This document shows, in pieces, positions 1 to 64,000 of a stretch of 64,000 nucleotides of DNA; the first letter of the stretch is position 1; each line of letters begins with the position of its first letter. Made by a program: the position numbers and the translations under genes. The stretch lies in NCBI GenBank assembly GCA_964016885.1, contig OZ024742.1:315332001-315396000 (forward strand), read 5' to 3'. The DNA is from Eledone cirrhosa (lineage: Eukaryota). A model generated the notes under the pieces. The model was not told the DNA's origin and made no database searches. It saw only the letters and a program-made list of their open reading frames with translations.

Positions 1-82
1 GTTTGTTTTGTTTCACGTTGAGGTAGCTAGCTAACAGATAGATGGCGCTGTATATTTCACAGATAATTCCGGTGGCTGTACA
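1..82 (-). repeat. 3' LTR (partial)
   Basis: Direct repeat of about 5350-5434; begins TGTACA on the minus strand immediately after the PPT. Confidence 0.93.
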
Positions 83-95
83 TTATCCCCCTGCC
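83..95 (-). promoter_or_regulatory. Polypurine tract
   Basis: Minus strand GGCAGGGGGATAA abuts the TG start of the 3' LTR. Confidence 0.85.
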
Positions 96-1180
96 AGATC
101 TTTTGTACAACAAAAGAGCGAAATATCGTATAGTAATGGGCCAGTGGTGCATTTGTCATGACAATAGCCCCAGGAGTGTCCAGCACGTTGTGAAATTTTG
201 TGATCATCGAGTACAGGACAGAGTCGAAGTAGAGATGATATGGCAAGATGTGTGTGTCAGGAAGAGAAAAAAGAAATAAACTATAAAATGACTTTGACCA
301 GATTTATGCAGGCGTGATGAATGAGCCTGTTGCAATTTGGGTTGAGCTGCCTGTGAATTGCGTGACAAAAAGTCTAACTGGGCAGTGAAGATAACCGTAA
401 TGTGTGAACTGAATGGCCGTAAGCATGCTGCCTAAAAGTAACAGTTTGCTCCACAGTATATGTCTTGAGCGAATGTATGTGGTAAAAAAAATAGCGAGGC
501 ATTCTCGAGCTATTGAGTGAATGTGTACGTGAAAAAAAAAGGCCAGTGTTTTGAAATGCGTGATCAAAGTGAAAACATTTTGTAGTGTAAGAGTTAGAGG
601 GACACAAATATCTATTGCTCAGTGTATGAACCAAAAGGTGAAACAAACGTGGTTTTGTAGTGTGCATGAAAAACAGAATATGTACACGCCTTGTATGTAT
701 ATAAAAATTATGGCAATTACACAATCAATGTTACAGAACAAGAAAAATACAAATTTTTGCAAAACAAGAGAGAGAAGAAAAAAAAGAATGTTATACACAA
801 TGCTATACACAATGTTTGTTCTTAAATAGTGTTTGTAATAAATAATGTTCATTATAAATAATGTTCCTCGTGATATGAGCACATGGTCACTAAAAATTGC
901 AATTGTTCAAGCAGAAAGTTCATTGTATTTGAAACTGGAAATAGTAAACACAAAGGAAATGGGAATATTTTGCAAGAAGAATGATGAAGAAACTCACTTG
1001 AGGTTAACGGTAATTCACATATTGTGCCAACTTGGCGGGCCAATGGACACGTCGTCCACTTCTCGTGACTGGAAATGAAACAGGTGGCTTGTTGGGACAG
1101 CAATCTGTTGGAGTTTCTGGTGTAGAGAGTGTAACAGTATCCATGATGGCTTTTTTTAATCTGTCCACGCTGACAGAATT

Positions 1181-2527
1181 CTATTTACCATCTAGATCGA
1201 GAATAAAATATTTCGGATATTTTTTTAGAACACGATAAGAGCCAGAATATGGAGGTCGAAGATGATCTGAGTTGGTGTCGTTTCGAACGAAAACGTGTGT
1301 CCAATCTGTAATGTCTGAAGGTACATGTATGGCCGTGTTCTGTTGACGTGTGCTTGCAGGAGCAAGGTGAGACATATATTGTCGAAGACGGTGTACGTAT
1401 GATCCTGGGTCTGGAACATCCTGAGGAGAGATGGGAGCAACCATCTGACCAGGTAGAACCAGGGTGGTGCCGTACACTAATTCTGCAGGTGTGTGTCCGA
1501 ATTCCTCCTTAACGGTGGATCGAATGCCCAAAAGGATGAGTGGTAGGTATTCAAACCAGTGGGTCTTGTCTGGATATGCTTTTATTGCAGCTTTCAATTG
1601 ACGATGGAATCTTTCCACGAGACCATTAGCTTGCGGGTGATAAGCTGTCGTGCGGATGTGTTTACATCCTAACAGGCGAGTCAGTTCCCTGAAGAGGTGG
1701 GAGTCAAACTGGCGTCCTCTGTCCGTTGTTATCTTCGCTGGGGCGCCATAACGTGATACCCAGTGTAAAACCAAAGTTTTAGCGACTGTTTCCGCTGAGG
1801 TATCATTTATGGGAAAAGCCTCAGGCCAACGGTAAAATCGATCTATGCAAGTGAGCAAGTGTGTGTAGTTCTGTGATGGTGGTAGAGGTCCGACGATGTC
1901 GATATGCACATGATGAAAACGTGCATCAGGTTGCGCGAATGTGCCGAGTGGAGTTTTGATGTGTCTGTGGACTTTGGCTTTCTGGCAGGCAATGCAGCTC
2001 CTGGACCAGTCGCGCACGTCCTTGTTAATGTTAGTCCACACAAAACGAGCAGAGATGAGTTTCTGTGTAGCCCGGATTCCCGGGTGAGACAAGCAGTGTA
2101 AAGCAGAAAAAATGTGTCGATGATGCATCTGTGGTACGTACGGTCGTTCATGACCGGTAGAAAGGTCGCACCAAATTTGTCCCGGAGAAAAAGGAATGGG
2201 AACTTGCTGAAACTTGAGGGATGGCGAATCTCGGAGCTTGATAAACTCTTCGTCAGTCTCTTGGTCAGCTGCGATCTGTTGACGGTCGATGCCTGAATGC
2301 AGATGTATTGCGTTCAGCTGGATTCGGGACAGGGCGTCGGCTGCTACGTTGTCTGATCTCTTGATATGCCGAATATCAGTTGAATATTGGGAGACAAAAT
2401 CCAGGTGTCGGAGTTCTCTCGGTGAATGTCGATCAGGTTTGGTACGGAACGCATAAACTAGTGGTTTATGGTCTGTGTAGATCACGAAATCTGATCCTTC
2501 GAGCATGTGCCGAAAATGCTTAACCAA
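1181..2527 (-). CDS. Gypsy pol C-terminal part: end of RNase H ([16 protein letters not shown]) plus integrase
   Basis: H-H-C-C zinc motif (LHCLSHPG...CIACQ); DDE core ([21 protein letters not shown]). Separated from RT by a frameshift. Confidence 0.95.
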
Positions 2528-3932
2528 AAGAGTTCGCGACCAAAGGTACTGTATTTTGTTTCTGCCGGTTGCAACCGCTTAGAAAAAAGGATAAGGGTTG
2601 CCACACGCCGTCAACATGTTGTTGTAAAACGTCTCCAACCCCCGTGCCTGATGCGTCCACTAGCAGCGAAAGAAGAGTGCCAGACCTGGGGAAAACGAGC
2701 ATGGAAGCGTTTGCCAATATTTCCTTCAGGCGGTGAAAAGATGTTAATTCTTCCTCGTTTAGAGTGATCTCTTCGTTTTTGCGAGTCCGGTTACGAAGAA
2801 GGTCCGTGAGGAGTCTGGCTGCGTCGGAAGAATGAGGGATGAAACGCCTATAAAAATTCACCAGACCGAGGAATTCACCCAGTTTCCGAAGTGATGTAGG
2901 TGCGGGAAAACTGCGGATAGCTTCTACTTTCTCGGGAAGTGGACGAATGCCTTCTTTATCGATGATGTTCCCGAGAAAGGACAGTGAAGGAACGCCGAGA
3001 AAGCACTTGCTGGGGTTGATGATGATACCGTACTCAGCCAAACGTTGGAAATGGAGATCTAAGTGCTTCTCGTGTTCTTGCTCGGAAGTACTTGCTACCA
3101 GCACGTCGTCAATATACGCGTATACGAAGGGTATATCGCGTAACACGGTGTCAATAAACCGCTGAAAAGTTTGTGCAGCGTTGCGCAGATCGAACGGCAT
3201 TCGCAAGAATTCGAATAAACCGAACGGCGTTGTGATTGCAGTCTTCGGAATACCTGCAGGCTCCATAAGTATCTGGTTATATGCACGCACCAAATCTATC
3301 TTGGAAAAGATGCGTGCGCCTTGCAGAGAGGCAGAAAAGTCGTGCAGGTGAGGTACAGGGTAATTATCGGGCACTGTAGAATTGTTAAGTGCACGATAAT
3401 CCCCACATGGTCGCCAATCATTCTCAGTTTTTTTAGGAACAAGGTGTAGGGGTGCATACCAGTTGCTGGAGGAAGGGCGAATGATTCCGAGGTCCAGCAT
3501 GTGTTGGAACTCCTGCTTGGCGATTCTCAATCGGTCTGGAGGCAGTATCCTTGGTCGGGCAGCTGTGGGCGGTCCTCTTGTCTCGATGTGGTGTGTGACA
3601 CTATGCTTAATAGGACCATCCTTAAATACTGGGCGAGTGATGTCTGGGTATTTCTGGAGAATGCCGTTGTACCGCGAAGACTCTGACTGGCAAATTACAG
3701 GGCTCACTGTGGATTGCGTGGTAAATATACCTCTCACGGTGAGGTTTGTGGTGGTGTCAATAAGCCTCCGGTTCTTCATGTCTACCAGAAGGTTGAAGTG
3801 GTGGAGAAAATCGGCTCCTAGGATAGGGGTCGGCAGGTCTGCCACGATGAACACCCATTGAAAACGCCGCCTCGGGCCTAAATTGAGGGTCAGTGATTTT
3901 TCCCCGAAAGTCGGAAGTGACGATCGGTTCAC
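2520..3932 (-). CDS. Gypsy reverse transcriptase and start of RNase H
   Basis: Motifs [40 protein letters not shown] and VDASG. Confidence 0.95.
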
Positions 3933-3969
3933 TGCCTGCAGAAAGGACGGTGTTGGGTGTCTTTTGCCC

Positions 3970-4121
3970 TAGATTAGTGAAACAGGAATAACACTAACCT
4001 GGGCTCCTGTATCCACGAGGTAACGGATGCCTGTCGCCTGGTCGTTAATAAAAAATAGACGACTTTTCTTTTCAGTACCAGGGGTGAACGTCGTCGCTAG
4101 GCCCTGGTCTGCCCGTTTCCC
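3970..4121 (-). pseudogene. Aspartic protease N-terminal part in the -1 frame of gag, disrupted
   Basis: Hand translation KRADQGLATTFTPGTEKKSRLFFINDQATGIRYLVDTGAQVSVIP contains the DTG catalytic motif, followed by a stop. Confidence 0.85.
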
Positions 4122-4936
4122 TGGGTGGTATTCTGGAAAGAGCACGGGGCCCTACACTTAGATGCCTGTGCGCCGAATTCTTCGTGATACCAGCAGAGGT
4201 TGCCAGACACACGATTTTGACTGGGACTTCTGGATCTTCGATGGTGAAAGGGCCTGGATCGACTGTTGCTGCGCCGCCGGTGTGTTTGCAAGGTCAGGCT
4301 CTCTAATTGGTTTGAGAGGGCTTTAATTTGACCTGAAATCTCGGAGGTGGAGTCCGAGGACGCTACGTAAGGGTTCGTCCGACGATCTACCTGTGCTACT
4401 GAGGCAAAAGGGTTTGACACCTCAGCGATCTTATCTGCGACACTCGCCAGTTCTTCCGGGTTTGCTGACTCGTTAGTCGACGCCAGAATGCCCTGCATCG
4501 ATAAGGGCAAGCGCTGTATAAACAGCCGTTTCAGCAGATCTTCTGAAAGCGGCTGGTCCTCCATCAGCTGTCTCATCTTTCGCAATAGTTGAGACGGTTT
4601 TCTGTCCCCCAATTCTTCTGCAGACACGAGTTGGTTGAGTCGTCTCTGCTGTGACGCGGTCGTCCGCTTTATCAATTCCTTGCGGAATGATTCATATGAA
4701 ACCGTGCCCGGCGGTGCCATGACGAGGTCCCTCACCTCAGCCAAGACTTCTGGCAGGACAGACCCAATGATGTAGGTGAGCTTTACGGAATCGCTCTTAA
4801 TTCTGTTAGCGGCGAATTGCGCTTCTGTGTGAGCGAACCACAGAGTCGGGTCGTTGGACCAAAACACGGGGACTTTCAGTGTTAACGCCGCTTGTGTGGT
4901 TGGTATCTCGGCCTCTGTCGTTTGTGACATGTCCAT
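4097..4936 (-). CDS. Gypsy Gag
   Basis: PVFWSNDPTLWF...EAQF, LGDRKPSQLL, LFIQRLP and C-terminal CWYH...C...C, typical of this Gypsy Gag type. Confidence 0.93.
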   Translation of the reverse strand: MDMSQTTEAEIPTTQAALTLKVPVFWSNDPTLWFAHTEAQFAANRIKSDSVKLTYIIGSVLPEVLAEVRDLVMAPPGTVSYESFRKELIKRTTASQQRRLNQLVSAEELGDRKPSQLLRKMRQLMEDQPLSEDLLKRLFIQRLPLSMQGILASTNESANPEELASVADKIAEVSNPFASVAQVDRRTNPYVASSDSTSEISGQIKALSNQLESLTLQTHRRRSNSRSRPFHHRRSRSPSQNRVSGNLCWYHEEFGAQASKCRAPCSFQNTTQGNGQTRA

Positions 4937-4977
4937 GTTGGTATTTTTTCTTAGGTGCCGTCTGGGTGCGCGTTCGA

Positions 4978-4995
4978 CTCACGTCGGGGTCACCA
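4978..4995 (-). promoter_or_regulatory. Primer binding site complementary to the 3' end of tRNA-Trp
   Basis: Minus strand TGGTGACCCCGACGTGA lies 2 nt after the CA end of the 5' LTR and matches metazoan tRNA-Trp ...TCACGTCGGGGTCACCA. Confidence 0.9.
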
Positions 4996-4997
4996 AT

Positions 4998-5434
4998 TGT
5001 AGCGACGTGGTTAGTCAGTCTGGTCACTACTTCTGATCAGATCCGAGAATAGCCCTTAGAAGGACTGTTGTCACTGGTGAGGATGGACAGACGAAAGCAC
5101 AAGTTGAAAAGGACGAAGCAAGGCGAGATGTAAATTCGATCAGCTATTTATTTTCACATGAAGCGACGATACAAGATACAAGGCGTGTGTGAGTGACAAA
5201 GCGTGGCAGAGTAAAGGAACAACGATACGCTAGCTGACTCTGCCAAAGGTCGACTGGCGAAAGTGTTTGGGATCACTCTATTTATACAGAAATAATCGTT
5301 TGATGTTTAGACGCTGTGTAGGCGTTTATTCTGGTGATTTCTAAGGGTTGTTTGTTTTGTTTCACGTTGAGGTAGCTAGCTAACAGATAGATGGCGCTGT
5401 ATATTTCACAGATGTTATTTCCGGTGGCTGTAGA
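4998..5434 (-). repeat. 5' LTR (about 437 bp)
   Basis: + strand starts TGTAGCG next to the PBS and ends GGCTGTAGA, versus GGCTGTACA in the other LTR. Confidence 0.9.
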
Positions 5435-6625
<1,191 letters not shown>

Positions 6626-6862
6626 TTCTTTATTAGCCACAGGGGCACAAAAGAAAGGGAAAAATACAAAGGGGGAAGTTTACATACAATAAAAACGTGT
6701 AAAATGTTATCACAGATGGAATTTAAAAGTTAGTCGATTTTCCCCAATAGAGGGAGACAGTTTATATGGGTAACACATACCCCCGAAAAAAAATGTGCAA
6801 CCCTCATCTCCAGGAGTACGAAGAGCTTGTACTCCTTTCCTCTCCTCCTCCTTTTCCTCAAC

Positions 6863-8890
6863 CTACAGGCTGATATAGAGAGAAGGCCCATTCACTCGGG
6901 CCATTCTCGCCACTTTCACCCACCTTTCATAAAACTTGCTGGGGTACAGCACCTCTCTCTCCATCCTGATTCTTCTTCCAAAGTGGTATTTGAAAAAAAG
7001 AATCAGTTGTTGGCCGGAGAGAAAGGTGTCTGACCTCAGCCCTTTCAACCTTGTCCACCATACAACCTCTTTCGCCATAGCTATCACACAAAGGAAAACC
7101 GCCTCTCCTTCGTTTTTGAAGGAGGGTGGCGGTTTGATCATGACAATGGACTCGGTGGTCAACTGGATTGGTCCCACCTGCGACAATAGTCGTTCTGCAT
7201 AGCCCCACAGGTCAGTGACGCCCGGGCAGTGTATGAATGCGTGCGCGACGGTTTCTTCGTCTCGCACGCACCTCGGACAGATCTTTTTTGCAGGGTCCCT
7301 GCCCGGGCGCCCATGTCTGTAGAGCTTGTCTCGAACTGGTAGAGCTCCTCGGTAGCACTGCCAGGCCAGGGACTTTTGGAAGTTGTCCATCGGTCCCGAG
7401 CGGAAGGTCCTACCGAACAGACTGGCCAGTTCATCTTCCTCTACGCCTAGAGTTTCACCGAGCGCGTCGTCGCACTTGCTGCGGACCAACCCTCTATAGA
7501 ATGACGAAGTGGAGTCTCCACTGATCGCCGGGTCCGCCTGCCAGAGGGCTGTGAGCGCCTGAGCACATTCGATGTGCCAGTCGCCCATTTTCCTCGGTCT
7601 CTGCTTGACCCAGGACTGCAGCTCGGTCAGCGAGACGAGTCGTGGGAAGGCTCGCCTCACGAACGGGGCCCACACCGCTTGTCCGGTGAGGAATACGTAG
7701 AGATGCCGCAGCCTGAGCGCGTGTTTGCGCATCGTCAACCACGGCATCCCCAGCCCTTCGTTAGAAGGGTGTTGGCAGCAGATGGATCTTCTCACCAAAG
7801 GAGCCCGCCTCTTCCAAAGGAATCGGAAGAGCGCGCGCTCCATTTTGGCGAGCGTTTTGGCTGGACAAGGCACGACGGTCAAGCGGTAGTAGATGGCGGA
7901 CGCTATAAAAGTGTTCGCCACCTCCGCTCGACCTTTCAAGGATAGTTTGCACTCGGCCCACTTCTGGGTGAGTGCAAACACCTTGGTCGTCACTTCGTTC
8001 CAGTTCTTCTCCACCTGGAGGTCCGGACCAAACCAGACCCCGAGCAGCTTTACCGGTCCTTCCGTCCAGCGTCCGACGACGCCATCGGAAGGCATCGGTC
8101 TGCCTCTCCACGATCCGAGTTGCAAACCGATGGACTTGTCCCGGTTCAGCTTCGCTCCTGTGAGACTTTCGTATTCCTTTAGTAAGGTGCCGACTTCCTC
8201 GATTTGCGAGGCGCTCGACACCATTACTGTCACGTCGTCGGCGTAGGCCGACGCCGCTTTCCGCATTCCCGGTTCCAGAGGGATGCCCTGCAATAGCTCC
8301 AGCTTCCGCAGTAGTGGCTCGAGAGTCAGTACGTACAGAAGGGAGGAGAGAGGGCATCCCTGTCGAATGGATCGCGTAATATGGAACGGCTCCGAGAGGT
8401 AGCCGTTCACCTTGACCCTTGAGCAGATGTTGCTGTTGTGCATTGCAGCAATCCAGCCCCTGAACACGGGTCCGAAGCCTGCCGCCTCGAGCACCGCATC
8501 CAGGTAACGATGGTCAACCCTATCGAAAGCCTTAGACTGATCCAAGTTGATCAGGGCCCCACCGAAGCCGGGTTTACACCCTACCCTCTCTATGATGTAT
8601 CGCATGAGGTGGAGGTTGTCGTGTATGGACCTGGTCGGGATTGCGCATGTCTGCGCTTCTCCCACCAGGTTCTCGACGACAAGCGCCAACCTCTTTGCCA
8701 ACACCTTGGCCAAAATCTGTAACTCTGTGTTTAGCAAAGTTATGGGCCGGAATTTGCCTATGTCATCCCCCTTATTCTCGTCCTTCCTGATTAGTGTGAC
8801 CACGCCCCCGGTTACAGAACTGGGAATTCTCCCGTTCTGTTGCCAGTTGCAGTAGACCGCTTCCAGGAGACCGGAGAATAAGTCCGGCAT
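6863..8890 (-). CDS. Tx1 ORF2 reverse transcriptase plus C-terminal zinc finger (frameshifted from the APE part near 8980)
   Basis: FRPITLLNT, DQSKAFDRVDH, RQGCPLS, YADD and CPRC...ETVAHAFIHC. Confidence 0.95.
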   Translation of the reverse strand: MPDLFSGLLEAVYCNWQQNGRIPSSVTGGVVTLIRKDENKGDDIGKFRPITLLNTELQILAKVLAKRLALVVENLVGEAQTCAIPTRSIHDNLHLMRYIIERVGCKPGFGGALINLDQSKAFDRVDHRYLDAVLEAAGFGPVFRGWIAAMHNSNICSRVKVNGYLSEPFHITRSIRQGCPLSSLLYVLTLEPLLRKLELLQGIPLEPGMRKAASAYADDVTVMVSSASQIEEVGTLLKEYESLTGAKLNRDKSIGLQLGSWRGRPMPSDGVVGRWTEGPVKLLGVWFGPDLQVEKNWNEVTTKVFALTQKWAECKLSLKGRAEVANTFIASAIYYRLTVVPCPAKTLAKMERALFRFLWKRRAPLVRRSICCQHPSNEGLGMPWLTMRKHALRLRHLYVFLTGQAVWAPFVRRAFPRLVSLTELQSWVKQRPRKMGDWHIECAQALTALWQADPAISGDSTSSFYRGLVRSKCDDALGETLGVEEDELASLFGRTFRSGPMDNFQKSLAWQCYRGALPVRDKLYRHGRPGRDPAKKICPRCVRDEETVAHAFIHCPGVTDLWGYAERLLSQVGPIQLTTESIVMIKPPPSFKNEGEAVFLCVIAMAKEVVWWTRLKGLRSDTFLSGQQLILFFKYHFGRRIRMEREVLYPSKFYERWVKVARMARVNGPSLYISL

Positions 8891-8977
8891 TGCTACGTAA
8901 AATTCGTAGGGTAGACCGTCGAGACCTGGAGATTTGCGTTTGCTGCATTGGCTCAGCGCGTCCCCTATCTCAGTGGC

Positions 8978-10303
8978 TTAAATCGGCTTTTCGCAGAACT
9001 TCGCCTCGCTGTCCGAGAGTCGCGGTAGGCCGTCGAGGTATGGACCGAAATCCATAGCCTCTCCCGGCGCGCCGCTCCCCCCGAACAGCCGAGCAAAGTG
9101 CCGCTGAAAAGCCGCACACATCTGCTTCGGCTCACGTATCACGCGTCCGTTTTGGTCCTTCAAAGACCGAATCGTGGACTTGTTGCCACTTTTTGCCTCC
9201 GTCACTCGGGCCCAGCTAACAGCTTTGGCTCCCTCGTTTCCCAGAGCACGTATTTTGCTTCTGACAACGCAGCCCTCGTGCTTTGCGTCGAAGAACTGGT
9301 CCAAGGCCGTTCTCGTTGCTAGCACGCTGGCTACGTTGCCACTTCTAATTGCCTCTTCTACTTTATCTACCAGTTCCTTCTCGGTTCTATTTCTATCTAA
9401 CGCTAATTCTTTACTAAAAACTATCGAGTCTAATCTAACTTCCCTCTTGAGAGAGTACCACCATCTGTTGTTGACAAAGGTCCCTGTCAACTGGTGTTGT
9501 TTAACTAAAGTGCTAATCCGTCTACTGTAGGCTTTGCTTGTCGGTAACGACAAGTTCAGCTTCCAGTAGCCGGGTCCTTGTCTATGGGTTCTATCAAGGT
9601 TGGCCATGCAGGTCACTAGTTTGTGATCTGAATAGGCAACCATGAACATTTGTGGACAGCTTAACATGTCCCTATCCTTATTTCTAACTAGAACCCTATC
9701 TAGGTACGATCTAGATGTTCCGCTACGATTACTCCACGTCCACAGTGGCGCAGTCGGAAAATCTAGTCGATATCCATCGGCCAGGCCAAATCGGTCGATT
9801 AACTGTTTGAGGCTGTTACACTCCCCTTTATCGGGACATGCTCCCACATAGTCCCAACGTGCATCTAGGATTCCATTCCAGTCCCCCACTAAAAGCAAGG
9901 AGCGGGACGTTCCCAGAAAAGTCTCTAGACGTTTGAAGAAGTCTGGCCGCGGTGTCCCGGATGGGGCATATGCGGCCACCAGCCTGAACGCTCCACCTTC
10001 ACTACCGTCAACGTCTAGGACCACCAGTCGACCCTCCGGGTCCAGATGTACCGTCTGTGTTACGAGGCCCAGGTGTTTCCGCAGCAAAACGGCAACTCCG
10101 CCCCCACCCCCCGGTTGACAGAGAGATGCGTAGATCTCAAAGTCATCGAAGATGGGGGCCAGCTGTCGCTCGCCGTGGATCCTGGACTCGCAAATGGCTA
10201 CCACATCCATACTGTGCGACCTGGGGTCGTTTAAGAGTTTGCCCTGTTTCCAGGGCATCCCCAGGCCGCGTACGTTCACACATCCAACTCTTATATTGGC
10301 CAT
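8978..10303 (-). CDS. Tx1 ORF2 APE-type endonuclease and linker
   Basis: NVRGL, GVAVL, AYAP, GDWN, SYLDRV, YSDH and GPGYWKLN. Confidence 0.95.
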   Translation of the reverse strand: MANIRVGCVNVRGLGMPWKQGKLLNDPRSHSMDVVAICESRIHGERQLAPIFDDFEIYASLCQPGGGGGVAVLLRKHLGLVTQTVHLDPEGRLVVLDVDGSEGGAFRLVAAYAPSGTPRPDFFKRLETFLGTSRSLLLVGDWNGILDARWDYVGACPDKGECNSLKQLIDRFGLADGYRLDFPTAPLWTWSNRSGTSRSYLDRVLVRNKDRDMLSCPQMFMVAYSDHKLVTCMANLDRTHRQGPGYWKLNLSLPTSKAYSRRISTLVKQHQLTGTFVNNRWWYSLKREVRLDSIVFSKELALDRNRTEKELVDKVEEAIRSGNVASVLATRTALDQFFDAKHEGCVVRSKIRALGNEGAKAVSWARVTEAKSGNKSTIRSLKDQNGRVIREPKQMCAAFQRHFARLFGGSGAPGEAMDFGPYLDGLPRLSDSEAKFCEKPI

Positions 10304-10336
10304 GTTGGTGCTGAAAAGTTAAAAGAGGAAAAGAGA

Positions 10337-12252
10337 TCACTCACCCTTCGCCTCCTGGGGACCAGGCCGCACGATTTCCATGGGGGTGTTGGAGGGGTTG
10401 TCTGGATGGGTGGTGGTTTCCGGCGGGGTGGGGACGCAGATGTCTGGTGGGGTGGGGTCTGGTGGGATGGGGGTGTCTGGGGTGGGGAGGCATTTGAGAA
10501 GGACGCGGTTGAGTGGTTTCACGCAGGAATTCCCCACATCCTTCTCAAATGTTTCTTTTAGGGACCTATAAGTTTGTATAGGGACCCTAATCAGTTTTAG
10601 GTTCAGTTTTTTGCTATTTTTTATAGAGTGGGCGAAAGTTTTCCCTTCGGTGGAAACCGAAGGGTCGTTCGTGATGGTCTCCATTAGTGTTTTGTTTTCA
10701 GTATTTATGTAAGTGTAAGTGTAATTTTCTTGTGTTGTGTTTGTTTTTGTCTGTAGTTCTTGTGTGTGCTTTCGTTTTGTTGTAGGTATTTTGTTTTCAG
10801 GAGGTGGGGGTTTTGTTTGTGATATTTTTGTTGTTTGTGTTGGTGGTTGTATGTTTGTGGTAGTGTTTGCTGGTTTTTTGCTTTTGTGATGTCTTTTCTT
10901 TCTTTTCGAGCGATGGGGTTCTCCCTCGTCTTCACTGGGTGATGGCGAGATAGCCTCATCTGTTGTATCGTCTGTGTGATTGGGGAGGGGTATGTCTTGG
11001 GGAGCTGTTGTGTCTGTATGTGATTTTGCAGTGGTTTTAGGTGGAGTGGGGTTGGGTGGGACTGTGTTTGTTGTGGTTATTTTTGTGTGTTTGTGTTGTT
11101 GTTGTTGTGGTGGTGTTGGTGGTTGTGTTGTTTTGATGGGTGTCGGCAGAAGAGCCTTTTTTTGGTTCATTAGTTTAGGACAGGAAGCCCTCAGGTGACC
11201 CCTGCTAAAGCAATGGTAACATGAAGGCCGCCTACCCTCAACCGAAAGGTTTATGTAGGTGAGTCCGTCCAGGAGTACACGCTGTGGGATCATAGCTATT
11301 CGCTCTGGGCTCATTTGCACCAGAACTTCAATGCTAGTCCCATTGAATACATCTCTGGGGGACTTGCCTACTGACAGTATTCTGTCTTCATCAAAATTGA
11401 TGAAGCCGCACAGTATCCACCATATGTTCACCTTTGGTGTGACACTTGTGATTCTGATCTTTTGTGTCCTTTTTCCCATGTATGTAGGGAAAAAGGTGTA
11501 CAGGTTGGATACAATTGGCGACACAGAGTAATTTTGGGCCGTCAATTGATCCTTCATGAGTACCGAAATACTCCCAAAAAGTTTGCTTCTTTGAATGAAT
11601 GCAATATCATTCATTGAATCTTTGAAAACCAGTTCAATATCTTTCTGTGACAATTGGACTAGTTTTCGGGTAGAATTGGAAACTGTCCTAAAAACTATCG
11701 TTTTGAGAGCAGTTTCCTTGCGAATTTCTACCGGAGAATTGATGCTGAAAGCACCATTTTTTCGAAGGTGACATATCTCTTAGCGTCCTTTAAAAGGTGT
11801 TCAGCATTTGTTATGTCGAGATATATCAATTGTTCTTTCTTTTGAACTTTCTCCGCAAAGGAGATTTTTGGTTTCTTTGTGGAATCCGTATTGGTGGTGT
11901 TGTCATTATTGTTGTTATTCTTGTTGTTATTCTTGTTGTCACCGATGTTGGTATCATCCGTATTTTCCTTGGTGTTGTTGTTGTCTTTGATGCTGGTGTT
12001 ATTGGCGTTGTCTTTATTTTTTTCTTTGTTGTTGTTATCATTGTTGCTTTTATCATCATTATTGGTTTTGCTGTTATTTTTGTTGTCATTGAGCTGTTTG
12101 GTGTCATTTGTGTTGTTTGGATGTGAATTCGTTTTTTTATTTTCATTTTGTCTTTCCATCTCTATAGTATCTAGTGAAGAAAACGTTGTTGACTGCGAGC
12201 TTTGTAGTCTTACCGCCTCTCCACCACCATTATCGTTGGACGCAGCGTTCAT
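10337..12252 (-). pseudogene. Tx1 ORF1, split by a frameshift near 11760 (ORFs 11728-12252 and 10337-11653)
   Basis: CCHC knuckle CYHCFSRGHLRASC; Asn-rich and Pro/Thr-rich low-complexity tracts; colinear with the uninterrupted part of copy A ORF1. Confidence 0.88.
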
Positions 12253-12469
12253 AACGTAATCAAAATTTTACAATATTTTTTCCAAGATTCGATGGAGAAA
12301 AATTTTTTAAATGGATATTCCGCCCCTGAAGGGGCGAAAATGAGTTGACCCACCAGCTGAAGGTCCAGACGGGTGGTCAAGTTACACAATGATATAAAAT
12401 TTAACTAAAAACTCACGTTTTTTTCTTACATAAATTAACGGAAACTTCTCCGCGAAGTGACACACGACT

Positions 12470-12476
12470 GATAGAG

Positions 12477-12525
<49 letters not shown>
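12470..12525. repeat. (GATA)n microsatellite between Tx1 copies B and C
   Basis: Tetranucleotide run. Confidence 0.98.
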
Positions 12526-12526
12526 T

Positions 12527-13416
12527 CTTTCTTTCTTTATTTGCCACAGGGGCGTACAAAAATGGAACATTACAAGATGTGACAGCGGGGGTTTTACATA
12601 AAAATAACTTTAACATTAATAAATAACAATAAACTATATATAATCAAATAACAATTGAAATCCCCAATAGGTGGGGAACGTTACTGCAGGGTTGTTTTAC
12701 ACCCCGTGGATAGAACAACCCTCAACACCAGGAACACGTCTTGTAGGTGTTCCTGTCTTCCCTCTGTTTATTTTCCTCAACCTACAGGTTTATATACAGA
12801 GAAGGCCCATTCACTCGGGCCAATTTCGCCACATTCACCCACCTTTCAGCGAATTTACTGGGGTGTAACACCTCTCTCTCCACTCTCACCTTTCTTCTGA
12901 AGTGGTACTTAAAGAAGGGGATAAGTTGTTGTCCGGAGAGAAGGGTTTTTGCCTTCAGTCCTTTAAACCTTGTCCACCATATTACCTCTTTCGCCATAGC
13001 CACCAGACAGAGGAAAACCGCCTCTCCTTCGTTCTTAAATGAAGGCGGTGGGGTGATCCTCACGATGGACTCGGCTGACAACTGGATGCGTCCCGCACGT
13101 GACAGTAGCTGTTCGACATAATTCCACAGGTCGGTCACCCCTGAGCACTGAACAATTGCGTGCAGAACGGTTTTGATGTCCTGCTCGCATCTTGGACAGG
13201 TCCTTTTGGCAGGCTCTGCCAGGGCATTCGTGCCTGTAGATTTTGTCTCGAACTGGTAGAGCTCCTCGGTAGCACTGCCAGGCCAGAGACCTCTGGAAGT
13301 TATCCATAGGCTCTGGACGGAAAGTCCTCCCGAACAGACTGGTCAGTTCGTCCTCCTCGATGCCTAGAGTTTCCCCGAGAACGTCGTCGCACTTATCCTC
13401 CACTAACAAGTCCAAC
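12527..13416 (-). mobile_element. Tx1 copy C, 5'-truncated (ORF2 C-terminus plus 3' UTR)
   Basis: Homologous to about 6626-7490; ends AATAAAGAAAGAAAG. Confidence 0.93.
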
Positions 13417-13573
13417 ATAGATATATAGATAGATAGATAGATAGATAGATACATACATACATGCATACATGCATACATACATGCATACATACATACATAC
13501 ATACATACATACATACATACATACATACATACATACATACATACATACATACATACATACATACATACATAGA
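13417..13573. repeat. (GATA)n followed by (CATA)n
   Basis: Tetranucleotide runs. Confidence 0.97.
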
Positions 13574-13574
13574 T

Positions 13575-13730
13575 CAGGATGGATTCAGTTGGAAACTGGT
13601 TAGACCATTTCTCACCAGAGTACTTGATATTTGGAGTAGCAGAGTAAGTTTATATGAAAGAGTCGGCAGCGCGACGACTGAGCTATTATCGTTTCAACAG
13701 CTAGATCCAGCCGTCCGGGTCACTACTCTT
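13575..13730 (-). mobile_element. Diverged PLE pseudo-LTR 3' fragment related to 33452 and 49112
   Basis: Shares CACCAGAGTACT..ATA.TT.G and the 3' half of a hammerhead (GAAACG...CGTC). Confidence 0.6.
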
Positions 13731-14188
13731 TAATATATATATATATAAGTTGCGTGGTGGGGGCGTGCGTGTGTGTGTGTGTGTGTGTGTGGCTCAGTAA
13801 TTGGTTTAACGGTAAATATGGATGATGTGAGAAGAATATGAGTGTTTTGGTTTGTTCTTGAGTAGTATAGAAAGTGCATGAGGTCGAGAGTATGGTTTAT
13901 ATCTGGCTTAGGTACGAGGTAGGCTTTAATTTTCTAAGTGGATTTAAATATGGGTTAGAACAATCAACAATGTAAGTCGCATATATATATATATATATAT
14001 ATATAGTTAGGGAAGCAGAAAATTGCTTATTGTGATGCAGTTCGTGGTTAAGAAAGCCAGTTTCATGGATGATTTCAACGTACGGTTAGGGGTAACTCCA
14101 CAAGTTTGTAAGAATTCCGTTCAATCTTGGAGTATAAAGTATAAAAGAGAAAACACACGTAAGCATTAAGAGAAGGATTTTATCCAGG

Positions 14189-14290
14189 TATTTATGACCG
14201 TTTTATTGGTAAGTGCAACCTTATATTGCTATACTGCAAATAGCAGCCACTCAATTATAATTGTTGTTCACAGTCCATATTTTCAAAATA
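14189..14290 (-). ncRNA. Hammerhead motif with UUGAAAA core, decayed copy (GAAA changed to AAAA)
   Basis: UAUU-UUGAAAA-long stem II-AAAA-CGGUCA-UA-AAUA. Confidence 0.55.
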
Positions 14291-14857
14291 GTGAGTAAGT
14301 TACTCTTGAAATAATTCTTAATATATAGAGAAAAACATTTATTTGGAATTGTATTTACTAGTATAGAGAGAGAGGAATCAGAAGGTGAGGGGACAAACGG
14401 AATAGTATAAAGAGAGAGGAAGGGGGAGAGTTAGAAAGTAGAGTGACAAACTGAGATGGAGGGAGGGGTAGAGGTGGAAGGATTCCTTGATCAGTTTTGA
14501 TAGCAGACTTCATGTCGTGGAATGTAGTGAGTTAAAGAGAATTAAATTGATCGTAGTGGGAGGGATGGATAGAGAGAGAGAGACAGGGGGAGATATTAAA
14601 GAGATAAATATATACATAAAAAATAAAGATAAAGATAAAAATGACAAAAATAAAAGCAAAGAAGGGGGGAGAGAAAGAAGAGAAGAAAAGATAGCCAAGA
14701 AGGGGAGGGAAGCAAGGAAGAAAACGAAGAAATAGAAGAGGAATGAGGGAGAAGAGGGGGATATAGGTATTGGTTTTGTGGGTAATTAAAAGGGTTTAGA
14801 TACAACAAGAGGGTATAAAGTCTAAGTATATGCAGTTTGTCAGTTGGTAGTAAGAGG

Positions 14858-15247
14858 TTAAGGGTTCGATTTGCACTTGTAGTGCAAAAACTTCTCTTTG
14901 AGTCTATGGTTACAATAAATTGATCTTTCGATTTTATTGTTGAGTAACTTATTCTTCGAACTCAAGATGTGGAACAGCTCAAGGTCGCATAATCGGCAGC
15001 TTCTCATACCACTCCGATATGGGGGCGCGTTTGATAATTTGTTCCACTTCAGGGTGTATTGATGGTTACTTTCCCTCAGTTGCCAGGTCTTGTTTGCAAG
15101 GGTAGTTACATAACGATGCTGGGAATGTTTCATTGCGTAACGGTGTGTATACCAACGGGCTTTAAATGTATTCCCAGTCGCTCCGATGTAATACCATTTC
15201 TGGTTGTCTGATTCCACTGTGCATTGGTAAACCAGGTTAGACTGCAT
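14858..15247 (-). CDS. PLE GIY-YIG endonuclease fragment
   Basis: LVYQC...YYIGATGNTFKARW..H...CRLCDLE...LLN. Confidence 0.9.
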   Translation of the reverse strand: MQSNLVYQCTVESDNQKWYYIGATGNTFKARWYTHRYAMKHSQHRYVTTLANKTWQLRESNHQYTLKWNKLSNAPPYRSGMRSCRLCDLELFHILSSKNKLLNNKIERSIYCNHRLKEKFLHYKCKSNP

Positions 15248-15317
15248 ACATTCATTATGTAATGGACAGGTTTCAGGTAGGTGGCAAATACAATTCCAAA
15301 TAAATGTTTTTCTCTAT

Positions 15318-15419
15318 AAATTTGAAAATTTGGACTGTGAACAACAATTATAATTGAGTGGCTGCTATTTGCAGTATAGCAATATAAGGTTGCACTTACC
15401 AATGAAACGGTCGTAAATA
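15318..15419 (+). ncRNA. Type I hammerhead with UUGAAAA core and long stem II; stem I 5' strand partly deleted
   Basis: UUGAAAA at 15322-28; UUGG...CCAA stem II; GAAA at 15404-07; ACGGUCGU stem III; GUA site at 15413-15. Confidence 0.6.
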
Positions 15420-15466
15420 CCTGGATAAAATCCTTCTCTTAATGCTTACCTGTGTTTTCTCTTTTA

Positions 15467-15898
<432 letters not shown>

Positions 15899-15908
15899 AT
15901 ATATATAT

Positions 15909-15959
<51 letters not shown>

Positions 15960-16319
15960 ACTAACATAACGTGTTTCATAATAGAGATGTATGTGAAAGC
16001 ACATATGATATGTTTATGCATAATAATCATGAAAGAGTCTCGCTATGAATATTTTAAGCTGTGCTCATGACACTGCTATCTCAGTAGCCGTGAGAATGTC
16101 AGCCACGTTTTCCTAGTTTTTATTTGCCATCGGTGACGCTCATTTACTTGGTACTGAGACAAGAATAAACTAACAATAACAAATGCTTTTCCACCGCATG
16201 AAAAATCAGCTGCGGGTGTTCTTTTACATATAGTGACGGCTAGGTTTAATTACCAGTAGCTGTAATTGTCTTATTCGTAATAGGGATGAATAAGAAGTCA
16301 TATACGATATGTTTATGTA

Positions 16320-16470
16320 TAATTGTTTCTACTTATGGCACAAGGCCACCAATTACCCAGTACATTACTGGTACTTCATTTTATCGACCCGTAAGGATGA
16401 AAGGCAAAGTTAACCTCGGCGCGATTTGAACTCAGAATGGCAAGGGGCATAACTCTATGCGTCAAGGCAT
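16320..16470 (-). mobile_element. tRNA-derived SINE with Meta-like core, partial
   Basis: TTTGCCTTTCATCCTTACGGG-TCGATAAAAT..AGTACCAG core and B-box GAGTTCAAATC. Confidence 0.85.
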
Positions 16471-18930
16471 ATGTTTATGTAAAATGTATGTTTGCAAGCA
16501 TCTCGCTGTGAACGTTTTGAGCTGTTATCACGTCACAGCTATCAGGGGAGGTCGGTGATATGTCCGGCCTGGTTTTGTGGGCCAGAGTGGAGGCTACGAT
16601 GTGGCGTGGGTATGGGTGTGTCGAAAGGAAGAAATTGGTAGATTGCGTGGCTTCAATCTATGTGTGTGTGACCACGTGGATGTCCCAGAATCTTATAAAG
16701 TTGATGTGTGCACACCGGTATGTGCACATATATATATATATATATATCCAACTTAAATCTGGACTACACATACACACGCGCGTGCGTGTGTGCGCGTGTG
16801 TGTGTCAATTCTATTATCTAATCCCCAAAGAATACCATTACTTATCCAATTCAGAGTGAATTCTTGATAACCGCCAAATCTTCAAACAGTTCACACATGT
16901 CACCATTTTTGTGATAAATACACATGTCTGATTTGCTGTATTTGCACTTCAGAAAACAGTGAGATTGTGCAGGGATTGATTAAATATGGCATATATTAGA
17001 TATATTCGGAAATGCATATCTAATCTTTCTTCAGTTCTACGTCGAAGTGCCTCAAGCTGACGAATTGAAAACGTCCAATAAGAGAAGCTGAACTGATTAG
17101 AATATTAATTTACTTCTTATACCCAGAGACATTTTCTATACGAAATAAAGCGTACTAGTAACTTTACTTAAGTAGTCTATAGATGTTTAATTCATCAGCC
17201 TTAAAGACAAACTTGGCTGTGGTCAGATTTTAATTTATTCTCATGAATGAAGTGGGGATAACTATATATCTTGAAACGATTTAACCCCACTTCGTCGTAA
17301 TAATTTACAAGAGATAAAATATTTGAAATTAATCTATATGCAATCTAAGGAAATAATTTACTTGAATTGTATTTCCACTGTTCCCTTTTCTAATCCTTGC
17401 TGACTATATTAACACATCACGCGTTAATGTCGTGGTTTCAATGTAGTAACGACATTGGCTGGGATTTTACTTTCTATAAATAGACATCGGTTAACGTGCC
17501 TTGTATCCGTCCTCAATAATTCAAATCAACATGTGATAAAATACAATCAACCAAACTTGTTTAATTTTGTAAGATGTATTTCATTTATGTCTAAAATTCT
17601 TACAAAGATTTTTTTTTTCTTTTGAGTTACAAAGTCTATTTTGTAAGATATATAATCCATTAAATCTACAGCAAAACCTAATTGATTCTTATTTCATCGA
17701 GGAAAGTCAAATTTATCTCCGACTGTTTTTCTATTAGGAACTTGTGCAGTGAAATTATATATGTAACTCTTGCAGTCTACCATTGCGCTGAAACTACTTC
17801 AATTGATTTTTTTTTTTTTTCTTTTTAGGAATTTCAGTTTGCTAGTTGATGAGATAAAAATACAACTGTGTCAACAGCAATTCAGCAATCTTGTATCTAA
17901 CGAAAAGCATTCAAAGCTGCCATTTTATAAAATATTGCTAGGAAAATAAACTCCAGGAGTTTAATATTTTCAAGATAAAATATATATCCAAAATACAGTT
18001 GTCTAGTCAAAATATTTTTTTCTTTTTAATGAGTTTTAGAGCTATTGACACATTGTGAATTTCTCCGCTCATTTTGTCACGTGTACGTCAGCTGAAACGC
18101 TCATTGTGGTCAACTATTAAATAATCACTCAACCTTACAGACATTGTCTCGCTCAACGTTTAGTGTTGTGAACATATTTTGTAATATTCTTTTTCTCATA
18201 ACTATATTTCCTTGGGTCTCTCAAATCTTTACCCTACAATAGTTTTAACTGAGAATTAACGTCACTGAGTTCTCGTACATAGAATGCTTGAAATAGCTAT
18301 TGAGTTAACTTTCATCTACATCATTAACTCATTAAAATATAAATAGTTTTGTTTGACTAATGTAAATTGCCTTTTGATTTCAAATCGTTTGCTTCCATTT
18401 GAAACTATTTGATTATTACTATTAGTACACAGCCTATTGTTTTACGAACGGAATGATATCCAGTTACTTCGACTAACTTTAACAAAGCTATGTCTGTGAA
18501 GAATTTGTGTGTGTGTTTATGTAAATATAGGCATATCACAGTTACACCAACTGGTGGTAAAGAACAGCTTTTCTTTCAAACATGCTATATTGAAAACATG
18601 ACCGTGCTTTTGTTCGATCATATTTTCTATTACGGATTTTTTGTATTTCCTTAGCGTTCCTAAATACATGTGCATATTAATGATTTCTAAGCCTTCTCGG
18701 CTTCATCTTTAAAGTGGCCATGCCACTGACGTTTATGTCAGGTACTTAACAGTGGTCATAAGTTGTTGCATCAGTTACACATCGACTACACTTTCCACAT
18801 GGTTAACTATGCAGAAGGAGCAATTGCAACACATTGTTGTACAGTACATTCAAACACAAATTAGAAACACATTAGTCAATAACACTATAATTCTATATAG
18901 AATCCAAAACAAAGCGAAAGCGAACAATTA

Positions 18931-21114
18931 CACTGGTCTGCGATGTTTTCAAGGTCTAACATATAATACATGATTTTAGGCCAGTTTTTTGCACTGAATC
19001 CAAAAATCATTTTACTCAATCAGATCAGGTTAATGAAATATTAGCACATTAAAAATATCCTAAATTCCGATCTATTTGTAGGTGAATAAAACGCAATATT
19101 GAAAATATTAGACTGATTTATTCACAGAAGGCTTACAAAATATTTTGAATAGATAGCAAGAAGTGTATAATGAACTAAGGAAGCTACTCATGGATGAATG
19201 GTCTCTTCAGGGACTTCCGTTTGTGCTGAGCAGACTGCGCATCCCTCTTTAGGCACCAGCAGTAGTCGGCCAGAAAGTTGACATCCCATCGGCCTTGATA
19301 GCGTTCCTACATAACACTGATATCTTGGTGAAAGCGCTCACCATGTTCTTCACTGAAGTCTCCACAATTCTCTGGAAAATAGTCCAGATGAGACCGGAGG
19401 AAGTGCATTTTCACTGACACGCGCGCACCAAGTTGGCGGAAATTCTCCATTAACTGATCAACCACCTTCTGATACTGGGAACTTCTATAGTTGCCAAGGA
19501 AGTTTGCAATGACTGACTTAAGGGACAACCAGGCAGAGAGTTCAGCAGGATTCAGTGCATCATCAAAACTAGTATCCTTGATGAATTCCCTTATTTGAGG
19601 ACCATCAAATATACCTGCCTTAATTTTCTCCATGCTTTTTCGTTGAAACTTCTGATGGAGGAAAGCAAATCCTCCACCTTCCCTGTCCAATGCCTTTACA
19701 AAGTTCTTCATGAGACCGAGTTTGATGTGGAGGGTTGGAAGCAATATCTTGCTCGGTTCAACCAGAGGATGGGACAAAACGTTGTGTGATCCAGGTTTTA
19801 ATCCTTGTCTTAATGGCCACTCTTGTCTGACATAATACTGGTCATCAGCACGGCTATCCCATAAGCACAGAAAGCATGGATACTTTGTGTAACCACCTTG
19901 AAGTCCTAGGATGCGTCCAACAACTTTAAGATCTCCACAGATCAACCATTTATGTTTCTGGTAGTTCAGAGCAGACAACAGACGTTCCATGCTTTTGTGG
20001 GATTCTTTCATTTCAACTGAGTGCCCAACAGGGATCGATGAAAACTTGTTTCCGATATTCAGAAGAACTACTTTGAAACTTCTGTTAGATGAGTCAATGA
20101 AAAGTCTCCATTCCATAGCAACATACTTCAGACCAAGTAATTCAATCAGGTCAGCAATAGACCAGTGAAGTAGACCAGTGAAGATGCTTCATCAAACATG
20201 AAGAATTTTCTAAATTCTCTCTTGCGGTCCCGATACCAATAGAATGTTGTTCCTGGTGCCAGTAGACGTTTCTCTCGAAGACGAGAACCCAGTAGCTGGG
20301 CAGACTCCTTCGAAAGGTTCAGGTCTCGTGTCAGGTCATTGAGTTCGGCTCGGGTCAAAGGCACCGGTTGGTCATCCTCTTCTGTATTCATCACACTTAG
20401 CTGTATCAATCATGTCACTAGATTCGGAATCAGAACTAGATTCCATGGTGACATTTGGCTCAGGAACAGGAAGATCGGGGCCATGGGGGACTGGCTTTAT
20501 GGCAGAAGGAACATCAGGGTATTGAACATGGTGCTTGTTCTTGCAATTGATGCCTTTTAGATTTGTCATGCAAAAGTAGCAGTCGGTAACGTGATCTTTC
20601 CCTTCCCTCCACACCATTGGGACACCAAATGGCATACTCTTCCTTTTCTTGTTCCTCCAATCCCGTAAGTTCTCTACACATGTTTTGCAGCAGATATGGG
20701 GAGCGAATAGCTTATCCTGGTCCCCTAGTTTGACTCCAAAGTACGCGTGATATGCCTTCTTCACAAAATCCGTGATTTTTGCTTGACGGTCTGGAAGAAC
20801 CACATGTCCGCAGATGTAACAGAACCTATTAGGATGGTTTTTACACTTCCGATCCATTTTTCTAGACCTGAAAAGAGAAATAAAAATAATTATTAAAGGT
20901 TACCCACGACCCGGTTTTGCAAAAGCAAAGCCCATAAACGCTTGGATTGCGATATTTTAGAAAAATATGCTGGAAAAGAAATAGACTATATCTTAGAAAC
21001 CAGACCTGACCCAGAAAAATAAACTGTATTTTTGAATTCTGCATGCAAAAAGGGTCCTAAATCATTTGGAAAATCCTTGACCTTTTTAAAAAAGTTTTGA
21101 AACGCAGACCAGTG
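18931..21114 (-). mobile_element. Chapaev3-type (CMC) DNA transposon with both ends intact
   Basis: TIRs CACTGGTCTGCG / CGCAGACCAGTG; 3-bp TTA TSD at 18928-30 and 21115-17; transposase inside. Confidence 0.85.
19195..20857 (-). pseudogene. Chapaev3-type transposase split into ORFs 20372-20857, 20146-20409 and 19307-20116, plus a tail after a stop
   Basis: CKNHPNRFCYICG, DHVTDCYFC, WRLFIDSS, CGDLK, LHIKLGLMK and HLDYFPEN.G.FSEEHGERFHQDI; splice acceptor ttttcag just upstream of the ATG. Confidence 0.85.
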
Positions 21115-22193
21115 TTATAGAGGCTCTACTAATATCAGAATATACACCAAAAATTAACACAGATTTATCATGCGTGAAACAATTATACTAACTGTCATGT
21201 TTCAACCGTTGAAAATTTTTTAATCAGTTTGGCCCCAAGTATTACTACTGCTAAGCACGTAAACATTTTAAAGAATTTAGAATATCAACCTACCACCAAA
21301 ACCTTCAGTTTTACTATTACCTTTGTTCCATGAATTCTATGTAAAATATTTAGAACATTTTTGACAGACACAAAAAACGCCTGTACAATTATTATAATAT
21401 ATATGTCACATTAGGTTTAATTGCATTTCATTTAATTCAATTTCCCATGGTTAATTATCGTTCCATTAAATTAATTTTGACGCAGATTACTTCGGTTTCT
21501 TTCAATTGAAACATAAATTCGAATCTTCTTAATTCATTAATAAATTCCAGCATTATGATTCATTTAGGTTCTGCTTTCATGCATATTTATATACTTTCTT
21601 GTCTTGGACTAAACTGTTTTTCAAATTTTCTTACATTTCTTCTTCTCTCGATTTTAAGCAAATATATCTAAATTGAGTTTAGCTAATCATCTCCAACTCG
21701 ATCCAAAATATACTGAATATATAACGTTTTCTACACACACGCACACACACACGCATACACATACACACACTCACACATACAGACACACAGACACACACAC
21801 ACACACACACACACACAGCGGTATACTTCCCTTTACGGAAACTATGGTAAATTTTACTGCAAGCATTTCCCTTGAGAGAAGAGTATGAAGCAAGTGAAAT
21901 CGTGGACAATGTTGATATTTCAATTGGTGTGTATCATACATGAGTGTGTGTCTGTGAAACATATACATACCAAGTCCGAACATAAATGAACCAAATTCCC
22001 ACTGTCACTGCCTCCATCTCTCCCGCTCTCCCCATCTCTCACTATTATGAACAATTGGGGGCGCATGCACTGGGCACCCGCGGCTGCGGCGGACAGAATA
22101 GCGAAGGCAGTTCCCCGGGGGATGGAGAGGACGACGCGCTAGAAGAGCCCTTCCAGTTCACGAGGCTAGAATTTCACTGTCTTTAGTGGAACG

Positions 22194-22223
22194 GCTACTT
22201 CTAGGCCTTTTGGCTAAGACCAA
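22194..22223 (+). pseudogene. U2 snRNA 5' fragment
   Basis: CTTCTaGGCCTTTTGGCTAAGAcCAA versus U2 CTTCTCGGCCTTTTGGCTAAGATCAA. Confidence 0.7.
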
Positions 22224-22271
22224 ATTAAATAAGTATAGTTAATTTTAAAATCTAAACCCCTGATACTTGCT

Positions 22272-22331
<60 letters not shown>

Positions 22332-22629
22332 TGTGCATGTAGGTATGTGTGTGTGTCTGTCTGTGTGTGTGTGCATGAATATATTTGTGCATGCGTCACT
22401 ATAAACATATTGAGCTAGATGTATCGTAGAAGATGACTGACATTTCTGATCTTCAATCTGCTTAATGTGGATTGAACTGAGACAAAACAACAACAATACA
22501 ATTAAGAGGAAAAATATTACTACGACAACCTGTAACAACTACACCTCCCCCAACATCAACAACAATATCAGAACCAATGCATCTAACTTTAGTGCAACTA
22601 CCAATTCCTTAATGACCAACAATAACAGC

Positions 22630-22990
22630 AATCATCATCATCATCATCCGGCGACCTCAGCCGAAATGGACTCAACAATTGATCTCCACGTGGGTCTGTC
22701 GTTCATTGCCATGCCAAGTCCTGGATTTCAATACCAGAATCTCTGGAGATGACATCGGGGTATGAGATCGTGTGCCCCTGTTATTAGTGACTGCTTGTGG
22801 TTTCCAAAGCACTAATGGGGACACAGTCTCGTAGGTGGCACGATGGCAGTGGTCAGCAAATCTTACTCTCCTTTTACGTACAACGACAGATATGCGTGGG
22901 AGGCCGGCATATATCTCTCTCAAAGGCAGATGTCGCCAGTTTATGTTCTGAAATCGTTGTAGCTACATATGTTGTATGTTAACACAATGA
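22630..22990 (-). mobile_element. RTE-like LINE 3' end with (GAT)n tail
   Basis: EIYAGLPRIS...RRVRFADHCHR...LVLWKP; tail at 22631-22648. Confidence 0.75.
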
Positions 22991-23154
22991 AATGGAACGC
23001 TGATGTATGTATTTGGGCAGATTTAAAGTTTATTATGGCATAGTCAGAGAGAGAAAACGAGCAAGTATCTATGACCTTTTTCACAACATCCATATGAAGA
23101 GCATAATATCTGAAACAAATGATGTTGTTATATGCAAATTGTGTAAAAAGGGCA

Positions 23155-23372
23155 GGGGATTGGTAGTATCGGTAAAGCGTCGGACACCATGCTTGGTGGC
23201 ATAGAGTTACGGTCCTTTACGTTCTGAGTTCAAATCACGATGAGGTTAACTTTGCCTTTCATCCTTACGGGGTCGATGAAATAAAGTATCAGTAACGCAC
23301 TGGGGTCGATATAATTGACTTTCCTCTCCCCCAAAATTGTTGGCCTTGTGCCTAAATCAGAAATCATTATTT
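23155..23372 (+). mobile_element. tRNA-derived SINE with Meta-like core, near full length
   Basis: A-box-like TGGTAGTATCGG, B-box GAGTTCAAATC, core, ATTATT tail. Confidence 0.9.
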
Positions 23373-23984
23373 ATGTATGTAAAACCAAGCTGATATGCTA
23401 AAACCACCCAAGTGAAATAAATCCATGGAAAACCAAAAGAAATTAATATTATAAACCTAACCAAATTTCAGAAACCTGGCTTTTAGAAAATACTTGCTTG
23501 GTAATCATGAACTAACTCGAATCGTAGAAAAACTTAAATATTATGGGTGATATGGATAGAGTAGCCGAGTCATGACAGGAAGTGAAACCCTCACCTGTAG
23601 ATTATGTTCGAAAAAACATATAGCAAGTGTGTATCCGTGGCTTTATAAGTTTTCCACAAACAGAAAGTCTACATCGAATTCAGCAAGCTATGGTAGAAAG
23701 GTTCACTGTTCACCTGCCAAATGTCAGAGCTAGTGAAAATATATGATATTTTCTAAAATATACAGTGACTGATCGGCCTGATTTGCATATTAGCAGACTG
23801 GCTGATCAGTCAAATCTGAATATTAGCAGATCCTCTGAACAGCCAGATTTTCATATCAGCAGCCTGGCCAGTCAGTTTCCTGTATACGAGCGATCAATGG
23901 CCGGCTTTGCCATATTCAAATAAAAACAAAAACACTTGGCTCTACATGGCTGAATACAATAAATGTAATCTGAGTTTTTCGAGT

Positions 23985-24150
23985 ATTAATAATTGTTTCT
24001 ATATTAGGCACAAGGCCAGCAATTACCCAGTACATTATTGGTACTTTGTTTTATCGACCCCGTAAGGATGAAAGGCAAAGTTAGTCTCGGCAGGATTTGA
24101 ACTCACATCGTAAAGGGACGTAACTATGCTGGAAAGCATGTCCGATCCTC
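23985..24150 (-). mobile_element. SINE of the same family
   Basis: Same core on the reverse strand. Confidence 0.85.
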
Positions 24151-24477
24151 TTCGATTCGTTTGCAATTATGTAAACTAGCTTCATTTTTAATGCCGTATC
24201 AATGGAATGAGCCCCTCATGCTTGCTCTTGTGTTTGCATGTAAACAGAACTGCAGAGACTAATGTTTCTGGGTATTACCCTTCATCGGTACAGTACGAAT
24301 CGAATATTATTATTAAGATTCGAAAAACTCAGATTACATTTATTGTATTCAGCCATGTAGAGCGAAATTTTTTTTTATTTTTTTTTATTTGTATATACAT
24401 ATATAGACACATATACACACACATACGCGCGCACACATATACACACACATACACACATATACACACACATACACATG

Positions 24478-24556
<79 letters not shown>

Positions 24557-24558
<2 letters not shown>

Positions 24559-24750
24559 CGAAGAAGGTATGGTAAGGAACCAGATGGACCATAACGCACC
24601 AGAGTACTCAATACTTAGGGTAGTAGAGTAGGTAATAGGAAAATGTTTAACCCCGACGGCAGAGATCAAGCCGTTTCGATGGCTATTTCTGGACTCCAGA
24701 AATAGCCGTTGAAACGGCTTGAGCTCTGCTGTCGGGGTTAAACAGTTTCC
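24557..24750. mobile_element. Fold-back PLE pseudo-LTR fragment (family of 49112) in (TA)n
   Basis: Palindrome centred at 24694; each arm holds the 3' half of the hammerhead. Confidence 0.82.
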
Positions 24751-26279
24751 TATATATATACACGCGCGTATAGATATGTCTATATTTCATGAAAATATTA
24801 CATTAAACATAATCGAATGCATTAATGGAAATCTTGTCAAATAGTATAACCTGTTAACCTTTCCCTTTTTACATTCATAAAACTTCAAAGCGATATCTAT
24901 CAAATTAAGGTAAGAAAAAGGAATATTAATTCCATAGCATTATAGACAAGTAAAGCATTTAGTAACGAAATTCTGGAAGGAATGATCATGCAAGGCAGTC
25001 TTCCCTGGTTGTGCTTGATCAGAGTTGACCGAGTGGGAAAGAGTAATAAACAACAAGCAGCATGAAACCCCTAGAGTGACGCCTTCTCTAGTGAATCATG
25101 CAGATGTACCATTCAAAAGAGTTGCAGTTTACTTGGCCCGATTCTTTTTTTTTTACCATATTTCTATCGAAGCACATTACCTTCAATTTTCAAATAATTT
25201 CGAAAATAAATATTTTGTACGGATTTAGTAATATAACTTTCTCATTTTTAAGTTGGTGTTTGGAACTAAGTTTAAAGTATCTTACGTAAAATTAGGATTA
25301 GAGATTTTTAGATAAATATAAACACTTTAAAACAAACTTTTTTTATCATAAAAGTAGGGTCGGTTTCAAGTGGTTTGTTAGCAAAAGAGTTAAATAAAAA
25401 GAAATATGCATAAACATATTCATTTGTAACACTGTTCGTCTCGTATTTCTGTTGTCGTTTCTTTTCTGTTTTTATGGGGATTATTATTTAAAGCAGTTTA
25501 ATGTTTGTTGCTGAACATTGTTTCCTTGTAGCGCCATATAATATGATGTATGTGGTAAAACAACATCTATCCATTTCACAGTCACAAGAGTGTTTTGTAT
25601 AGTTTAAAATAAAATATAATACAAAATATTGAATAACATTATTTTGCTGAAAGCAAAACCACTGGATGATCTATCTCAGAAATATAGAGAAATATTTGTG
25701 ACAATTTCTGAGAATGAACGTAGAAACTAGCCCAAACTGAATTAAGGATCATGAAAGGATCTTGAACAAAAGATTCGTTGCAACATCTGCACGACACAAT
25801 TTTTACGTGAACAAATTGCAACAAAAGTCTAACCACATTTATAATTTTACAGTTCCGTGACGTGTTGCACGTCTGGCTCTTCGTGAAAGGTTTCTATAAT
25901 ATAGTAAAAGAGGTGATGGCCTCAATCTTCGCTCAACTCTACTCCATCTCTGGAGAAAGTGACGCTGTTACAGGTCTCTCAGATCCCTTCTCGTGGTGCA
26001 ACAAAGCAAATTCCGAGAAAGAGACGGAGAGTTGAGTGACAAAAAGGACATATTTTTCTTTGTCCCCATTTTGTTTTGAATACATATTCTTTGAAAGATT
26101 AAGGGTAAAATATTACTCAATATTATAATACCTGATTACTCACACATTGAACAGATATTTATCATACATTACATTCAAATTATAGATTGTAAGTTTAAGG
26201 TTCAAGAAATATTTTTATTCTCTGAATACTGTTGTGAAACAAAGGTGCTGAAATTGCAAACCTCAAAGAAAAGATTGAA

Positions 26280-27100
26280 TAAAACCAGCATTGATGCCTG
26301 GCAATAGTGCCAATATATCAGTCAAATTCAAGGGAGTGCAAAGAATATTAAGTTATGAAAATCCTTTAGCTATATTCTCACTGTATGTATGATATACATT
26401 GAATTTCTGTGACGAAATCAGTAGACGCACTGAAATAGTTTCAGTTTTTCTTTCAGAACTATTGAAAGTGTTTATCATATTTTCCTATGGTCTAAATGTA
26501 TGGCAAATTCTTTTCACACACATAAGCTGTTGGTCATTGCAAGCAAATGAGAAAAAGCGAAAGACTTCTTTTGATGAAAACCAGTCAATGAATGCCAGAT
26601 AAAGGATCATGATACATATGCCGAATCATTATTTTGGCATATATCATTGTCGATTCTGTTTGTAGTCTAAGGAGAAATGCAGCAGCAAAGAAAAGTTGAT
26701 ACTTTTTCTTTCTTCTGCCAATACTTATGTATATCAGAAAACCATTTGACCACAAAATTTGTCATTTTACAGAATTTTACAATACTGATGGTAAGGAAGT
26801 TTCAAATGAAAACTATGATATATCGAGGCAGTTTGAAGAACTAGTTGGAAAATTTCATTCGAAATCTTCATATATCACTATGTTTCACAATGCCTGCAAC
26901 GGCAGCTCTTGGCGGAACATTCATTCAATAAACTTAAACTTATAAAGAGCTATTTCAGAGCAAACATATCATTGGATAATCTGCTTGCCTTAGTTCGGCT
27001 CAGCAGAAATATTAATTTCAGATATATCATACAAAGATTTCCCCAAAATCACTTTGAAAAAGTGAAAAGCCAGTTAAACGATATATGTTGTTTTTAATCA
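26280..27100 (+). pseudogene. Decayed hAT transposase
   Basis: Remnants of ANISVKFKGVQ and of the hAT dimerisation motif AEHSFNKLKLIKSYFRANIS. Confidence 0.65.
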
Positions 27101-29371
27101 ATAAATAATTACAATTATGTTTTACTATTTTACTAACTGATGTGTAGTGATCCCAAAATAGTTCTACCCAGAGTATCAATGTTTCTCTCAACGTTCACGG
27201 TGTAACTAATCGGGTTATTGATTATATAACTATTTCTCTGTGTATAGTATGTTTGTATTTGAATTGTAAAAGAGAGAGAGAGAGGGGGTTGTTTCCTAAA
27301 ACACAGTGATGTAATAGTTTTAGATTGTTTCCTTTTAATATAATCTTCATAATTTGAGTGAATGAACAGATAGTGGAAGGAACTGTGATGATTGGAGTTT
27401 TTATAACAATCAAATGACCTCCCCAAGCATTTCCAGATAAAATTAAATTTTGAACATTCCCCTTTCTTTGAGTGTTTGTTTATGTGGACTGTGTGTAACC
27501 TGCAAACATTTTATCCTCGTTGCAAATGATAGAAATAGGGGAAGTTAATAATAACGCTGAAACAATATAATCATTTAATACAATGAGTTTCATTTTTTCT
27601 TGCAAAATCGCATGCGATTATCTTTTATAGTGAAACTAATTAATTGAATTCGGTTCAATTGTTTGGGTTTCTATTTGCTTCATATGAAAATGTTATTGCC
27701 ATACTGTTGCGGATCGATAACGTGTTGAATACCAAATGCACCGAGGATTATATGTACCCACTTAAATCTATAATAGGAGCTTAAAAACTATTATTTTTGT
27801 ATTAGCTTATCATAAATACTTTCTCTCTTTACAGTTGCTCATTAGCTCATATATCTCTAATATAGCTGTCTGTCTTTAAGACAGTATAGTTGATCTGTTA
27901 TGTCTGCATTTGAAAGATGCCTGAAATAGAATGTTGCAATTATATTAATTTCTTTTCATATATACAGACACATTTGTATTATATATTATATTTACCATTG
28001 GTGCAATCCTTTTTGTGTTATCATCTCATGCTTCATATGTCATTTTTAGAACGGTGTTTGGCAGCTAGACTAGCTTTTCATTATTAGCATGACAGTTAAC
28101 AATTTGTTAAAGACTTGGTAGCAGCTGTTTTCTTTCTTACGTCTAGAGACCTTGATCGATTCCATCATTAGTACAAAAGCACAATCACTGTATAGAGTAA
28201 GAAAATGTCATCGTACCTCACTTTCATTAAAATGGACAGAACATAACGAAAACACTCGCAAAGGCTTCAAATATTATGCTTTACTGTCACCGAGGACCTC
28301 ACATCTTCAACTGCTTCCCAAAGATAGGTCTTCCATTTCAGAGCCCCCAAAATACTCCAGCTCTCAACAATTAATTACTTTCTATATGGTTGAACGTTGG
28401 AACTACAATAGAGTATTTCCCCAACGTCTAGTACGGTATTACTGCTATAGTCACACATATCTGTCTATAGGTCAATCAGCCGATTGACACAAAGTAACGC
28501 ACAAACACATTCTAACGTTTGAATCATAGTTGTTTTGTTTTTGTCTCCTTTCTTGTGTTTTTACCGTCTCTGTAGCTTTTTCTTTCTCAGAGGTGGTTGG
28601 TCTCATACTATCTAGCCTTAGATACTCAGAGATTTCCTTCCTGCAGCCACCGTTGATATTCAACAGTTTAAGCGGAACGGTAACAGCATTAATCTATCCA
28701 ATCTAGGAAGGACTGCAAACGGCCCCTTTCTGCAGACCAAACCAATGAAAATACTATACATATATATGTATGAATAAATATTTACTTACTGTCTACACCA
28801 TTTGAGTAGCTGATTAGTACTATTGTGCTGTAATGGCTACGAAATTAATCGATAATAAAGCAGACAGTGAAATAACAGGAAAACATTTTCAGTGAATTTG
28901 GTTTAATTAGAAAAGCAGAGAAATTCGAAATTATCAGCTAGGTTTGTGTGTATATATGAGTACAAACATTGACACGCAAACATGTACACACTTTACAGAT
29001 AGGATTCATGTTTGTCAGCAGATTTTTGACATTTTCAAGCATATTGAGACATGAAGTAAGAATATTATATTAGTTTACGGTTAATCTTTCCATCGATAAT
29101 TACGGAGACAACACTAGACAGGTTTCCACTTAGTTGGGGTTTCTCACCATACTGTAACATTTCTTTATATTTCCTAAGTGTTACAGATTGAATTACTAAG
29201 TGAAAATACGTAAATATAGAGTAAAAGAAAAAATTGATAAGTTATATTCTTATGATGAACTAACCAAATACTATATATTTAGTTAGCTATAGCACTGGAA
29301 CACACACTTACACACAGACACACACGTAAGTACGTACGTGTGTAAGTCACCATTATTTCAGAAAAGAAAAA

Positions 29372-30165
29372 CGGTGGCGGATTGGCAGTATCAGTGGAGC
29401 GTCGGACAATATGCTTTGTGGCATAGAGGTACGTCGCTTTACGTTCTGAGTACAAATCCCACCGCGGTTAGCTTTGCCTTTCATTCTTACGGAGTCGATA
29501 AAATAAAGTACCAGTAATGCACTGGGGTCGATTTAATCGACTTTCCCCCTCCCTCAAAATTGTTTCCCTTGTTCGTAAATCAGATATCATTATTTTACAT
29601 CCTGGTGATGAAATGGGAGTATCGGTAGAGCAACATACTTTACGGTATAGTGTTACGTCCCTTTACATTCTGAGTTCAAATCCCGCTGAAGTTAGCTTTG
29701 CCTTTCATCCTTACAGGGCCGATAGTGGATTGGCGGTAGAGGGTCGGACACCATGCTTTGCAGCATAGAGTTACGGCCCTTTATTATCTGAGTTCAAATC
29801 CCACCGAGGTTAATTTTGCCTTTCATCCTTACGAGGTCGATAAAATAAAGTACCAGTCACGCACTGGGGTCGATTTAATCGATTTTCCCCTCCCCCAAAA
29901 TTGCTGGCCGTGTGCCTATATAAGAAACCATTATTTTACATCCTGGTGGTGAAACGGGAGTATCGGTAGAGCATCGGACAAGAAACTTTACGGTATAGTG
30001 TTACGTCCCTTTACATTCTGAGTTCAAATCCCTCTGAAGTTAGCTTTGCCTTTCATCTTTACGGGGTCGATAAAATAAAGCACCAGTAATGCACTGGGGT
30101 CGATTTAATCAACTTTCCTGCTCCCTCAAACTGTTGGCCTTGCGCATAAATCAGAAATCATTATT
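29372..30165 (+). mobile_element. Tandem cluster of four SINE units (A-B-A-B)
   Basis: Repeated heads and cores; flanked by a 16-bp direct repeat CATTATTTCAGAAAAG. Confidence 0.88.
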
Positions 30166-32779
30166 TCAGAAAAGCGGTGATCAAGTGTTGAAAATTATAA
30201 CACCAACTTCAATGCTATATCGTATTGGGTTTTGTCTCTCTATGTTTTCGGTTGAAATACTTCTGATATCGACATTGCTTTTCATCTTGTAGAGGTCGAT
30301 AAAAATAAGAACTAGTAATATGTGCTGTAGAATCACACAAATGTTTATCTCTCCTAAAACATTGTATTCTACCAATGTAAGAAATTGTTATTAAGAACAA
30401 AAAAAAAGAGATTATGTAAAACATAGGTTTATGTTTGTATTTTTGTGTTCGTTCAGTGGTACTTTCATAAATATTCGTCTGATATCTCTAATAAAAATGA
30501 GGCGACAATAATGCAGCTCTTTTTAAACAAATAAATTCAGGCATAGTTAGAAATGGACATCCTTTACTTCTATATTTAATCTTCATTGATCTTCTATGGA
30601 AATCACATGTGTAGTATTGTCTTCATATTTACTCTTGAGTCTCTCCAGTAAAAATAAGATAGTGTATAATCAAACATGTTCACCGCTTTCGAAACAGATA
30701 TGTTCAATATATTAACATTGATTTTAAAATAACTTTACAACGATAGTTCATGATTTTTCTTTTGATATAAATAATGTCTGCAGTAGTATGATATTACATT
30801 GTTTTACTATTTCTGCCAGACTGCTGACCAGCAGAGTCGTTAGAATGTCGGATAGAATGTTTGGAGTGTTCGTTCTGCCTCCCTGCTCTCTCAGTTAAAA
30901 TCCTACTGAGATCAGCTTTGTCCATTCGAGGTCGATGAAAAACGTATTAGTTCAGTACTGAGGTCGATTATTCCTCTATATCTCTTTCCCTACATCCTCC
31001 TCTTTCTCACTTTCTATCCTTCTCTGGAAGAAATCTGCTGTACACAGACATGGAGGGTGACGGTCTACGCCAGGCTTAAATGCCCTCGAAACGCTGTATA
31101 CCACTACAGTGCCCCCAACGACTCCCTCTAGAGTTACAAGACTATACATGCATGCATTATTTCTGTGGAAACAGCAGCCTCTAAAGAAATTTTGCTCCTC
31201 ATATTTTTTTCAGTGTGCGAGATTTAAGGAGAATTCTGTGAAACAATCTGCTAAATAAGTTTTGATAAACTACAAGACGTTTCTATACTGTAAGTATGTA
31301 TTTTGTAGATTTTATCTTTTTCCTTTTTCCTGTGAGTGAGTGAAGAAAAGAAGAGATAGTCAAGAAACTCGCACGCTTGTGTGTGTGGAAATACACTCGT
31401 GAAAGATAAAACGAACATAAACGATGAAGGATGAATAAAAGCATCTATCTCCAACATCGTCTATCCCCTGGAGTTGATCATTCCGATTCCTATAAATATA
31501 GGCGAGAAATTCTGCTTCTTCCCTATTATGTACAGCGATTTAAAAGAGCAACTACTGAGAAAGATACATATAACATTCAGCAGTATTCATATAACATTCC
31601 CTCATATGCATATCGTGTGACACCTCACTACATGATAATCTTCCGTTCACAAGTTCTACTCCCACTTAACACCACATATCAGGCAAGCATATAGAAAATG
31701 TCCCTGAAAACTTCTCCAGATAGGGACAAGACAATCTAAGCATGTCCCTCAAGAGCAGCAAACACAGGTACAATCAAGACACAGCTCTAATGTTTCACAG
31801 CTAACTTCTTCCTTACTAAGTTGTCAGAGTCTAATATTTGTTAATAAAAACTACGTATCTACAATATAGACAAAATTGCATCTAGAAATCAAATGTTCTT
31901 TCCCTAATCATAGATTATTTCCGATCTGGACAGTTTATAACTCTATATAAACTATAAATTGAGCTTATGTATCTGGAACTAATATTTGAGACAGCATTCA
32001 CAAGTGTTCTCTTAACTCTCTGACAAACTATCACTACATCCCCTAACATACTAGTGTATTGAAGTTCATCCCTGGCTCTTCCACTTTTGCTACAACGGTC
32101 CCTTACCCACCCCAACTAATTAACTTACCTCTTCTTCTCTCTTCGACTCTAAGATATCTCACCCCCAAATCCGCATCAAATATTTCACCCAATGCGTTAT
32201 ACCCATAACTGCATTCCTCTAGATCTCCAATTACATATTCCCTGTTGACATCAGTCAAGCTATCCGTAATATAGAAAATCAACTGTCAGGCACGTGAATG
32301 CTAGTCAAAGATGATTGACATGGGTCTACTGTGTAGAGCATGATAGTAACATTTTCCAACACTAAGGAATGTTGTTCAACATGGGACAATTATAGAAAAT
32401 AACATTAAGTGTCTATATCAAAAATTATAAATATATAGCGGAAGAACATTGTGGAAAGCATGGTAATTGGACTTTAAAAACATCGTATCAGCAATGTACA
32501 TAAAACAAGCAAATTACTATAGCATGCGGCCCGTTTGGCTTTCTGAATAGTACGCCTAATTTCAAAACTGCCCTGAACTTTTAGCTGTGGAGCCTTGCTT
32601 ATGATGAACCACATCCTATACGGCCCACTGCTCGAATAAGGCTGCCCATGCTTGATTTACAATATCAATAATCTTGAAAGTTTATTAGAATCAAATGATG
32701 ACCAATGGCTTACATGCATTCAAATAAAGAAAACGCATCAAGTCGCAGCGTTGAAATTTAAAATTCTTTAATGTGTGGA

Positions 32780-32990
32780 TAATGGTTTCTAATTTAAACA
32801 GAATGCCAGCAGTTTGAGGGGAGGAAAAAGACGATTAAATCAGCCTCAGTACTTGACCGGTACTGTAATTTCTTGAACCCGGAAAGATGACAAACAAAGC
32901 TGATGCCGGTAGGATTTGAACACTGAACGTAAATAGACGTAATTGAATGCAGCAAAGCATTCTGTCCGATATCCTAAAGATTCTTCTAAT
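32780..32990 (-). mobile_element. Older, diverged SINE copy
   Basis: Degenerate core and GGATTTGAAC B-box complement. Confidence 0.65.
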
Positions 32991-33140
32991 CCAACGAAGT
33001 GTTAATGATTGCAGAACACTCTAAAACTAAAAATAGTCGATATTTCTGACGTATGATTGTGTTACAAATATGTTTACAATGCGTGCTTAACAGAAGAAAT
33101 GTTACACATACACACACACACACATATATATATATAGAGG

Positions 33141-33206
<66 letters not shown>

Positions 33207-33306
33207 AACACGTACACATCAATACAGAGAGGTGCATAAATAGCTATTTGTTAACTTATCTAAGAAAAGTGTGTTTCCGTGTTCCATACAGAGAGATATC
33301 TACATA

Positions 33307-33414
<108 letters not shown>

Positions 33415-33421
33415 TGTATGC

Positions 33422-33451
<30 letters not shown>

Positions 33452-33452
<1 letters not shown>

Positions 33453-33627
33453 AGATAGGGGTGGTAAAAACCAGCTAGACCATAGCCCACCAGAGTACTC
33501 GATACTTCGGACAGTAGAGTGGGTAATATGAAAAGATTCAGTACCTTGACGGCTGAGCTCCGGCCGTTTCGACAGCTAGATCTAGCTGTCGAAACGGCCG
33601 GAGCTCAACCTTCGGTGTCCTGACTCT

Positions 33628-33632
<5 letters not shown>
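33452..33632. mobile_element. Fold-back PLE pseudo-LTR fragment in (TA)n
   Basis: Palindrome centred on CTAGATCTAG (33580/81); GAAACGGCCGGAGCTCAGCCGTC is the hammerhead 3' half. Confidence 0.8.
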
Positions 33633-33663
<31 letters not shown>

Positions 33664-34385
33664 GTGTGTGTGTGTGTGCATATTTGTGTGTTTGTGCATG
33701 TGTGTGCGTGCGTATTTATGTATCTGTGTGTGTGTGTGTATGTCTGTGTAGGATAAATAGTTATTAAAATTCTGGATTATGGTTTCATTTAATCGTCTAT
33801 TGGATCGAATATACACGTCATCGAATTTGAAATAGAATGACTTAATTATGCTAACAGTGTAAATCATGATCTGTGATGCCTGGTAATCATTTGGTCGTGG
33901 AAATCAACTTGCATCAGAAAGGTTCTCTTTGAAATTATCGAAAAAGAATCTGATCATGTGTCAGTAAGCCGAAATTAGTTAACTTTTCTCTACGTTTCAT
34001 GTAGATTGGCGCATGCAGTAAAGTTTCTCGGTATATGAGAGGTCAAAGCACTTTGATTGTTTCTTAATTGCATTTGCCTTATATCACTGCTCGTTTGCTG
34101 CCACTGGTCTCTCCTACGTTTCTAGAGTTCCAAACCTAATTCGCAAGATATGTTTCCAATTTAAAACGTTAATCGTTGTTTGATTTCAATTCACTGGAGT
34201 GTACAGTTGACTGAAGAATCCATTAAACGAATTCATACACCGAAAATGTTAATATACCAACCTTTAAACACCATTAGCACAGAGCTTTATTTCGCACTTT
34301 TATTTGGTGGGGTTATCACATAGAATAAACGACAAATTTCTCTCTCCCGATATATATATATGTATATGATAAACGTCTTTCTCTT

Positions 34386-34428
<43 letters not shown>

Positions 34429-34904
34429 CTTTATATATATATATAGAGAGAGAGAGAGAAAGAGAAAGAGAGATTGAGAGAGAGAGAGTATAAAGTAATA
34501 TGATTTCAAATACGAAAACAATGTACATAATGTCATATTTAAGGCAACTATATAATTGTGACGTGTCCTTCATATCAAAGATGAAACGCACGTAAATTAA
34601 AATATGATATAGTTAGCAGCGATGGGATTATTTCTCAATGTATATATATATATAAACACAATGTGTGCGTGGCGAGGAGTACTGTGAGATATGTGTCTAA
34701 AATATTTTTAGGAAAACCAAGACAATTCAAGTTGTAAAATGAATAAGGTGAAACAAAACTGTTTACTAGATAAAATGTAGTGTAAACATGTGTTTTGTTC
34801 TTACGACAATTTATATTATTTTATTTTTAACGTGCATTGTACTAGTTTTCCTAAAACAATTTTAACGACCGCAGACAGACAGGTAGACATAGATGTGAGT
34901 AACA

Positions 34905-35110
34905 TGTCATCAGAGCCCAAAATTTGACTACCCCCATCTTTGAGGGTCGAAAACAAGGGAAGAGGGCCAGGGTGCGGCAGAAAAGGAGATGGACAGATAA
35001 TATTAAGGAATGGACAGGAAGGAGTTTGGTGGAATGTACGACAATGGCAAGAGACATGAAAAGATGGAGAGTGCTTGTCCATGAGTCCATAACCCCCAAC
35101 CCTCAGATAT
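34905..35110 (+). mobile_element. RTE-like LINE 3' end
   Basis: IFEGRKQGKRARVRQKRRWTDNIKEWTG...ARDMKRWR. Confidence 0.75.
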
Positions 35111-35504
35111 AAGACCAAGCTATACACACATCGATTACGAGAATTCCAGTTTTTCAATCAACGGTACGTCGACACGTACGTGGTTGAGAATTCCACAGAC
35201 ATATGTACCCTTAACAAACATAACCCTGAAGGATATTTAGCGTGACAGCGGGACTAAGCTGGCCCTTTGATATACAGGAATAGTCCATACGACGGAATGC
35301 CAACAGTTTCTGCTTACCCAATGTCACTCGCTAGGCGTAAGTAGATGTGGAGGTGTGGTAAAAGACGCCCAAGATACTACGTTCTGAGATCGAACTGAAA
35401 ACGTCAGGATTGTGAAATGGACTTTCAACCATTTGGCCATTGTTACGTGCATGTGTGTAAGCACACACACACGCACACAGATATACATACACATAAGTAG
35501 GTGA

Positions 35505-35569
<65 letters not shown>

Positions 35570-35572
<3 letters not shown>

Positions 35573-35613
35573 TATATATGTATATATATTTATTTATTTA
35601 TATTTGTAGGTGA

Positions 35614-35667
<54 letters not shown>

Positions 35668-35720
35668 ACAGGGAGAAAGAGACGATTATGAGGAAGAAAA
35701 ATATATTTCCACATTTTATT

Positions 35721-35758
<38 letters not shown>

Positions 35759-35800
35759 GAAATATATTTTTCTTCCTCATAATCGTCTCTTTCTCCCTGT

Positions 35801-35862
<62 letters not shown>

Positions 35863-35925
35863 TCACCTACAAATATAAATAAATAAATATATATACATAT
35901 ATAAATAAATATATATATATATATT
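35570..35925. repeat. Nested palindrome centred on (TA)n
   Basis: 35663-35717 is inverted at about 35750-35806; outer arms TTTGTAGGTGAG / CTCACCTACAAA. Confidence 0.9.
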
Positions 35926-36031
35926 TATTTATATTTGCATGCATGTGTAATCCCACGTGTACAAATATATATATATCACGAAGGTAATATATCGTCCTCC
36001 TGTGTTTTTCTTGTTGAATTTTCGCATTATT

Positions 36032-36159
<128 letters not shown>

Positions 36160-38424
36160 GAGAGAGAGATTGTGTGTTTGTGTAAAATGTAAGTATTAAT
36201 AGCATGAATATTTGTTTTCTTTTGTATCTAAATTCATGATACTATCTAATTATAAATAATGAAAGAAAGAAAATCCTCCCAAGCCACCACAAAATATTGT
36301 ACCAATCCTCTTAAGAGCTACATGCATTAAATATTAGCTGCTTTTAGAAAGCTTCCTATTACCTATTATTGTTGTTAATGTTGGTGTTGTTTTCCGTGAA
36401 AAATACAAGGACTAGCTGCTTTTTATCTATAATAAATCTAAATCTAAGTGTTAGATTTATTTATGCATTTATTTATTCTTTACTTATATCATTTGTTTCT
36501 GATAAGCATATTTGTATTAAAAAGCATTGGATTCTGCTATTTCCGTTCAAGTATACTTCGCTATCAAACACAGTATGCGTGCTTACGTATGTTTTTTTTT
36601 TATATACATATAGCACACATATTTTTATGCATCTCGCTGTGCTTTGAAATATAAATTCAAGATTCAATTTCACTTCCACTTTGTACATAGATGTTGCCAT
36701 AGGTCAAGCTAACTTAAGTTACTTGATTTATTCATCGAGGTCTTTTGTGATAAATCTCTTTTTAGCTGAGTCAAGATGAGCCGCGTAAAGGGCGTTTATA
36801 TTACTATTTAACTTTGGGTTAGGTTTTTTGTTGCCATTTTCTTTTTGTTTTTGTGTTTTTGGTAGATCTGGAGAAAGGTGTACTACCCATATCCTTCACA
36901 GGCCTTCTAAGACACGAGAGATTGGCAGGGCCTCCAAGAGAAATTTTGCAAGGCGGTACAAGACCCCTTTGGCGGCCGAAGCAGCGCAAAGATTTTTCTC
37001 AAAATGGTTGTTACATGGTTGCTGTGGGGCCTTCTTAGCTCTTGGACCCCAGAACAAAGTCCCGGCTGGACCCCCATCTCATAGACCCTGGAGATCGATG
37101 TCGTTACATTAATGTTTCGTTTAAATTATTCCAAGTACATGGGGATTCCATATAATCAATGCCCTGAGTAAGAATGGCTGGAGGTCGTGGTTAATGCGAG
37201 AATTAAGGATTGGAAAAATCATTGGAGGTCAAATGTGAAAGATTGGTGGAGGTGGTATAAGAACAGCAAGTTCTGAGGAGCAAAGTACATTGTATTTGCG
37301 ATAAAAGAAGCAGCGAGAGGAGACACGACGTCTGTGAGAGACAGGCTGAGGAGTATATGTACGTGACTATGATGATGACCTTGAATGATGTCAGTGCGAA
37401 CAATAACAACACTGTCCAATATGTTGGAGTAATGCTTTATTGCAGAGTTGGGTAGACCAGTGTGAAATAAGACATATATATATGTGTGTGTATTATATGT
37501 ATGTATGGTCCCGTAACTCCTAATAGAGTATTGACATACGGCGATTCTTGGACATTTTAAGCCTGGGGGAACCCATCCCTCTCCACTCCGTGTACAGCAG
37601 ATTTCTTCCAGAACGAGGAAGAATCGACCCCATAGCTAAACTGATACTTTTTTATCGAAAGAATGAAAAGCAAAGTTGACCTCGGCGAGCAGAGAGCTGT
37701 AACAAATACCATAAAGCATTCTATCCGACGTTCTTGAAATGTAGTTGTATTATAAGTGAGCTTAATACAGAGAGATGGAGAGAGCGAGAGAGATGGAGAC
37801 GATGACAGTGGGAGTTCGGCTCTTCTGAGTTCGGACCTGGTGTGCAACGTCAGTTGTCCGTCTTGATGTGTTCTCTAACTCCTTCTCAATAGGATAGCAT
37901 AACTTCCTTTCTTGATAGCTAACTTGGAGAAATTGATTTAGTATTTGAAACAATGTGTAGCCATTACAGTGAGCATAATAGTCTTGAGAAAATTGAGTAA
38001 AGTAATACGGGAGTCGAAAACAAAGTGGACGGAAACCCCTACGAGGAATCGAACCATGAAACTTTCAGATGCAGGTTGAATGCGTTAACCATTGCTCTCA
38101 TAGGTCCCTTGCCACCACTAACTGCCGTCTTTTGAATGTTAAGTATTTTAAGATAAATGTTTAAAATCTAAAAGCTGATTCCTCCCAAGTCGCTTCTGTT
38201 CACTTTATCCATTCTTAGAGATACTTTATTACGTATTGTGATCAAATATTGTTAAAGTTATTTTTATTTGTACAACTACATTTCAAATGTGCCCAATGTT
38301 GAAGTCAATTGGTTGTGCATATATATACATTTTATATATATAGAGAGAGAGAGAGAGAGAGGGGGCGAGACAGAGAGAGAGAGTGAGCGAGAGAGAGCAA
38401 GGGAGAGCGAGAGAGGGAGCGCTT

Positions 38425-38467
<43 letters not shown>

Positions 38468-38767
38468 TGAGCGAGAGAATAAGTAAACGAGAGAGAGAAA
38501 CGAATATATAAACATTAAAACACCTATTCAAGCACACATATATGTACACGTATGTGTATGTGTGTGTGTAGATGTGTTTGTGGTTGTGTATGCGTGTGCA
38601 CATATAAGTACGTGTTATACAGATAACTAAATTTTTATAATATAAAAAATATCAGTTTATTTCTAAATCAATAACTGACTCAATAAAAGACAAACAAGTC
38701 GCGGATTTATAGAATGGAATTGAAGTGAACACAGCAGAAGAAAATTGTGAATTATTGGAACTATTAC

Positions 38768-38799
<32 letters not shown>

Positions 38800-38917
38800 A
38801 TTTCTTTTCCAAGAGAGATCTACATGAATGGACCTGTATATTTTCTTTAGAAATTTTTTTCCGTTTACGCCCTACCCGTTTCCTCAATCTTTCTATTTCT
38901 TCTTTAATTTCTCATTC

Positions 38918-38955
38918 TACTTTCTGATGAAGGATTAGCGTCCGAAACATTAAGT
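38918..38955 (+). ncRNA. Decayed minimal hammerhead in a PLE-like pyrimidine-rich tail
   Basis: CUGAUGA-A-GGA(UUAGCG)UCC-GAAA-CAUU-AAG; stems I and III are imperfect. Confidence 0.55.
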
Positions 38956-40829
38956 TCTTTTCCTACTATATCAGACGTAAAACTTATAAAATTGTTCTTC
39001 ATTGTACTGTGTCGCTTGCTTTGTTATTTCTGTTGGCCTTTTGCATATAACAGCCTTGTTACACCCGATGTTATACTGTATCTCACTGGTAAACATGTTA
39101 AGGGTACACACGCATGTAGAATGCTCATCTACTGCCACGTTAATTACATGAGCAAACAGTTCTGTCGTTCAAACAACCGGAACATTGGTCGTCGCAGCCG
39201 AACATTCTCATAGTCGCTGTTATAATTTAATGCTAACCTTGGCAGGATTTGAACTCGTAAAGAGGCGTGACCCTATGTCATAAAGCAAGTCTACAACTCT
39301 GTTGACAGAACTCTCAATGTGTTATTGATGCAAATAAATGTAAAACTGAATTTCCATGAGGTTTGACAGGATAATAATATCACGTGATATTGTCAAGACA
39401 AAATGGAACACATGAGGAAACAAAGACACAATTCAAAAGATATAAATCACACTAAGACTGCAAAATAAAAATGCAATTGAAACAAAGAGTTTTATTGTTT
39501 AAGAAAGTGAAGAAAAGCCTGTCGACAAAGGAATATAAATATTCAACATTGAAGACATGTAAAGATTGAAAAAAATATATTCAACATTGTGTGTCAATCT
39601 TTTGTGCCAAACATTTTCTTCACAGCTTCCTTTAGTTCATAAATTTAATAACTGAACTGCTGTCACAGAGTTAAAGTAATTTAAACGAAGAGAGGAACCG
39701 CAATAAGTCTACAATTTAATGGAAATTCGACTACGAAAATTTGAACGATAACATTATGTATTACAACTCAGGAATTTCTGACTTTGTTTCAATCGAAGCT
39801 CACATATTTTTGCTCCATATTATTTTGCGTTTGTGGCCAAATCTATTATCTCTAATATTATGCATCGATACCATTCTGAACTTTACGTAGTGAATTCGAA
39901 AATTGCCACTGATTTTATATAAGATAACCAGGCAAATAATTATGCATCCATGAAATTATGACTACATTAGATCAGATCACCATAGCAATCAATATGTGTG
40001 GTTTCACGTATAACGTGTGAAAAAGCTGAACAAGCGGTAGAATAAATTCTCAACGTCATTAATCTGTATGACATTTAAGAGAGACCGGCACATTAACCGA
40101 AAGCGTTATAACTATAAGGAGAAATGCATTTTTGGAATATTAGCAGTAAACCCCAAATTCCCACAGTTCAAAATGCGTTATGTTTACCCATAAAATAAAA
40201 TAATTCCTCTCACCAAATGAATAATACTGAACCCTAATCTTGATCCAATACCTTGGATATTATTCTATTCCTGTGGAAAACCAGGAAGGTCTCCACGATT
40301 AATATGATTAACAACAATAGACACGCCAATATTAACGTGTATTAAAATACAAGGTTGACCAATCAATATTAAAAATAATAAAACCAACCTTTGTACGACG
40401 GGTATTGTTTTAGAAGTCGTATGTAAGCTCTCCTCTCATCTTTGTTTTGGGTAAATATTTTGAATCATATGAGATATCATCATGAGCGTCTCAACGTTCT
40501 ACAAAAAGACTTACCCGCCATCTAGCTATTGGTCCGGTGAGGCAGGAATCCATGTATATTTTTTTCGTCGTTTCAAGAATCTTCAAGAATACGAGCGTGT
40601 TATATTGATGCCGTAGCTATCATGACTATAGTTGAACAGACAAATTTGTTTACTGATTTGACATGCGATCGAAATTAGAAATAATCTCATTCCTGGACAA
40701 CTAAATTCAGACAGACCAGAAAAGTAGTTAAGATAAAATTGCAAGAATTACTGAACATGTTTATGAAAATATTTTTTGGACAATTTACTTGAAAATGTTT
40801 TTGTTTTTTTTTACATGTATGTGTGAGTT

Positions 40830-40995
40830 AATAATAATGGTTTCTTACATAGGCACAAGGCCAGTAATTTTGGGCGAGGGGAAAGTCAATTAAATCGACC
40901 CCAGTACGTTAGTGGCGCTTTATTTTATCGACTCCGTAAAGGGCCGTAACTCTGTGCTGCAAAGCATGGTATCCGACCCTCTACTGATACTGCCC

Positions 40996-41037
<42 letters not shown>

Positions 41038-41222
41038 TGTTTCTACTTTAGGCACAAGGTCAGCAATTATCCAGTGCATTACTGGTACTTTATTTTATCG
41101 ACCCCGTAAGGATGAAAGGCAAAGTCAACCTCGGCGGGATTTGAACTCAGATCGTAAAGGGACGTAACTATGTTGGAAAGCATGGCGTCCGACCCTCTAC
41201 CGATACTGCCAATCCACCGCCC
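40830..41222 (-). mobile_element. Two tandem SINE copies separated by (TAA)n
   Basis: A full head at 41222 and an internally deleted copy at 40830-40997. Confidence 0.88.
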
Positions 41223-41265
<43 letters not shown>

Positions 41266-41267
<2 letters not shown>

Positions 41268-42050
41268 TATATCAGCACAAGATCAGTGTCTGCCAACAAA
41301 AAATTACCAAGCCAACATAATAAAAAATGGGTTCAGCCCATTATGCCGTGTATGCAAAAAAAAACCAGAGACCATTGACCATATAATTTCAATGTGCAGT
41401 CCTATAGCTCCAACCGAATACCTAAACAGGCATGACAGAGCTGCACAATACATACATTGGATAATGTGTAAGCATTTTGACCTGCCCTATTAAAAGAATT
41501 GGTGGGAGCATCAACCACCTCCCATACTTGAAAAAGATCACATCTCAATCTTGTGGAACTTTAGCATCCAAACAGACAGAAAAATAGATGCAAATAACCT
41601 GATATAATATTGAAGGACTTTCAAAAGAGGGTATGCCTGCTAATTGATATGTCTGTTCCAATAGACAAGAATGTATCTATAAAAACATTTGAAAAAGTGA
41701 GCAATTATAAGGACCTGGAGATAGAAATTGGAAAAATGTGGAAATTGAGAACTAAAACAATACCAGTGGTTGTAGGCGCTCTGGGAATGATACCTAAGGG
41801 GTCTAATGATTACATATCGCAAATCCCAGGAAACCCGCGTATAGGAGAAATACAAAAGATAGTACTAATGGGAACTGCCCATATACTAAGGAAGATTCTG
41901 TCAATATAAGTACATCACAAGTCTAAACACTAAAGATGCATGTGTGAATATGTATGTTCTTTCTTGAACATGGCGGACCTTGTTGTCTCTTGAGGTCACT
42001 GGTTGTGACTTGGTGATAACTCGTATGAACATAAAGCAAGATAAATGCAA
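41266..42050 (+). mobile_element. R4/Dong-clade LINE 3' end, copy 1, in (TAA)n
   Basis: C..C...ETIDHI...C, RHD and the RLE motif LIDMSVP...K...Y; (TAA)n on both sides. Confidence 0.9.
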
Positions 42051-42080
42051 ATAATAATAATAATAAAAATAATAATAATA

Positions 42081-43347
42081 AAAATTAGAAAATTCTTAAC
42101 CATGCACAGAATGCATCACCCTAAGGCAGATACAGATAGAATATATCTCCCTAGGAAAGAAGGAGGACGTAGGTTAATCCAGTTAGATATTGCGTTGAAA
42201 ACTGCAACAATTGGATTATCTACATATCTAAGTGAATTACAAGATTGGATGATCAAACTCGTTTTGAAACACGAATGCATCAAAAGATCATACTCCATTA
42301 CAAAAGATGCACAAAGATACAGTAATGGACTACAAATTTCAGAAGTCCCATTTACTGCTGAAATGGAAAACACAGAAAAAGCAAAGCAGGTAAAAGTAAC
42401 TGCAAAGAAAGAACTGCTACAGAAACTGGCTAAGAAATGGTAAGAAAAGCCTCTGTGTGAAAATACCCAGAACGAGCTAACAATCCTAATGTTGACAAAA
42501 CTTTAACCCATCAGTGGTTGACAATCCTCTGGACTGAAATCGGAGACTGAAGTACTGATTATATCAGCACAAGATCAGTGTCTGCCAACAAAAAATTACC
42601 AAGCCAACATAACAAAAAATGGATGCAACCCATTATGCCGTGTATGTAAAAAACAACCAGAGACGATTGATCATATAATTTCAATGTGCAGTCCTATAGC
42701 TCCAACCGAATACCTAAACAGGCATGACAGAGCTGCACAATACATACATTGGATAATGTGTAAGCATTTTGACCTGCCCTATCAAAAGAATTGGTGGGAG
42801 CATCAACCACCTCCCATACTTGAAAAAGATCACATCTCAATCTTGTGGAACTTTAGCATCCAAACAGACCGAAAAATAGATGCAAATAGACCTGATATAA
42901 TACTGAATGACTTTAAAAAGAGGGTATGCCTGCTAATTGATATGTCCGTTCCAATAGACAAGAATGTATCTATAAAAACATTTGAAAAAGTGAGCAATTA
43001 TAAGGACCTGGAGATAGAAATTGGAAAAATGTGGAAATTGAGAACTAAAACAATACCAGTGGTTGTAGGCGCTCTAGGAATGATACCTAAGGGGTCTAAT
43101 GATTACTTATCGCAAATCCCAGGAAACCCGCGTATAGGAGAAATACAAAAGATAGTACTAATGGGAACTGTCCATATACTAAGGAAGATTCTGTCAATAT
43201 AAGTACATCTCAAGTCTAAACACCTAAAGATGCAAGTGTGTGTATGTATGTTCTTTCTTGAACATGGCGGACCTTGTTGTCTCTTCAGGTCACTGGTTGT
43301 GACTTGGTGATAACTCGTATGAACATAAAGCAAGATAAATGCAACTG
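42081..43347 (+). mobile_element. R4/Dong-clade LINE 3' end, copy 2 (ORFs 42045-42443 and 42684-43202), in (TAA)n
   Basis: HHPKADTDRIYLPRKEGGR, RHDR, ANRPDI and IPVVVGALG (restriction-like endonuclease). Confidence 0.92.
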
Positions 43348-44340
43348 TAATAATAATAATAATAAAAATAATAATATTCTGTTTGTGGCTGTTTGCAAAC
43401 AAACTAAATATTAATAATATTATTATAATATCATTTTTCACGCACCAATACATTTAAGTATCCACCATGATAGAGTGAAAACAAATTTTGCTTTTTTTAC
43501 AATTTCGTGCATATTACTGTTCACTCCAATTCCCAAAACAGGAATTACTTATGCTCATATTCTGATCAAATTGTACGTATAAGGTAAATATAATTACCCA
43601 TGCAAAACAAACGAAGAAGTGTATATAGAAATATTTCATACTTATACTGAACAAGAAATTCATGAAATATTTAAGTATATTTTTCATAGTTTCAGTTGTA
43701 TTCTAAATCATATGGTTTTCCCTAATAAATTGAAGGAGCATATTCAAGAAAGTACTGGAAGGTATCCAAGTTAGAGAAGATAAACATATATAACGGTTCA
43801 ATTTGGCAACCATACAGTTGACAGCAGATATAAACATATCGAGATTCAAGTTTGAATATCATTAATGTAGAATTATTCTCTTCCCTAAAATCAGTCTAAT
43901 GCATCTTCAAATATATACATTGCACGAATATTCGGTTGAATGAGATTAATAATCGTTTCTACTTTCGGCACAAGGCCAGCAATTAAATCAGTGCATTACT
44001 GGTACTTTATTTTATCGGCCCCGTAAGGATGAAAGGCAAAGTTAACCTCGGCGGGATTTGAACGCAATGTATGTTTAGAACAGCAATATATTCTCTCCGC
44101 CACGGGAGAATGTACCTCTCTTAGGAAAGGAGAAATTATGAAATAGAAATGCATTGATTGTTACAGATTGGGTGGCATTATAAATCTGATTTAAATGTAT
44201 TAGAAATCCCTACTTATAAGTGACTTTAATATTTACCTTGCAGTATTCATTGTCATGCGCTGCATGTTATTGATTATAAATGTGTATGTAAATACACACA
44301 CATCTATATATCGCATTTCGCTTTTACTAATTTGGAATTT

Positions 44341-44448
<108 letters not shown>

Positions 44449-44473
44449 GATGATTGCTCTCTCCCATATATAT

Positions 44474-44523
44474 AAGCGATGAAATACCAATGAAGGTTGG
44501 AAGATCTCTGATGAAGGACTAAT

Positions 44524-44595
<72 letters not shown>

Positions 44596-44800
44596 GTCCT
44601 TCATCAGTGATCTTCCAACCTTCATTGGTATTTCATCGCTTTAATGATCATATACCTCTGGTTGGTGCGAGCAATAACTAAAGAAAGTTATTGGGAGACG
44701 TAAAATAGTGTGAAACGAGCGAGACATGTAAACAAACATAGATGGTATGGCTACGGAAAGATGAGAAGAGGGGAGACAAGTCCATGAAATCTTATAAGCT
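44474..44800 (-). mobile_element. Terminal repeat of a (TA)n-associated element; end palindromic across (TA)n; other copies at 59670-59900 and 60185-60285
   Basis: Arms at 44474-44530 and 44588-44641; all copies end at AGGACTAATTTTA followed by a microsatellite. Confidence 0.7.
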
Positions 44801-44804
44801 TAAG

Positions 44805-45090
44805 CTTATGTTTTCTATTTAATTTTGGTTGGAGTTCATTTATGTTTATTGCCTCTGTGATTTGTCTAAACATTGCGTCTTTTCTGTGTGTAGATTCTAT
44901 TTTTATTTCTATGTTCTCTAATTTGCCCTTATGTTCTATTTTAGCATGTTGGTGGAGTATTGATGATATATATATATATATATATATATATATCATCAAT
45001 ACTCCACCAACATGCTAAAATAGAACATAAGGGCAAATTAGAGAACATAGAAATAAAAATAGAATCTACACACAGAAAAGACGCAATGTT

Positions 45091-45095
<5 letters not shown>
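44805..45095. mobile_element. GIY-YIG coding fragment of the 61845 PLE family, folded into a palindrome around (TA)n
   Basis: QHAKIEHKGKLENIEIKIESTHRKDAMFRQ on both strands. Confidence 0.88.
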
Positions 45096-45158
<63 letters not shown>

Positions 45159-45864
45159 TTTCACACATGGATTAGTGAGTTTCATAATTTTTTACAGGGT
45201 TTATACAAATACATACTTATGAGTTTCGATTCCTCGTAACGAACGCTGGCCATTTTTTTCCGTCTATATGAATATTTTACTCAATTTTCTAACCTTTTAT
45301 TTATAACAACCAACTGTGTTTGCAGTTAATTTATGCGTCTGATTTTTCTACATTTTCTATATATAATCGCTCTGAATCTTTATTTATTCATTCTTATTCA
45401 CAGAACACTTTACTGAACCTTTACACGAAGAAATATGTACCTTATATTAGTGAGATATTTATTCTATATTCAATATAACGCCTTTTTTCTATTTGATATT
45501 TTTTGTTATTAATCTCTGTGAGTAGAACACTAATGCAAAGGTTTTTTATGTAGACAGACCGTATTTGAATCATAGAAGCTCCGGCTGTTTACGATAGTTT
45601 CTGGTTTTGCTTTGTGTTTGGCGATGAACATAAAACCAGGTTTCTTTTCCTTATATGTGACATTCTCTCTTAGGCCATTTTTATATATTAAAATACGGAT
45701 GTATTCATCTTCATAATGAATTTTTTCAAGCTATATACGAAGAAATATTTCCATTATATTATTTGTGAGATATTTCTTTAATCAATATATATATAGTGTC
45801 CCAAAAATATATACACACTTCAACAGCAGATAACTCAAATGTGCATACATTTGAGGAGACAGCC

Positions 45865-48210
<2,346 letters not shown>

Positions 48211-48329
48211 AACCAGTAAGACCCCGACGGCTGAGCTCAAGCCGTTTCGACGGCTAATTCTGGACTAAATGAAAATTTATCCTGGTATATAAATAGCCGA
48301 GCTTCTCAAGGGGTAATTCCATATATGGT
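48211..48329 (-). ncRNA. Type I hammerhead with UUGAGAA core
   Basis: Reverse-complement twin of 49112-49231 with an identical core. Confidence 0.82.
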
Positions 48330-49111
48330 CAAAGTGATTGTCACAAGGATTGGTCACAAGTTAGTAGTAATTCTTAGATGGCAAATTAGTGGGGGAGAGG
48401 GTGGCTAAACCTGCCAGTGGGAGAAAAAGGGGAGGGGGTGGAGTAGACCCAATCATGCGTTGGTAGTGCCGGCTACAGCTGGACATGAGGTCAAAGAAGA
48501 TACTAGGGAGGGGGAGGGGGAGGAAGTCGAAACGGTAAGTAGAACAATGAGGGGTAAAAATATATATATGAAAAAAAAAAAGACTGAGAGTGATAAAAAG
48601 CGAATAAATGTAAAGAAAAAAATATAAGCAATTTCTACGACCTAAGTCTCTAGCTATTGCTAGGCTAGATAAATAAATAAAGAAAGAAATAAAGAAATAA
48701 AGAAAGAAAGAAATAAAGAAATAAAGAAATAAAAAAATAAGTAAATAAACTAGGTGGGACGGAATAGGAAAGGACCCTTTTAAGAGGTATAAGTACGTAT
48801 ATCATACGGTGAAGGGTCAACAATGGGGGCCAAAATACTAAAGAAACTACCACGAAATAATTAATAAAGGGTTCTACCCCGGGCACAAGGCCAGCAACCA
48901 CCCAGTGCAGCAGGAAAGTAAACTAGTACGAGATAATAATTCTGAGTCCCGAAAAAATATACTAATGCTAACTCTAATGGTACCGCCACGCTACAAAAGT
49001 TCTTATACAAGCTACATGAAAGTTCGTACAGGTTTAGCCACCCTCTCCCCCACTAATTTGCCATCACAGAATTACTACTAACTTGTGACCAATCCTTGTG
49101 ACAATCACTTT

Positions 49112-49231
49112 AACCATATATGGAATTACCCCTTGAGAAGCTCGGCTATTTATATACCAGGATAAATTTTCATTTAGTCCAGAATTAGCCGTCGAAACGG
49201 CTTGAGCTCAGCCGTCGGGGTCTTACTGGTT
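49112..49231 (+). ncRNA. Type I hammerhead with UUGAGAA core and GUC cleavage site
   Basis: Stem I ACCCC/GGGGU; core at 49133-39; stem II G..CGGCUA/UAGCCG.C; GAAA at 49194-97; stem III ACGGC/GCCGU with palindromic loop UGAGCUCA; GUC at 49214-16. Confidence 0.85.
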
Positions 49232-49313
49232 CTTAATACCCACTCTACTACCCTAAGTATTGAGTACTTTGGTGCGTTATGGTCCACCTGGTTCCTTGCC
49301 ACATTTCCTTCGT

Positions 49314-49411
<98 letters not shown>

Positions 49412-50064
49412 AAAATGTATGACCCCAAGGGTCATGCTTTTTCCTATTTCCCACTCTACTACCCTAAGTATTGAGTACTGTAGTGCGTTATGGTCCATCT
49501 GGTTCCTTACCACAATTCCTTTGTTATATACATATATATATATTATTCGCTTTTGTATATATTTTGCAGCATACGCTATTTAAAGTCATGTTAAAACAGG
49601 TAGGGTTATTTTGTAGTGGGTGTGCGCATGCTGCCAATAAAAACACGCGAACCGGTAAAGTTCAATTTTTTTTATTAATCATAACCTAATTGTAAAATCT
49701 CTATGTGTGCGCGCGTGTGGTTGTGTGAGAGAGAGAGTTGCAGTTTCCACAAGTTTGTGTCTGTTTACTTCTATCTACATAGTGGATTTATTTGAGCCTA
49801 CAACCTTTGTATATCCTTTATTATTATATATATATATATATATATGTATGCATATGCATACATCTATGCATATATTTGAGTGTTCCTGGAAAACTGCATA
49901 GAGTGAATGATCACACATGAAGGACCCGTTTTTCATCACCTTTATAGGACCACTCTTACGATAATTTTCCTCTTAACTAATATTGCGGAGCTCCGGTGTT
50001 TCAGATATTTGGGAAACACGAATTTAGCGTAATACTAATGGAGGATGTCTTTCTTAATGCTTTT

Positions 50065-50400
50065 AGTTGATTATTGTGCTATATGGACAGAAGCCGCATC
50101 CCTAAGGAGCTACTGCTTGTCCAACTTGTGTGCGGATTGTGCTCATTAACCTGTCCCTACATGAGATATAGAAGTATGTTCCTAACATACGTTCATTCAG
50201 TGCATATTGAAATTGTAGGACAGAATCAAACCATTCATTCTGGAGACATACAGTGAAGGTATGGCGTGCGGGGCGGAAGCTGATGATCGAACTGAGCTTC
50301 AAACAATAAGAAAGTTGAAAGACATCGACTTCATATGACAACAGTCTTCTTCTGAGGTAACTGCTATAGGTAACTGCTATTGAATACGATATGCCAGCAG
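50065..50400 (+). mobile_element. Decayed RTE-like LINE 3' end
   Basis: MDRSRIPKELLLVQL..G...P.MRYR. Confidence 0.6.
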
Positions 50401-50591
50401 GAGAGGGATTGGGGTGAAAATGTTTGGAGAAGAAAGAAGAAAAGAGAGAAGAAATTTCAGCTGTCCCCCTAAAGAGGTAACGATAGTCGACCGACAAGAT
50501 CCCAGACCTTATTCGCGTAACGAGTTGGGTGGAGCTCGTCAAATCGGACCGAGGAATTTCCAATTGCTAACGCTATCTACCGGTCGCAAAT

Positions 50592-50655
<64 letters not shown>

Positions 50656-52897
50656 CCGTGAAGATAGATTTATGTATATTGTCTTGTATTTGATTTGAGT
50701 TATTTACGTTTCTTCTTTTTTCCTGATTTAGATTTAAGTTTGCCAGTAGACAGCTGTTTCAACTTTTCCCTCGTTGCACTACCTAACCTCTATTAAAGTT
50801 TTACCAAATAGAGTCTGACATTTCTTTGGAATTATCTTCTCGAAATAGAATATTACACTTCAGGATGACAGTGATTAAAATGGAAAAGTATAGGTTGCGG
50901 CTTTCGTCTTTCATTAGGCGAGATTTCCTCATTTGTTATACCGACATCGGGAGTCCGTTGATAAAGCTATGAGAAATATATTAATATCCTTCAATAAGTA
51001 TTCCCTTTACCTCTAAATATATAATTTTGTTTGTTTTTCTAGCCATGTATTCTTGCAATACTATTTATGCTTAAGCATGACGTTGGTTTTATGAATTATT
51101 GTCTCATGATATTACTGGTGTTACTGTAACAATATTTTTGTATTACTAGTGAGATCGTATTACTAGTGAGATTACCAGTGTTATTTTCTTATGAATTTTG
51201 TATGTTGTATTCAAATCTCGACCAGGTCAACTTTGCCTTTCGTCCTTCCGAAGGTCAATAAGTCAAATACTTGGGTCAATTTAATTTACATTCTTCTTCC
51301 CACAAATTAATGGCTTTATGTTTAAATTAGGAACCATTATTATGGTGAAATGAAATTCTCAAAGCAGCTAATTTTGGTCTCTAATGTTTACTCCAACTGA
51401 CAATGATAATTATTTCTTTCATATTCATAAAGGTGAAACTACGTATCTAGAAAAGGAGTATACTTGTGGCGTTGATATCTGTTTCAATTATATTAATGAC
51501 GTAAAGAAGCGAAATATATTTATTCAAAAATGAAAATCAATTCGTTTCTACGGTGGCCAAGCCAGTTATTTATTTATATATATATATATTTTTTTTTTTT
51601 TTTACTTGGCATGTAGCCTAATATTTTAAGGAGTACAGCCAAGAAGCACCTATACTTTTTTTAAGGATGTTATCGACTCAAGAGAGTTGCTAAGATGCAA
51701 ATTTAAAATCGAACCTGACTATCCGGAGGATAGTTTCAATTATTCGGTGCATACTAATAATGATTTCTCACATTAGCATAAATTTACAAATTTGTACAAG
51801 AGTAATATATTTGATTGAATCTACACTAGTTCATAATTGATGCTTATTAAGTTGTAGGCAAGAAAATCTAAGTCAACCTTGGCCCGATTTGAATACAAAA
51901 CGAAAAGAAACAAAACACTATGTGAATCAATATGCTTATTTCTAAAATATTGATATACATACAAATATAGAAACTTCACAACACACCTTCATCTTTAATG
52001 TCAACCTCAATAGGATTCCCATTCATTGTAATTATGAAACATTTAATACATTGTCACCCGCCGACAATTTAGTATCATTTTCATATACCAGTTAGGGTTT
52101 GACTACATAGAACCGCTTTTTATTGGTCGATGGTTACTAAAACAGTGCATACCACGAAGAATGATGTCCATAACTATATAGGTAGAGAAACACATATATA
52201 ATTGCTGACATTCATATAGAAAATGTAGAAAAATCAGACGCAGTTACAATGAAATTTTCTTCTTGAGTCTACTCGTTCCATGTTCACTATTACAGAAGGT
52301 GTTAGTCTGAGTAGGTATAAAAAACATTTATCGCACCAGACTTCACAGTCTTTGACGTTTTTGATGGTAAGTACGCATCTATTCGGTCGAAATCGAACTA
52401 CAGAGTTCAAATCTCGCCGAGGTTAACTTTGCCTTTCATCCTTACGGGGTCGATAAAATAAAGTACCAGTAATGTACTGGGTAATTGCTGGTAATTTTCT
52501 ATTTCAGAGCTCCTACAGTTTGGAAGAAAGGTTGCTTGCATTCTGGCAAGAGCATGGAGGATGTGCGACATGACTTCACTGCAAGATTCGGCAAACCAGC
52601 TTCTCCGAAGAGGACGATACTGCGATGGGAACATAAACTGTTTCTCATTACTTTTTCGTAGGGAGGTGACAAGACTTTCGGACCACCTTGTACTATATTA
52701 GTATTAAAATGTGGCACAAGAACATTCTACTATAGACGGAATACTGTGCAGCCCATATTGGAAGTTTATACTCACAAAATCATTATCGCTCATGTTTAAA
52801 AGCCTACACTACTGATAGTAAGCTTTCCCTCAACAACATCCAAAAATCAGCAGCTCACATGTTTTCTTTCCTTTTGCTGTATCCTATATTACAACTG

Positions 52898-53215
52898 AAG
52901 GCGCGTAGCATTCTGGTTAGGGTATTCGGCTCACAATCATAAGTTCGTAAGTTCGATTCCTGGCGGGGCATTGTGTTCTTGAGCAAGATACTTTATTTCA
53001 CGTTGCTCCAGTTGACTCAGCTGGTAAAAATGAGTTGTACATATAATTTGACAGCCTTGTCACATTCTGTGTTACGCTGAATCTCCCTGAGAACTACGTT
53101 ATGGGTGCGCGTGTCTGTGGAATGCTCAGCCACATGCATGTTAATTTCACGAGCAGGCTGTTCTGTTGATCGTATCAACTGGAACACTCGTCATCGTAAC
53201 TGACGGAGTGCCATG
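52898..53215 (+). mobile_element. Second tRNA-derived SINE family, full length (fragments also near 35140-35290, 39055-39200 and 54610-54750)
   Basis: tRNA-like head with B-box GTTCGATTC; core TGTGTTCTTGAGCAAGATACTT...CTCAGCT. Confidence 0.85.
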
Positions 53216-54811
53216 ACTGAATATTAATGCTATCTCAGTTTCTGCTCTTTTGAATTGACAAGATGTTCACCACTCCTGCATAAACCAATCTAGTACCCAC
53301 GTCTCTCCTCTCAAAACGCTGCTGCGTATCAATCTACAATTCGGTGTTGAACCATTGTCTCGTGATTTTTAAACGAGCAACGTTCTACAACCGATTTCAT
53401 GCATATATTTTTCCAAAAATACACCGATCAGCAGACATTTAAGATGATCTAAACTATCTGTGAACCCTCAAGAATTATGTACATACTCAGACTAAATAAA
53501 AATGGATACAAGGAGACTAAATATAAATTGACAAGCTCAATGACAAGTTTTCTGTTGTCTTTAACTATCCTTCACCTAACAGTAATGCCACACTCTCCAA
53601 CACGTTCTTTATAGATTTAGAAATGTAATATTTCGTTACATAACCTAACATTTACCATGAAGCAATGGCTCGCACATGATCTGGCTCGATAATTGAGAAG
53701 TAGAAATTTTACAGGCATGTCATTTGTTTTCTAATCAATATCTCCACAACACTAGTACAATTTTTTCCATTACACATACACACATGCTGGTTTTAAAATG
53801 TAAAAATTGATTTTGACGAACATTAAAGTGACATTTTATGGTTGAAAACCAAGTCAGCTGAAATGATTTCTCTCCTAATAGTTGTTTTTGAAATGAATTG
53901 AAAATGATGAAAGCTTCTGGTTTTAGAAACTTTTTTTTTTTAACAATTTTCTGAATTTCGACCAAATAATTTCAAATAATTTTCACTTGAAGCATTATGA
54001 GATATGTGGTTATATTTGTTTTGGAAAAGACGGTGCAAAACAAATTAGAAATACAGAAGTCAAAACTAGAATAGAACAAGAAAAACAAAACAGTTTACTC
54101 CTTTGTCTTATATTTCATGATATTTCCAAATTAGAAATGCTTTTACAAAAACAACAAATAGTTTCCATACATGTATTTCTAATTTGCTTTATACTGAATT
54201 TCCCCAAACAACCAATAGTTTTCATTTATTTACTCGTTTCTATATTACTCTATTTACCTGAATTCATATATATGTTTTTATAGAAAAGTATCCTTTGTTT
54301 CAGATTTTGGAAAATTCCTGTTAGCATACATCTCAGTTTAAGTTATTAAATTTATTATTGAGATGATGCTTCTTCTTATTGTATATATACATCACAAGGA
54401 TTGTTCTTCGTTTCCATAGTAGGAACAAATAGATTTTAAGTTTGTCATTTTCAGTTATAATGGACTATCTATCTGTGTTCCATCAAGAATATTATAAAGT
54501 AACAAATATGAAAGTCAGCTCTGAAAGTGGATGTAAAATGCCATAAAGTATCCAAGGCAGTCAATAATAGACAAACTCTTTTAAACTTTCATATACCAGG
54601 TGAAAGAGCACGAACTGGTGGTTGGAGTGTTACATTCATGATCGTATAGTCATGGGTTCGATTCCAGCACATAGTGGCGCATAGTATCTTTGAACAAGAC
54701 ACTTCATTTCATGCTGTGTCAGTTCACTCAGCTAAATAAAATTTGAACCAGTATTGCTGGAAGTTAATAATATGACCGACTGATATCATATCTGTGAGAA
54801 GTCAACTTAGC

Positions 54812-54869
<58 letters not shown>

Positions 54870-55674
54870 ATATATACATATATATATATATGTAGTGTGT
54901 GTATTTACGAGCGTTAATCTTCAAAAGAGTTAAGCACAAGAAATACAACGGGGAAAATAATAAGATTTTGGGTTGTTTCTTCGAATTTCAAAAAATAAAC
55001 TTAAAAAGAAATATATATCAAAGAAGAATCGTTGAGATTTAATATTACTGTAAAGTCATATTTTGTTCAAAACTAATAGAACGAAATCTTTTCAGATTTC
55101 AATTTACTTTTTTATGCCTCTAATCTTTAGTGTTTTAATGAAGCGAATCACTTCTCACAGATATAACTAAGTTATCAATAACAAGCAGACATAAATCCTT
55201 TGATTTAATTGTACATTTGACTTGTTTGAGTAATATTTTTGTGCTTTTTAGGGAAAGGGGTGTATTTTAATATTTCATATATCGCTGTCTGTATCCTACC
55301 AGTTTAACTAGATTTTATTAAAGTCAGACATCATAAAATATTTCATTTGATTTTACAGAACATTCTGAGGATATTAATTTGCTAAATTTCAAATATACAA
55401 TTATTATTTTGTGTTTTGAATTAATTTGTGTTACTAATGGCGATAGAAAGCAGTGTATTTTATTTGTATTCGTTTGTGTGTGTGTGTTTGTGTGTGTGTC
55501 TGAGTGTGTGCCTGTTTGTGTCTGCCTGTGTGTGTGTATGTGTGTGTATGTGTGTGTGTGAGCGTGCGTACGTGTCTGTGTATGCGTGTATATCGGTAGA
55601 TGAATTGATAAACAGTGTCGTTCTCTTCAGTATGTTTTTAATACAAAAATTTGTTTTAAATAGTATGCATGCAT

Positions 55675-55706
<32 letters not shown>

Positions 55707-56148
55707 GGAGTATAAATGCACACGCAAACAATATATCTAATATACAGTTTAATATATTAATAACCGTTTATAATCAACAGTGAAAGTGTTTACTGTAAAT
55801 AGACGTCATTTAATTAGACTGTAGGAAAATGCTATGATAGTCACGTGGGATGGGCGGGGGCGGGTACGTAATATTAATATTATCATTAAACATTTAAACG
55901 TGGTTTATATCTGTTAAATTAGATATTTCTCCTTGTTTAACCTTTGTAATTCGGCAATGTCATACGTAACTTGATAAATTAGAAACCTTCTGAAGTTAGG
56001 AAATACAAGAAAGATTTCATTGAGGGTACATATAGAAACATATAGATAGATATATAGTGGTAGAACACTGGAAGGTAATATCCGTAGTGGTAGAGCACTC
56101 AGTCCATGGGACGAGTTAGGTAGAAGTGGTTACACAACAGTTAGTTCA

Positions 56149-56198
56149 CCATACCGAGAACAGTTGTTTCACCTTAGCTGATCCTCAGCTCGTAATGG
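56149..56198 (-). ncRNA. Type I hammerhead with canonical CUGAGGA core
   Basis: CCAUUACGAG-CUGAGGA-weak stem II-GAAAC(AACU)GU-U-CUCGGUAUGG. Confidence 0.75.
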
Positions 56199-56735
56199 AC
56201 ATGGTTATACGGAACAGGAAGGACAACCTTACGAACGCGCATGCGCAGAAACGATCACTTCACACAGGCAATACTAAATTGCGTGCGAGAGGTGTAAGGG
56301 AGTTAACTGCGAAAGCCCGAAAGTTTCTAGCTGACAAGAAAATTAGGATGTTGTGGTAATTCAATCCGGAGCTTTGTAGTTATGTAAGAGGTGTTTCCAG
56401 ACATGTGGACAACGTGCGAAAAATTCATTTCTCGTGTTTAGGCAATCACTATTGCGTAATCTCTTTAGAATATTTATTCGTTCATCAATACATAGTCCAC
56501 ACGACGGATTGCCCCTTGCGTATGGCTTGGACGTAGTGATGGCTTTCCATTGAATGGAGTAGTCTATACTTGAGTCCTTGAGGGACCATACGTGGCTCGC
56601 GAGTTTCGTGGATGAACGTCTGTCCGGGTACCTAAAGGTCGACTAGGTCATAAATACCGCTCCATCTTTAACCGACACAAAATAAAACTAGGATACTCCT
56701 GCGCTAAAAATAAAACTAGGATACTCCTGCGCTAC

Positions 56736-57215
56736 ATGGAGGGCCACATCACCAGCAGCCCTAAGAGCTCTTGCCCTAAGCCCAAAGCTTGTCCCCTTCA
56801 ACAGCAATGCAACACACCTGCTGTAGTTTATGAAGCTGTGGTCACTTCCAACCGACCAAATCAAACACAGGAGGTCAAATCATATGTGGGTATGGGGGAG
56901 GGCCGATTTAAGGAACGCTTCTTGAACCACCAGTCGACCTTTAGGTACCCGGACAGACGTTCATCCACGAAACTCGCGAGCCACGTATGGTCACTCAAGG
57001 ACTCAAGTATAGACTACTCCATTCAATGGAAAGCCATCACTAAGTCCAAGCCATACGCAAGGGGCAATCCGTCGTGTGGACTATGTATTGATGAACGAAT
57101 AAATATTCTAAAGAGATTACACAATAGTGATTGCCTAAACACGAGAAATGAATTTTTTACACGTTGTCGACACGTCTGGAAACACCTCATAAATAACTAC
57201 AAATCTCCGGATTGA
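56736..57215 (+). CDS. PLE GIY-YIG endonuclease fragment
   Basis: CPL...C...VVYEA...YVGMGEGRFKERF.NH...CGLCIDE...LNTRNE...CRH. Confidence 0.92.
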   Translation: MEGHITSSPKSSCPKPKACPLQQQCNTPAVVYEAVVTSNRPNQTQEVKSYVGMGEGRFKERFLNHQSTFRYPDRRSSTKLASHVWSLKDSSIDYSIQWKAITKSKPYARGNPSCGLCIDERINILKRLHNSDCLNTRNEFFTRCRHVWKHLINNYKSPD

Positions 57216-57377
57216 AATACAACAACATCCTAATTTTCTTATCAACTAGAAACTTTCGGACTTTCGCAGTTATCTCCCTTACACCTCTCGCACGCAATTT
57301 AGTATTGCCTGTGTGAAGTGATCGTTTCTGCGCATGCGCGTTCGTACGGCTGCCCTTCCTGTTCCGTATAACCATGT

Positions 57378-57427
57378 CCATTACGAGCTGAGAATCCGCT
57401 AAGGTGAAACAATTGTTTTCGGTATGG
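57378..57427 (+). ncRNA. Hammerhead twin of 56149 with uncompensated G8-to-A change (CUGAGAA)
   Basis: Palindromic stem III ACAAUUGU; probably impaired. Confidence 0.65.
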
Positions 57428-57453
57428 TGAACTAACTGTTGTGTAACCACATC

Positions 57454-57555
<102 letters not shown>

Positions 57556-57679
57556 GTGTTCATTCAAAAGAGATCATCAGGAAATGAAACAGTTCTAGTT
57601 TCTATATTAAGCATGTTTACACTCTACCAATGTATTGAGTACCTTACTAACTGTGGTTACCCCCGATTGAACCCGGCAC

Positions 57680-57762
<83 letters not shown>

Positions 57763-57790
57763 ATGTATAAAAATCAATACAATATAATTA

Positions 57791-57860
57791 CCTCATTACC
57801 AGAAGTTTCCCGAATGAGGCGAATACGAAAGAAACGTCTTCATTCGTTCGTCAGACGAGG
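57791..57860 (-). ncRNA. Type I hammerhead with CUGACGA core and GUA site
   Basis: Stem I CCUCGU/AUGAGG; stem II CGAAUGA/UCAUUCG; GAAAC(UUCUG)GU-A; next to (TA)n. Confidence 0.8.
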
Positions 57861-58391
57861 CAATATAAAAAACATGGGTAAATACTTGGAAAGTCTCATC
57901 AAGAAAAGTAAAATATATATAGACAAATGAATTAGAATATGAAATATATAAAAATCTTTCAAGAAATATAGTTAGGTGTGTGTATATGTATTTATATACG
58001 CTCACAGATGTGCATATATGTGTATGCACATATGTATACGTATAGTGAAAAAGTGTGCGTAAATATATAATTTAGGGCAAATGTATCTGTGTATCTGTAA
58101 TCTACAGACAGAATAGATACATCATAAGAATATGAAGGCACGCGCATAAACACACCTACACACACGTACACTTATATGCGGAAGTAAGAGAGGTAAGGGA
58201 GTGTAATAATTAAAGGAAAGTATTAATCTCGATATATTTATAAAAATGGAACAATAATTTACAAAGAAAAAATTAAAGAAAAGAAGACAAACAAGGTACA
58301 CGCATACACACACGCGTATATCTCACAAAAGAAACGCAAAAATATACATGCTTATATACACACGCACACTTACACATCTATACGTTCGATA

Positions 58392-58426
<35 letters not shown>

Positions 58427-58742
58427 TTACACTCACGCATATTGACCTGTTTGCATGCACACGCATAAAATAAGAGGATGTAAAAAAAGGGGGGGAGAAG
58501 AAAAAAGAAACAAAACATAAAACCTAGATGTAAAAACACGGATATAAAGACACATACACATACACATACATATATATATATATATATACACGCACGCGAG
58601 CGCACATACGTAGGCGCTCATGTACATATATAGAAAGTATACACACATTAAGGCGTTCAGACACATAGATACAGGGTGTAAAAAACTTGTGGATAAGTAA
58701 GTACAAATATAAAATTACAAATATAAAATTGTAAGATTGGCT

Positions 58743-58799
<57 letters not shown>

Positions 58800-58802
<3 letters not shown>

Positions 58803-59230
58803 CGTGTGGCATAAATACTGTTACAAAATATCAAATTAGTTTAATTCATAATATCAATTACTTTGATATTGGTCTTATTGCTCAAATATTAACCTATCTT
58901 TGATCTTTGCTCTTTGAATTCTACTGCTGGTGATCGAACTTTGTGGAGAGTGATGTCTCATCTGCAACTGGCGGAGTTTAACGTCACAAGAGATTAACCT
59001 AATACTATATACTAACTGTTTTTTTGAGGTCATATAAGGATTCATTGCAGAAATGTCCTTAGAATTAAAAAGAAAATTTATAATTGAACAGCATCAAAAA
59101 GAGAGACTCCACCTCAGATATTTAAAGGTGGTTAAATGCTTGGAATTAACAGAATACTCATCAAAATGGCCATAGATCACTTCAAAGAAACTTCCTCAAC
59201 AAAAGACAAGCCAAGACCAGGACTAAGACA
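58800..59230 (+). mobile_element. Tc1/mariner 5' end remnant
   Basis: TA|CAG start; HTH-like MSLELKRKFIIEQH...IDHFKETSSTKDKPRPG. Confidence 0.6.
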
Positions 59231-59592
59231 ATACAAAATATGAACAGTCCCATCTCATCAGTAAACCTCTGGAAATCGCTATAGTTTCAGTGCATTAAGG
59301 TTGATATTATTCATTCCAGTGCAATAAAAGAAGGAGACACAGAACAAGTTGTGCATTTCGGCGAATTACACAAAGAAACTATATACAGAAAATGCTACAG
59401 ACCAATGTGCTTAAACTGAAAAGGAAAAGGTAGAAACGCGGTAGCCTAGACAAAAAGAGTAAAAATAGAATGGTAAAAAAATAGCAATAAAATAGTACAA
59501 CCCTACAAACGAAGACAGAAAAATGACGGAGAGAGAAAGGAACGATGAGAGATACTGGGCGGTGTAAATTCTAGTTTTATATATATACACAC

Positions 59593-59652
<60 letters not shown>

Positions 59653-60314
59653 TGTGTGTGTGTGTGTGTGAATAAAATTAGTCCTTCATCAGTGACCTTC
59701 CAACCTTCATTGGTATTTCATCGCTTTAAAAATCATATACCTCTGGTTGGTGCGAGCAATAACTAAATAAAGTTATTGGGACAAGTAAAATAGCGTGAAG
59801 CGAGCGGGACGTGTAAACAAACAAAGATGGTATTGCAACGGAAAGATAGGAAGAGACAAGTACATGATATCTATAAGCTTAAGCTTGGTGAAATCATGGA
59901 CGAGAGATACAGACCATCCGACATATGTGAGATGTGAGCGAGAAAAGGATTTCACACAGGTCAAACGAGAGGAAGTGAGAGAGGGGGAGAACCAGAGAGT
60001 GAGTGAGTGGAAGTGTGAGGAAGAGGCCAGCTGAGAGAGAGTGTGACTGTCAGAGGGGGTAAAAAGAAGGTGAGAGCTACAGAGAGAGGAGAAGCAGTAA
60101 AAAAGAAACAGACAATCGCAGGTGAGGAAAAAATATAAATATAAGAAAAATGGAGTGCTGCGTGGTTGCACATGGGTAACATATGAATAAAATTAGTCCT
60201 TCATCAGTGATCTTCCAACCTTCATTGGTATTTCATCGCTTTGAAAATCATATACCTCTGGTAAATAAAGTTATTGGGACAAGTAAAAACCACAAACCCT
60301 CCATCTCAATTCTA

Positions 60315-60350
60315 CTTTTGAATAGCACAAGAACTGCGAAACCGGTAAAG
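60315..60350 (+). ncRNA. Decayed copy of the 15782 minimal hammerhead (UUGAAUA)
   Basis: Same stems; GAAACCGGUA-AAG. Confidence 0.6.
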
Positions 60351-60474
60351 GAACCAAATAAATATATTTTTAAAAAAAAGATTCTATTTGCATTTTCGAT
60401 TTCATCTTTTTTCCTTATACTTTCACTCGTGTAGGACACCTCGTTTTTTTTTCATTTTGTAAAAAAACCTCACC

Positions 60475-60506
<32 letters not shown>

Positions 60507-60547
60507 CGATATTAAACAAATGGAAACTATATTTATAAAACCATATT

Positions 60548-60613
60548 TATTTCATTATACATATTTCAGGGATACCATATTAAAAATATGGCATGCCTTC
60601 GTCAGATAAAATA
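60548..60613 (-). ncRNA. Type I hammerhead with CUGACGA core and AUA site
   Basis: Stem I UAUUUUAU/AUGAAAUA; stem II AGG.AUGCCAUAU/AUAUGGUAU.CCU; GAAAUAUGUAUA. Confidence 0.82.
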
Positions 60614-60694
60614 CAATATATAACCAGTTTTATAAATAATTTTGACGTACCATAAATATAGCGACCATTAAGGTAGGAGGCTGGCTACCAAGAC

Positions 60695-60826
60695 AGAATT
60701 AGCCGTCGAAACGGCTTGAGCTCAGCCGTCGGGGTCTTACTTGTTCCTATTACCCACTCTACTACCCTAAGTATTGAGTACTTTGGTGCGTTATGGTCCA
60801 CCTGGTTCCTTACCACATTTCCTTCG

Positions 60827-60828
<2 letters not shown>
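60695..60828 (+). mobile_element. 3' fragment of the 49112 PLE pseudo-LTR family
   Basis: Near-identical to 49180-49313; ends in (TA)n. Confidence 0.88.
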
Positions 60829-60880
<52 letters not shown>

Positions 60881-60882
60881 TG

Positions 60883-60948
60883 TATTTTATCTAATGAGAG
60901 CGCACCATAATTTGCCTTGGTGGGCCTTGAAATATGTATAATAAAATA
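60883..60948 (+). ncRNA. Hammerhead of the 63246 family with G5-to-A change (CUAAUGA), probably inactive
   Basis: Perfect 8-bp stem I UAUUUUAU/AUAAAAUA. Confidence 0.7.
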
Positions 60949-60990
60949 AATATGGTTTTATAAATATAGTTTCCATTTGTTAATATATTG

Positions 60991-61038
<48 letters not shown>

Positions 61039-61111
61039 TATACATATATATATATATATATATAATATATATATATAAAATATATATATATATATATAAA
61101 ATATATATATA

Positions 61112-61202
<91 letters not shown>

Positions 61203-61820
61203 TATATAAATATATACAAGTTAATATAAATTAATATATGATAAACACTAATATAGACATATTAGTGTTTGTATTGTATATGACCAAGTTAGCTAGATTG
61301 AAAAATACTAATTAAATTAATACAGTTTGCCTGTCTCGATTTAAAATAATAAATCAATAACAACAAACCCATATTGGTAATAACCGTGATACCCGGACAA
61401 ATTAAAATTTCAAAATCCAAACCTGTTCCGTAGACAAATTTAAATTTCAAAACCCAAATAAGTTTCGCAACGATAATTTAAAAAAGTGAAAGATTCCAAT
61501 TTCTGTGGTCATCGGCAGGTATCCAGAAAATTAGCATGTTTCACTTCGAAATACTTCGGAAGACTGATTATCAAGTGATAACGCACATGGTTTTCAGCTC
61601 CTAGCTACCCCATACTCATGCTGCTAGAAATAACAGCCGTTTATATGGGATTAAAATTTAGCTCAACAAAAGGAGCCGTAATACTATATCATATTTAGAG
61701 TTATAAACTCAAACAGTCCTTTACAATTAATTAGCTCAAAGAAAGAAGCATTTCTGAGCCGTGAAATACAAGTTAATATAAATTAATATATGATAAACAC
61801 TAATATAGACATATTAGTGT

Positions 61821-62696
61821 TTGGAGCTGAAAACCATGTGCGTTTCGGACCATACCAAAATCAACATACTGATTGCGGATTTGGTACGGGTGATGAGAAA
61901 CGTGTCCCGCATGTGCAACCCCGAAGAACTAGAGGGACACATACAACACTTCATCCATCGTATGCAGTTCTCTGGTTACAATCAGAGAGATAAAATCAGA
62001 GTGTATAGAGGAGCCAGAACCAAATGGGAAAAAATGGTAAATAATGACACAAATGGGACCTGCCCCTTGTATAGGAGCAAATTTTGGAATAGACTAGAAA
62101 GAACTAGGAATAAGGTTAATAGAATAAACTCATGGTATGATAGCAATAAATACCAGAGTGTAATGTTCATCGACACAACCCCTAGAGGTGAATTAGCTTA
62201 CACATTTAGAAGGGCCCTAGATAAATATAAACTCAATATTAAGATAGTAGAAAGACCAGGTACCTCCATAAAAACAGTTATTAGCAAGACATACCCTTTT
62301 CAAAGACCCCCCTGTATAAATAAGAAATGTATAACCTGTAAATTAAGCCCCCATATTAACTGTAAAACTAGAAATGCAGTATATAGCATAAGATGTACTG
62401 AAAGACAATGTAGAGACAAAAATACAGTATACATAGGTGAGACAGCTCGTAGTGTAAGGGAACGGATAAATGAACACTGGCGAGACCTTCAGGATAGTAA
62501 AGAATCATCTGTACTCTACCAACATGCTAAAATAGAACATAGGGGTAAATTAGAGAACATAGAAATAAAAATAGAATCTACACACAGAAAAGACGCAATG
62601 TTTAGACAAATCACAGAGGCAATAAACATAAAAGAATTACAACCAAAATTAAATAGAAAACATGAGTGGAACAGCAACATCACAACTTACAATTAA
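61821..62696 (+). CDS. PLE RT thumb, linker and GIY-YIG endonuclease
   Basis: RMQFSGY; CINKKCITC...C; VYSIRC...YIGETARS..ERINEH; EAI.I....P.LN. Confidence 0.92.
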   Translation: MELKTMCVSDHTKINILIADLVRVMRNVSRMCNPEELEGHIQHFIHRMQFSGYNQRDKIRVYRGARTKWEKMVNNDTNGTCPLYRSKFWNRLERTRNKVNRINSWYDSNKYQSVMFIDTTPRGELAYTFRRALDKYKLNIKIVERPGTSIKTVISKTYPFQRPPCINKKCITCKLSPHINCKTRNAVYSIRCTERQCRDKNTVYIGETARSVRERINEHWRDLQDSKESSVLYQHAKIEHRGKLENIEIKIESTHRKDAMFRQITEAINIKELQPKLNRKHEWNSNITTYN

Positions 62697-63060
62697 GGAC
62701 AAAATGAAAACACACACGCACATAGAACAAACAACCAACGTGTAACATGTAAATAAACAAATAAATAAACGAATATAAACACACAGAGACACCCGGATGT
62801 GGCGCATGCGCAGACTGAGCACACAACACACACACAGAAACAAGATGGCGTAGGACAGAACAAAGGAGAGGCACAAAAACAAAAAACAAAGAAAAGAATC
62901 CCCAGTCACTGAAGAGGTCACAGAATGTGTGACGAAAGAAGTTTGACAATATATACATAACCATCTGGTTGTGGAACCAACCAACCAACCGGAAATTTAT
63001 AAATTCCTAAATTTATAAATTTATTATAATAAATTGAAGTGAAATCAACTGGTGCGTGTG
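61845..63060 (+). mobile_element. 5'-truncated Penelope-like element (Neptune-like Cys-rich linker) with 3' pseudo-LTR
   Basis: ORF followed by an A/C-rich UTR and a hammerhead. Confidence 0.88.
62905..62947 (+). ncRNA. Minimal type I hammerhead with CUGAAGA core
   Basis: GUCA-CUGAAGA-G-GUCACA(GAAUG)UGUGAC-GAAA-GAAG-UU-UGAC. Confidence 0.8.
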
Positions 63061-63245
63061 TTTCTTATTGGCAACATGACCCTCCCAAAGTATAACAATA
63101 TCGGTTTCAACACACGTTTTCAGATAAAGAATCTTGCTAAACAAATTCAGAAACGAAATATATATATATAAATATACATATATATATATAAATATATAAA
63201 TATATATATATTAATAAATGGAAACTATATTTATAAAACCATATT

Positions 63246-63311
63246 TATTTTATTATATATATTTCAAGGGCAACCAAGGCAAATTATGGTGCGCTTTCAT
63301 CAGATCAAATA
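63246..63311 (-). ncRNA. Type I hammerhead with CUGAUGA core and AUA site
   Basis: Stem I UAUUUGAU/AUAAAAUA; stem II AAG.GCACCA/UGGUUGC.CUU; self-complementary AUAUAUAU stem III. Confidence 0.8.
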
Positions 63312-63704
63312 CAGATTTGTTTTATAAATAAATATTGACATACCCTGAAAAAAAGACAACCTTAACGGTTGGAGCTTCCTGGATAGTGGAGATAATATTT
63401 TATTGAAGGTAATACAAAGTTATGAGAGAGTATGCAAATGAGTGTCCGAAACGTTGAAAAGATAACGGTTTATTTAAATTAAACTGTTGGAAAAGAGGAT
63501 ATGTAAGCGAGAGAGAAGAAAAGGAAGGGGAAAGAGAGAAGAAGAAAGAAAGAACGATAGTGATAGTGAAGATAGTCAAAGTGAACGAGGAAATAAACAA
63601 AGCGTAAATATATCTAAGTGAAAGAAGAAGTGAAAGAAGAAATAAGATTAACGTGGAAGAATAATATTTAGAATGTAGGGTTCATTACGTTGTGATTATA
63701 ATAT

Positions 63705-63900
63705 TTATAATGATAAGTTGAAAAATTAGATTAAAATTAAAAAATTAGATTAAAATTAAAAATTAAAAATCAAAATTAAAGATTAAAATTTACTTTAATA
63801 TTAAAAATTGAATTTAATATTAATATTAAAATGAAAAATGGAAAATTAAAAATTAAAAATTAAAAATTAAAAATTAAAAATTAAAAATTAAAATTAAAAC
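63705..63900. repeat. (AAAATT)n degenerate hexamer repeat
   Basis: Visible tandem hexamers. Confidence 0.9.
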
Positions 63901-64000
63901 AGAAGTATTTATATTATATTAAGATGTATTATTAATAATATATTGGTTTAGATGTGTATGTTATGGATTATAAATTATTTAAATGTATAGTATTTTATAT

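Follow-up and report, generated by a model that had tools for sequence, protein, structure and literature searches.

The 64,000-nucleotide stretch of the Eledone cirrhosa genome analyzed here (the window; contig OZ024742.1, positions 315,332,001 to 315,396,000) carries a hammerhead ribozyme whose lineage passed at core positions 3 and 8 from C3-G8, in an old family, to U3-A8, then to a C3·A8 mismatch held by ~1,240 copies, and back to U3-A8 in the window and youngest subfamilies. What is new is that U3 is unfixed and that the lineage made a C3·A8 excursion before its return to U3-A8. We favor, at roughly 60%, the reading that the ribozyme belongs to the pseudo-LTR of an autonomous Hydra-type PLE, likely cuts after C17, is predicted to act mainly as a dimer, and likely helps transposition without being required for it.

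Complete type I hammerheads with the core UUGAGAA lie at positions 49128 to 49221 (+) and 48221 to 48314 (−), and on both strands every hammerhead element of the original prediction was found in the sequence where it had been placed. In the plus copy, stem I (ACCCC, 49128 to 49132, with GGGGU, 49217 to 49221) is followed by the core (49133 to 49139, containing U3, G7, and A8), a G10.1-C11.1 pair (49140/49193) and then a 2-by-1 internal loop, stem II (CGGCUA, 49143 to 49148, with UAGCCG, 49186 to 49191), GAAA (49194 to 49197), stem III (CGGC, 49198 to 49201, with GCCG, 49211 to 49214), U16.1 (49215), and C17 (49216), 3′ of which hammerhead numbering of the sequence predicts the cut. The minus copy, with U3 at 48309, A8 at 48304, and C17 at 48226, is identical over core and stems. 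Both copies have a Watson-Crick U-A pair at 3-8 and all the bases that a hammerhead requires (U4, G5, A6, and A9; G12, A13, and A14; A15.1-U16.1; H17). These two were the only full copies of this family recovered by a scan of the window. Rfam searches at an E value of ≤1 returned no hammerhead in the window, only microsatellite-driven miRNA matches; a perfect 117-nt inverted repeat centered on (TA)n (44863 to 45096) was the source of these spurious matches. A loose scan also picked up a weak canonical hammerhead candidate (CUGACGA...GAAA...UA) between (TA)n runs at 57793 to 57858 (−).

Over 55 copies chosen from 95 candidates, 97% of stem I, 86% of stem II, and 99% of stem III cells were paired. 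Stem II has changed on both sides (G-C in 34 copies versus A-U in 13), a single event between families rather than many. This change, with changes along the lineage at 1 of 43 core and stem positions versus 11 of 51 loop positions, upholds the earlier view that the motif is under selection. The proposed distal AACCA/UGGUU helix is not conserved: 46% of its cells were paired over the 55 copies, compared with 97 to 99% in stems I and III, and the A at 49112 is shared by only a minority of copies. A candidate tertiary pairing of UGGAAU (49121 to 49126, +) with AGUCCA of loop II (49176 to 49181) is a lead only, with 81% of cells paired, variation nearly all one-sided, and one pair open in 36 of 55 copies. 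The middle and young families both retain the palindrome CCAUAUAUGG (49115 to 49123), which lies just upstream of the ribozyme.

The two hammerheads are arms (207 nt, 98%) of one truncated, inverted insertion; the claim of two inverted copies thus stands insofar as both are complete, but they are not two witnesses. Positions 48207 to 49029 (−) hold the 3′ end (3′ UTR and pseudo-LTR) of a 5′-truncated Hydra-type PLE copy with no ORF left. They correspond to the last 820 nt of the element and match every unit of a tandem array described below at its 3′ end (82%); tblastn gave no match within them. The inverted, 5′-truncated second copy of the same insertion follows at 49029 to 49312 (+) and ends in a tail (49236 to 49312, +), which comparison with locus L016 identifies as the leader after the 5′ pseudo-LTR, running into the ORF in full elements. 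The insertion sits in a (TA)n target (left, 48173 to 48208; right, 49313 to 49410), as is characteristic of the Hydra clade, and its inverted layout recurs at many genomic loci.

The five further fragments reported at 13575, 24557, 33452, 49440, and 60695 all exist, but they hold the 3′ half or the tail only, and none is a full ribozyme. All were blastn matches except that at 13575, which was read by eye and placed by genome search. A young-family fragment (60694 to 60827, +; 96.9%) comprises the 3′ half of the ribozyme and the tail, and a stub (49411 to 49543, +; 87.8%) retains only sequence 3′ of the cut site and the tail, with a tiny inverted part. The short inverted fragment at 24557 to 24738 (−) has a 3′ flank that matches an older UUGAAAA subfamily, that at 33452 to 33619 (−) belongs to a middle family whose full copies have the core UUGAUAA, and that at 13574 to 13712 (−) comes from the old family, whose full copies have CUGAUGA.

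RT or endonuclease frames adjoin the ribozyme in 10 of 14 longer loci. The youngest subfamily also forms a tandem array of five units with a period of ~3,543 nt (C1:91473243-91493732, part of which is locus L290), in which the frames of two complete units are open over 784 and 786 codons. The family protein contains the RT motif YRDDG at residue 340, then the GIY-YIG-like YIGLT at 598, and the whole diagnostic set of the Hydra clade (an RWK-like motif, DKT, a CxCx5C linker, CxxC, and CxH) is present as RWR at 27, DKT at 109, CNCPDRSIC at 564, CNLCSEE at 662, and CKH at 690. Pfam and PDB searches of the family ORF gave no match, and the Atlas neighbors of the protein carry RVT_1 and GIY-YIG at minority shares. 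PLE hallmarks are likewise present, namely, a pseudo-LTR, tandem and inverted 5′-truncated copies, and a tail. Judged by these motifs and Atlas look-alikes, the window hammerhead family is an autonomous Hydra-type PLE with RT and a GIY-YIG-like endonuclease, and what the window carries is a truncated product of this coding family. The assignment to a PLE pseudo-LTR was borne out; the description of the family as noncoding was not, given the 784-codon frame. Since full copies carry an ORF, a non-LTR retrozyme or other noncoding family with a short tandem monomer was rejected; Naiad and Chlamys elements were rejected by domain order, as the endonuclease motifs follow the RT and are not N-terminal to it.

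Further PLE remnants occur in the window. An inverted insertion of a different family at 56121 to 57455 (524-nt arms, 95%) holds a Hydra-like endonuclease remnant, at ~30% to the protein of the hammerhead-bearing family. Another (14133 to 15475, 155-nt arms) has a Hydra-like endonuclease frame at 14858 to 15313 (−), at 40% to the family protein, and at 61818 to 62696 (+) another PLE ORF is represented by its C-terminal part, which contains the GIY-YIG-like motif YIGET.

The 3-8 pair positions the hammerhead general acid. Genome searches with fixed flanks and a free core yielded 5,256 exact-flank copies (1,976 matches with one stem II start and 3,280 with others), of which 3,691 were U3-A8 (977 plus 2,714 in the two flank sets), 1,238 (24%) were C3·A8 mismatches (853 plus 385), and 327 had other cores; the units counted are pseudo-LTR copies, of which one insertion often has two, and the counts are lower bounds. 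A reversed control gave 0 matches against the 1,976, so that chance does not account for the motif. The family majority is thus U3-A8 and not CUGANGA, as predicted, but the two positions are not both fixed: A8 is, and U3 is not. The C3·A8 copies correspond to the U3C single mutant that the original prediction expected to be dead, and they form the trunk of the lineage. G8 was rare, with 13 matches in the set with the GCU flank and 2 of 100 among the matches listed in the second set; since only 2 of the 13 were C3-G8, we rejected the idea that the window copies are two decayed outliers of a CUGANGA family. Assembly or homopolymer error was rejected as the source of C3, because length is unchanged, C3 is linked to diagnostic bases, and it is present in independent contigs (run X1), which showed T>C at 49133 in 38% of the depth and listed no variant at A8. 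Run X4 had a lower C3 share (17 of 470 depth), from which no conclusion was drawn.

The other families place these states in a wider frame. The middle family had UUGAUAA in most of the 100 matches listed (113 in total), found with a pattern that required YUGANRA, and CUGAUGA was the core in 22 of 30 old-family loci, which had been retrieved with a query that itself carried CUGAUGA. C3-G8 is likely the ancestral core state, because all 26 Hydra rows in file S2 of PMC8557442, as far as that source was available, are CUGANGA; those rows have short helices, and none matches the Eledone ribozyme. Copies with U3·G8 were considered as an intermediate clade, but those sampled were scattered. One insertion (L198, C1:5772330 and 5772558) has a U3·G8 wobble in both arms, and its branch falls between those of the middle family and of UUGAAAA.

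With the core columns left out, three trees agree on an order from the middle family and UUGAAAA (both U3-A8) through a CUGAGAA grade to a young U3-A8 clade, which includes the window subfamily. The ORF tree drew on 30 of 197 copies, each with 600 or more aligned nt and only 3 of them older than the C3 stage, and nests the young clade inside the C3 grade with support of 100/99. The 3′ UTR tree used the same rows and carries a long-branch warning among the older ones; the core-masked ribozyme tree used 89 rows, at most 8 per group. A single C3 clade was rejected by the AU test on all three (P values of 1.9e-61, 0.0024, and 0.0031), although these are not blind tests, since a previous tree with partly the same rows had suggested the grade hypothesis. 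All three trees also reject C3·A8 as a dead-end side clade. Median copy divergence falls along the ladder (0.036, 0.031, 0.031, 0.021, 0.010, and 0.000; some loci of the fifth group were selected because they resemble the window). Trunk pN/pS was 0.12 and 0.09 across the C3 stage, compared with 0.43 for copies against their own group; therefore, the C3·A8 stage was the active lineage, with its ORF under purifying selection. About 0.1 synonymous changes per site accrued in each trunk step, ~0.2 in all. Within the C3 stage, 0 of 43 core and stem positions changed, compared with 7 of 51 loop positions (P = 0.014, or 0.038 without the sites fixed by the search pattern). The return to U3 could have happened by chance, with a probability that we estimate at roughly 12%.

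That the hammerhead lineage kept working with C3·A8, through either a C·A wobble or a C3-G7 shift, is possible if doubtful; the dated series C-G, U-A, C·A, U-A on one scaffold would then be a compensatory walk through a supposedly dead intermediate. In the stricter version, which we consider unlikely, C3·A8 stayed catalytically competent as a C·A wobble, stabilized by a tertiary contact and the long stem II, and cleavage was essential and never lost. The unchanged state of the other core bases and of the stems during the C3 stage, the time elapsed in synonymous changes, and the candidate pairing of the 5′ strand with loop II all speak for it; against it, the lineage went back to U3, and the remaining core sites, 10 in number, could not by themselves demonstrate catalytic constraint. 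Moreover, the part of PMC9901934 available to us reports, for a different construct, that single mutants at the 3-8 pair were low and only the G-C swap rescued it.

A shifted register, in which C3 of CUGAGAA pairs with G7, so that the core lacks N7 and gains an A ahead of stem II, would explain why N7 is G in 98 of 100 C3 copies among the matches listed in each of the two flank sets, when in U3 lineages any of the four bases (U, A, G, or C) occurs there; PLE hammerheads also commonly carry an additional base between 9 and 10.1 according to the available text of PMC4209133. Shared descent explains the G7 linkage, however, and a C3/A7 copy (L214) lies at the base of the grade in the core-masked tree. 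No relevant paper on an N7 deletion appeared in our literature search, and we regard the shift as highly improbable.

Another account holds that catalysis was irrelevant throughout, the structure being kept as a 3′-end signal for RT and endonuclease with positions 3 and 8 left to drift. The intact scissile bond in the copies and the two core changes on the trunk fit it, as do statements in the available portion of PMC8557442 that what hammerheads do in EN+ PLEs is unclear and that canonical ones are lacking in the thriving Naiads. Yet U4, G5, A6, A9, G12, A13, A14, A15.1, and U16.1 do not differ between the majority rows of the three families (old, middle, and young), both long-lived states (C-G and U-A) are Watson-Crick pairs, and stem II and the fold were restored in the youngest subfamily, so that we think this account improbable. 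Stem conservation may nevertheless reflect protein recognition rather than catalysis.

Under the favored reading of a helpful but dispensable ribozyme, the U3-A8 core likely cuts after C17, and folding predictions suggest that it would do so mainly as two copies paired via GAGCUC. The energies of four old-family rows that are misregistered in stem II in the alignment were disregarded. In the window monomer, the hammerhead is predicted to lie 2.7 kcal/mol above the preferred hairpin, with 0.9% of molecules in the hammerhead fold; the competing hairpin AGCCGU-CGAA-ACGGCU (49187 to 49202, +; pair probability 0.80) would trap the GAAA of the core. Two copies fold at −69.1 kcal/mol together and at −56.4 kcal/mol as two monomers (no concentration term), and in the predicted dimer, stems I and III form between strands and the core is open. 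The putative interface is the palindromic loop III (UGAGCUCA, 49203 to 49210, +), whose GAGCUC all three families (old, middle, and young) retain; this retention and the modeled dimer fit the dimer model for PLE hammerheads in PMC4209133, as far as that text was available. Two changes in the youngest subfamily make the hammerhead the predicted minimum-energy monomer in 4 of 4 rows. Inserted copies end ~19 nt past C17, and the copied RNA was therefore intact across the cut site, either uncut or religated. Because of this, a mismatched core could have kept spreading, and slow cutting would not block reverse transcription. Cleavage probably processes or circularizes tandem transcripts and raises output, without being essential.

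The U3-A8 swap alone is ordinary, having been published for natural hammerheads and for those of PLEs. The part of Perreault et al. 2011 (PMC3088659) available to us reports natural C3-G8 to U3-A8 covariation, cited there as active in vitro, and describes no abundant lineage with a mismatched 3-8 pair such as that of Eledone. In the accessible text of Cervera and De la Peña 2014 (PMC4209133), Cercyon PLEs of Schistosoma mansoni resemble the Eledone family in having a type I hammerhead in the pseudo-LTRs, a U3-A8 core in over a thousand copies, opposite-strand copies 100 to 700 bp apart, a palindromic region III, and a proposed dimer action. The Schistosoma hammerheads are minimal, whereas the Eledone ribozyme has a full stem of 5 bp as helix III and ~37 nt in loop II, and its host is Hydra type; that text reports nothing like the large C3·A8 stage. 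With the Hydra clade of C-terminal EN+ PLEs (Craig et al. 2021, PMC8557442, in the part available), the family shares RW(K/R), DKT, CxCx5C, CxxC, and CxH, the (TA)n target, an inverted truncated copy with a tail, and a 3′-end hammerhead; its unit of 3.1 to 3.5 kb and tail of ~77 nt set it apart. Our literature search, which covered openly accessible texts, found no natural C3·A8 lineage; such variants may occur in subscription papers and in the supplements of PMC4209133 and PMC3088659. The terms "core" and "mutation" are absent from the accessible portion of bioRxiv 10.64898/2026.07.22.740005.

Whether PLEs need hammerheads is an open question according to the part of PMC8557442 that we could consult, and the Eledone family is a natural test, offering near-isogenic natural versions with C-G, U-A, or C·A at the 3-8 pair, for each of which the lineage position and copy number are known. 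Should C·A prove dead, some 1,240 pseudo-LTR copies would have been produced by an autonomous element that lacked a functional ribozyme yet conserved its shape, and the motif would have a second job. If C·A cuts, it is a natural exception to the core rule, and descriptor searches that require a 3-8 pair miss such ribozymes.

The window holds other repeats besides. A Gypsy-like LTR retrotransposon with gag, RT, and integrase frames lies in several pieces at 1181 to 4978 (−), and a LINE-like element with a gag-like ORF and AP endonuclease and RT frames, plus partial duplicates, lies at 5415 to 13342 (−). Two frames at 19307 to 20899 (−) resemble what we take to be a DNA-transposon protein. Several copies of a SINE-like dispersed repeat family of ~200 nt lie at 23170 to 30301, 32779 to 32969, and 52362 to 52455.
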